Assembly (NCBI GenBank): GCA_002269645.1
Contig: NIVC01000029.1
Span: 930,001-994,000, forward strand
Direction: 5' to 3'
Length of the DNA: 64,000 bases
Source of the DNA: Macrostomum lignano
Taxonomy: Eukaryota
Shown piece after piece: positions 1-64,000 of the stretch. Position numbers and translations under genes: made by a program. How positions within the stretch are numbered: position 1 is the first letter of the stretch; each line of letters starts with the position of its first letter. The notes under the pieces were generated by a model. That model made no database searches. It was not told where the DNA came from and worked only from the letters and a program-made list of their open reading frames with translations.

Positions 1-359
1 GTGTGGTAGGCGCATAGTCTAACACTAGTCGCACCTCCTGCCCAGTAACACGGGTAGTTAAACGATACGGCGACGACTGGCCCATAGCGCCGTTAGACAA
101 GCTTTCGAATAGGCTCTGATTGCCGTCCAGGTAGGCGCGAACGCTTGGTCGCGGTTGCGCCATAAATAAGCAGGTGAAAGTGCCAACAGTCGACGCCACT
201 CGGGGTGGATAGTAACCATGTAGGGCGTCGTTAGAAGCTGCAACGCTAACTGGTGCGTAGCCTATGCTTGGCTCGGTGGCTATTAGTACAGGAGGCATAT
301 CTGTTTTAATAGGAAGGGAGGTTTGGGAAATAAGGATCAACCATTGACACTGAGAGTTG

Positions 360-560
360 GTTGTGGTTCGACCAGCGACACTACCGAGTCGATGGGATTG
401 GACCATAGACACTACAGAGTCGATAGGGTTCGACCATAGGCACTAGCAATTCGATAGGATTTAGACCATAGACACTACCGAGTCGATAAGTTTGACATAA
501 ACAGCATGAAATTGATATAGTTGGACCATAGACAATATGATATAAAGTTGATAGGATGGG
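360..560 (+). repeat. Degenerate ~31-33 bp tandem repeat (gaccatagacactac..gtcgatag core)
   Basis: gaccatagac/gtcgat motifs recur about 5-6 times within the Dscam-like intron. Confidence 0.6.
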
Positions 561-696
561 ACACTACAGTGTCAAAGTGGTTAAGCGACAGATTTTAACG
601 GTTTCTGTCGCATCTGAATAGGTTACGAGAATAGGTTCTGAGAAGGTTAGGACCATAGATAATGCAATAGTTTTATACAGATCCAACGTATCTCAC

Positions 697-3600
697 CTCC
701 AACCAGCACCGCCACAGTTGCCACAGCATAGTCTGGCGGGGCCGGCCTGGTCTCCAACAGCCTCTCTGCTACGCACTGATAAGCGCCTCGATCCTCCAGT
801 CGAAAATCGTCCACCGTCAACTGACTCCAACCGTTCTCGGCAGCCACTTCAGCTTCGGCTGGTTCCATTCGCACACGGCCGGAATCTTGACCATTTTCTA
901 AGCGTCGACCGTTTCTAAACCATCGAATTCGATGCAACGGCCATCCGTCAGCGACGCACTTCAAAGTCGCCTCGGAGCCGAACTCGAATCGAGCAACTTT
1001 TGATGCAGTTTTACCGCCAACTTCCAGATCGTCAGTAGTTCCAATCGAAATTCTTACGCTCAACTGTTTATAAACTCGTACTTGAGTTCGGTACACCTCC
1101 AATTGACGGCTGCCGTCATTGATGTAGCATCGATAGTCGCCGGTGTCTTGTCGGCCGGTCAGCTTCAGTCCAATGCTACCAGGATGGCCGGGCTGCGAGC
1201 CGGGCAACAGGTAGGCGACTTTACTATTGACAATATCGGAGCCAATTAACAGTGGCTCGCCATCTTTAGTCCAGCTGTAGCTGCCGCTTATTTGGCTAAA
1301 ACACGGCAACGAGATGTTGTCGCTGTGCCGATTGTCACTATACTCTGTTGCTACTAAACTGGCTGCGTTTGAAACGCTTCGAATTGCGTCGCCATGGTGA
1401 CTGGCGCCTTGCGGTAGTAGCCGAATCACGCTGGAGTCTGACAGGTTACTGTAGGCTAATGCCGACCTAGCATTGTGTGGTGACAGGCTGAGTAAAATTA
1501 TCCGAGCTCTGTAGGCATATCTGGTGTCTTCGGCTGTTAGACGCATGATGTGCAGCTCGCTGGGAAATATGCCGTACTTTGGATTGTGAGGGTCTGAAAT
1601 GTAGCGCAGCGTTAGTAGGAATTGTTGAAACAATTGTGCTACTTTTTCTGGTGGTTTCTGTTGGTGTAGCTTCTGTGTCGTGTAGCCTTTGTGTTGTGTA
1701 GCCTTTGTGTTGTGTAGCCTTTGTGTTGTGTAGCCTTTGTGTTGTGTAGCTTCTGTGCTGTGTAGCTTTTGTGTTGTGTAGCTTTTGCGTTGTGTAGCTT
1801 TTGTGTTGTGTAGCTTTTGTGTTGTGTAGCTTTTGTGTTGTGTAGCTTTTGTGTTGTGTAGCTTCTATGTTGTGTAGCTTCTGTGTTGTGTAGCCTTTGT
1901 GTTGTGTAGCTTTTGTGTTGTGTAGCTTTTGTGTTGTGTAGCTTTTGTGTTGTGTAGCTTTTGTGCTGTGTTGTTAGCTTCTGCGTTGTGTGCTCTGTAT
2001 AGCATCTGAATAGGGTGGCTTCTGAGTAATTAATTGGAAAAAACTGCAGAACATTCAAATTTAAATTGCAATTATAAATTAAAACCCAACTAAACTCAGC
2101 ATCAAGGGTCAGAGAAGCGTCAAAATGAAAATCGATTTTGCATCCTAGCTGTTACCGCCCATCGGCAACCGCTAGGTGGACTAGACTGACCCAGGCACTG
2201 GTCGTAAGTCATTCAATCAAGACCACCCATCCGCTAAGTCCACAAAGTTTTGCGTTTTATTGTTTAGCACTAACAGCTTTACGATACCTGGGCGTTGACT
2301 AGGGGGAGAGAAATTCTTTGTGGGGAGCCAAGGCCACTCATTATCCCTCAGCAAGTTGGTGCTGAAAAATTCCAAACTATAATTACTTTTCCACAGCCAG
2401 AATAATTAACACCTCAAATTTAGCGTAAATATTTATATAAATATATTTCTGTTGAATGCGTTTCGGATTTCGCTAAAAAGGCATGCCATAAATATACGAA
2501 CTATCCATCAGTATTTTACTTATTCTTCATATCTGCATTTAAATACCATATCATGGGACTTTCAGCGCTTTGTCTGACACCCAACTTGTCGATTGTCTGA
2601 CGCCTAACTTGTCGATTGTCTGACGCCCAGCTTGTCGATTGTCTGACGCCCAACTTGTCGATTGTCTGACACCCAGCTTGTCGATTGTCTGACGCCTAAC
2701 TTGTCGATTGTCTGACACCCAGCTTGTCGATTGTCTGACACCCAACTTGTCGATTGTCTGACACCCAACTTGTCGATTGTCTGACACCCAGCTTGTCGAT
2801 TGTCTGACACCCAACTTGTCGATTGTCTGACACCCAACTTGTCGATTGTCTGACGCCTAACTTGTCGATTGTCTGACACCCAGCTTGTCGATTGTCTGAC
2901 ACCCAACTTGTCGATTGTCTGACACCCAACTTGTCGATTGTCTGACGCCTAACTTGTCGATTGTCTGACACCCAGCTTGTCGATTGTCTGACATCCAACT
3001 TGTCGATGGTCTGACACCCAGCTTGTCGATTGTCTGACACCCAACTTGTCGATTGTCTGACACCCAGCTTGTCGATTGTCTGACGCCCAACTTGTCGATT
3101 GTCTGACACCCAGCTTGTCGATTGTCCGACACCCAACTTGTCGATTGTCTGACACCCAGCTTGTCGATTGTCTGACACCCAACTTGTCGATTGTCTGACA
3201 CCCAGCTTGTCGATTGTCTGACGCCCAACTTGTCGATTGTCTGACACCCAGCTTGTCGATTGTCTGACGCCCAACTTGTCGATTGTCCGACACCTAACTT
3301 ATCCAATCTCTGTCACCCAACTTGGCTCACCCACCTAGTCCTGACTCCCACAATATATACGATATACCATACTTGTATAACAATGACTGCAAACCTAACA
3401 ATGGAGACAGAAAATGGCTTCAATATCAAGGCAGCCACAACCACTCTCCCCAAAAAGCAGACCCTTTCAATAATCCCATTGTTGCAGAAACTTTCTGCAC
3501 AAGGCCACAAGAGGGGAGCAGCACACGAACCCTCAGTTCCATAGGCTCTCAACAGCTCGTCAATTGATGGCTTGGTAAAGTTTAGTTAGCCAGCTCAGTA

Positions 3601-6600
3601 AGTTTTTCTGGCTTCAAAGTAGAAGAATGCATTTGAATAGCAGGCATTGATACTTTTTTGTTGCGCCCGTAGCTGGCCAGTCCTCAATCACAGTACGAAG
3701 GACTGTCTGGATCCTCTGACCGACTGAGCGTGCTCAAATATAGTGGAGCAGTGGGTTCTATCCATTTCTATTCCCGGCTGTACGAGCGTACTAACGCTAG
3801 CTAACGCATTGAGGCCAAAAAAGCTAAAACTTTGCCAAACGTAAATTTTACAAACCCACAAACCCTAATATTTGCAAACTCTAATCTTTACAAACCCTAA
3901 TCTTCACAAACCCTAATCTTTACAAACCCTAATCTTCACAAACCCCAAACTCTAATCTTTACAAACCCTAATCTTCACAAACCCTATTCTTCACAAACCC
4001 TAATCTTCACAAACCCTAATCTTCACAAACCCCAAACTCTAATCTTTACAAACCCTAATCTTCACAAACCCTAATATTCGCAAACCCTAATCTTCACAAA
4101 CCCCAAACTCTAATCTTTACAAACCCTAATCTTCGCAAACCCCAATCTTGACAAACCCTAATCTTCACAAACCCCAAACTCTAATCTTTACAAACCCTAA
4201 TCTTCACAAACCCCAAACCCTAATCTTCACAAACCCTAATCTTTACAAACCCTAATCTTCACAAACCCCAAACTCTAATCTTTACAAACCCTAATCTTCA
4301 CAAACCCTAATCTTCACAAACCCCAAACTCTAATCTTTACAAACCCTAATCTTCACAAACCCTAATATTCGCAAACCCTAATCTTCACAAACCCCAAACT
4401 CTAATCTTTACAAACCCTAATCTTCGCAAACCCCAATCTTGACAAACCCTAATCTTCACAAACCCCAAACTCTAATCTTTACAAACCCTAATCTTCACAA
4501 ACCCCAAACCCTAATCTTCACAAACCCTAATCTTTACAAACCCTAATCTTCACAAACCCCAAACTCTAATCTTTACAAACCCTAATCTTCACAAACCCTA
4601 ATCTTCACAAACCCCAAACTCTAATCTTTACAAACCCTAATCTTCACAAACCCTAATATTCGCAAACCCTAATCTTCACAAACCCCAAACTCTAATCTTT
4701 ACAAACCCTAATCTTCGCAAACCCCAATCTTGACAAACCCTAATCTTCACAAACCCCAAACTCTAATCTTTACAAACCCTAATCTTCACAAACCCTAATC
4801 TTTACAAACCCTAATCTTCACAAACCCCAAACTCTAATCTTTACAAACCCTAATCTTCACAAACCCTATTCTTCACAAACCCTAATCTTCACAAACCCTA
4901 ATCTTCACAAACCCCAAACTCTAATCTTTACAAACCCTAATCTTCACAAACCCTAATCTTTACAAACCCTAATCTTCACAAACCCCAAACTCTAATCTTT
5001 ACAAACCCTAATCTTCACAAACCCTATTCTTCACAAACCCTAATCTTCACAAACCCTAATCTTCACAAACCCCAAACTCTAATCTTTACAAACCCTAATC
5101 TTCACAAACCCTAATATTCGCAAACCCTAATCTTCACAAACCCCAAACTCTAATCTTTACAAACCCTAATCTTCGCAAACCCCAATCTTGACAAACCCTA
5201 ATCTTCACAAACCCCAAACTCTAATCTTTACAAACCCTAATCTTCACAAACCCCAAACCCTAATCTTCACAAACCCTAATCTTTACAAACCCTAATCTTC
5301 ACAAACCCCAAACTCTAATCTTTACAAACCCTAATCTTCACAAACCCTAATCTTCACAAACCCCAAACTCTAATCTTTACAAACCCTAATCTTCACAAAC
5401 CCTAATATTCGCAAACCCTAATCTTCACAAACCCCAAACTCTAATCTTTACAAACCCTAATCTTCGCAAACCCCAATCTTGACAAACCCTAATCTTCACA
5501 AACCCCAATCTTGACAAACCCTAATCTTGACAAACCCTAATCTTGACAAACCCTAACCTTGACAAACCCTAATCTTCACAAACCCTAATCTTCACAAACC
5601 CTAATCTTGACAAACCCTAATCTTCACAAACTATAATCTTGACAAACCCTAATCTTCACAAACCCTAATCTTGACAAACCCTAATCTTCACAAACTATAA
5701 TCTTCGAAAGCTCAAAAAATTCCTAGTCTTGAACCTTTAACAAAAGCAGAATCTGCAACACCATCAGATTTTTATTTTATTGATATTTACACTAGGCTCA
5801 GCCAGCGCTCATTTTCAAGCAAAATCGCAATCCCTGCATTGAAGTCTGCTATCCAGCAATCCAGAGTTTAGTATTCCATGCCTCAGTCTGTTTTCCCTCC
5901 TCCATAAAAGCCAGCATCCCGGATCCAGTTTGAATCACTCATTGCATCCCTTCAGTACAGCATACTGCTCTGGATTGCTGCCTCAACAGCTCTCTCGTGC
6001 TACTCAATGCTAGACTTGCGTATTTTTTTAGGCTGAGTAATAGCTATGGGGAACTGTACTCATTCTCCTCTCCGGCTGCCCTCCCAGAACATCACTTTCG
6101 ATTCTCCATCTGGATGTATCAGTCCGTGCTCTGGTTGTTAGACGGAACCTTATCTACCTCTCTCTCTCTCTCTCTCTGCATTTCGTCTCGCTTATCTACT
6201 CTTCTATCCTCTCTTATCTTATGTCAGTATGTCAGTAAGTCAGTATGTCAGTACGCCAGTATTTCAGTAATGTCACTATGTCTGTCAGTATGTCAGTATG
6301 CCAGTATGCCAGTATGTCAGTAATGTCACTATGTCTGTCAGTATGTCAGTATGTCAGTATGCCAGTATGTCAGTAATGTCACTATGTCAGCATGTCAGTA
6401 TGTCAGCATGTCAGTATGTCAGTGTCTCTCTAATCGTACTCAAGAAACAATCCCTAGCTTTGAACTCACCATATCTGAGCAGCTGCAAAGAGCTCGGGTC
6501 CCCAGCTGCCGGATCAACCGCCGGCAGACTTTGCCTGTAAAATTCCACTCGAAAGAACGCCTCGAGAGACACCGGGTCGGTTTGCACCCGACACACCGCT

Positions 6601-9600
6601 GTGCCGCCATCGACGCCGGAGAAACAGTTGAGCACAGCGCGGCATTGGCGAAGATTGCTCACTGCGGGTGAACATCGATGATGGAAAATGTATTTAATGA
6701 TATTTTGAGTTTAAGATTCTCATTAATTTTAAATCCTCATTCACTGGGATTCAGATCCTCATCTGTAGCCAATAATTTTCCCAACCAAAATCCTCATTCA
6801 TTGGGATTCAGATCCTCATCTGTAGCCAACAATTTTCCCAACCAAAATCTACGCTTAGTTCCGCCGTGGAAACCGCAAGCTGAAACTTAATAAATAATTC
6901 ACAGTCAGAGAAAAGTGAGTCATGGTCTGACTAGTTTGGGGGGAAGTGAGTAGTTGAGTAAGGCAGGGAGATTTCAGTTGAGAACAGACAAAGACGCAGA
7001 ACACAGAGTCATTGAGGTTTGGGAATACACTGAGTATTGGCCTGTACTGCAGCTTGGTTTGGAGACGTCAACTGCGCACATCAGCTTCGGTTTTAATACT
7101 CAGGCTTTTATGCATGGATACAGACAGCTATATGCTAGCTATTGTAGAAATTTGACTCCCCTGTCATGCAGTCAGTAGACAGTTCCTAGAGGGTAAGACA
7201 GAAATAAATTTGATCCAAGCTAAGCGGGGTGGTTTGACGGATCATTACTCAGTTCCAGCTGTCATTTGTTTGGCATTTATGAATGCTTTCTAAAAATAGT
7301 ATCAAATTTGTAACTCTAAGTCGTGCGAATTCCGAATGGCATATAAAGTAAGCATGGGTTTCTTCCGAGATGCAATCAGAAGTTTATCAGGCTTTCGTTT
7401 TTTCAAGAAATGCTTATGTAGCTTCTATGTAACTCTCTCTAGTGCACAGATTCTATATTACTTAGATAGGCCACTCCAGCCGCCTGAGCGCAGCGGGAAA
7501 ACCCTGGGGTTTTGATCATAGACAGTAGCTTCTGCAGCTCTCAAACATTAGTCGCAGCTAGTGTCTGTGGCCCTAACCCCCGGTTATTCGATGTCCCGGA
7601 CACGACCGCTGAATAGCTTTAGCGTATGCTGGAGTGACATATCTAGGTAATATAAAATCTGTAGTCCGAGTCTTTAGAAGTCAACGTCACAGGATCGACA
7701 GCATGTAATCGCAGAAACACCTAATGGGCGCCTGTCTCCTCCGGTGCCTGCAGCATCCTACAGGTAGTTTGGTGAGGTTTAACTGCATCGAAGTCGCATT
7801 CAGTGAGTTATGCGCGATCCGATTCTTTACAAAATCCGTTTAAAAAACACAACTTGCAATCTCACATACTTGATGCATTTGATATTCGGTAGTCTAGGGA
7901 GTTGAGATTTTGCGAATTTCGCTGTCCACGAGTACCATAAGACAGTCGTGTGTAATATTTGTACATGAGACGCAAAGTGTCAAATGACACAGCCGAACAA
8001 ATAAATATTGATTTTCATCTTTTTGAAACAGTTAAAGTAACCCGATATGTTATTGGTTAAAGTTTTGTATATTCCTTCAGCTTACTAACCCAAACCCCTG
8101 GATTGCTACTTTAAGTTGCAGCAACCACCCCCCCCCCTGACGCGATGACTCAGACACGACAGTAGCTGGATAGACAGATAGTGCTTCTGCCAGTACAGCG
8201 CATGCATCAGCAGCACTTACGCTAAGCAACGGGACTGCAACCGACCGAGACTATGAAGTTCATTCATGGAAAAAACACGCACACACACACACGCAACACA
8301 CAAGATTTACTATTGGCCAACTAATTGAACTAAATCTTCTGGCCTCTGTCTCTATAGCTGCTGACTAAGACTATAGGCACGCGTGCTAGCGACTCCGCTT
8401 AGAAACTGAGGTGCACTTGTAGGAGTCTATTTCAGGGGTATAAGGAACTATAGCACTGACTGAGAGATTCATGGACTGCAGGAACCCAGGAACCCTTGCC
8501 CATGCCTGGCTCATGTTAACCCTCGCATTCTTGCTTCCTTCACTTTCCCCGCAGTGAATGACTAATAACCATAGCTTCAGCTTGCTCGCTATATATTGAG
8601 AGGGAATGGAGAGCGGCGCTGGAAGCCTCTTCAAACATTACAGGAGCAGTATTTAATCTATATGCTTTCAGCCTTTCAGGCATAGAGACTTCCCTTGCCA
8701 GACTATTTGCTAACCCAACCGTAAACGAAGTAAAATCGGTAGACGTACTTTACATAGTGCAATCAATTGCTATGCATTTAGCGTTATCTGAACTCAAAAG
8801 TGTCTAATAATCTGCCTATGTATTAAATCTATTTCAATACTGATATATGGGCAGCTGTTTTTTTATTACAAATGTTAGAACTATTAAGTAAACCATGAGT
8901 GAGTGTCTTCCTGGGTAACAACTGCTTGCCTTCACACATGGCTGCGGGACGTCTGCCCACATCCTCACAAATTACTTCATTCGTCCTTTTAATCATTTAT
9001 TTACATCATGAGTTAAAGTCGAACGTTAAAATCAAGTTGAGACTTTGCACAATGAAGTACATCGTGCACCTTCAGAACGTGCCGTCTGGTTTATTTTCAA
9101 TTTTAACACCGCATTTATAGGGTCACAGCAGTCGACACACAGCCACAACGGGCCTGCAACTATGACAGAGGCAGAAATAAAAAAGCAGACTGAGCAGCGG
9201 CAGTAAATCAAGCATAAAGCAGGCTATGGTTTAGCCAGATAATGCCCGCTGGTGGGACTGGCTCAAAGAGCACGGCATCCCCTCAGTAGCGATCGCAGTC
9301 CCCAACGTGCGTACACTGCCGCTAGCTGCTTCTGCTCTTCTCACCAGCTGACAGGGCAGTAGAAATTGCGGAGATCCAACCGACAACGTCACCTCATCCC
9401 CCCCCCCAGAAAAGCATCGGTCATAAATCCTGCCAGTGCAATATTATATTATGGATCCACACATTTCCTTCTAAAGCCTTAATGTGGCCGCCTCAAGTCA
9501 TCCCCGTTCTCCTCAGTCTCTCCCTTGTATGGCAATATAGTCAGTACCATGCCGTCCCACTGACTATACAACATGAAGCCAAGGTCAACTTGTCTATTAT

Positions 9601-12600
9601 AGCTATTACTGAGGCCTGAATGCTCATGAGTCTGATGCATCCATAATGGTTGGTAGCCTCTAGTTACTGTCATCTGCCTTTATTAACCCTTCTTTAATCG
9701 GTAATTTTCTTCTAGACTTGATTTCTGTGCACTGTCCTGTGTTCTGTCGAAAATTTCTTCCAACTCAGATGCCTAGTTTAAAAGACGTTTTCTGCCTCTC
9801 TTCTGTTTAAGCCTCGCAGAAGTCCGAAAGCGTGGTCCCGCATGTAGTGGAGAGCCCGCATCCTGTCTCTTTGGCACAAAAGAACGTCAAAAACGACCCC
9901 GTATTGCCCCTCGCAATTAATCTCCCTTAATTAGGCATTGGCACACAATGCATCTAATTGCCTGCCGAGAGAGGCGGATTAATTGACGAAAATCTCGCCC
10001 CAGAGATTATCCAAGTTTTACAAGCCAAATGCATTTCTATAACCTACCAACCTCAACTAGAATCAAGCGTTATCAGGCAGTGCAATCACATTTTTCAGAC
10101 AATAAAACTATTTAATGAGGCCCACTCAAAAACGGAAACGTCCTAAAACGTATTGCGACAGAAATCTGTCACTCTGACCATATCAGAAGTCTATCTTATC
10201 TCCTGCATCTAAATCTGCATATTCAACAACTCAGGGTCCAGCTCAGTGCAATACTTTCCACGCTTATATTTTATATTTTCTGTATTGTACCAATCTGGCG
10301 ATATTTGCGCTGAGTAAATGCCTAGCCAAACCAATCTTTGAGTTTTTTGTATATCTTAGATAAGTTATCGATGGAGTGAGCATTAGTCAGTTCTAGCCAA
10401 CAACTCGGCGGCTTACTACTATTCTCCATCAAGTCGGTCCAGATTCCAGACTCTGGGCCAATATTAATTTATCAGTTACTATAACACTCCCTCGCAGCAA
10501 CCGTCCCAGTACTGCTCACGCAGCTCAGAGCCCTCTGTGCATTTGCGTCTCTGCAGTCGTTGTCATATCAGATAAAACATTCGTCTTGCTACTGTATATC
10601 TTACAACTGGAGTCGACCGACTTATATGCTAAGTTACTAAGCCAAGCTACTCGCTTACAGTTCTTTCTACTAGCTATAATTAAATTGAAATTCCCAATAG
10701 ACGGGTTGGAGAATTTCCTACTGTTATATGCTTTTCGTATATGAACTGGCTGGCTCTTTAGGGTCATCCCGGTGCGCGGTGCGCCAAAATATGCATCCTT
10801 TGGGGATCCAGACTGACTTTTATTACCCAACTTTTATTGCCGAGATGGTTACGTAAATCTGAGTCTGCTTAAACAACTAAGAGCAACTTTCTCTCCCCCG
10901 TGGATGAAAAAGCTTGTGCAATTTGAATACAGGCTGAGTTGGATAAAATCTTGACTAAATCCGGCCGCTCAATACCCATACAGCGACTCGGCGTCAACAA
11001 CGTTGGCTTCACTATAGACGTCGCTGAGCCCATTTTCCCAATACCCATTTTCCCAATACCCATTTTCCCAATACCCATTTTCCCAATACTCATTTTCCCA
11101 ATATCCATTTTCCCAATACCCATTTTCCTATTACCCATTTTCCCAATACTCATTTTCCAAATATCCATTTTCCCAATACCCATTTTCCCAACACCCATTT
11201 TCCCAATACCCAGTTTCCTAATACTCATTTTCCCAATATCCATTTTCCCAATACCCAGTTTCCCAATACCCATTTTCCCAATATCCATTTTCCCAATACC
11301 CATTTTCCCAATACCCATTTTCCTAATACCCATTTTCCCAATACCCATTTTCCCAATACCCCATTTTTTCAATACTCCTTTTCCCAATACCCATTTTCCC
11401 AATACCCATTTTCCCAATACCCCATTTTCCCAATACCCCATTTTCCCAATACCCCTTTTCCCAATACCCATTTTCCCAATATCCATTTTCCAATGCCGTG
11501 TAACCACGTAAGATGCGTCGATGGATGCCAGAATGTTAACTGCAACTCTGCATCTTCTTCATGCGTTGCTAAATGCCTGTTATTTGTTACTGGATTGGGA
11601 CTTGAAGAAGAAAAAGCATCATTTACACGACTCAGATCAACCAGGCAGTAGCATCCCGGAAATGCCGAGCGGCCGTCCCCTGTTCCCCCCCGCACTCCAC
11701 AGAGCCTTGTTTGGACACAACCGCAGGGACATCAGGGCGGTGACGTGATCATGGCCCTTTCAATAGTCATGTCACCATTTATTTTTGTTTGATGTTTTGC
11801 CCCGGCATTGCTACCTCCCAGTGAAGAAATTCCTTTTCTGCCTCTCCGGTGTCGAGAATGTGGAGCACTTCATCTGTTAATGTCCCGCCTTTACTCAGAA
11901 CAGGTCCACCTATCCTGACCCCCCAACCCGGATCTCTCAGCCGTTTTAAGGCTCGAGAATTTCTCCCAGTTCATCCGCTACCTAAAGGCTTCCTGGCGAG
12001 CGCTACCATCCACCTCCTGGACTCTTACCATAGAGCTTATGACACTTTCGAGAACCCCCCCCCCTGGACTCTCCGGCGGGAGACCGCGCTGCAGACACCG
12101 GCACCAGCACTAACTGACCGTGGTGGCCAGGGGGTCAGCGGAATGGGCGTCGACGCCTCCCCGCTGTATCTGGATTCCCGGAACCCCCTAACTCCTAAAT
12201 GGAGTAAGAGAAATGACTAAATGGAGTTATAGACCAAATAGAAGGATTTATTACCATGACTCACCTTTCCTGAAAATAGTCTTTCGGGACAAACTAACGT
12301 AGCCGGTCCGCACATCCTTGGCCTGGCAGTACACCCTGTACCGGTGCCCCCGTCTTCCGCTCTGACCAGCAACTTCTGGTAGCAGAAATTTGTCACCGTT
12401 GCCGCTTTGCGATACCTGCAGTCGGCCGTTGCCCAAGTCCACAAACGGCACAGCTGTAGAGTTAGCAACCGGGGTGTCTAGCGACGCTAGAACTGTTTGA
12501 CCGCTCGTGGAGTTCACGATGTACTCTTCATAGAGCCAGCGAAGCTGAATTCCGTCAGAATGTGCTCCACTTTTAAGCGAACAGCTCAACTGGTTCGAGG

Positions 12601-14768
12601 CTTCTGGTCCGCCACTGATGGCCAAAAACTCGGCCGGTGGCTCGTTAGAAAATTCCGGAATCGGACCAGTGTGCTCTGATAGGATTATGCCACCTGTGGA
12701 GAAATTGGAGCAAAAAACGATTTATCTTTGTGTTGATTTTTAACAAGTTAGTCACTGTTAACTAATAACGGGATCGGGAACCGGGATCGGGAACCGGGAT
12801 CGGGAACCGGGATCGGGAACCGGGATCGGGAACCGGGATCGGGAACCGGGATCGGGAACCGGGATCGGGAACCGGGATCGGGAACCGGGATCGGGAACCG
12901 GGATCGGGAACCGGGATCGGGAACCGGGATCGGGAACCGGGATCGGGAACCGGGATCGGGAACCGGGATCGGGAACCGGGATCGGGAACCGGGATCGGGA
13001 ACCGGGATCGGGAACCGGGATCGGGAACCGGGATCGGGAACCGGGATCGGGAACCGGGATCGGGAACCGGGATCGGGAACCGGGATCGGGAACCGGGATC
13101 GGGAACCGGGATCGGGAACCGGGATCGGGAACCGGGATCGGGAACCGGGATCGGGAACCGGGATCGGGAACCGGGATCGGGAACCGGGATCGGGAACCGG
13201 GATCGGGAACCGGGATCGGGAACCGGGATCGGGAACCGGGATCGGGAACCGGGATCGGGAACCGGGAATCTATTCAAACTACACAGGCTAGGTACAAGTA
13301 TGTCGCGGCTGTACACAAACTATACCGCTAGGTTGCATTTTTGTGATGCAATTTAGCTATTTCTGCAATAGATTAATCTAATGACAAAATATTGCCTAAG
13401 CGAGGGCTTCAACAAAAATCCCTAGACCAAAATCCCACGCTTAGAGGCTAACGAGAAGCATGACTCACGTAATGCTTCTGGTTAGTGACGGAATTAGTAT
13501 GGAGTTTTCTGGGAGAGAGCAGTGGTAGTCAGACAATACCAATCTAGCCAAACCATTTAGTATTTAGTTTTAGTGTGCTACCCATGTGCCTAAGAATAGA
13601 TTGCCCCTCCCCAATCAAATGGAAGCCCCTGTCAGTATGCATTGCATTAAAATGTCATTAATGTTTTCGCTTGCAGAGCAGAGGCAACAGAGCTACAGTA
13701 GCTTTATGGTTCCGGTTGAATCGACCAGCATCTTAGGTGATCTCAAGCATGTATTGAGCTAATGCAGACTACACTACAATGTCTTGCATACCCAATGGAG
13801 TATCAAATAAAGAAAGTTGATTGACACTTTCCTTAACAACAATTGAACTACACACAGCATTGGATTGTTCTTAAAGTGCATTTGCTCATGACTGTCTGCT
13901 CTTGTTTGTCAGCCAGTCAGGATTCACTATTGATTGCGCATCTAAAAAGTGAGCAAATTTCAAGGCAAAAAAGTGTCTGTGCAAATATCGCCCACGGGGA
14001 GTACTGAACGCCTTTTAAATGCCTGGGGAGGAAATGGCTGACAGATGCTTCCTAACAAGAAAGTGTTGCTATCGTCCCACAGTTTCTACAATATGAGGCA
14101 AAGCTGAATCAATGCATGTAGCAGTTATGCATAGATTAGCAGGTATCAATCCATTCTATCCGTATGTGGCTTCCAGAAGCTTGTTCCTGGGGGCTTACAA
14201 ATTGATTCTCGTATGATCGTATGACCAGGCACATTTAAGAAGAGATGTAACTGAGTAGCAAGTAGAGGGATGTTGCTTTTTTGACTACTAGCTACGGACG
14301 TTGGACAAATTAGACAGACAAAACTAAATAGACGAAAAATGAGAACTGCCTATAGCAAATTCAAAGACAGAATGGAAGTGACCAAATGCAAATTATAACG
14401 AAAACACGCTTTTGTTTAGCGTTGCGACCTAAGCTACAAAAATTGCTTCTTTCAGTCAGTCCACGCGTAAAGGGCAAAATCGAGTCGTTTTTCATTCATA
14501 GAGACATCGCATCGCCCAGGTTCATCTGGGGTCATGCCGAGCCATTGTTACAATGAAGGCTTTCTTCGAAGCGAGGTAAAGTAAAGCCAGCTTTCGCTTG
14601 ACTAAATGCAAAGACAGAAAAACTTGAAAAAGTGCTCTTACAGGCCGGATTCGCGGACAAAGCGACGGCAATCCAAATGGCAGCGTAGCAACAATGAGAG
14701 CGCAGTGAAGTCAACCGATGAAACAGCACTGCGGCGTAGCCAACAGCAGCAGCAGCAGCTGCGGTCAT
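697..14768 (-). CDS. Dscam: Dscam-like immunoglobulin-superfamily cell adhesion receptor, 5' part (signal peptide + Ig1-Ig4); gene continues beyond window start
   Basis: Exons 14768-14642, 12693-12265, 6661-6470 and 1593-697, all GT-AG and all phase 1. Spliced product: [10 protein letters not shown]...[13 protein letters not shown] (signal-like); [38 protein letters not shown] (Ig1); [12 protein letters not shown]|[23 protein letters not shown] (Ig2, cf. remembered arthropod Dscam KYLVLPSGELHIREV); [21 protein letters not shown] (Ig3); [31 protein letters not shown] (Ig4). Family call is from recalled similarity, not a database search. Confidence 0.75.
1660..1985 (+). repeat. 16-bp minisatellite (gtagcttttgtgttgt)n, ~20 copies
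   Basis: Direct reading. Starts ~65 bp from the Dscam exon-4 acceptor. Confidence 0.95.
2570..3300 (+). repeat. 23-bp minisatellite (ccaacttgtcgattgtctgacac)n, ~31 copies
   Basis: Direct reading. It generates the spurious [11 protein letters not shown] ORFs. Confidence 0.97.
3850..5705 (+). repeat. 16/23-bp telomere-like minisatellite (caaaccctaatcttca)n with 291-bp higher-order repeat
   Basis: The unit contains CCCTAA. The variant marker ctaatattcg occurs at 4071, 4362, 4653, 5111 and 5402 (spacings 291, 291, 458, 291). Confidence 0.97.
6225..6425 (+). repeat. 8-bp-based repeat (tgtcagta)n
   Basis: Direct reading. Lies ~45 bp into the intron from the Dscam exon-3 donor. Confidence 0.9.
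6731..6848 (+). repeat. 57-bp direct duplication (2 copies)
   Basis: aaatcctcattca..cccaaccaaaat starts at 6731 and 6788, with 2 substitutions. Confidence 0.9.
11030..11490 (+). repeat. 15-bp minisatellite (cccattttcccaata)n, ~30 copies; G-quadruplex motif on - strand
   Basis: The - strand reads GGG-AAAAT-GGG-TATT-GGG. Confidence 0.97.
11645..12010 (+). mobile_element. Decayed 3' fragment of a non-LTR retrotransposon (R1/LOA/I-like, post-RNase H region and CCHC knuckle)
   Basis: Encodes [33 protein letters not shown] with stops and frameshifts; clearly homologous to 45420-45700. Confidence 0.75.
12769..13267 (+). repeat. Perfect 13-bp minisatellite (cgggatcgggaac)n, ~38 copies
   Basis: No variant units seen. 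CpG-rich, with a G3 run every 6-7 nt; lies 75 bp from the Dscam exon-2 acceptor. Confidence 0.98.
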
Positions 14769-17109
14769 ATTAATTGCGCTACAATCTGTCGTGCAGCAGA
14801 ACCTGACGACTAGAGTTGCGCCGGCTCATTCGATGCTAAGCAGCACACTTAAGAATTCACGCCTGCCAGCAATAATGCTGCTCGGAGCCGAATACTATCG
14901 GCCCTTGCTATTGTTGCGAAGCTTACACCTTGTGGCTGGCTGTCAGTGAGGCAGAGTCCTATGTCTAATTCTCCCTTACAAAAATCCTCGAGAAAAGACA
15001 CCCCCTAAGTATTTTTTCTATCGTTCTTCTCTAACCTACTATGGCCCCCACTCACTCGCGCTGCCTCGCTCTCCCCCACAACGCCACCCCTTATTCATTT
15101 CATGGCCGCAGCCAACCAAAAGTCCCCTTCAATTTGCCTTCCCAAATGCAGAAAAGCCAAACGGCTAGTAGTGCGTTTCGCTCCCCCCTCTCTTTCTCTC
15201 TCAGCTTTCTTCCAACTATCCTCTCTCCGTTCTCCTCTTTCCGCAAAGACAGGGCGATTGGGCCGCTCCAGACCCTGGTGGCACGGGATGTGAGGTGGAG
15301 CGCCTGTGTGTGGGGGTTGGAGGAGGCCAGGCCGATTCCAGAGCAATTGGGGAGGGGGCCAAAAGGGCCCCCCTTCCACACGCTCTAGCGTGGCGGAGAG
15401 CTGTAGTAGACAACCCGCCCAACCGCCCCTAAGCCCTGCACATGCGCCAAACCCTATGCCCCCAAAAATAGGGTAGGGGTGGGGTGGCGGATTGTCGACT
15501 ATTCTCTCCACAAGCCTTCTCCACTCCACCACGCAGCCCCTAAACAGGGCTTAAAGGAGTGTGGTTGGATTAAAAAAAAACACTGGGCCTCCCCAGTCAC
15601 GCGGTCGGCATTGCCATATTGGGGGGATGGCGGTGCCGAGGAGGGTCTGACAGTGCGTTTTTTATCCAAGTATAGCAATAGCCTCCCACTGACTGTCCCC
15701 GCTGGTTCCTTCCTCTTCCGCTCCCCCTCTCGCTTCTCTATAACGAGTTTGAAAATTCGAATTTCAAGCTGAACATTGGAATGAGAATAAAAGGATTATT
15801 TATGAGCTGTCGTCAATTGATAATCCGGTTGTTAATCGGAATGAGTTCTACTCAATCGACGCGAACTTCTCTCTTTTTCGTTCTTTTTAAGTGAGCAAAC
15901 CGCAAAACTAAAATGGAATTTATAACAAACTGCGCAGGTCGATTATATGAGACACGAATGCATGCATTAGCAGATTTAACGACTCTCTGCATGCATGTTG
16001 GGCCTCGTACCTAGGCCCCTCCTGCTATCACGGCGCGACCGCCGCATAGTTATAGCTCTCGAATGGCACGAGACGAACCCTTGATTTCATGCAGTCACGC
16101 GCTTTTAGTCCCGCACCGAACGTTCGGATCTAGACGAACAAAACTATAGCGCAGGAATAAAATGCAGGCCTTGTGCGCATGCAGCTGCACGTATCTCGTA
16201 CATATTTACTCGCAATTCCTACTATACATGCATGGTAAACGAGGCGAATCTTCGGATCAATAAAAGCTATATATGGCCTTTTTTGCTACAAGCGCACTGC
16301 TACGATTGCACTAAAGGCAAACAGAAGCAGCAGCAGCAGCAGCAGTAGCAGGAACCCCTTCAGGACCGAAAATGTCCAGGCACCATGAACTGCACTTACT
16401 ATACTGGCCTGCCCCTCTGCTGCAGCCAGCCGTCACAGCCGCAGAAAAAAAGCAATTTACTTAAACGCTTTCCCTCTTCATCTCCCCTCTCCCCTGACAG
16501 TATAGCGATGCAGCTTGGAGTTTGTGACTTGCAACCAATTGCTATGCGAGTGTGTCAGTATTAGCCACAATGCACCAGTAATAAGTTCGTATATGGCAGG
16601 AGCAGAGCGAGCTAACAATTCTGCGGTCAAGGTGTACTATAGCTAAACAGTTAAATTCAGACCTTGCCGCTTGACTACTCGTAGTTGAACTAGCAAATTT
16701 AGCCCACTATAAAAGCGAAGAAACATATGAAAGTTCTTGCAAAATCCGATTCTTAATTTTGTGTTTTTACTTGTAGAAGAAATTTTTACAACCTTGACGC
16801 GCAAAACAAACATACAAGGATTTAGTGTAACACATGGTATTGGCTTGATTATAGTGCCCAAACTGAACTTTACTGATCGAACTTTAGATGGCATCGGCCG
16901 CATCGCACATGTACTGTGGACTGTTGGGAGGTGCACATATATAGACTAGGATAGAAGGGAGGTTGATCAGAATCAGGTGACCTTCCCGTGACCCCAGCTG
17001 GATCTGGTACTAAATTACAGGGAGACTTTGAAAATTAAAATTTCGGCCACATTAAAAACGATAAGCTTTTTGTTTTCTGGCTGATCTCAATTCAACGTCG
17101 ATGGGGGAA

Positions 17110-17425
17110 TCGTTGAGACGTCAAGACTTACGGGGGAATTGCTGAGATTTCAAGACTTACGGGGAATTGCTGAGATGTCAAGACTTACGGGGGAATTGCT
17201 GAGATGTCAAGACTTACGGGGAATTGCTGAGATGTCAAGACTTACGGGGAATTGCTGAGATGTCAAGACTTACGGGGAATTGCTGAGATGTCAAGACTTA
17301 CGGGGAATTGCTGAGATTCATGACTTACGGGGGAATTGCTGAGATGTCAAGACTTACGAGGAATTTCTGAGATGTCAAGACTTACGGGGGAATTGCTGAG
17401 ATGTCAAGACTTAGGGGGAATTGCT
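17110..17425 (+). repeat. 28/29-bp minisatellite (gctgagatgtcaagacttacggg(g)gaatt)n, ~11 copies
   Basis: Direct reading; intergenic between the Dscam-like and dynein genes. Confidence 0.95.
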
Positions 17426-18361
17426 GAGATCTCAAAGTTGAAAGGTCAGAGGCTACATGTAGTGTATTTAAAAAAATATAGTTCTAAGCAGTTCTAATAG
17501 AAATGCTAATCCCAAGCCTGGGGAATATCAAGGTCGTGGATTCTCTCTGCTAGTAATCTTCGAATTAAAGAAACGTTGATACAGATTCGCAATAATGAAC
17601 CAACATAAAGAATATTTCACTCTGGTAAAACAGTAATAGAACAGCCACAAGGGGAATTAAACCTGCTGGGTAACTCACGTGACAATGCAGCTGCACATTT
17701 GAATCACGTGATGTCAACAGAGTTCTAGCTGATCCCGCTACTGACACGTGCACAGCTGTACTTACCGTTAGAAACCCCTGGGGCAACCGCATTTTGTACT
17801 TGCTGCCACCATTATATTGCTTTTGAATAAAGCAAAATAGGGATAGAGATAGAGATAGAACAGTAAGGAGCATTTGTGTTTGTTGAATCAAACATTCTCT
17901 TTCCCTTCAGTTTAGCTACTGAATGTCGTAAAAAAGCACCCGTCACAGCCCATTCTGACTTTTGAATAAAGCTATATGTGGTACACTCGTGTGACCCGAG
18001 AATTAGCCGCGTGCGCAAATAGTACCTCGCTGATTCTAACGGTTGGACCCTGGGGAAAGCAGCCTGTATAGCTCATGCTGTGTTTGGCATGCTACGCTGA
18101 AGCAACGCAGGTAAATATAATGAATATCGCGTGAGCGAACAGAATACGGACCTCGAAAAATCAGTTTGACACGGAAGCGATTCTGAAAAAAGATAATAGA
18201 ATAAAAAATTACTGCTGCATGCATTGTTTAAAAGATTCTCACCTGCGACGCCCCTGCTAGATGCCGCTTAGTAAGTTTTCCATTGGGTTTTTGCTTGCTA
18301 ACATAAGGAAAAACAGGTAAGTAGTTTAGTAGGTTTACATTGAGTTTGGTAAGCTAATGTG

Positions 18362-18445
18362 TGACACTCAGTTTGGCGCCACAGACACTCAGTTTGGCGC
18401 CACAGACACCCGTTTCGACGCATCAGACACCCATTTTGGCGCGCT
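18362..18445 (+). repeat. 21-bp repeat (agacactcagtttggcgccac), ~4 degenerate copies
   Basis: The core ctcagtttggcgcc occurs at 18367 and 18388 and is shared with the 48860-49230 array. Confidence 0.8.
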
Positions 18446-20499
18446 AAACCAAAATTACGAATCATAAGCCGCCAAAGCCCAAAGGTACATATCAAGTAGA
18501 CTTTTAGACTTTGAGTCGAATACATATAGTTTGTTTGAGGGTGGCCTTGTACATGTACGAGTATATTAATTAATTGTGTAAGGGCTGCGTCTCTGGCAGA
18601 TTATGCTAAATTCAAATCTATAGTTTATATGAATAAATAGCTACGTTATGTTTTTGATAGGTTTCCTAATAGTTTGTCGATGAGGCATTCATTATGTTCC
18701 CAGTGAACTACTGATTATTGTCCATCTGTACACTCAATCTTACCCATCAAGTTTCTCCTAGGGATGAGTGTATCAAAAGTGCCGCCATATTGTGCAGTAA
18801 AGCAGTGGGATCCTTATCCCTCTCTGGTATTTTTAGCGGCCGTGATGAAAGAATTTCAATCACCATTGGCAACGACGAGAAAGACGAATACATAATTAAT
18901 GCTGAATGGGCTTCTATACTGTTTACTATAGCTGTAGATGTATAGAGCAGTCTATTGATAAAGTTGAGTCGCTGTGTTAAAGAAGCAACGATTCAATATA
19001 TTGTAAGTCAGCATGTATTTGTAGACTATACTGTCTCTTAACATCGTAGATCATTGCTCTACGAGTAGATGCATTGTTTTTTTCGTTGTACATGTAACTT
19101 TCAAATATTGCGATCCTGTGCGTAACGTAAATAGGGATGTAAATAAGATTAATCTTACTACTACAAGAGCTGAAAATTCGTTTACGATTTTAGACTGATC
19201 AGACATGTTTTGGTTTGCATGATGACACAGAAGGACATGATTATGACGTCCTGTCTTTTAGTTGCGTGATTACAGTCGCAATCAAGTCTAGTCTACTTAC
19301 CCTTAAAGGCCTGCCTGTCTTTTGGTTTAGAGAAAACTACATTTATATATTTTTTTTAATTCTGTAATTGTACCTTTTTTGTTTTTTTAGGAAGTGAGCA
19401 AACATTAGACATGTATTAGCAAAATATGAAAGAACAGTGGCTTGACTTTTTTGTACCATTCGGAGTTTAACATGAATAATCACTTCTTTTTACCTAGATT
19501 GCATATTCTTCGGTTTTTACAACCTCAATAAAATAAAAAATCGGTGAAATCCAATTCCAATAAATATTATTTTAGGCCGGATTTGCAAGTCATAAAGAAA
19601 GTTTCGCTGTATGACGGGGTCAAATAAAAGCGACACTAGAAAAGAATGCGCAAATTGGCACGAACCCTTGGGTTGCGCGACGAATAATGAAAATATGATG
19701 AATCAAACGTGGGTGGATTTTTCTATATTGCGCTGACCTGCACTGAACTGAAATCAAAAGAAGCATACCGGTATTTTATCAAAGGCACCAGAAGCAGTAT
19801 GCATGTACCCTTTCGTCGGATCAAATAACTTTTTCCAAAGTTCATGCTTGACCGCTTCTTATTAGTGGATCGTATTTCTATAAATGGACTAAACTTTTTC
19901 TGCTGTTTCAATTATATGCAAATGTGTACATGTACTATACACACTGCTTACGTACACATGTAATTTGTTAAATGCAAGCATTTTACGGCACGCTTAAATG
20001 TACAACAGTGATTAATCATGTCTCATGTTCACATTTACATTAACAATCCATATGATCATACTCGTATTTGTGTAATATAGTATATAATTAAAGCATGTGT
20101 TAAAATAGTTTGTTAAAAACAGAACTAAAAAAACTGGTCCAAAAATAAACTTAGCCTACGGAAGAACATAAGTACGTGTCTTAGACTTTATAAAGTCGTC
20201 GATGGTTGTATAGAAACTTTAAAGAATAAAAAAAATATTAAAATCAGATTTATATATTATCAACTAAAATATATCTTGATTAATTTTTGTAATTTACGTC
20301 ACTTGACATACCACATTGTTAGATTTTGTTAATAGTGATGAAACTAACGGCAACGTAAAAGTTATGGATTTAACAATATCACGGATGTTGTATTTATTAA
20401 ATAAATCCTGAAGTAATCGCGATCAAGAAAATAAATTTCAATCAAAATTATTTTAAGTTTATTTGATTTGAATTGAATGCAAAGTCAATAATTTAGTAG

Positions 20500-23400
20500 A
20501 TGCCTGGAGGAGAAGCCGATCAAGGCAAGAGAACGGGTAGCGCCCAAAAGGGCAAAGCCCGGGTCTCCGTTTTGACTTCTGGTGAAAATATAAAGGAGAA
20601 ACAGGTAAAACATCTAAAAACTAGAGATCATTTACTTTTAAGTAAAAAGCAACTTAGATTATTTCAAGAGGGAGAAGTTTATATATTTTGAAGTAAAAAT
20701 TGCTTACATTTACGGATTTTTTAACGAAAAACCCTATTAAACTTAACTGTTTAACTGTTAAAAAGTAAAAAAATTATATCCAAGATAAGATAATAAACTA
20801 TACGTGTCTTATTGGTTACTAAAACAAGTTACTATTAATTTAATATTTAAATAGTGGTAACTGGTAATATTCAGTTTTAAATTTACTTATGTAAAAATTC
20901 GTAAGTGTTGAAAACGATAAAAATTTTTACTTCAGTACCTATTAATAATAATAATGAAAATAACAGATGTGTGTGTACTACAAAATTAGGAGCGCTAATC
21001 AGATTTGCAATACTCTTTACGGTATAATAAATCTAAATATACTAAATCCATATACTAAAAACGGTCTGTCGGTATCTATCTAGGTAGGTAGGTACGCTCG
21101 TATATGATCGATTTTAGCAAAAACGGCTGAACCGATTTTGTTCGAAATTTTGCCCTTTCTCAGCAAAAGCTCAAAGAAGAGCGGGAAGCGAGGCGGCATC
21201 GTCTCGACGAGCGGCACCACCACCTGCTGGCTCAAGTTGCCGATTTCTACTGCATAGAAAAGTCCGAAGTAGAAGACGGCATTCTCGATGGCAACAACGT
21301 GGACCAGATGGAGTTATTCTTTGCTGCCGGAGGAACTTGCAAAATTCTGGTGCACTATCAAGAACCGGACCTCGATAAAGAAGGGCGTAAGTGATCAAAA
21401 TAGATCAAATATAGAGCAATTAATATGCTATCAAAAGATGTTATCTCTCAAATCAAAAGAGTTTACTCTATTAAATTTACAGACAACATTTATTTCTATT
21501 CTAACATCTTTCAGCGTTTTAACTACATATATATTCAGGAGCGACGGTATTTCTACAAAAGAAATTACTCTATTTTTTTCGACGATTTCACAATTTGCCT
21601 GATATCAAGAGTAATTTCACTTCACTTCTCTCATATTACTAAAAGTGACACAAAGATTAACATATTTTTACGAGTTTTGAAACAGTGGAAAGTTAATAGT
21701 GATGAAATTGTACAGTTCACTGGTGCTGAGCAATGCACGATATTTTATCACTAATAGTTTATAGTCACAAGAGTTTTCCTGTGGTACGTTTCGTGGTATT
21801 TAGTCAAAAAATGAGATACTTTTTGGTGTTACGCTCGTATTTTTATAAAATTCGTTCAAATATAAATAATTCTGAAAAGAACTAACGATCTTCAGGTCTC
21901 CTCTAGGATTTTACAACTCAAAGTACTCGTACTGACTTTGGAACTCAAAAAGTCAGATTTTAAGTGTGCATTTTCATAAAACCATTTTTTTGCGTTTTCA
22001 AAAACCATGGGCATAAGGAGCGCCATTACATTTGATAGGGACGTCATTTCATTTGATTTACTGAGCGTCATTTCATTTGATGTGGGTGTCATTTAATTTG
22101 AAAGGGGCGTCAACTCATTTGATGTGGGTGTCATTTAATTTGAAAGGGGCGTCACCTCATTTGATGTGGGTGTCATTTCATTTGAAAGGGGCGTCACCTC
22201 ATTTGATGTGGATGTCATTTCATTTGTCAGAGGCGTGATTTCACCGTCATTTATTATATAAAATTTGGTTTACCTTATCTTAGTAACGCTTGAACCGAAC
22301 CAAGTAGTTGCGTAACATCCGCCTGCCCCAATCAAACTCTTCCAGCCGACCAGATCCGCATCGGGCAGCCGGGCAGCAAGTCCACTCGGGCGCAGAAGCC
22401 GCGCATTTTCGTGTCGGACGGCAGCTCGGCGCCGATTCGCGGCCCCTGCGCCGTTTTCATGCGGCCAGACAGCCAGCAGGCCGTCACCGAGGCCAACATC
22501 TCGCGCGACGTCACCTTCTTTAGCATCGACGGTTCCGACGGCATACTGCGAGGCGTTGAGCAGGTTCTGTCAACTGTACTGGTGCCGCAGCTCCGCGAGC
22601 TGCAGGGCAGCGGCTGGGGCCAGCTCGAGTGCCAGGAGCACGCGAGGGAGCAGTTTCTGAACGGCTTGGAGAACTTCGTCAATATGCTCAACAGTGAGTG
22701 CAGACTGAGATACTTACGAGTATTAATCATGATTATTTCCTGACTAAGAAAGCTTCCAGGATTCGAAAAAATCAATTTGAAAGTTTATTCGAGATGATCT
22801 TCAAGGTGTGGTGTAGCTTATCGTAATTAACCATCCTCCACAAAGACAGCACCTCTTTCGTACAGTTTTATATTTAGTTTATCTTACAGGGCTTCTCTAG
22901 GGTCTCTCATATGCACAAGAAGAATCAATAGCAAATTTATGTGGCCACGCAGAATCGAACCGAGTAGTGCCTTTGACGTGAAAGTCGGACACGTTCACAC
23001 TTACTCTGCGGCCGCAAAAACTAAGATATAATTTCCTGTATTATATCTTCTTTGCAGCCGCTCAGGAAACAATTAACGACCGCGTTGTCCTGAAACCGTG
23101 CACCGGTTTTGACTTGAAGCGCCTGAAGACCATCACGGACATCAATCAGGCTGCCTCGCAGGCCGACAGTCTGGCAGCTGTGGAAGAGTGCGCAGCCAGC
23201 TGGATGAAGCAGATCGAGCAGGTGCTAGCCGAGACTGAGCAGATTCGCCGAGAGGCTGACAACGTTGGACCCCGAGCAGAGTTGGATTACTGGAAGAGGC
23301 GAATGGCCAAGTTCAACTACCTGCTTGATCAGCTGAAATCTAACGATGTCAAGCAGGTGCTAGGCGTGCTAAACGCTGCCAAATCAAAGTCACTGAAGGT

Positions 23401-26400
23401 GAGCGTTGTAACTTATTCTGTTTAATATATCATTCAGTACAATCGTGTTTTTAGTGGTTCTTGTATTCGATTTTGCGATTTTTTGATTAAGCAGACTTTT
23501 AGCTCAGCGCCCGTTAACGCATCTAGGGCCTCAATCATGAGACCAATCCCTAAGGCGCAGAATAGGTACACAAATGCTTGAAAAATGAATGATGCACAAA
23601 TGATGACTGAGAAATGATGAATGAGAAATGCAAGAATGAGGACTGAGAAAGTCAAGACCGCTGTATACCCATACCCTTTGTGTTGGCGTCCTGTGTACAT
23701 ATCCTTGTGTGTGTATTTGTGTCCGTGAGGAACATTTACTGACTAACTCCCTACACATTTGATCGTTGTAGCTGATGAACTCGTAGTAAAATTTCGAGAC
23801 ATTAATTTTAAAGATCAATTGAGAACCCTTTTCATCAATATCTATAATGTTTAGTAAACTGCTTCTTTGAGATCAGTTAGTACTCGTATGAATACATGTA
23901 CTTTTCAAAACATAAAAATGTTCCTTGGCTTGGCTTGTTTGCCTGGGCTAAAACCGATGGTGTGAGGAGAGCGCGCCAGTCCTAGCCTTGCCGTTGCTAT
24001 AGCAACCAATAAGCTCCCACTCTTTCCTCTCTCTCTCTTCTCTTCCACATTGCTCTGCTCCTCTTCAACCTGCTCACAATGCCCAACCAAAGCTCATTTC
24101 TGTCCAGTAGACTTCCATTCAGCTAGCCCAGGTGTCTCTGTAAGTGCGGTACCGCCAACCCCATGCTGTTGCTTGACAACGAGGCTCGTAAAAGGCAGGA
24201 AAGAATTGCTGGGCTAGTAAGGGGAGAGGAATAGGCTAATAGGAAAGGGCTTGGGGCTGATTGGAATCGCCATGGAGATGGGGCTGGAGGGAAAGTAAGG
24301 AAGAGCGCAGTGAATCTGCTTTGCAGGAAGCATACTTAATCGCCACTACGACAAAAAATTCTATTGAAATTTATTTGGACTAGGAAAACCTGCTGAGCAT
24401 TATAACTGAGCTACGTAGCATAGTGGCTTGATGAATTTTTCCGTTGAAAGATGCAACAATTTAGCAAAAACGATTCTAAATTTTGGTGCAAAGACACAAT
24501 AGCTAGTACTGCTAGTAGTCAGTCAATGTATCTAAAGTATTAAATTGAAATCAGAAACTCATTTCGTAAAATAACAAATTTACTTCTGCATCCCCGACTT
24601 CTCTAACCGTCACCAAGACCTGGTTCGAGATGGACCGCCGCATCACGGACAACGCTAACGAAGCCAAAGACAATGTGAAATTCTTGTACACATTGGACGA
24701 GCACTGCATGCCTCTGTACCACAGCGACCCGGTGAAGATGGTGGACATGATCCCGAAGCTGATCAACGGCATCCGCATGATTCACAGCATCTCCCGGTAC
24801 TACAACACGTCTGAGCGCATGACTTCGCTCTTTGTGAAAGTCACCAACCAGATGATCACAGCCTGTAAGAGCTACATAAGCCAGGGAGGTAGCGAGACAA
24901 TCTGGTCCCAGCCAACCGCTGACGTCATCTCGCAGCTGAAAGACTGCATTCGGCTGAACGAAGAGTACCAGGCCTGCTTCCAGAGGACCAAGCAGAAACT
25001 GGAGCAGATGCCCGGCGAGAAACGATTCGAATTCTCTGAGATGTACATCTTCGGCAAATTTGACACTTTCTGTCGTCGGCTGAAGAAGATTATTGAAATG
25101 TTTCAGACCATGGAGCTGTTTGCTCACCTGTCCGACTCCAAGATCGAGGGCATGGAAATGATGGCAGCCAAGTTCAACGTTATCGTCGTGGGCTTGAAGA
25201 AGAAACCGTACGACTTTTTGGACCAGCGCAGGACTGACTTTGACAACGACTTTGAAGATTTCAAGAGACAGATTCAGGAATTGCAGGTATGTCAGATTGG
25301 TCTCTTAAACACTAACAGTCAGTTCCACTGACAATTTAATGGCGCGATTAATTAAAATCTTTCAGGGCAGCATCCAAGGCTTCATGGACAGCCGGTTTGA
25401 GAAGCTGACCAGCTCGCAGCGAGCCATCCAAACGCTTAAACGATTCGAGCGTCTGAAGATACCACGCCTGGGCATCGACGAGAAGTACCAAAAAATCCTG
25501 GCATTCTACGGCAAAGAGCTGGAAGCCGCGGTGCGAATTTACAATAAAAACAAGGACGACCCGCCGATTGCTAGGGACCTGCCGCCTATCGGGGGCAAAA
25601 TTTGCTGGGCTAGGCAGCTTTTCCGTCGCATTGAAGAGCCCATGGTGCTGTTCAAAAAGATGCCCCACCTGCTACAGAGTGCCGACGGTAAGAAGCTGGT
25701 AAAGAACTACAATAAATTGGCTGAGGCGCTGGTAGCTTTCGAAATGCTTTACCATCGAGCTTGGATCAAGCAGTTGCAAACTGCTCAGGATGGTCTCAAA
25801 GCGTCGCTGCTTGTCCGGCATCCCGAGTCCAAGCGGTTGTTCGTCAACTTAGACCCGGAGATTCTCACGCTGATTCGCGAAACTGAACTGATGGTCAGAC
25901 TGGGGATGGACGTTCCGCTCGCTGCTCAGCATCTGAGAGCTCGTCAGGCGACGATCAAGAGGCACTATGACGAGCTGAACTCCTTGCTCGAAGACTATAG
26001 CCGTGTGTTGAGCACAGTGCCGCAAGAGTATGAGCCACTGATGGGCCCTCGATTGGGACGCCTAAGGAGAGCCTTGGAACCGGGACTAACAAGTCTCAAC
26101 TGGATGAGCCTGGCTACTGACAGCTACATCCGGGATGTGCGGGCTGACATGTGCGAACTCGAACTGCTCTTAGCACGGGCTAAAGATCTGCGTGAGTTCC
26201 GCATCGACCGCGTCCTGGAAGAGATGGCCAATGTCCGGCTGTGCGAGCTGCCGGACAGCGAGCCTTGGACTATCGACTCATTCGTCGAGCGCACTCAAAG
26301 CCTCTGCCAGAAGGGCGCCCAGCTTTTGCAAGTGAAAAGTGTCAATGTTGAGGAGGCTGTCAATGAGCTAATCAACATGCTTGTAGGCGAGGAGCTGGAC

Positions 26401-29400
26401 GATGATGACAGGTCAGAAATGGGTGCTGAAGAGTCGGAGGAACGCCAGCGGGAGGTGGAGAGTGCCGGAGAACGCCCTGCGCAGTTGGGTGGTCGAAGAA
26501 AGAAGGACGAAAAAGAGCAAATCGAGGAGGCTGCTATGGAGCTGCTGAACCACTTCAACCACCGCAACATGGACGCTATCGTCAAGGTGACAAAGAATAC
26601 ACTGGAGGCACTTCGCAAGCGAATTTCCGCATCTACTCTGATCTCTTACGACAAGGCAGCCAACACGCAGCGCCCATTTTTCCGCTGCTTCGCCACGCTG
26701 TCCATTCCACAGGTGGCGATGCACCCAACCACCGAAGAGGTTCAGCAGTGCGTTAACAAATCCTGTTACTGCATCATCAGCGTTAGCAAGGGCGTGTCCC
26801 AGTGGTCAAAGGAGCGAAAGACCACTCGAGAAAAGTTTAGCTATGACGAGGAGGACTTCGATTTCGATGGCGAGGTGACGACCGCCCGATCGGATGCGCG
26901 CCGACCGAGCATCGCGGCCAGCGTGGCTCACACCGATATCTCCGGTCAGTCGGACGGGGCCACATCTCGTGCTGGGTTCAGGTCGCACCGCGGCAGAACC
27001 GAAAGCGAGGAAGGTACATCTCAATATGCGGTGCAGATGCAGGCGAACAACTACTTCAAGAGCGTGTCGGAGAACAAAGAGGTCGCCAAATTGGCCTCTT
27101 TGTTGTCAGCGGCTATCAACAGTCAAAAGAAGGCCGTTCAGAGCGCTATGGAGCGCTTTTACATCTACCGATACATCTGGGAGCAGAATCGGGAGGAAGC
27201 TCTGCAAGAATTTGTGCAACAATCGCCCCGCCTCGGCGAGTACGAGGCCAAGATCTTGGACTTCGAGCAGAAGGAAGAGACGATCAATGCCGAGCCGCCC
27301 TCCTACGACTGCGGCCCGATCGCGATTTTCACAGAGAGGCTGAAGCTGGGCCTCCTAACTGAGACCAAAGCTTGGCGACTAATGTTCGGTCGGTCGTGCA
27401 ACTTGAAGTACAAATCCGAGATGGAGGACTTCTTCGCTTTCATGGATGACATTGAAAAGAAGCTTAGCCGGCCGATTAAAGATCTGGACGACATTCGAAT
27501 TGCTATGGCGGCACTGAAAGACATTCGCGAAAATGAGATTCGCATCGACATGGGCATCTCGCCGATTGAAGAATCGTACGCGATGCTATTTAAACATGAT
27601 CTACCGGTGCCTAAAGAAGAAGCCGAACGGGTGGATACTCTACGCTACACCTGGGAGAAGCTACGCGCTCACGGAATCGAGGTTCAAAACCATCTGGTGA
27701 CCATCCAGACGGACTTCAGGGATAACCTGGTGCACGAGGTTGTGGTCTTTAAGCAGGACTGCGCTGATTTCTACTCGGACTATGGCGGCAGCGGCCCCAT
27801 GGTGCCTGGGGTGCCGCCTAGGGAGGCCTCTGACCGGCTGGTGATCTTCCAGAACCGGTTCGACAACCTGCACCGGAAGTTCATTACATACACTGGTGGT
27901 GAGGAATTGTTTGGCTTGCCAGTCAGCGAGTACCCAGAGCTGCACAAGATCAAGAAAGAGCTCAACCTGCTCACTAAGCTCTACAGTCTGTACAACGACG
28001 TAATCAACACCGTAAATGGCTACTATGATATTCTGTTCACCGAAGTCGACATCGAGAAGATCAGCGGCGAGCTTCAAGAGTTTCAAAATCGTTGCCGAAA
28101 GCTGCCAAAGGCTCTGAAAGACTGGCCAGCATTTGCCGATCTCAGCAAGACAATCGACGATTTCAACGAGATGGTCCCGCTGCTGGAGCTGATGACCAAC
28201 AAGGCCATGAAACCGCGCCACTGGCAGCGAATGTCCGACCTCACAAAGCACAACTTCGAGGTGGAAAGCGATGGCTTTACTCTCAGGAACATTCTCGAGG
28301 CACCGCTTTTGAAGCACAAAGAGGAGATTGAAGACATATGTATCAGTGCTGGAAAGGAGAAGGACATCGAGGCCAAATTAAAGAATGTCATAGCCGAATG
28401 GAACAGTCACGAGTTCAAGTTTGGCACCTTTAAAAATCGCGGAGAATTGCTACTTCGTGGCGACCACACCGGTGAGATCATTAGCTTCATGGAAGACTCA
28501 CTGATGGTGCTCAGCTCCCTGCTGAGCAATCGATACAATGCGCCGTTCAAAAAGCTCATTCAACAGTGGGTGAGTAACCTGTCAAACAGCTCAGAAATCA
28601 TTGAGCAATGGATGACTGTCCAGAATCTCTGGGTCTACCTGGAGGCCGTATTTGTCGGCGGAGACATCGCTAAACAGCTGCCAAAAGAGGCAAAGCGATT
28701 CAGCAACATCGACAAGAGTTGGATAAAAATTATGACAAGAGCGCACGAGACCACTAATGTTATCCAGTGCTGCGTTGGAGACGAGACGCTTGCACAGTTG
28801 CTACCTCATCTGCTTGAGCAGCTGGAGCTTTGCCAGAAGTCCTTGACCGGCTATTTGGAGAAGAAGCGTCTGCTTTTCCCTCGGTTCTTCTTCGTATCCG
28901 ACCCAGCGCTGTTGGAGATCCTTGGCCAGGCCTCGGACCCGCACACCATCCAAGCTCACCTGCTGTCCGTCTTTGACAACATCAAAACGGTGAAGTTCCA
29001 CGAGAAGCAATACGAGACAATCACGACTTGCTATTCAAGCGAAGGCGAACAGCTGGAGCTGGAGAAACCAGTCAGAGCCGAAGGCAACGTTGAAGTGTGG
29101 CTGATGACGCTGATGCAGCAGAGCCAGCGCTCTCTGCATGGCGTAATTCGCACCGCCTACATGGCCATCAGCGACCAGAACTTCCAGATCCTTGAGTTCT
29201 TGGACATGTTCCCAGCGCAAATTGGCTTGCTGGGCATCCAGCTAATCTGGACCCGAGACTCCACAGAGGCGCTAAACATTGCCAAGTCGGACAAGAAAGC
29301 AATGACCAGTACTAATCAAGGCTTTCTGGACCTGCTGAATCTGCTCATTCAGCAGACAACTCGGGAGCTGAGCAAAGTGGAGCGCACCAAATTCGAGACT

Positions 29401-32400
29401 CTAATCACCATTCACGTGCACCAGCGCGACATATTCGACGATTTGTGCAAGCTGCACGTCAAATCGCCTACCGACTTCGAATGGTTGAAACAGACGCGAT
29501 TCTATTTCGTAGAGGACACTGACAAGTGTCTCATCAGCATCACAGATGTAGATTTCGAGTATCAGAATGAGTTTCTCGGCTGCACAGAGAGACTGGTTAT
29601 AACGCCCCTCACCGATCGCTGCTACATCACTCTGTCGCAGGCGCTGGGCATGTCTATGGGCGGAGCGCCGGCCGGACCCGCTGGCACAGGTAAAACAGAG
29701 ACCACTAAAGACATGGGCCGCTGCCTAGGAAAATACGTTGTAGTGTTCAACTGCTCCGATCAGATGGACTTCCGCGGCCTGGGCAGAATCTACAAGGTAA
29801 GTTATCCGGTTAGATCCGAGTGATCTAAATTTTGCATTCTAGAAACTCAAATACGTTTCATTACGTTTCATCATTAGTAAGTAGGTTAAAGCGTAATTTG
29901 TTTTTGCAAATCCCACTGTAACGCAGGGCTTGGCTCAATCGGGCAGCTGGGGCTGCTTCGATGAGTTCAACCGTATCGAGCTCCCGGTGCTGTCAGTAGC
30001 TGCTCAACAGATCGCCATCGTGCTCACCTGCAAGAAGGAGCGCAAAAAGCAATTCGTTTTCACTGACGGCGATCTAGTAGAGATGAATCCGGAGTTCGGA
30101 CTCTTCTTGACGATGAACCCAGGCTACGCCGGTCGTCAGGAGTTGCCGGAGAATCTGAAGATCAACTTCCGCACGGTGGCCATGATGGTGCCGGACCGGC
30201 AGATCATCATCCGAGTCAAGCTGGCCTCAGTTGGCTTCATCGACAATGTTGTACTGGCCAGGAAGTTCTTCACCTTGTACAAGCTGTGCGAGGAGCAGCT
30301 CACGAAGCAGGTCCGAGGGCACTCCGGCTAATGTGCCATCTCCACTGCACAGTATAGCTCATAACTCCTTAATCTTAATCCAGTCTAATCCCAATCCCTA
30401 CCCAACCTAATTCCAATCCCTACCCAACCTAATCCTAATCCCTACCCAATCTAATTCCAATCCCTACCCAACCTAATCCTAATACCTACCCAATCTAATT
30501 CCAATCCCTACCCAATCTAATTCCAATCCCTACCCAACCTAATCCTAATACCTACCCAATCTAATTCCAATCCCTACCCAACCTAATTCCAATCCCTACC
30601 CAACCTAATCCTAATCCCTACCCAATCTAATTCCAATCCCTACCCAACCTAATCCTAATACCTACCCAATCTAATTCCAATCCCTACCCAACCTAATCCC
30701 AATCTAATCTCAATCCCTACCCATTCTAATCCTAATCCCAATCCCTACCCAACCCAACCCCAATCCCTACCTAATTCAATCTTAGTGTCCACTCAATCAA
30801 ATTCCAATCCCTACTCAAGCTCGATCTCCCAGCTCCACAACCTAGCAACCGCAAATCGCAACCAACCTGATGCAGGTGCACTATGACTTCGGTTTGAGAA
30901 ACATCTTGTCGGTACTCAGAACCCTTGGCGCCGTGAAACGGTCCAACCCGAACGACACCGAGCAGACAACCGTGATGCGGGTGCTCCGGGACATGAACCT
31001 GTCCAAACTGGTCGATCAGGATGAACCGTTGTTTTTGTCGCTAATTAACGACCTTTTCCCAGGTAAAAATTGGTTGCATTTATTGGCTGACGCTTTCCCA
31101 AACAATATTTAATCTTGCATGGCTTCGAATTAATTGCAGTTGCATATGCTTATGAGAATGCCTATCTTTGAAGTGCTCTCATTGTAATCATTTCTTAGAC
31201 AAAGACTTGCATAACTTTGTACAGTTTAAATGTAGGCTCTAAAACACAATCAACTTGACGATACTCTTTCCAGAGCTGTTTATGAAAGGTAAGCGAATTT
31301 ATTGTTTTTAACTGTTTTGATCCAAAATCACGATATTTATTTTTAAAAATCAAAAACGCATTTTTACTCGTGTGCCGTGCTTCCTATTGAGTTTGATTCA
31401 CTTGTTTGCAGTTGAAAAATGATTTTTGAGTAAAAATTCATATTTTGTAGGCCTATGCTGACGATCAATGAGCTAATCAAAGAGAAATGATAAAACTAAT
31501 AAAATGATAATAATTTAAAGAATTTGCACGTCTTTTATCATCTGAAAAATTTATTTTTCAATCATCGTAAAGAACGATGTCTGCCTGAGCTTCTAAAGTA
31601 AAAGTTTAGTTGTCGGAAGTGGCGAATGAAGCAGAACCGGTTTTAAAAAATTATTCACCCCATTCGTCGTTTGGATGATCCACTTCCATTTTGGCCTCAC
31701 TTGACATCCCCAAGTTGACTAGTAAGAAATTCAAAATTTGTTTGTTCCCCAAAAGAGTGCCGCAAACTGTTGTACAGTGCATCACTTATTCGTCCGGAGT
31801 GACTTCTAGGCCGAAAGGCCCTGATAATCCATGGAGGCGTCGCTTTTTAACCGTAACATATGGGAACTCTTGGAACTTTCCCCCAGGCATCCAGCTCGAC
31901 AAGGCCGGCTACCCGCAGCTTGAGGCAGCCATCAGTCAACAGGTTCAATCGGCCGAGCTCATCAACTGGGACTCCTGGAACCTGAAGCTCATCCAGCTGT
32001 TTGAGACGCAGCGAGTCCGTCATGGCATGATGACGCTCGGACCGTCGGGCGCCGGCAAGACCTGCTGCATCCACACGCTGATGAAGGCCATGACGGACTG
32101 CGGTGAGCCGCACCGCGAGCTCCGCATGAACCCGAAGGCCATCACGGCGCCGCAGATGTTTGGCCGGCTCGACGTGGCCACCAACGACTGGACAGACGGC
32201 ATCTTCTCCACGCTGTGGCGCCGCACCCTCAAGGCCAAGAAGGGCGAGCACATCTGGCTGGTGCTGGACGGCCCCGTGGACGCCATCTGGATCGAGAACC
32301 TCAACTCGGTGCTGGACGACAACAAGACGCTGACTCTGGCCAACGGCGATCGAATCCCCATGGCGCCGAACTGCAAGATCATCTTCGAGGTGCACAACAT

Positions 32401-35400
32401 TGACAACGCGTCGCCGGCCACCGTGTCCCGTAACGGCATGGTGTACATGTCCAGCTCCGGGCTCAACTGGAACCCCCTGCTCAGCGGCTGGCTGCTCAAA
32501 CGTCCAGCATTTGAGCGTGACCACTTGTTCCCATTGTTTGAAGACTCGTTTCCGGACATCCTGCTATTCGCCACACAGTTCCTAACGTTTAAGATGAGCG
32601 TCCTGGAAGCATTCATTGTTCGCCAGTGCTGCGACCTGCTCGAAGGTCTGATTCCCCGGCGGGAAGAGAAAGAGGGCGCGATGAAGCCCGAGTTTTATCG
32701 CAGGCTGTACGTCTTCGTGATCATGTGGTCGATTGGCGCGCTGCTTGAGTGGGAGGACCGCAACAAGCTTGAGCAGCACATGCGCAGTCTGAAACTGGAC
32801 CTGCCTGTCTACCCTGCCGACTCCGACAACACCATGTTCGACTTTCTGGTCAGCGAGACTGGCACCTGGCAGCACTGGGAAGAGAAAGTGGAGGAGTTCA
32901 CTTATCCAACTGACAGCACCCCCGAGTACGGGTCCATCTTAGTGCCGAATGTCGACAACGTTCGCACCGAGTTTCTCATCCACACCATTCACAAGCAGGA
33001 GAAGCAGGTGCTGTTGATAGGAGAACAGGGAACAGCCAAGACAGTGATGATCAACAAGTTCCTGGCCAGATTTAATCCGGAAGAGCACATGAACAAAGCG
33101 TTGAACTTTTCAAGTGCCACCACGCCGATGATGTTCCAGCGAACCATCGAGAGCTACGTGGACAAGCGCATGGGCTCGACCTTCGGCCCGCCAGCTGGGC
33201 GCAAGATGACTGTCTTCATCGACGACATCAACATGCCGATCATCAACGAGTGGGGCGACCAAATCGCCAACGAGATAGTCCGACAGCTGATGGAGAACTC
33301 GGGCTTCTACAATCTGGAGAAGCCAGGCGACTTCACCACGCTTGTTGACATGCAGTTCATGGCGGCCATGATTCACCCTGGCGGTGGCCGTAACGACATT
33401 CCTCAGAGACTGAAGCGCCAGTTCAACATCTTCAACTGTACTCTGCCGTCGAATCCCAGCATTGACAAGATCTTCAGCGTCATCGGCTGCGGACACTATT
33501 GTCAGGAGCGCGGTTTCTCAGACGAGGTTCGAGCGCTGATCGCTCGTCTGGTGCCGCTGACTCGGCGGCTGTGGCAGCTGACTAAGATCAAGATGCTGCC
33601 AACGCCAGCCAAATTTCATTACGTGTTCAACTTGCGCGACCTGAGCCGAATCTGGCAGGGCATGATCAACACAGTCAGTGACGTAGTCAAGGACGTGGCC
33701 ACCGTGTTCAGCTTGTGGAAGCACGAATGCTGCAGAGTGATTTCTGATAGGTGAGAACGGGATTTCTGAATGAATGAGCTCAATCAATAAGCAAAAGTTT
33801 ATGGAACTAATTTCGACACTTCCAGATTTACCACCTACGACGATGTCAACTGGTTCACCCGAACGATGTCCCGAGTGGTTGTCGAGGACATGGGCGAGGA
33901 GGTTGGCAAGCTTGTGGAACCGACGCACTATTTCGTAGATTTTCTAAGGTACATTTTAGCATTAAAGAACTGTTCGATTACGTGTAGCCCAGTATTCATT
34001 GACACCTAACTAAGGCGTTCGAAGCATGAAACGCGGAGTATTGATCCCTGTATCATCACACAGACTAATACAGAGAAAATAGGACAGAGAAATTCCGCCC
34101 CGAATTCCCAAGAGAGGTCTTCTCAAGATGAGTCCGAAGGCTTTCGCTGAGTCCATTAGAGGCATTGCGGGTCGATATAAAAAAGGTCTCGACTTAAAAA
34201 GCCTTCTGGGAGTATTGTGAGTCTGCGTTTTGAACGAAGCTCTCACTATCACCAAAAGTTTAGCCCTAAGCCCACGAGCCTATTGAGTTTCACTGTGTGG
34301 CCTAATCAACGTTGAAAGGGTCATTCATCGCTGACACTTCATCAAGGCTACTTGTCCTTTTCATCTGTACACATTGACATAGCCAATGGTGCCTTAATCG
34401 ATTAACAATTTTAATGACTTTTTCTGCAGAGACGCCCCAGAAGCAACTGGTGATGAGCCAGACGATGCAGACTTCGAGATGCCTCGCGTTTACGAGCCGG
34501 TAACTTCCTGAACTCTCTTTTAGTTGCTCTGGGAATGCTATCTGTTTTTTAATAAAACATTAAAAATTCGAAAAACCGTTCCAGATTCCAACATTCGACT
34601 TCCTGGCCGAGAGGCTGCGCTACTTCATGGGCCAATACAACGAGAACATACGCGGAGCTGGCATGGATCTCGTCTTCTTTCAAGACGCCATGACTCACCT
34701 GGTGAAAATCTCGCGTATCATCAGCACACCGAGGGGTAACGCGCTGCTAGTGGGCGTCGGTGGATCCGGCAAGCAGTCGCTGACTAGACTGGCGTCCTTC
34801 ATTGCTGGCTACAACACCTTCCAAATTACGCTGACTCGCTCCTACAATGTTGTCAATCTGATGGAGGACCTGAAATTCCTTTACCGAACAGCTGGTCAGC
34901 AGGGCAAGGGAATTACTTTTGTCTTCACGGACAACGAGATAAAAGACGAGAGCTTTCTGGAGTACCTCAACAACGTGTTAGCCTCCGGTGTCGTTTCTAA
35001 TCTGTTTCCTCGCGATGAAATGGACGAAATCTGTCAGGAGTTGATCAGCGTAATGAAAAAAGAGTTTCCAAGGCGGCCGCCAACAAACGAAAACCTGCAG
35101 GAGTACTTCCTCTCGAGGACGCGACAGAATTTGCACGTAGTGCTCTGCTTCTCTCCCGTCGGTGAAAAGTTCCGCAGTCGAGCACTGAAGTTTCCGGCCC
35201 TGATTTCCGGGTGCACCATGGACTGGTTCCAGCGCTGGCCGCGGGACGCACTCGTTGCTGTGGCCGATCACTTCCTGTCTAGGTTCCCGCTGGTGTGCTC
35301 GGACACTGTGAAGCAAGATCTCATCCAAACAATGGGAGTTGTGCACGACGGAGTGGCTGAGAGCTGCGCGGAGTACTTTAATCGTTATAGGCGCAGCACT

Positions 35401-38400
35401 CACGTGACACCCAAGTCCTACCTTAGTTTCCTTCAGGGCTACAAGAAGATTTACGAAGAGAAACTTGAGTTCTTCCAGGGCCTCGCTGGTCGAATGGACA
35501 GTGGTCTGGAGAAGCTGCTTGAAGCTCAGGAGTCGGTAAAGGTACTCAGTGAAGAACTAGTAGTGAAGGAGAAGGAGCTCGAGGTAGCTAATAGGGAAGC
35601 AGAAGAGGTGTTGAAGCAGGTAGCAGTTCAGCAGCAAGCTGCTCAAGAAATCAAAAACAGAGTTCAAGTTGTTAAAGATCGAGCCCAGGCTATCGTTGAC
35701 TCTATTGCCCAGGACAAAATCATCGCCGAAGGCAAGCTTGAGGCCGCCAAACCAGCTCTTGAGGCTGCTGAAGAGGCATTGAATACCATTAAACCGGCTG
35801 ACATCGCCACAGTACGCAAGCTGGGTAAGCCGCCGCATCTCATCATGCGCATTATGGACTGCGTGTTAATCTTGTTCCAACGTCGACTGGACTTGGTGGC
35901 GCCGGACCCAGAGCGGCCTTGTGTGAAGCCAAGCTGGAGCGAGTCCTTAAAGCTCATGTCCAACACCGGCTTCCTCAGCATGCTGACGCAGTTCGCTAAA
36001 GATTCCATGAACGAGGAGAGCATCGAGTTTCTGATGCCGTACATTGACATGGAAGACTACAATTTGGAGACGGCTAAGCGGGTCTGCGGAAACGTTGCTG
36101 GTCTGCTGTCGTGGACTAAGGCTATGCAGGAGTTCTTCTGGATTAACAAAGAAGTAATGCCGTTGAAAGACAACCTGGCAAAGCAGGAGGTTCGACTTAA
36201 GAAAGCTAACGACGACCTGGCAGCTGCTCAAGCCACTCTGGATGAGAAGGAGGCCGAGCTTGCTAAAGTCCGAGCGGTCTATGAAGAGGCGATGCGCAAG
36301 AAGCAAGCTTTGGAGGACGATGCCGCAGCTTGTCGGCGCAAGATGAGCGCAGCGGAGCAGCTCATCACCGGTCTCGCTGATGAGAAGGAGCGCTGGACGC
36401 GTCAGAGCAAAGAGTACAAGTCTCAAATCGGCAGGCTCGTCGGTGACGTCCTCATGGCGACCGCTTTCCTGTCCTACTCTGGCCCATTTAATCAGGACTT
36501 TCGGCTGCTGCTGAACAGAAACTGGCAGAAGAACATGAAAGACAAAAAGATTCCATACAGTGAAAACCTCAACCTCATTGAAATGCTAGTGGAGGCTACA
36601 ACCATTGCCGAGTGGAACCTGCAGGGTTTGCCGAATGACGAATTAAGTACAGAGAACGGAATTATTGTCACTCAAGCAAGTCGCTATCCCCTGCTCATTG
36701 ATCCGCAGGGACAGGGAAAGATCTGGATTAAGAACCGAGAGGCGGTGCGAGAGCTGCAAATTACCTCACTGAACCACAAGTACTTTAGACAGCACCTAGA
36801 GGACGCTCTGTCTCTGGGCCGGCCGCTTCTAATCGAGGACATCAACGAAGAGTTGGATCCCGCACTCGATAATGTGCTTGAGAAGAACTTCATTAAACAG
36901 GGATCAACGCTTAAAGTCAAGGTTGGCGACAAAGAGGTTGATGTACTGAAAGGATTTTCGCTCTACGTGACAACTAAGCTGCCCAATCCAGCCTACACCC
37001 CGGAACTTTATGCTAGAACAAGCATAATCGACTTCACGGTGACGATGAAGGGCTTAGAGGATCAGCTGCTTGGTCGCGTGATCAAAACAGAAAAATCTGA
37101 ACTCGAAGAACAGAGAGTACAGCTAATGGAGGACGTAACGAATAACAACAAAATTATGAAAAATCTTGAAGACACTCTGCTCTTCCGACTAACCAGCACG
37201 CAAGGGTCTCTTGTTGATGACGAAGAGCTGATTGGTGTACTCAAAGAAACTAAAGTGACGTCCGCGGATGTCAAACAGAAAATTGAGACTGCCAAAGATA
37301 CTCAAATTAAGATCGCGTCAGCTCGCGAAGAGTATCGGCCCGTGGCGTCCCGAGGTTCGATTCTCTACTTCTTGATCACCGAGATGTCTATGGTTAACGT
37401 TATGTACCAGACCTCATTGAGGCAGTTCCTCGGCCTGTTCGACCTTTCGATGGAGCGTTCGTCGAAGTCTCCAATCACTACAAAGCGAATCACTAACATC
37501 ATTGACTACATGACCTTTGAGGTGTGGAAATACGCGGTACGGGGTCTGTACGAAGAGGATAAGATGACATTTACCCTGCTGCTTACTCTGAAGATCGATA
37601 TGCACGGAAAGAAGGTCAAGCACGAAGAATTCCAGACGCTGATCAAAGGTGGTGCGTCTCTCGATTTGAACGTAGTGCAGCCTAAGCCGCACAAGTGGAT
37701 TCTGGACTCCACTTGGCTCAACTTAGTCGAGCTGTCGAACTTGCATCAGTTTTCTGGCATTTTGGACCAGATCACACGAAGCGAGAAAGCCTGGAAGCAG
37801 TGGTTTGATAAGGAAGCCCCTGAAGAGGAGATCATACCAGATGGCTATAATACAAACCTGGACGCCTTCAGGCGACTTCTGCTCATTCGATCATGGTGCC
37901 CCGATCGTACTATATCGCAGGCTAAGCGGTACATCGCCGACAGTTTGGGTGAAAAGTTTGCGGAGGGAGTCATTCTAGATGTGGAAGCCGTGTGGGAGGA
38001 ATCCGAGCCGCGAACGCCGATGGTAGGCCTGCTGTCAATGGGTTCGGACCCCACTACGAGCATTGAACTGCTGGCCAAGAAGCACAAAAAGGAGTGCAAG
38101 GCCATCTCTATGGGCCAGGGACAGGAGATACATGCTAGACGGCTCATGTCTAATAGCCTGCAGAATGGAGGCTGGGTTCTACTTCAGAACTGTCATTTAT
38201 CCCTGGATTACCTCATGGAAGTGATGGATCAACTAGTTGAAGCCGAGACAGTGCACGAAGACTTTAGCTTGTGGGTCACCTGCGAGGTGCACCCCAAGTT
38301 TCCGATTTCCTTCCTCCAGCAGTCCATCAAGTTTACAAACGAGCCACCCCAGGGCGTGAAGGCGGGTCTAAAGCGAACCTTCACGAGCTTCACGCAGGAC

Positions 38401-39762
38401 TTCCTGGACATCAGCAACATGCCGCAGTGGCGCCCGATGCTCTACGGCGTTGCCTTCCTGCACACGGTAGTCCAGGAACGCAGGAAGTTCGGCCCCATCG
38501 GCTGGAACATCCCCTACGAGTTCAACACCGCCGATTTGAACGCCAGCATCCAGTTTGTGCAGAACCACCTGGACGACATGGACCTGAAGAAGGGCGTGAA
38601 CTGGAACACCGTGAGATACATGCTTAGCGAGATCCAGTATGGTGGCAGGGTGACGGATGACTACGACAAGGTCTTGCTAAACACGTTTTGCAAGGTCTGG
38701 TTCTCTGAGAAAATGTTTGAGCCAACTTTCGAGTTCTACAAGGGCTACAGCATACCGAAGTTTGCTAGGTTGAACGAATACATCGAGTACATCCAGAACC
38801 TGCCTGGCTACGACACACCGCAGGTGTTCGGTCTGCACGCCAACGCTGACATCAGCTACCAGGGCCGCACCACCAAGACCATCCTGGACTGCATCCTCAG
38901 CATCCAGCCGAAGGATTCCGGCGGAGGCTCCGGCGAGACGCGCGAGTCGGTGGTGTACAAGCAGGCCGAGGACCTGCTGGAGAAGCTGCCCGGTGACTAC
39001 GTGCCGTTCGAAGTGCGCGAAAGATTGCAAAAGATGGGCCCGCTACAACCGATGAACATCTTCCTCAGACAGGAGGTGGATCGCATGCAGCGCGTCATCT
39101 CGGCAGTGAGGACCACGCTCACCGACCTCAAACTGGCCATCGACGGCACCATCATCATGAATGAGAATCTGCGCGACGCTCTGGACTCCATGTACGACGC
39201 CAAGATACCGCAGGTGTGGAGCAAGATCTCCTGGGACTCGTCAGCCCTCGGCTTCTGGTTCACCGAGCTGATCAACCGGAACCAGCAATTCCACACCTGG
39301 GTGTTCGGCGGCCGGCCCAACTGCTTCTGGATGACCGGCTTCTTCAACCCGCAGGGCTTCCTGACCGCCATGCGCCAGGAGGTGACGCGGGCCCACAAGG
39401 GCTGGGCTCTGGACAGCGTCCTGCTGCACAACGATGTCACTAAAATGCTTCTAGCCGACGTGCACAGTCCACCGACTGAGGGCGTCTACGTCCACGGTCT
39501 GTTCCTCGAGGGCGCCGGCTGGGACCGCAGGAACAACCGCCTGACTGAGGCTCGGGCGAAGATTCTCAACGAGCAGTTACCGGTGGTGCACATCTACGCC
39601 ATCAACGGGCCTACTAAGGATGAGAAGCTGTACGTGTGCCCGATCTATAAGAAGCCGCGGCGCACGGACCTAACGTACGTGGCCGCCATCAAACTGAGGA
39701 CAAGCCAGCCAGCCGATCATTGGGTCATTCGAGGCGTGGCTCTGTTGTGCGATGTTATGTGA
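20500..39762 (+). CDS. DNAH5: Axonemal outer-arm dynein heavy chain, gamma type (DNAH5/DNAH8 family), complete, 12 exons, ~4640 aa
   Basis: Exons 20500-20604, 21164-21386, 22346-22693, 23058-23398, 24618-25286, 25366-29796, 29927-30310, 30876-31062, 31887-33750, 33826-33948, 34430-34499 and 34585-39762. All GT-AG, phases consistent, total 13923 nt = 4641 codons. P-loops: [10 protein letters not shown] (AAA1), GPSGAGKT (AAA2), GEQGTAKT (AAA3, typical of DNAH5/8), GVGGSGKQS (AAA4). The N-terminus [32 protein letters not shown] and the C-terminus [13 protein letters not shown] resemble DNAH5. The first exon is the least certain; DNAH5 versus DNAH8 cannot be resolved. Confidence 0.95.
22030..22240 (+). 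repeat. 42-bp (2x21) minisatellite in dynein intron 2, ~5 copies
   Basis: Unit tttgatgtgggtgtcatttaatttgaaaggggcgtcaactca. Confidence 0.9.
22943..23013 (-). mobile_element. tRNA-like (Glu-TTC-related) SINE head or tRNA pseudogene in dynein intron 3
   Basis: The - strand reads GGCCGCAGAGTAAGTGTGAACGTGTCCGACTTTCACGTCAAAGGCACTACTCGGTTCGATTCTGCGTGGCC: B box GGTTCGATTC, a CTTTCAC anticodon-like loop and a partial acceptor stem; the D arm is poor. Confidence 0.5.
23993..24006. promoter_or_regulatory. RFX X-box palindrome GTTGCTATAGCAAC (adjacent CCAAT) in dynein intron 4
   Basis: Perfect 14-bp palindrome fitting the X-box consensus GTNRCC(N0-3)RGYAAC / GTTGCYATRGCAAC, located inside a ciliary gene. 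Confidence 0.55.
30365..30820 (+). repeat. 22-bp C-rich minisatellite (tccaatccctacccaacctaat)n filling dynein intron 7
   Basis: Direct reading; ~18-20 variable copies. Confidence 0.95.
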
Positions 39763-41969
39763 CGAAGTTCGAACAACTTTTACAGCCGTCAAATACGTCG
39801 TGATATTTAAAAACTATTATATAAGTCATTGTTTACTATTTTATTATTATTTTATAGTGCACCAAACATTTATTACCCGCACATACTTCTCTTTGTTTTC
39901 TACGTCGTATCTATTCTTGTGGTTGAATTTGGAGTATGTGATTAGAAAAAAAATTTATTTATGTACAAAACTTTAGATGGACAAATCGAAAGAACGAAGT
40001 CTATAAACAAACAAAAAATTAAACAGAATAGATTTAGGAATTTTTCGCTAAACTTTTAATTGATTTTACAGGAAACAGATGGCCTGAAAAAAAGAGAAAG
40101 TGCAAAAATGTAACGAACTTCTAAGCGTTGTCTCAAAAAATTGAATTATCCTGTGTCCAAGTGCAATATTATACCTTCTAGTCACACTCCCATACTTTTC
40201 TGGGACATTGTAAGCTTTTTACCTCTATTCTTACTACTTATAAGCTCTTTTCTGACTGAGCGTGACCAATTGAGGCGTTACTTGCAAATTAACTTTGTTT
40301 AATTGTTTCACTTTAATCTTAGCACTTTCTACAGAGATATTGTTGACAAAACTTTAAATAGTTTCTTAACTCTCTCGTTATTATATATGCACCTGTCGAG
40401 TAATAAAAACAATATAAGAAAGATACTATATCAAATAAGTAGATCTGTTCTTGTTCGAAAAACTGTTACTGCTGATATAAAAATATTAAAATAAGTCTTT
40501 TAATTTAAATTCACTTCCATGCAGTCGTGTTTTCGCGCTTTTCTTGTTTAATAGCTTTAGGACTTTATACTTGAACTAACCGATCAAGTCTAAACAATTC
40601 TATACTTTTTTCTGTCAGCACATCAACTAAGCCATTCACTGACAGAAACTGCCCGTCAACACTAAGCTACCGCGTGTGTTGCATACGTTTTACACTTGAA
40701 CTATCTGTCAGCCGAATCTCCCACTCCAGCTGACCCATCCCCCTCAGCAGAATTTCTGCTCGTCCGAAGCAAGGGAATCCGTGGGAGAAACCGTGGCGTT
40801 AATTGGACTTTTCATCACGCAGTGAAGGCGTCGCGGGCGTACATGTACAAGAGCTGTTGGCGTTGGAGCCATGCAGTTTAAAAAGCGCTTTGCTTCAGAG
40901 GGAGTGTGGGAAGCTCTCGGATGAGTGACATGCGGAATTTCGGGGCATGGCCTGAGGCGATATACAGGAGATATAGCTACGGCTGAAAGCTCTGATAGAC
41001 TGCATGGTAGCCAAATAAGAAAATCGATGCCATTTTAGAAGCGACGTCCAGCACTGATTTGCAGTCTGATTATCAGTGCGAGCTGGTTTACTGTTGCGGA
41101 CTGGCAAATAGAGATTTAACACTGGGAGAAAAGTTTACTAAATCAATAACTTACGTAGCCGTCTGTCAGTCAGTCCCCTGCCCAACTGATGCTACACAAA
41201 AATTCACTCAAAAGCGGAGCAAAGGAAATTAGTCATGCAGTCGGAGGTAGTCGAAGTAAAGGGCGATGTTAAAAAACTCATTTTTACCAGCCTAAAAACA
41301 TCACACTCCAAATAAGAGTCTCAATGAAATCTTTGATTGACTCTATACTAGCCGTTTACAGTTATTGCAAGTCTCTTATGCATGCAACTTCAAAGGTCTA
41401 AATTGCGGTACCCTGAACTCTTGATAATCTACGCAATTCTCACATTATGTTAGAACTACAGAAGAAGCAAAAACACCCGAACGATATCGGTTGGCTAACT
41501 TTTGACCAACTATAAACCAATCACATGGAAACCATGACCAACCGTTCACTAAGTCATAAATGCGCTCCGCTAAGCCGAATCAAAGTCAGCGATGGATGCA
41601 ATTGAGTCCCATAATCCATAGTCCTTTTTGTTGTTTCTCGTATTCTTCAACTTCTGCATAGCCATAATAATGCCCAAAGCTGTTTGTCTATAAGGAAGGC
41701 GAAGGAAAACAAAAGCAGAGAAAAAATTAGGAAACGATTCGACACGAGTAGCAGAACGAACAAAGCTGACTTACAACTAACAATGTTTGTCAAAGAAAAA
41801 AATAGTGCATGTCTTAACGGCGCTTATAGTGAAAGAAAATAAATTTGTGTCGTAGACAAGCTCGTAGAGTCGCTTTAAGTCGATTAAAATCGTCTTTTGA
41901 GTGACAAAACCCCCTGCCCCAACCAAAAAACTAGGAATGCAGCTAGCCAAGCGATCAGATGAATTGGGA

Positions 41970-44900
41970 TCAGACAAAGGTCATATGACCGCCGGTGCCA
42001 CTTCCACTGCCACCGGTTCCGCTGCCTCCACCGCCATTGCCGCTACCGCCGCCACTGATGTAGTCCCAATGGTTCAGCGTACGAGCTTTCGGTCGCTGTG
42101 GCAGCGGCGGCGGCGGCGGCATCGGCACAGGAGGCTGCATCAGCTGGTTGTCCTCTTGGAAGGCCTGGTCCAAGCTTCGAGGCCGGTGGGTCGTCGACAT
42201 CATCGGAGGCCGACGATGCGACATTGGCGGCGGCGGTGGTGGTGGCGGTGACGCCATCACCGGGTGCCGAGCTGGCTTCCTTGGCGGCTCCGGCTTGCGG
42301 ACTTCAGTGAATGCACTCAGCGGCGGCCCGAAATTGTTCATATCGGCCTCATCATCGTCTTCGCTGCCGCTCACGCCGCTGCGATGGCCGCCGCGTCTTC
42401 TGCCGCCGCTGCCGCCGATACCGCCGCTGCCGCACCAGTAGGAGAGGCTGCGAAAGTACTTGCCGCTCACCACTGTGGCTCCAGTGCGTCGGCCGGCGGC
42501 AGCGGCCGCGCCTACGCGAGACCGAACTTCGCGCAGCAAACGTGCTCCAAAACCGCCGCCACTGCTGCTTCGACTGCGAGCTCGGCCTCCGCTTCTGTCA
42601 GCGTAGCTGCAGTCGTTATCGAATGGGCATCGATGCTGATGCTGGCACAGCAACTGATGCTGACACTGTTGAAGAACCTGCTGATGCTGGTTCTGATTGT
42701 GATGATGATGGTGGTGATGCTGCTGTTGACAGTTTCTTGAGCCGCCGTGGAAGGTGACGGATCGACGCGGCTGTGTCGGTGAAGTCACGGACGATACGGC
42801 GTTGGCCGCGGCGGCCGCGGCTGCTGCGGCTGCGGCAGTAGCAGCAGCCATGGCGGCTTCGCGATAACAGCTTGATGAGGCGAAAGTGCAAGAGGCCTGC
42901 GAAGACAACGTAGCTGAAGTTGGTGGCGGCGGCGGCGGCTGATGCTGCAGGTGGGACAGCATCTGCGGTGACTGCTCTCCCGGACTCAACGAAGCTCTTA
43001 AGTCGCATTCCACGGAGCGGCTGCGTTTGAATGTGAGAGCTTCTAGCGGCATGTCTCTCCGTTCTGCATTACAGTGCAGCTGCTGCTGCTGCTGTTCACT
43101 GTAGTGATGAACGCCGGGTAGTTGCAGGCAGCAGCAGCCGTGACAGTGAAGCCAAGCTAAAGGAGTTTGCGTTGATTTGTTGCTGTAGCTGTTGCTGTTC
43201 GGCCTGAATTAGAATTGGCGGGCATCGGTAATGGGTGGTGAAGATATTTTGACACAACTTGAAATGTGTAGAGTATGATTTAGAGGCTCCAGTGAGGTAG
43301 GTTTTTCTTAAAGGCAGGGGCTCAGGGGCCCGTACTATAGAATCAGCAGTTAGGAGTTAGGAGCTAGGACTCAAGAGTACTCTTGACAAGGAGTGATTGA
43401 ATTTTGTGCGCTATAGATTTCAGGAGTTAAGAGTTAGGAGCTAGGAGTTCTTGCAAGGAGTGCAGCCTAGGAGTGGGGGTGTGTTCAAGGAGTGTTGCGC
43501 AATCGTTTAAGGATGATAGAGAATTGTGTGCTATATCACAATCCTAACTTTACGCTCCTTAAGGATTGAATCTCAGGAGTGAAAATGCAAATTGCTCAAA
43601 AAATATCATTTGTTTATCATTGACTCCTTCCTCATCAGAATCCGATTCGCTGTCCGAAAACATTAGAATCCTAGCTTGTCTAAGAGTGAAAATTGGCCCT
43701 TGAACTCTTGCTTAGGAGTTAAGAGTTAGGAGCGAAATTTTCTCATTCTATAGGACACGCGTTCCTAGAATCACTCCTAAAAGCCAACTCCTAGCTCCTA
43801 GACTTCCTCTCCTAATTCTATAGCATGCAGCGGACCTTAATGAGTTCTCCTAAATTCACCCAGGAGTCTCCTAACGTCCTTAAGGAGCCTCCTAGCTCTT
43901 AAAGTTTACTCTTGATTCTATAGCACAGAAAAGCCAGCTTAGGAGCTAGGAGTTAGGACACTCTTAAGGATTTAGGAGTTAAGAGTATTCTATAGCACGG
44001 GCCCCTGTGGACCCTGGCGCATTTAAAGTGACATTGTCACACAACCGGCGAGAGGCATTGCTCCCCTGAGCAGGCACACTCTCACACAAGAGTGTACTTT
44101 ATTTATCGTTAGGCATGTACATTTCACTGTGCCCTGAGGGTTGGCTCTCAGGACCGTTAATTGCGCAAGCAGAGCCAAGCAGAGATTCCAATTTAGCCCT
44201 AAATTTATGTTGACTGCACTTGGAGTCGAGCCTGGGCCGCTGGCACATAGGACCACTAAGCTACGGCCCCGTCCAGTGGAATGCATAAGAACGTAAATAT
44301 TGAGTGTGGGCCGGCTATTTACTTATTATAAATAGTAGATGCAATCTCAGACACACCATGCACAATATTCCCATGAAGTGCCCTACTATATGAGCAACCC
44401 GAAAAGTTAATTGTGCGCCGTCGCTAAGCATCAATAGGAAGCAACTGCATTGACTCGCATGTTCTGCCGATAAAAATCTTGCGCACGGGTACTAGCAGCT
44501 TTGCAATTTTTATTTTGGCGCTGGGAGGTTCCGGTAGGGGCAGCAGATCGGGAAGACGCTAACACTGCCTGCACCAAATTTTATTGTGCTGCGGTACGAG
44601 AGGACTGATATGAAACTCATGCGGCTCCGCATACCTGCGCATGCCATTGTCCGAGAAGCTGCCAGCAGTTGCCGCAGCTCCAGCCGCACCCTCCCTAATC
44701 TGCCTCTGCCGACGACTGCTGCCTCGATTGAATTGACGACGTCGCGAGACCGGCGCAACTGGGGCCGCCGGCCACTCGAGCTCGAGCTTGACGCCGCCGT
44801 CTGGCTCGGCTCGAACTCGCCACCTCAGCCGGTGCCTACGACGGGTAGACATCGAGCGCAAGAGGCGCAGCAGCAGCGACGGCAGTCCGAGCGACTGAAG

Positions 44901-44999
44901 CGCCGAGGCCACGGCTGCGGCCTCGGCTGATACGGCGGAGACGGCAGACTCTGAGGCTGCGGCTTCGTCTGACATTGTCGGCGGCGGTGTCGACGTCAT
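41970..44999 (-). CDS. Hypothetical low-complexity, probably disordered protein (~532 aa; poly-Ala/His/Gln/Pro/Gly), 2 exons
   Basis: Exon 44999-44635 (ATG..CGC AG|gtatgc, phase 2) joins exon 43203-41970 (ctaattcag|G CCG, phase 2) without stops; 1599 nt = 533 codons. GC-rich, coding-like composition against AT-rich flanks. Further upstream exons are possible. Confidence 0.65.
43323..44007. mobile_element. Non-autonomous TIR element (MITE, PIF/Harbinger-like) in the intron of the orphan gene
   Basis: 21-bp TIR caggggcccgt(a/g)ctatagaat at 43323-43343 and 43987-44007 (1 mismatch). The interior is built from ttaggag/ctcctaa motifs in both orientations. No TSD could be identified. Confidence 0.75.
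44010..44271 (-). mobile_element. tRNA-derived SINE-like element
   Basis: The - strand head is GGGGCCGTAGCTTAGTGGT (A box)...GGCTCGACTCC (B box). The body segment 44107-44150 has a diverged second copy at 47361-47400. Confidence 0.6.
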
Positions 45000-45399
45000 A
45001 CGGGGTGTTCGGTAAGTAGCTAAGATGACCGATAAGACGCTTATAGAATTCTGTGTGCCAATAGACCAAGAGCTGGTATGCATGCACTCTGAGGCTCATT
45101 CCCTTCTAGGATAGATATATACGTAGTGAATTAGTACAGAATGCATTCTGATTGGCTATGAGCTCTTTAAATGCGCATAGGAACTGTGGGTCGATTTGGT
45201 TGGTCCGTTTGCTAGTTCTCACTAATAACAAGCTTTTTCAGACAGTTTACTCAGTTATTGAAGCGCCAACTTAATGAACATAAGACTACTTACTATAAGT
45301 ACAGGTGTCATTAAGGTGGATCCTCGGGCACTCTGGCCACCCAAGGCTGGCTCGACCGGGTCATTTACTGGTCCCCTCTGCCCGTGGACCCCACCCCCA

Positions 45400-45700
45400 C
45401 CATCATTGTCCCCACTCAAATTAACCAGTGGGTGGCATCCAAGCACAGGGAGAGGTGGGCTAGCGTCCCCGACTGCCGGAAAACCCGCGCGGCTGTTCCC
45501 TGTCTTTCCTCCGTCCTGCGCAGGGCCCTGTTTGGATTCAACCGCAGGGACATCAGGGCGGTGACCATGGACCTCTCAGGCCATGGCTGTTTTGCCAGAC
45601 ATCGCTACCTTCAGTAAGGAATGCACATTCTGCTTCTCCAGTGTTGAGACGAAGACGAAGTACTTCATCTGTAAATGTCCCGCATTTACTTAGTTACTTA
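45400..45700 (+). mobile_element. Decayed 3' fragment of a non-LTR retrotransposon (same family as 11645-12010)
   Basis: [43 protein letters not shown]..(frameshift) CTFCFSSVETKTKYFICKCPAF, a C-x2-C..C zinc-knuckle remnant. Confidence 0.75.
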
Positions 45701-46129
45701 AAAACTGAATAAGAAAGTTGAAAAAAAACCATCAATACATCGAACGATCTTCTCCCATGCGGTAAGATTCATGAACTCCAAGGGAAACATGTGACAAAAC
45801 GGTCCCATCACTGAATAGTAAATTTGACAGACTACTAGCTCGGGGTCGCCGTTTTAGAAATTCGTCCATGGCCGGCGCTCGGTGAAACCAACGGGCCTAA
45901 TTTAATCAGCGATAGCTTGAAGGATTGGGCGCAGGCGTGCGGCTTGGGAGGCAGAAATTCAACCTAGAAAGATATTGGAACCGAATGCTTTTGGAGAGAA
46001 CTGGGCAGGGCGGCTTCATCTGCAGGCTGAGACGCTGCTCAAGTCTCAGGGGATCAAATTCTAAGCGTTCCCATCTATCCCAACCCAAACTCTTTCCCCC
46101 CCTCCCCGATGGTTTTTTAGCGATGGCGA

Positions 46130-46430
46130 CCTCCCTCGTGACGATCGCCTATATAGCTGACGGATCAAGAATTCGGGACTCGGAACGGGTGGGGGTGAAA
46201 AAACCCAGCCTATAGAAGACAGCTTTGTTGGAACGACTGTGTAACGCTTTTAGAAGAGGCGTTGGATACTTTCCAACGTAGGAAAGCCCTATAGGCCAAC
46301 CTATATAACTTTGCGGAAAAAATGCTCCGGGAATGGAAAAGCACTTTTTCGTCGCTTCAACCCGATTCAATATATTCGCATTTCTTTCTCTCCCCCGCGG
46401 TCCCAGCCGCATTCGGCTTGTCGTTATAAA
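46130..46430 (+). mobile_element. Possible RNase H remnant of a non-LTR element
   Basis: AYIADGSRI..RVGV resembles the IYTDGS..G.G motif; gtcccagcc(g)cattcgg restores VPAHS (WVPxH motif) if one base is removed. Confidence 0.3.
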
Positions 46431-47431
46431 TTCATGTACCTCCTATCGGCAGTCAACCATACACCCTCGCGGCGTGTCACTGGGCGTAGCACTGCCCCCC
46501 TTTCCCCTATGTCTCTATAAAAGCGTATGCCTGTGTAGCAAAAGTTACTGCTAGATAGGCGCTACACACAGTCTGCGTGTAGTGTCGGCATAGATAATGC
46601 ATGCAAGCCACGCGATGTTTTTTAGATACTACGGACCGCCCGTGGCTTCTTTGCCGGTTGACAGGCAAGGATATTGCGGGAGATGGACTGCTGAACGGGG
46701 TCGTTCACTCCCTATGCTATAAGGTTCTAGTTTACCATTAACCACAGCTGCTTGGTGCTACACAAACACAAACGGGAACGATTGGAAGCTGGAAAAAACC
46801 ATCTGTGATAGCGAAAAAAAGAAATAATATTTCATCATTAACCCACATCCGACGCCCATGCACGGACACAAGCAGAGCACTTTCTTTCGTACTCGGCTTG
46901 CAGATGGCTTGCCGGAAATTAATTAATCATCTTATGCTCGTACTCGAAGAAGCAACCAAACGTACTCGTATAAAATATCGGCATGCAGAGTGAATATTGT
47001 CATTGCTTGTGAGTCGACTCTCCATCAGATTTTGCGTACTTTAACTCCAACGCTATACTTAAAGAAGCTGGCTCTCGCGTCAATATTGTTGGGTTCAATT
47101 TCACGTCCACATACTTGCCTAATGCGCGCATAACAAATTGCCTTCTCGTTAGCTGCAGTTCGACTGTAGCCTTTATAAATAAGAGCATATAATAAAAACT
47201 GCAAGAGGGCTGTAGGCAGCCTTCGACGACGTCGTATTACAACCAGCGCTGACGGCAAATTCGCATATTCCGCCGACTCCTGAAGCGCGCCAATACTGTA
47301 CGCAGGCACGCACTCATAGACCTCGTACAGCGACTCGTACAGCGACCTAGACTTTCTAATCGTCAGGCATGTACACTCTGTGCCTTGGGGGCTGGTCACC
47401 TATCCCCCGTATCTGCATCACTTAAGTGTAG

Positions 47432-47600
47432 GCCTTACTTACTTACTACTGACGGGGGCGCAGGCGCCGCGAATAGGCCGCGAAGCCCCTATCGCAACTC
47501 CAAGGTAAAAGAGCACAAGGATTAACCTTGGGGGTGCGCCCAGTCCCCGCCAGTAGTCGGCAGGTTCGCAGTGGAGGCATCGGCGACCCTGATCCTTAAT
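47432..47600 (-). mobile_element. Possible 3' end of an RTE-like element with (TAAG)n tail
   Basis: A GC-rich block ends in agtaagtaagtaag on the - strand; the family assignment is inferred from the tail type only. Confidence 0.3.
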
Positions 47601-48859
47601 AATACATAGTTTGGTTTCATTCATACAGAAAAGATCTAAGTTTAAGTTCAGCCTGGCTTTCAGTTCGATCGTAAATCTTGTATTGAGTTTCCATTTTCAA
47701 CTTGGGGGCTTCTCTCAAGGAACGGATTATGGATAGCTACAAGCGGTGATACAACCCATCAATATTTTCGCAGAGGTTACCTAAATTTCCATTTCCATAC
47801 AGCTTAAAAACACTCTGAAGTACTTTGAAATAAAAGTACGGACTAATAATTGATCGCACAGACATTCGCAGCCATTTTAGCTCGTATAGGTTGCTGGATA
47901 TTAATTTTTTTAGTTTAGTGGCTGGCAAGTTAAAGAGTCGTCTTCGAGCCAGCAGTTATCAGACGACGTGGATGTTTTTACCATAGACGATTACAAAGAA
48001 AAGCTACAAGCTTGTAAACTTGCCAGCTTTTTGGATGAAATCTACAATTGTAGCTCGAAGCCTTTTGAAATTATCTTGCTTGTAGCTTGTGACCTATAAA
48101 ATCTACGAAACATCCCCCATGCAGATGTCTGAACTAAGCCCACAGCTCCGAGCATTCCCCTTTCATTATCTCTCAAGAGAACTGTCATCACTTCACAGAC
48201 TCGATGAAAAGCGCGGCCTCAGGGCTCATGGGGTGGAGGGTTGGTTGAATTTCCAGTCTCAAGACAGCGGCACCTGCACTAGAGATAAGCAACGAGCATT
48301 GTTTTATCGATCTAAACAAGAACCGATTCCCCCGCTGGGCGGAGGCGAAAGCGCTGGAAAGCAAAAGAAAAGAAGAGAAAGTGAAGCCGAGTGGAATGCC
48401 CGCGATGCAGATGGCACACAGTGATAACAGCATTAGGGCAGGAGATACGGAGGGACACTGGGTTAAAAAGTACACTCTAGCCTGTATAACAGAGAAGTTG
48501 TCTTTCAGCATCGCTAGACCCCTCTGCCAGTCAGACAACCAAGCATACAATACTGCAGGCGCGAGCTTAGAAGCGGGCCACGCAATTTGAAGCAATGAAT
48601 GTTTTTTCTACTTAATTTCCATTCCCTTCTAACATGCATAATAAACCAGCCAATAACCTAAGCCCTGATTAGCTGGTTTGTCGGTGCACGTTGTTACTAG
48701 AAGATCCAGAAAGGGTTTAATCAGCGCCTAGCCAAGCAGCAATGCATACTGTTCGATGATTTAAATGAACATATATAAAAATATGAGATACAAAGCGCCT
48801 TTAATAGCGAGACGGTACAAGTCGTGGAATTCTGCGCCACTTAAAAAAATATTAAGTGT

Positions 48860-49230
48860 TTTATTTGGCGCCAGATAGCTAAGTTTAGCGCCAAATAAAA
48901 ACAAGATGCTTGTGCTCAGTTTGGCGCCAAATAAAAACAAGATGCTTGTGCTCAGTTTGGAGCCAAGTAAAACAAAACTTTGGTGCCCAGTTTGGTGCCA
49001 AATAAAATCAAGGCGCTTGCGCTTTGTTTGGTGCCAAATAAAATCAAGGCGCTTGCGCTCAGTTTGGTGCCAAATAAAATCAAGGCGCTTGCGCCCAGTT
49101 TGGCGTCAAACATAGAAAGGCGCTTGTGTTCAGTTTGGCGCTAAGCATAGAAAGGCGCTCGTGTTCAGTTTGGCGCTAAGCATAGAAAGGCGCTCGTGTT
49201 CAGTTTGGCGCTAAATAAAATCACGGCACT
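48860..49230 (+). repeat. 36-bp minisatellite (gctcagtttggcgccaaataaaaacaagatgcttgt)n, ~10 diverging copies
   Basis: Period 36 (48915, 48951); contains the palindrome TTTGGCGCCAAA at 48920-48931. Confidence 0.9.
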
Positions 49231-50054
49231 TGTAGTGGCACACAAAAAGACGTCACTGTAAACAGTTTTTCATTTTGGTGCCGCACAATAAAGACGTTAT
49301 AAATACAGTTTCATTTTAAGGCACAATGTTCCATAGCGTAAGTCTACACAAAGCAAGGGAACAGGCAAAAGGCATAGCATCATGGCTCGTAGCTCTTTTG
49401 CATATTGCAAACTATTTGAGCTACTGCAAGCTAGGGCAGCAAAGTCAGACAAGTTCAAACACTACGGACGACAAGAGCTACTCAATGCTATAAGTTTGAG
49501 TGACTCTTAGTTACTAGCAAATAGACGTTCTTTTCACGAAGCCAGTCTATGCAGACTTGAAAATAGCTATTGTAAATATACGAGGTAGCTTAGGCAAGAT
49601 CTCAGAGCAAAAACTCATTTTCTTACTTCCAGCTAGTCTTTAAAAGACTCGGTCGACTTGAGCCGAGTTCTCAAATAACAAAAGCAGCAAACGACAGATG
49701 ACGACATCAAAGTTGTGGGAGAGAACCAGATGTATTCATTTATATATTTTTCACCTGAATAGAAACAACATTAATTGAAACAAAACAAACCAAAACAGTA
49801 CATGAGCCGTACCATATATATCAATTCAAAAGTTTGCTCTTTACCATACAAATTACATTTAATAACTTCCGAAACATGAGCGTGGTGCGGTAGTAGAAAA
49901 AAATTGAACAAAATATTTTAAATGACAGACTCCAAATAGCCTTCATTATGCATTTGGATTTCCATTTAAGAAACAGACAATGAAGTGCACGCAAAGAAAT
50001 TAATTTTTGGGAACCCTAACGATCCGCAAACACATGCTTAAACTCTAGCATTAA

Positions 50055-50540
50055 GATCTGGGAGGAAGTACACAATCTGGGACTCTGGGATTGGGATCTG
50101 GAAGGAAGTACACAATCTGGGACTCTAGAATTGGGATCTGGAAGGAAGTACACAATTTGGGACTCTAGAATTGGGATCTGGAAGGAAGTACACAATTTGG
50201 GACTCTAGAATTGGGATCTGGAAGGAAGTACACAATTTGGGACTCTGGGATTGGGATCTGGGAGGAAGTACACAATCTGGGACTCTAGAATTGGGATCTG
50301 GGAGGAAAACACACAATCTGGGACTCTGGGATTGGGATCTGGGAGAAAAACACACAATCTGGGACTCTGGGATTGGGATCTGGAAGGAAGTACACAATCT
50401 GGGACTCTGGGATTGGGATCTGGAAGGAAGTATACAATCTGGGACTCTGGGATTGGGATCTGGAAGGAAAACACACAATCTGGGATTCTAGGATTGGGAT
50501 CTGGAGGTACACAAATCTGGGACTCTGGGACTGGGATCTA
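50055..50540 (+). repeat. 40-bp minisatellite just downstream of the EMC2 stop, ~12 copies
   Basis: Unit gatctggaaggaagtacacaatctgggactctgggattgg; period 40 (50055, 50095). Confidence 0.95.
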
Positions 50541-50692
50541 AAAAAGAGAACTGAAACTCATATTTAGGCTGACGCTACAATAATTAGCTAAAATTTTAAA
50601 AGCTTCGAAATAATACAAATTTCAATTTAAGTAAGTAAGTAAGTTTTTTAGCTATTTTTTAGCGCATCCAGTCAAAATGAAGAACAGGGCAA

Positions 50693-53600
50693 TCACAACA
50701 TTGGCGGATTGGACGCAGGCTGCTGTTGGCCTTGACTAGGCGAACTAGCATCGCCAGCAGCGGCTGTTGGAGAGCAGCACAGACTCAATTGCAAAGCCAG
50801 CGTAGCTACATCACTGCCAGCAGCGTCACTACTATTACTACTGTTAGTAGTAGTAAATTTAGCAGCTTTCGATCCAGCAGCTCGATACCGCTCGGCAACC
50901 TGAGCAGCCGCCCATTGTGCCAGTCTGGCACTCTCTCTGCGCGAGGCAGAAGTGGAAGATTTATTGGTGGAACTGGCGCAATTACCGGCAGCCAACAGCA
51001 ATCCGAACAGGGCTCGCATGTTGTTTGGATTCAGTCGAACAGCTTGAGCGAAATAGCTTTTAGCTAACTCCATCGATTCTGTAGTGCCTTCGGTGTATTT
51101 GATTTCGGCGTAGCGCTGATGGTACAGATGGTGATGAGGATTGCTCAGGATCAGCTCTTCCATGCAGAAGGCGGCCTTTTTGTAGTCGCATTCGTTCAGG
51201 TAGAGCTCGGATAGCTCCAGCCAGGCTTCGAAATCCGTGCAGAAATCCTGTAGAGGATAGATAGAGGTAGATAGATTGGTAGATTCAGATAGAAGATGGA
51301 TGGGTAGGTTCTAATGGTAGATAGATTGGTAGATTTGGATTGGTTAGATTCTGATGGTAGATAGATTGGTAAATTTGACTAGTAGATAGATAGATTGGTA
51401 GATTCTGATGGTAGATAGATTGGTAAATTTGACTAGTAGATAGATTGGTAGATTCTGATGGTAGATTTAGAAAAGATGTAGTAGCAGATTCAGATGGTAG
51501 ATAGATTGGTAGATTCTCCTGGTAGATTTAGAAAAGATGTAGTAGCAGATTCAGATGGTAGATAGATTGGTAAATTTGACTAGTAGATAGATTGGTAGAT
51601 TCTGATGGTAGATAGATTGGTAGATTCTCCTGGTAGATTTAGAAAAGATGTAGTAGCAGATTCAGATGGTAGATAGATTTGTAGATTCGGATGATAGATA
51701 GACTGGTAGTTGGCAGAAGCGAGCAAAAAATGAGTACATAGTGACCAAATTAAAGATAGAATTTCACCTTCAAATAGCCCGTAAGCTCTTTAATAGCTTC
51801 AACAGATCGACCCCTAGCTTTAAGCACGGCAACCAATCGTTTGCGAGACAGCGAATCTAATTTGTCAGTCTCGGACATTTTCTTGTAGATCTCGGTGGCG
51901 GCATCTAGATTGTCTTCGGCTTCCAGCCGCATGGCTTCGTAACGTCGGATGCGTTGGCTATTGGGGAACTGGCGGGAGAGCTGGACTAGACAGGCGTCAG
52001 CGGCTTCTAAACGGCCGCAGTCGAGGGCTGAGATGAACACCTGCTCGTATAGAGCCCACTCTGCGATTTGGGGGGATGAGTTGGCTGTTTCTCATCTAGA
52101 TGTGACTGTTTCTCATCTAGATTTGGCTGTTTCTCATCTAGATCTGGCTGTTTCTCATCTAGATCTGGCTGTTTCTCATCTAGATCTGGCTGTTTCTTAT
52201 CTAGATCTGGCTGTATCTCGTCTAGATCTGGCTGTTTCTCATCTAGATCTGGCTGTTTCTTATCTAGATCTGGCTGTTTCTTATCTAGATCTGGCTGTTT
52301 CTTATCTAGATCTGGCTGTTTCTCATCTAGATCTGGCTGTTTCTCATCTAGATCTGGCTGTTTCTCATCTAGATCTGGCTGTATCTCGTCTAGATCTGGC
52401 TGTTTCTCATCTAGATCTGGCTGTTTCTTATCTAGATCTGGCTGTTTCTTATCTAGATCTGGCTGTTTCTCATCTAGATTTGACTGTTTTTCATCTAGAC
52501 CTGGCTGTTTCTCATCTAGATTTGACTGTTTTTCATCTAGACCTGGCTGTTTCTTATCTAGATTTGACAGTTTTTCATCTAGATTTGACTGTTTCTCATC
52601 TAGATTTGACTGTTTCTCATCAACATTTGGCAGTTTCTGTCAGCAAGATATCATGCAATACAAATTGAAGAGCCAAAGCCTTCGAACTCACTCTCATCGC
52701 CAAGCCGATTGGTGTAACGGGAAACGCAGTCGCACCACAAGTCAACAACGCGTTCCGAGTCGCGAACGCCTTCTTCGCGGATGCGTTTCAATTCTGCGCA
52801 GGCTTCTAGATATTAAATTGTGAAAAATAGGTGGGTATTGAAAGATATATATATTGAAGAATTAACTGAAATTGTCATCATTTTAATGAAACATTTTATA
52901 TTTCCAATATTTGCTTATTTTTTAGGAAAATGAGGTCCTATTTGTTAGAGTTCTTGTGATGCCAATCAGCACTGAGACTCTTACTTTGGCATCAATTTTT
53001 ACATGCTCACTATAAAATGAGCACAATAAATGCTTCTGAACAATGTTTAAAGTATGACATTAAGATTACCTACTAGGTCTAAACAACAAAGTTTTGGAAC
53101 TTTTTAAAAACAACATAAAAACCTTAGTTCATTGCTTAAAGAATGTCAAAAAGTCATTACTTTCAATAGTTACACATAGTCTATCATAATTTATAGCTCA
53201 AACTAGCTAGACCAGCCAAAGTTGGTTAGCAATTGCATATTTATGGTCAACAGTGTATTATTATTCCCAAGTCAACTTTTGCATTATCATTATAATTGTA
53301 AATCCATAAGGTCTTTTATAACAAAATTGTATCATTCTTTTATATCTGTAGAATTTTATGAAGATAGCCAACTATATGATAATACTTTTGATTTGCATGA
53401 CCTTTATTGTATATTTAATTAAAGGTCTTCTAAGATAAATTATTTGTAGCTTTATTGTGGGAAAGGGTCTATTAGATAGGCCAAGGGAGGTCTGATAAAC
53501 TAAAAGGGTATAATAATAAATAGACTAAGGGGTCTACTAGATACACTATAAAAAGTAAAAAAATTCCTGTCACAATGGTATTGAGAATAGCATATGCCTT

Positions 53601-56600
53601 ATACCCTTGTTAGTGTTTTATTTTTTGCTAATATAACTCTATATTAAAATTGAGTATTTTGGAGCTAAATGCTCATAAAGCTCTATGGGAAAGTTATATT
53701 ACTATAAAAACTATTAAATTTGACATTAAAACATACAAAAATATACTATGTTTTAACAATTTGACCAAATTTCATAAATGAGATGCCAAGATGATTATAT
53801 CACTAAGTTCTAATAGATTAAATGATAAATAAATAATATTGGAGTCTCCATTTATACTCATTTCCATTTAAACAAAATATTGTATTTTATCTACTCTAAT
53901 TTAAAAATCAATGCTATGTTGATATAATGTTAATGTTAGAAACTTAAGTGCAAGGCCCTATAGTTAGAAGTGATACAATATATCACTTATGATACAATAG
54001 AAAAAAAGGTATTTTTATACTATTGATTATATATGCACAACATTTAGCCAATCTGGCTAACTGGCAAAAGGTTTAGCTAAGAAAGGTAAAAAATGCTTAG
54101 GCCTACCCAAAAATTGGTATTACTAATTTAGATAATGAGGCATTTAGGCTTAATAAAATAGTCATAGTTATTTTTGCCATTTAACCAAAATTGTGTTAAT
54201 TTTTGCTTTATGGTTTTTTCATAGATGGTTTGCATTTTTGCTATTCACCTAGAGTTACTTTGATCAAGGTTTATATTATATATAAGTTTAATATTTGTAA
54301 AAAAGTAAGTTATACAGCCAATTGAAATGAAGGTAATTGCACATGTATACTTTCTATTGATGTTTCTATGTACTGCTATTCATATTTGCAGAATTTGCAA
54401 GTAAAAAAATGCCTCCCTACCAAAGAATTTAAGTGTAGTATTAATTAGATTATGAGGCATTTAGCCTTAATAAAATAGTCAGTTATTTTTGCTATTTAAC
54501 CAAAATTGTGGTAATTTTTGCTTTATGGTTTCTTTCATAGATGGTTTGCATTTTTGGTCAAAAAGTAAATTATATGGCCAATGCAAATTAGGGGGAACTG
54601 CACATATATGCTACTATTGTCTTAACTTGTCTTTTCTATATAATATAGGCCTATATAGGATATAAAATATGCCTTTTGTTATATTTTTCTCTATCATAAA
54701 ACATAATTGATATGTGTCAACTTAATTAGATTTATTCTTTGAACACAACTCTTTGCAACACAAACTAAAAAAATGCTTAGACTTTTAGTTGTTCTTAATA
54801 CCTTGGGTTTGTTCTCTTTATTTCAAATGAAAGAAACTTTATTCATATATATTGAAAAAATTGAAGGCTATTAAGTATTGTATATCATGGAGATTAGAAT
54901 ATTTTTTAACAAAATAATATTGTCTAACAATATCTATGACAGATAAAGGAACAAAATTTGGCCAATTAGGCCACAGATATAGAATTTTGTGCAACTAATA
55001 ATGTTAGTCTCAAAATAAAATCTTGTTATTGAATTTTTAATGCTTTGTTATTAAATTGAAGTGAGCACTAGTTTAGTGTTAAGTGGCCCCTTTTGTCAGC
55101 TGTGCCCTGCGCCCTGCTAAGCTATTGGCTGCTACTGACCGCGGCTCTCCCGCCTTCTTCTCCCTCTCTCTTTCCTGCCTCCCTCTCCTTCTCTCTTTTT
55201 CTCTCCCTTGTCCCGTTGTCCTTTTGGCTGCCTGCACTCCTCTCTTCTCCCCCTTTTTGGTTTGTTTGCATTCCCAGTGTCTGAGCTTCTCTGCTCAGCC
55301 TGTCCTTGATTCATTGTCTATCTGCCTTCCCTTCCTCTCTCTTGTGTAACTGCATTCTCTCAGTTCAAGTTCAGCCCATGCTGGGCTGTTCTCTCTTTAC
55401 GGCCTATATAGTAGCAGATCACGTGCCCCAGGCGCTCTGTCCTTTTCTTGCGCTCCTTTGTGCAATCTTATGTATCAGTCTCTAAATTAGGAATGGCATC
55501 CTTGCCTCTCAAGCGGGGTTCCGCGCTGGTTTCTAAAAATAGAACTGAATCACACTAGATTGGGGGCGCAATAAGAGCGGCCTTGCGTACTCTGGCGCAA
55601 TGGGGATGCTTTTACTATATGGTGAAATTGATCTGCCATCCTATAAGTATGGACCTCTTGTGCCTCTGTTTGGCAATCCCCTTCTTTTCTGCCCTCATTT
55701 TGACCACCCTTCAATTAGCAGTGCATTGTCTCTGATTTGGGCTAACTAGTAAGTCCTATGCAGCTTGCACTCCCTTTTTCCATCTTAATCTAATTTCTGA
55801 TACATCTCCGACTATGTGTTTGAGCATGAGCTAAGACTCCTGTCCAAGCTAACTAGAAACCAGCACAGTTCTTCATCCTTGCACTTGAGCCCAGCAGGAC
55901 CGCTGACAAGGTGAGCATTAGTGCAAATGGTAAATTTGCATGGTGTGCTGAGTTCTCGTGTCTCGCTTATTTTGCTTGGCCCAGAGTCTCCCTTACCAAA
56001 GGACAAGATCCGAGCGAGCTGGTGGCAGCATCTACCAACACTACAAAAAGCAGCTAGAAGGTTTCCTAGGAGAGTCTACTAAGAACTCAAGGTAGGCAGC
56101 TCTAGTGTTTGGTTGGGAAGCAACAAAGAAGCCTATATTTCACTGGTGGCAACAGTGGGATTTCAAGACCTACTAGGCCATCTTTAGACAACACCAAGCA
56201 AGTACAAACAAACATTTTAAAATTTTCTATAATGTTACTGAATATGTCTATTATCAATTTGTCTATTACTAAACTGTCCTATACCTGCTAAGGCCACATT
56301 CTTAACTATGGACAAGGCTTAACTTGAGTAAATGGCTTTGTCCTTAAATGCCTTTTTTAATTTGTAAATTCTTTAAAGGTTGCAAATTTTCAAACATATA
56401 TACCCAGCCTCAAAATTTCACCTATTTTGTGCAACTTAGATTTGTCCAGATTTGTGACTTATCAATATACAATTGCAACTTAGTTTTTAGGCCCTATTTT
56501 GTATAGGGCCTATGACTTTTCTTGCCTTTTTCTTTTTTCTTCTTTCTTTCTCCTTTCCTTTCTTTTCCTTTTTTCTTCTTTTTTCCCTCAATTTTTTGTT

Positions 56601-57593
56601 TTTCACATTTTTGATTTTGTGACTTACCTTGGCCAGTGGCCATTTCACTTGGATCTATTTTAGATAGGTTGGACAGGTGTTGGGCATGTATGTTTTCAAA
56701 ACTAATTAGAACTACAAACAAGATTGTATTATATAAACTTCATAAGAGATTTTAGACCATTTTTAAATGGCAGTGCTTATCCCCACGGTACCGTAGGAAT
56801 AATTTCTGTCTTATCCCAACGGTACCGTGCGAATAATTTTCTGCTTATCCGCACGGCACACTGAGGAGATAGCTGCCCTATCTTCTACATATATATGCTG
56901 TGCTGTGCGTGAATAGTTTATAGCTTATTGAAAGGGAATTTGAACTGAGGATACTAAGAAGCTGTTGATCTTGATGTAAAAACTCGAATAAGTTCTAGAC
57001 TAGTATATGCATGTGTAAATGCGTGTTATTCTGCTTTACTGATACCCTTCTGTATACTTATTCAACAATAATTCCACAAAGTTGTTATACTGCACTCAAA
57101 TCGTATGTACTAAACTTCCCACACGGCATATATAGAAGATAGGGCAGCTATCTCGTCAGTGTGCCGTGCGGATAAGCAGAAAATTATTCGCACGGCATAT
57201 GTAGAAGATAGGGCAGCTATCTCCACAGTGTGCCGTGCGGATAAGCAGAAAATTATTCGCACGGTAGGGGGGCCTACCGTTGGAATAAGACAGAAATTAT
57301 TCCTACGGTACCGTGGGGATAAGCACTGCCTTTTTAAATAGCATAGGCCATAGTATATATGTTATTATAAATATTAATTATTATACTATTTTTAATTTAT
57401 ATTAGATAAATAGTAGACCTAGCTTATTTTACACTTGTCTTAACGACTTAAGATTTAAAAATGCAAGGAAAAAATTCATATATTATACTTTTGGTTTAGC
57501 CTTTAGCCTTAGGGCACAAACATAGTTCTAAGACTTAACAAGAATAAGGCCCCAGTCCCAAGGTAGATACTTACTTTGGAAACCTAAGTCCAT
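50693..57593 (-). CDS. EMC2: ER membrane protein complex subunit 2 (TTC35), TPR protein, 4 exons, ~326 aa
   Basis: Exons 57593-57575 (MDLGFQ, gtaagt donor, tentative), 52805-52692, 52060-51768 and 51247-50693; phases 1,1,0 consistent; 981 nt. Motifs LGDEKWALYEQVFISALDCGR, QFPNSQRIRR, EAWLELSELYLNECDYKKAAFCMEELILSNPHHHLYHQRYAEIKYT and YFAQAVRLNPNNMRALFGL match EMC2. Confidence 0.9.
51260..51705 (+). repeat. Complex TAGAT-based repeat filling EMC2 intron 3
   Basis: Mosaic of gtagatagattg, tagattctgatg and tagatttagaaaagatgtag units. Confidence 0.9.
52078..52622 (+). repeat. 21-bp minisatellite (tctagatctggctgtttctca)n filling EMC2 intron 2, ~26 copies
   Basis: Direct reading. It generates the spurious (SHLDLAV)n ORF. 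Confidence 0.97.
56769..57330. mobile_element. Mutator-like (MULE) non-autonomous element, 562 bp, in EMC2 intron 1
   Basis: ~120-bp imperfect TIRs start ggcagtgcttatccccacggtaccgtaggaataatttctgtcttat. Exact 9-bp TSD tttttaaat at 56760-56768 and 57331-57339. Confidence 0.88.
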
Positions 57594-60441
57594 TTCCTCC
57601 AGCAATAAATATAGAGCTGTTAAGTCTCTCAAATTTTTATTAGAAAAATTCTAAGCTAAGTGGCAGGCAGGGCAAAGCCTATTTTATTTATTAAATATAA
57701 TAGGCACAGATCACAATGTACTTGTAAATTTTATTTATGTTAGCAATAGCAATTAGTACAATTAACAATTTAGGTAAGCGATAAAATCGATGACAGTTTT
57801 AGAACTTGAATGCTACTAAAGTTGTCAAGGGTTCGACTTGTGTCTTAATGAACTGGACAGTACCCTGTGAAAGTGAGGTCGCAAAATGCTAGGTGAAAGT
57901 TACCTAGAAGCTATCAATTATGCCTACAGTGTACACCACCCAGAATTATTAGAGTCATGCGTGCGTGCGTACAAGAAACTAAAAGATGCTTCAAATGCCC
58001 GTTAAATATCGGGTGTTTAAAACTAAAAGATGTTAAATAAATTTTGCTCTTGTTTTTTAAAGATAGGAAACAAAGGAATTATAGTTTCATATAAAAATTA
58101 AATCAAAATTTCGGCTAGTATTTATAAAGTGATAAAAGACGAGCGCATTTAAATGATTCTTTTTATTACCGGGGTCCTCGACCTCATTTCTTTTTACTGA
58201 TAAATTCACCAAAAGGCCATTAGACACAATTTCACATGAACACTTAATGAAGGAATCACAAACCCCAATTGGCTGTTATTAATCTTATCTAAGATAAAAT
58301 GCATAAATATTGTGCCTGGGGTCTAAATTAAGATTTGCCTAGATTGGCTTTGGCACAATCATCAAATATTTGAAATGCACCTTAAAAGTACGGGTTTTTG
58401 CACTTTCACAACGTTTTTATATTTTAATCTTTTTGCTCGTCGTAAATCACGTCGTAAATCATACAAGGTGTACACTATTAAAGTAAAGAATAAACATTTC
58501 ATATACACAGTGCATATGTATGACTCTGCAGTAGCACGTGACTGTCTTTGGAAATCGATGGGTAAAACGTGTGCTGCATGCCACAACAAATTTCATCGTA
58601 CATGTACACGCAAATTTAAGCAGTAAAATATTTTTACATAAAGTTTATATTCTAATGAACGTGTGACCAAGAGTAATGCTTTTATTTGTCAAAGTAGAAC
58701 ATTAAAACTAAAAGTAGTATAAATTATGCATTAGTCAAGCGAAGGGCGAAAGGCGCTGAGTTATCGATAGCAACGTACATGATTAGAGGTGCAGGATTGG
58801 GGGTGCGTGTGAGTGTACAATAAAATACTTAAGCACATCACTGACAAATGAACATTTATATAAGCACATGTAGTAAAAAAGATAATAAAAACAATGAAAT
58901 TTTCCACAAAGTCCACCGTCACAGTTCTTACAGCTCCTTAATTACTGTATCAGGCAGTCAGAGAAAACCGTATAAACTGACGGGATCTCCAAGTACTCAG
59001 GCTGAAATAATTATGTCACTCGAAATATCTCGCCTTCAATAGCTCTTAAGACAAATGAGAAGTTTAAGACTTGGATTTGCGCCAGAAACCCAGAAACCAA
59101 TATAAACAGAGCAGGTTACTAGATCCGAAACTGAGCAGTGCCTGTGGGTATCTATTTTATACACATTGGCATTTTTACCCACCCCCCGCCGGTGGGATGT
59201 CTTCGCGTGGTTAGCAACGGCGGGGGTTTAAGCAATAGAAAATCTGGGACTCAGTCCTCTAGTGGTGTACACGAATTTAGTTAGTTCCAGTAGGTTGTTA
59301 AGTGTGTGGGTTAGAGATCATTCAGGGTTTTGTAAGTCTGTGTTGCGTTGGATAAAATTTGGGATAGAGAGATTACAGAAAAAGAGCTTAGTTTTCATTT
59401 CTCGTAACCCTGTCCATGGTTGATTAACTTGATATTACCGTCTGCTCTCTCCCTCGGTTGTCAAGCTTCTTGGGGTTGATATCGCCTCCAGGTTGAATAG
59501 GATTCCGTGCAGTGGGCGGGCCGTCTGATTCTCCTTAAGTGTTCGCCAGATTCTGCCGCGTGCCAAGGGCTGATCGTTTTTTTGACTTCGTTGGATAAGT
59601 CGGGCCTCTCCTCGCTTCGCTTCTCCCGGCCGGTTTGAGCGCCACATTTGAGAAACACCTGCGGCAGGGTGTTGCTATACTTACTGGAATGGAAAGAAGC
59701 TTTATTAGATTCGGTCATTCATATCTGACTTGACAGTTGATTAATTGTCTTAATGCTGCTTCTGTTTGCCCTTCTAATGGCTATCTGGGGGTTCCATTGT
59801 GCTTTTCTGCCTCCCTTCACTGCGCCTGGGCAATTCATAATTTTCAAAACTTCAGATTTATAACTCTTATATTCAAAGCATTTTTAAATCTGTGGCGGAT
59901 CATAGAAATTGTCACATTAATATCCATATTACAAAAAAACTTTATTTTTCTGTTGAAAGCTGAAATTAAATTAACGCATGTGCAAAGTATTTATTTAGAA
60001 TGCAAGTACTGTACACGTTTATTATTCATACACTGTAAAGCTGTAGATACAAACTCGATAATGGGTTAAACAGACTGACAAAGTTTGCACCAGTTCTACG
60101 AGTAATATTTATCATATTATTATTAGTAACAAATGAATATTCTCAGCTTCCAACGCAACTAATTAAGGAGTTTAATAATGCCTTGAACTGAGTTTTAACG
60201 TTAAGATACCGAGGCAACAAGCGACTAAAATAATTGAAAGTAAACTTTGTTAACTATACGTTAGTTGATCTTGTCGTTATAAATCTGTCGATTGCTATAG
60301 AGATTTATAGACAAATTTAGTAAAGCTTGAGGCTGAATTCAGACCAGCGGTTGTTGAGATAAATAAAGGCAAAATTGACTTAGCTGCTATAAATTTCAAT
60401 GGAATTTCAGTAATTACAGAGTCAGTTCCATTGAGCGATAC

Positions 60442-63071
60442 ATGTTGATCATGGTGATAATAATTTCGTTCATTATCATTTTTCTAGCATCAACCAGAGG
60501 TGAATCAGCTCAGATCGGTGAATGTGAGTTCTATACTGCATTGTTTCAGTAGTAATGTTATTTTATACCGCACAACAGGGAGGCAACAAATTGGCTGATT
60601 CTCCGGCCAAGATGTAGGAAGCTCCAGCTCCCGGGTCCTGATTCCTGACCCCCCCCCCGGGTCCCGAATCTCCAGCAAGGTCATTACTGACGCTCTCCAG
60701 GCGTTACTAGGCGTCTCCCGAGTGCCATCCCTCCAGACGACATCGCAGAAGTGTCCTTCTGAATCTTAACAGAAAGGACTTCATCTTGACCTTCACGGGC
60801 ACTGCTTTCTTAGTGAATTCAGCATTTTTGCGGCCCAGACAATAAAAAAAGTTCTTAAACTAGCTTATTAAATGCAACAATATCTTTCAGCTTTCTACAT
60901 CATATCCGTTAAATTAGCATCTTCATTTTGTTTTACCGGCTTCATATACTGACTCCATACTAGAAATTGTTTAAAATAAATGAATTTTATTACTGAAGAT
61001 TGCAGGAAAATTTGAAAAACCAAATTCCAGTTCGTGTGCATATAGCGAGTGCAAGAGAGAAAAAGGGTGCCTCAGCCCCATAGCTAGGCTGTTAAATTTA
61101 AGTGACATTGCACAAACAAGCTACTGAATAAAGAGTAGACGCTCTGCCTTTTCAAAACTTTATTTAGTCACAAGCTTGGCAAGATAGGCGGAGAAACCTT
61201 ACTATCTGCACAAAATTTCTCGATAATTTCCGATTAGCAAAACCGATCTTGACATCTCCGGTGTGCCAGCCCAAGCGAAAAGCAAGCTCAATTTCGGCGA
61301 CTCCCGCCTTGATTAAAAACAGTTCCTCAAACACTTTTTAGGCAGCCTTCGCATCACCAGATCGTCTATTGCTGACTCTTGGCAATCATCCAGCTACTAC
61401 TCCAGCCAGCTGGGATCGGCGTGCTTCAAATTGGGCAATCAACATGAAGATAAGCTGCCCTTTCTGTATTTCCACACACTTGAGAACAAGTCGCTTGCTG
61501 ATCAAGGATACTTATGGTTTGCCATCAAGCTATATAAGACAGAATTAATCAATTCGGTTACAATAGAAGGTAGAGGTATGTCTAAAGACTCTGTCTAAAA
61601 GAATCACAAAATAATTTATGCAAATAGCATAGTAGCACTCTTCAAAGCTCGCTTGCTAACGTTAAAAATTGCAGCTAAAAATCGAACAGATTCGTGGAAT
61701 TCAAGAATGGAAGAAGCCATCAAAAGTCGAGCAGCAAACATCGAAATTTGGACAAGTGAATCTAATTTTCATTTCGGCAATGACCGCTGCAACACAAGCA
61801 ATATTAGTTGGATATTTGATCGGACACGAGCTGCCGGCTACGACTGGAACCTCTGTGGGATTACAAAGCCAACTGTGTCGCTTGGCGAGATGCTAACAGT
61901 TTATTGCAGACAGCGGAGTGTAAGATCATTTTAACAATTCACAAATGACAACTTAAAAGATGAATACCTGCCAATTAACAACCAGTGCATAATTCATATT
62001 CTCAAGGTAAAAACAATGCTACTTAGAAAGTGCAGAAGAGGTCGAGTTGCAAAGACAATGCATGAGCTTCAGTAGCCTATGGCTCAATCGTGTGGATGTC
62101 ACTGGTAAGTCTTCCTGTTATAAATGAAGTTTTTTCGCAATTCTCATTGCATCACGGTCAATTTCAGAAGCCCCTGCTAGACTAAAAATCTCAACCGACG
62201 CTGAAGAATGTCAAGAAAAATATGGTAATTTTTCGAAATTCACTTTCGAATCGCCGAGTTTAGCGTCGAGAACGAAGCACAGTTGTAAACTTTGGAATCG
62301 ATTTGGCAACAGAATCTCACTGATGCAGAAGCTTGGCGAGTCTGTATGCGATGCTCGAGCAAATTCAATCAAGTCGATTTGGAGCTGTCAGAACTGCGGC
62401 AACCCTGCAAAGCTGACAGTGAACTGTTCTGTCGTATGGAATAACCAGACAATAGCATCTACATCCTTCCAACAGCCTCTGTGTCGGACATGGATGCCTA
62501 AGTTTAGTGAGTGTCGTTTTTAGGTTTTCAACAGCACTCTGCATTAAATGAGATCAAAGAAACAAGTTTTGATTGTTGTTTCACAAATCCGATGCTTCAC
62601 AAACCAGACGATCCACAAATCCGATGCTTCACAAATACGATGCTTCACAAATCCAATGCTTCACAAATCCAATGCTTCACAAATCCGATGATTCACAAAT
62701 CCGATGCTTCACAAATACGACGATTCACAAACCAGATGCTTTACACAATTTTTCAGCAATTTTAATGCTCTTCAAGGCCCTGGCTCTTCCACTCTTTATA
62801 CTTTTGGCAGCAACAATGTTTTTAGTTACAGGAGCGTTTATTAAGAAGGTAAGTTGTTAAAGGCCTATTTGTATTAATATACCTGTGTGTTAAACACCTT
62901 TTGTCAGCATTTTTTACAAATTTCAAAACTGCATTTCAGCGATATTGCAAACCAAGCCAAGATCAGTCCAGCTTATGGGTTGCCGCAGAGCTGGCTGACA
63001 GCAGTACACCGGAGGTGAGCCAGCTCAGACCTCCTGTGAAGGTTGAAACTTCGGCCGAGCCCATCGCTGTG
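60442..63071 (+). CDS. Putative type-I transmembrane protein with F-type-lectin/discoidin-like domain and Cys-rich ectodomain; 3' end uncertain
   Basis: Exons 60442-60523, 61342-61575, 61675-61917, 62027-62104, 62168-62506, 62757-62848 and 62940-63071; phases 1,1,1,1,1,0; 1200 nt with no stops. Encodes a signal peptide MLIMVIIISFIIIFLASTRG, then YFHT..LWFAIKL..INSVTIEGRAKNRTDSWNSR..NLCG..GEMLTVYC..LWLNRVDVTG, a Cys-rich segment, the hydrophobic stretch ILMLFKALALPLFILLAATMFLVTGAFI followed by KKR, and a short tail. The donor at 61918 is weak (gtgtaa). Reading through the 63072 donor gives a stop at 63078-63080. Confidence 0.6.
62580..62745 (+). repeat. 16-bp minisatellite (cacaaatccgatgctt)n, ~10 copies, in an intron of the lectin-like gene
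   Basis: Direct reading. Confidence 0.9.
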
Positions 63072-63507
63072 GTAAGATAGTTCGCTGCTTTAAAGATAAA
63101 TTTTTACTTTTTTTCGCCATTTTCAGTACATTCTGTCCTTTTAGGCATCTGCTACAATTAGAAAAAATAATTGTCAACTTGTTAATCTGGAGCTTATGAA
63201 GGGAGTTGAAGCCTGAAGTTGAAATCTCTTCTGGCTCGTATAAAAACAAAATCGAAAATCAACTCTAATATGTTTTATGTGCTATATATATTTTTTGTTT
63301 AAAATTGTATTTTTATTACTTTAAACGGGCTAAATTCAATTAATTATTACTCTGCTCTTAAAGGCTATCCATTTTTTATCTTATTTGATATTGTATGATG
63401 CTTTTATTTTCAATAAAATGGTTCTTAAAGTCATTCGGCGTATTACATATTCAGATCATATTTTCACTGACTGTTGAATTGATAGAAAAGCCAATAGCGA
63501 AAGACGG

Positions 63508-64000
<493 letters not shown>

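What the first reader, a model, noticed from the sequence alone, without database searches (positions are those of the whole stretch)
60442..63080. Hidden 7-exon gene for a membrane receptor with an F-type (fucose-binding) lectin-like ectodomain
Seen: a chain of phase-compatible small exons, mostly too short for the ORF track, gives signal peptide - lectin-like domain - Cys-rich region - TM helix - KKR - short tail. The domain contains FHT...LWFAIKL...INSVTI...NRTDSWNSR, i.e. H...R-x-D-x4-R, followed by NLCG..G..LTVYC..LWLNRVDVTG. Known: F-type lectins carry HX(26)RXDX(4)R/K as the fucose-binding motif. Here the H-to-R spacing is 36 and the usual CC after RxD is replaced by SW. The Cys-rich part has kringle-like fragments (SRTKHSCKLW, QPLCRTW). 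Inference: an undescribed, divergent F-lectin receptor architecture, a candidate for glycan-based recognition in immunity, gametes or adhesion.
Basis: partly seen in the sequence, partly recalled or inferred. Interest (0 to 1): 0.7.

Follow-up and report, generated by a model that had tools for sequence, protein, structure and literature searches.

The report
Orphan membrane glycoprotein, weakly F-lectin-like
The seven-exon gene is very probably real and encodes a single-pass cell-surface glycoprotein with no detectable relatives. Only a roughly 60-residue core of its outer domain resembles fucose-binding F-type lectins, too weakly to call it a family member.

Summary
The chain of seven phase-compatible GT-AG exons at 60442-63080 (+) is there as described. 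It gives a 402-aa protein: signal peptide, a roughly 190-aa domain, a seven-Cys region, a TM helix, KKR and a 46-aa tail.

It looks like a gene:
- All four GTRAGT hexamers on this strand are its donors.
- Short introns have 30-35% GC against 44.7% for the exons.
- A crude gene-finder score exceeds all 150 shuffles.
- All seven N-glycosylation sequons lie in the ectodomain.

Junction 3 is the weak point: it needs a poor GTGTAA donor, and a stronger GTAAGA donor 2 nt downstream is out of frame.

No homologue turned up in any database. A control shows that this animal's close relatives are not in those databases, so that absence says little.

The F-lectin idea is only partly supported:
- Pfam finds nothing in the natural sequence.
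- Residues 84-146 (LWFAIKL...NRTDSWNSR...ANIEIW...NDRC) match F-lectin profiles better than 3000-5000 shuffles.
- The exon 2 and exon 3 ORFs rank 1 and 2 of 1478 window ORFs.
- The N- and C-terminal flanks carry no signal.
- The Ca2+ motif and the vicinal Cys-Cys are absent, and the His-Arg spacing is 36.

The kringle likeness is unsupported. The fold could not be tested.

The parts
60388..60394 (+). TATAAAT, candidate TATA box 48 nt upstream of the ATG
   Evidence: Pattern only, not tested.
60407..60426 (+). Two TCAGT initiator-like pentamers (60407-60411 and 60422-60426), 19 and 34 nt downstream of the TATA start
   Evidence: Pattern only. The in-frame upstream stop at 60376 makes 60442 the first usable ATG.
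60442..60523 (+). Exon 1: ATG and signal peptide MLIMVIIISFIIIFLASTRG|ES. Donor GTGAGT, phase 1.
   Evidence: donor score 6.0; hydropathy.
60524..61341 (+). Intron 1 (818 nt, GC 42%)
61342..61575 (+). Exon 2: N-terminal part of the ectodomain (WQSS, KLGN, FHT, LWFAIKL, INSVTI). Donor GTATGT, phase 1.
   Evidence: Its ORF ranks 1 or 3 of 1478 window ORFs against F-lectin HMMs.
61509..61796 (+). F-lectin-like core, residues 84-146, interrupted by intron 2 (61576-61674). This is the only part with a statistically detectable resemblance to F-type lectin domains.
61675..61917 (+). Exon 3: NRTDSWNSR, ANIEIW, NDRC, NLCG, LTVYC. Weak donor A|GTGTAA, phase 1.
   Evidence: Its ORF ranks 2 or 5 of 1478 against F-lectin HMMs.
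62027..62104 (+). Exon 4: ...EEVELQRQCMSFSSLWLNRVDVT. An alternative acceptor at 62036 is in the same phase. Donor GTAAGT, phase 1.
   Evidence: This is the least certain exon.
62168..62506 (+). Exon 5: Cys-rich region (7 Cys, 3 N-glycosylation sequons), one self-contained exon bounded by phase-1 introns. No recognisable family.
62580..62745 (+). 16-bp minisatellite (TTCACAAATCCGATGC, 10.4 copies) inside intron 5
62757..62848 (+). Exon 6: transmembrane helix ALALPLFILLAATMFLVTGAFI followed by KK. Donor GTAAGT, phase 0.
62940..63080 (+). Exon 7: cytoplasmic tail RYCKPSQ...EPIAVVR and TAG stop. An in-frame GTG|GTAAGA just before the stop could give a slightly different C-terminus.
63412..63417 (+). 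AATAAA, candidate polyadenylation signal 332 nt after the stop
   Evidence: Pattern only.

Best explanation
A real, lineage-restricted gene of an invertebrate animal. It encodes a 402-aa type I membrane glycoprotein.

Proposed layout, from the outside in:
- After signal-peptide cleavage (about G20|E21), the membrane-distal domain (exons 2-4, about 190 aa) is a strongly diverged relative of the F-type lectin / galactose-binding-domain-like jelly roll.
- It keeps Arg109-x-Asp111-x4-Arg116 and a candidate His72, the basic triad that in eel agglutinin holds the axial 4-OH of fucose.
- It has lost the Ca2+-site Asp, and the vicinal Cys-Cys that packs on the sugar ring is replaced by Ser-Trp. It carries about 10 extra residues between His and Arg.
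- A one-exon, seven-Cys stalk of unknown fold follows, then a single TM helix.
- The tail is 46 aa with no recognisable catalytic or signalling domain. A juxtamembrane Cys is a possible palmitoylation site.

It most likely acts as a non-catalytic surface recognition or adhesion molecule that binds a glycan or another ligand through the distal domain. Fucose specificity is possible but should not be assumed.

Shown: the exon chain, the splice signals, the membrane topology features, and the core similarity to F-lectin profiles. Inferred: splicing as modelled, the jelly-roll fold, ligand binding, and function.
For: Gene:
- Canonical GT-AG at all six introns, and 4 of 4 GTRAGT hexamers used as donors.
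- Gene-finder score above all shuffles and all background windows.
- Exon/intron GC contrast.
- Protein-like composition only in the model frame.
- Signal peptide, one TM segment, and all sequons and Cys on the extracellular side.
- Five successive phase-1 introns, so that the distal domain (exons 2-4) and the Cys-rich exon 5 are each 1-1 modules.

F-lectin-like core:
- HMM of four solved F-lectin domains: 12.7 bits, E 0.02 among 5001 sequences. It beats all 5000 shuffles.
- HMM of 113 domains: 11.3 bits, with 1 of 5000 shuffles higher.
- hhalign: P 0.0019 over 33 columns, and score 25.7 over 87 columns with 1 of 400 shuffles higher.
- Profile Smith-Waterman with BLAST-like gap costs: 31-32 bits against 13.5 +/- 2.1 (max 25.6) in 3000 shuffles.
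- Blind scan of all 1478 ORFs of the window: the exon 2 and exon 3 ORFs rank 1 and 2 (3 and 5 with the larger profile). They hit consecutive profile segments in the right order.
- hmmalign pairs W86/F87 with W60/W61, R109 with R79, D111 with D81, R116 with R86, and C144 with C108 of eel agglutinin.
- With the two insertions (GRAK, EEAIKSRA) deleted by hand, Pfam's top two families out of 24,736 are PF22633 (E 8.9e-5) and PF00754 (E 1.4e-3).

Precedent: F-lectin domains in transmembrane proteins (furrowed, CG9095), and members with altered triads (PMC5712786).
Against: - The natural sequence gets no Pfam hit for any lectin family. An unrelated family (DLH, E 0.05-0.27) scores as well as anything.
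- The edited-sequence hit is still below Pfam's gathering score (23.5 against 27.8 bits), and I designed the edit with the F-lectin alignment in mind.
- Taken alone, the N-flank (P about 0.03-0.27) and the C-flank (P about 0.12-0.5) do not differ from shuffles. The pairings of His72, LGN, the second Cys and LWLNRVDVT are therefore not established, and three aligners give three different C-terminal alignments.
- At Pfam-wide multiplicity, a per-family P of about 1e-5 is E of about 0.3.
- Shuffles are a lenient null.
- Intron positions are not shared with a Nematostella or an eel F-lectin gene, although those two also differ from each other.
- No homologue, no transcript and no structure model.
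- Junction 3 relies on a weak donor.
- CDS GC3 is 46%, against 70% in the dynein gene of the same window.
Confidence: 0.5

Rival explanations
1. The gene is real, but the ectodomain is a fold unrelated to F-type lectins. On this reading, the 60-residue resemblance (hydrophobic strand, NRxDxxxxR, a second strand) is chance or convergence, and the protein is a true orphan surface glycoprotein.
For: - No Pfam hit in the natural sequence.
- The flanks carry no signal.
- The Ca2+ motif, the Cys-Cys and the canonical spacing are absent.
- The domain is about 190 aa, against about 140 aa for the family.
- There is no homologue to build a profile from.
Against: - The core similarity beats 3000-5000 shuffles with two independent profiles.
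- Two adjacent exon ORFs are the top hits of a blind six-frame scan, in collinear order.
- The context is extracellular, as expected for this family.
Confidence: 0.27
2. It is not a functional gene: either a decaying pseudogene or a chance set of ORFs with splice-like signals. On this reading, the modelled protein is never made.
For: - It is absent from all protein collections searched.
- Junction 3 has a weak, out-competed donor.
- GC3 is unlike that of the neighbouring gene.
- The locus sits in an AT-rich, repeat-rich, otherwise gene-poor stretch.
Against: - The databases also lack this species' EMC2 (best identity 57-60%), so absence is expected.
- 4 of 4 consensus donors are used.
- Exon/intron GC contrast.
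- Protein-like composition only in frame.
- The topology is coherent: signal peptide, TM, positive-inside rule, sequons and Cys only outside.
- There is no stop or frameshift in 402 codons.
Confidence: 0.12
3. The main product is a secreted, truncated protein. The strong donor GTAAGA at 61920 is joined to the strong acceptor at 62007. This reads ...CRQRS-VKTMLLRKCRRGRVAKTMHELQ* and drops the Cys-rich region and the TM helix.
For: Donor 61920 scores 3.4 against -1.0 for 61918. Acceptor 62007 scores 4.3 against 0.9 for 62027. The frames are compatible.
Against: - It leaves exons 5-7, with their three consensus GTRAGT donors, TTTCAG acceptors, long ORFs and TM helix, unexplained.
- Its total score is lower than that of the full chain.
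Confidence: 0.08

Closest known systems
F-type lectin domain (fucolectins: eel agglutinin AAA, PDB 1K12; striped bass FBP32, PDB 3CQO; Pfam PF22633 F5_F8_type_C_2)
   Same: - A central segment with a hydrophobic W-containing strand (LWFAIKL against PWWRVDL) and a V-x-I strand.
- N-R-x-D-x4-R identical in pattern.
- The following A-x-I-x-I strand.
- An N-x-x-C that aligns with Cys108.
- An extracellular location.
- A candidate His upstream.
   Different: - It is below every family threshold.
- 36 rather than 24-26 residues separate His and Arg.
- Two insertions flank the NR motif.
- The Ca2+ motif h2DGx is replaced by KLGN.
- The vicinal Cys82-Cys83 is replaced by Ser-Trp.
- The domain is about 50 residues longer.
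- The N- and C-terminal thirds cannot be aligned with confidence.
Drosophila furrowed and CG9095 (transmembrane proteins with an F-lectin domain, a C-type lectin domain and CCP repeats; PMC5712786)
   Same: A type I membrane protein that presents an F-lectin-type domain at the distal end. CG9095 also departs from the canonical basic triad.
   Different: There is no C-type lectin domain and no CCP repeats here. Instead there is a single unclassifiable seven-Cys exon. The protein is much smaller, and no sequence similarity was demonstrated.
Discoidin / F5/8 type C domain receptors (Pfam PF00754, same galactose-binding-domain-like clan)
   Same: The edited core also hits PF00754 (19.2 bits), as expected for the shared jelly-roll superfamily. 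It is a membrane-distal binding domain on a single-pass receptor.
   Different: It is below threshold (28.2 bits). There is no kinase or other cytoplasmic domain. The natural sequence gives no hit.
Kringle domain (PF00051)
   Same: Only a few short strings with Cys and Trp (SCKLW, NCGNP, LCRTW).
   Different: There is no profile match at E <= 10, no six-Cys kringle spacing and no NYCRNPD motif. There are 7 Cys in 112 residues with a different spacing.

Membership tests
F-type lectin domain (PF22633 / FTP) | Significant match to the family profile (Pfam gathering score 27.8 bits) | tested here: not met
   No hit for the full protein, the domain or the core at E <= 10. It reaches 23.5 bits (E 8.9e-5) only after two insertions were cut out by hand. 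My own F-lectin HMMs give 11-13 bits.
F-type lectin domain (PF22633 / FTP) | Fucose-binding motif H-X24(26)-R-X-D-X4-(R/K) (PMC5712786) | tested here: not met
   R109-T-D111-SWNS-R116 fits exactly. His72 exists, but 36 residues lie between His and Arg. The pairing of His72 with His52 rests on a flank alignment that is not significant.
F-type lectin domain (PF22633 / FTP) | Ca2+-binding motif h2DGx | tested here: not met
   The best-aligned segment is F-K-L-G-N (56-60), with Leu in place of Asp. The alignment is of low confidence.
F-type lectin domain (PF22633 / FTP) | Disulfides Cys50-Cys146, Cys82-Cys83 and Cys108-Cys124 of eel agglutinin | tested here: inconclusive
   Cys82-Cys83 are replaced by Ser112-Trp113, and Cys108 pairs with Cys144 (confident core). 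The partner Cys124 could be Cys166 or Cys183, depending on the aligner. Cys50 and Cys146 appear to be absent, but they lie in unalignable flanks.
F-type lectin domain (PF22633 / FTP) | F-type beta-jelly-roll fold | not testable with these tools
   Structure prediction refuses spliced sequences, and no single exon covers the domain.
F-type lectin domain (PF22633 / FTP) | Binding of L-fucose or fucosylated glycans | not testable with these tools
   This needs recombinant ectodomain and a glycan array.
F5/8 type C discoidin domain (PF00754) | Match to the family profile (gathering score 28.2 bits) | tested here: not met
   No hit in the natural sequence. It scores 19.2 bits after the hand edit.
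Kringle (PF00051) | Profile match and the six-Cys kringle pattern | tested here: not met
   Exon 5 gives only noise in Pfam (CpXC, DUF7129, E about 0.09). There is nothing in the PDB. The 1.84e9 representatives give only repeat-protein noise. The AlphaFold2 model has pLDDT 37.
Type I single-pass membrane glycoprotein (topological class) | N-terminal signal peptide, one TM helix, positive-inside rule, and glycosylation sites and Cys on the extracellular side | tested here: met
   Kyte-Doolittle windows above 1.6 occur only at 1-23 and 322-356. KKR follows the helix. All 7 sequons and 13 of 14 Cys lie between them. No dedicated predictor (SignalP, TMHMM) was available.

The most novel reading that the evidence does not exclude
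A lineage-specific surface receptor whose distal domain is an F-lectin jelly roll remodelled beyond profile detection. The Ca2+ site is lost, Cys-Cys has become Ser-Trp, and the loops are lengthened, yet the Arg-Asp-Arg sugar clamp is retained. It is fused to a previously unseen seven-Cys stalk fold. This would be a new sub-type of F-lectin with altered ligand specificity, in an animal lineage that is hardly sampled.
Probability: 0.35. Interest if true: 0.45.

Novelty: new variant of a known kind. Interest (0 to 1): 0.33.

Why it matters
If confirmed, it would add a very divergent, membrane-anchored branch to the F-type lectin family. It would also show which parts of the fucose-binding site survive extreme divergence: the R-x-D-x4-R clamp would persist without the Ca2+ site and the vicinal disulfide. 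That is of interest to people who work on lectin evolution and invertebrate recognition molecules.

It also shows that short-exon genes in AT-rich, repeat-rich stretches of poorly sampled animal genomes can be missed by ORF-based scans.

It does not touch a long-standing open question. At present it remains an orphan gene with a suggestive motif.

Tried and rejected
- **Spliced protein in the structure and library tools.** I did not try to get round this.
- **Homologue search with the full protein.** The search for homologous proteins found nothing at E <= 0.01.
- **Exon 5 against 1.84e9 representatives.** It gave three hits at E about 1e-4. All are multi-stretch matches to repeat proteins (bacterial Ig-like repeats, WD40), so they are noise.
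- **Metagenome scan with six peptide patterns.** Nothing was confirmed.
- **PDB phmmer.** The only hit is YukC at E 0.22, which is noise.
- **AlphaFold2 of exon 5 alone.** The pLDDT is 37, so no fold search was made.
- **Global hhalign with the large F-lectin profile.** The result was degenerate (8 columns) and was not used.
- **Shared intron positions as independent evidence of homology.**
  - The Nematostella F-lectin gene has a phase-1 intron after the AEIRVG strand.
  - The eel gene has a phase-0 intron before Cys108.
  - Ours has phase-1 introns before NRTD and after TVYCRQR.
  - None is shared, so the test is uninformative.
- **Paired loss of Cys50/Cys146 and a D64K/R131E charge swap.** I considered using these as covariation evidence. 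I rejected them as unsafe, because the flank alignments are not significant and differ between aligners.
- **Rfam and tRNA scans of the window.** Nothing was found.
- **Alternative junction 3.** No other donor/acceptor pair links exon 3 to the exon 4 and exon 5 frames.
Full report
**What is in the sequence.** The window is animal nuclear DNA.
- It carries an axonemal dynein heavy chain with very large exons (Pfam DHC_N1/N2, AAA_6/8/9, MT and Dynein_C).
- It also carries an EMC2 homologue and an Ig-domain exon, and many minisatellites.
- The finding lies in the AT-rich last 4 kb (GC about 40%).

Joining them gives seven exons:
- 60442-60523
- 61342-61575
- 61675-61917
- 62027-62104
- 62168-62506
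- 62757-62848
- 62940-63080

All introns are GT-AG, with phases 1,1,1,1,1,0. The CDS is 1209 nt, giving 402 aa. The His72-to-Arg109 gap is 36 residues, and Ser-Trp stands where F-lectins have Cys-Cys. The only slip is '...VDVTG': the Gly codon is split by intron 4, so the spliced product reads '...VDVTE'.

**Is it more than chance?** Several independent measures say yes.
- On the + strand of 60400-63100 there are exactly four GT[AG]AGT hexamers, and all four are donors of the model. The - strand has none.
- Four of the six acceptors are TTYYAG.
- The five short introns have 30-35% GC, against 44.7% for the exons.
- I wrote a deliberately crude gene finder: a stop-free bonus, generic splice-site matrices and an intron penalty. 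Its best score is 37.3 on the + strand. That compares with 14.4 +/- 5.1 (max 31.5) for 150 Markov shuffles, 9-18 for four neighbouring intergenic windows on both strands, and 9.3 for the - strand of the locus.
- The amino-acid composition of the model frame is protein-like: +29.5 bits against -1.7 +/- 9.8 for 2000 stop-free random ORFs of the same base composition. The other five frames are negative.
- The product has exactly two hydrophobic segments, an N-terminal signal peptide with T-R-G|E and residues 322-356 followed by KKR. All seven N-X-S/T sequons and 13 of 14 Cys lie between them.
- A TATAAAT with two TCAGT pentamers lies just upstream of the ATG. An in-frame stop lies at 60376, and AATAAA lies 332 nt after the stop codon. 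These are patterns only.

**Weak points of the model.**
- The crude finder's own optimum is a different chain that skips exon 3.
- Junction 3 is poor. It needs donor A|GTGTAA at 61918 (score -1.0). The better GTAAGA at 61920 (score 3.4) is out of phase with every usable acceptor for exons 4 and 5.
- With the strong acceptor at 62007, that better donor would give a truncated secreted product.
- GC3 is 46%, against 70% in the dynein gene.
- No transcript data could be consulted.

**Relatives.** None were found.
- The full protein finds nothing in the 5.8-billion-cluster collection.
- Exon 5 finds only repeat-protein noise among 1.84 billion representatives.
- A metagenome scan confirms nothing.
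- The PDB gives only noise.

This absence carries little weight. As a control, the EMC2 exon of the same window finds no protein more than 57-60% identical; the best matches are a millipede and a clam. Neither this species nor any close relative is in the collection.

**The F-type lectin claim, tested directly.** Pfam gives no family at E <= 10 for the whole protein. It also gives no lectin family for the isolated domain or core, where an unrelated hydrolase family at E 0.05-0.27 is the only 'hit'. By the family's own criterion it is therefore not a member.

- one from the solved domains (3CQO N and C, 1K12, 2J1R);
- one from 113 domains of 120 fucolectins.

Results:
- The 4-sequence HMM gives 12.7 bits, above all 5000 shuffles.
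- The 113-sequence HMM gives 11.3 bits, with one shuffle higher.
- hhalign gives P 0.0019, and 25.7 over 87 columns with 1 of 400 shuffles higher.
- A profile Smith-Waterman with BLAST-like gap costs (6/0.5 bits) gives 31-32 bits against 13.5 +/- 2.1 (max 25.6) in 3000 shuffles. That is roughly P 1e-5 by an extreme-value fit.
- A blind scan of all 1478 stop-to-stop ORFs of the window ranks the exon 2 and exon 3 ORFs 1 and 2 (3 and 5 with the larger profile). They hit consecutive profile segments in order.
- hmmalign pairs W86/F87, R109, D111, R116 and C144 with W60/W61, R79, D81, R86 and C108 of eel agglutinin.
- When I cut out two insertions (GRAK before NRTD, EEAIKSRA after it), Pfam's two best families are PF22633 (23.5 bits, E 8.9e-5) and PF00754 (19.2 bits). 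Both are still under their gathering scores, and I designed the edit with the alignment in view.

**What limits the claim.** I split the domain into three parts. All the signal is in the core, residues 84-146. The N-flank should hold QSS, the h2DGx Ca2+ motif and C-x-H-T. The C-flank should hold the F-x-C, GRYV and LxLCEVEV strands. Neither flank can be told apart from shuffles: P is about 0.03-0.27 for the N-flank and 0.12-0.5 for the C-flank.

Three aligners also give three different C-terminal alignments. It follows that:
- The attractive pairings of His72 with His52, and of LWLNRVDVT with LTLCEVEV, are leads and not results.
- The same holds for the apparent paired loss of Cys50 and Cys146.
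- The same holds for a possible D64K/R131E charge swap.

Of the family's defining features as summarised by Vasta et al. (PMC5712786):
- R-x-D-x4-R is met.
- The His spacing is not met.
- The Ca2+ motif is not met (KLGN).
- The vicinal disulfide is not met (SW).

Corrected for about 25,000 Pfam families, P 1e-5 is E of about 0.3, and shuffles are a lenient null. Intron positions are not shared with a Nematostella or an eel F-lectin gene, but those two also differ from each other, so this says nothing.

**The Cys-rich region.**
- It is a single exon bounded by phase-1 introns.
- It has no Pfam match beyond noise, no PDB match and no relative among the representatives.
- AlphaFold2 on the single sequence gives pLDDT 37.
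- 'Kringle-like' is therefore not supported.

**Most likely explanation (about 0.5).** It is a real, lineage-restricted gene for a non-catalytic type I surface glycoprotein. Its membrane-distal domain descends from the F-lectin / galactose-binding-domain-like jelly roll but has diverged beyond profile thresholds. It retains the Arg-Asp-Arg clamp and has lost the Ca2+ site and the Cys-Cys. A function in glycan or other ligand recognition is inferred, and fucose specificity is open.

Rivals:
- a real gene with an unrelated fold (about 0.27);
- a pseudogene or chance ORF chain (about 0.12);
- a truncated secreted main isoform (about 0.08).

**Comparison and novelty.** Membrane-anchored proteins with F-lectin domains are known (furrowed, CG9095). 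Members with altered binding triads are also known (PMC5712786). So the general idea is not new.

The new elements would be:
- the degree of divergence;
- the small single-domain architecture;
- the unclassifiable stalk.

I rate it a new variant of a known kind, of modest interest, pending transcript and structure evidence.

Noticed in passing
window 24630-39762 (+): An axonemal dynein heavy chain gene with unusually large exons: ORFs of 1494, 687 and 1711 aa. Pfam finds DHC_N1/N2, DYH2-5-8_CC, AAA_6/8/9, MT, AAA_lid_11 and Dynein_C. Its GC3 is about 70%, far above that of the candidate gene.
   Followed up: partly
window 50693-52040 (-): An EMC2 (TTC35) homologue with at least two exons and an Ala/Ser/Gln-rich C-terminal extension. 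Its best database identity is only 57-60% (millipede, clam), so the source species has no close relative in the protein collections.
   Followed up: partly
window 647-1633 (-): A long ORF with an immunoglobulin domain (Ig_3/I-set, E 1e-16), probably an exon of a cell-adhesion gene that runs off the window.
   Followed up: partly
window 41970-43052 (-): A 360-aa ATG-initiated ORF rich in poly-Ala, poly-His/Gln, Gly and Pro, in a 54% GC block. It has no Pfam family. It may be a low-complexity nuclear protein or an exon of one.
   Followed up: no
window 2696-5700, 10869-11511, 12762-13316, 48878-49233, 50042-50539, 51269-51709, 52082-52638: A striking density of minisatellites (periods of 16-162 bp), several of which create long spurious ORFs on both strands. 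The 16-bp array in intron 5 of the candidate gene (62580-62745) is 65-70% similar to the arrays at 3.9-5.7 kb.
   Followed up: partly
window 63510-64000: A (GACA)n microsatellite of about 123 copies. It runs to the end of the window, starting 430 nt after the stop codon of the candidate gene.
   Followed up: no
window 61918-62075: Tandem donors GT-GT-AAGA at the end of exon 3, and a strong acceptor at 62007 that is itself followed by GTAAAA. This allows an alternative short terminal exon and a secreted truncated isoform.
   Followed up: partly
L001 13173-14367 and L002 4135-4888: Intron positions inside F-lectin domains differ between a cnidarian gene (phase 1, after the AEIRVG strand, in both of its domains) and an eel gene (phase 0, just before Cys108).
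   Followed up: partly
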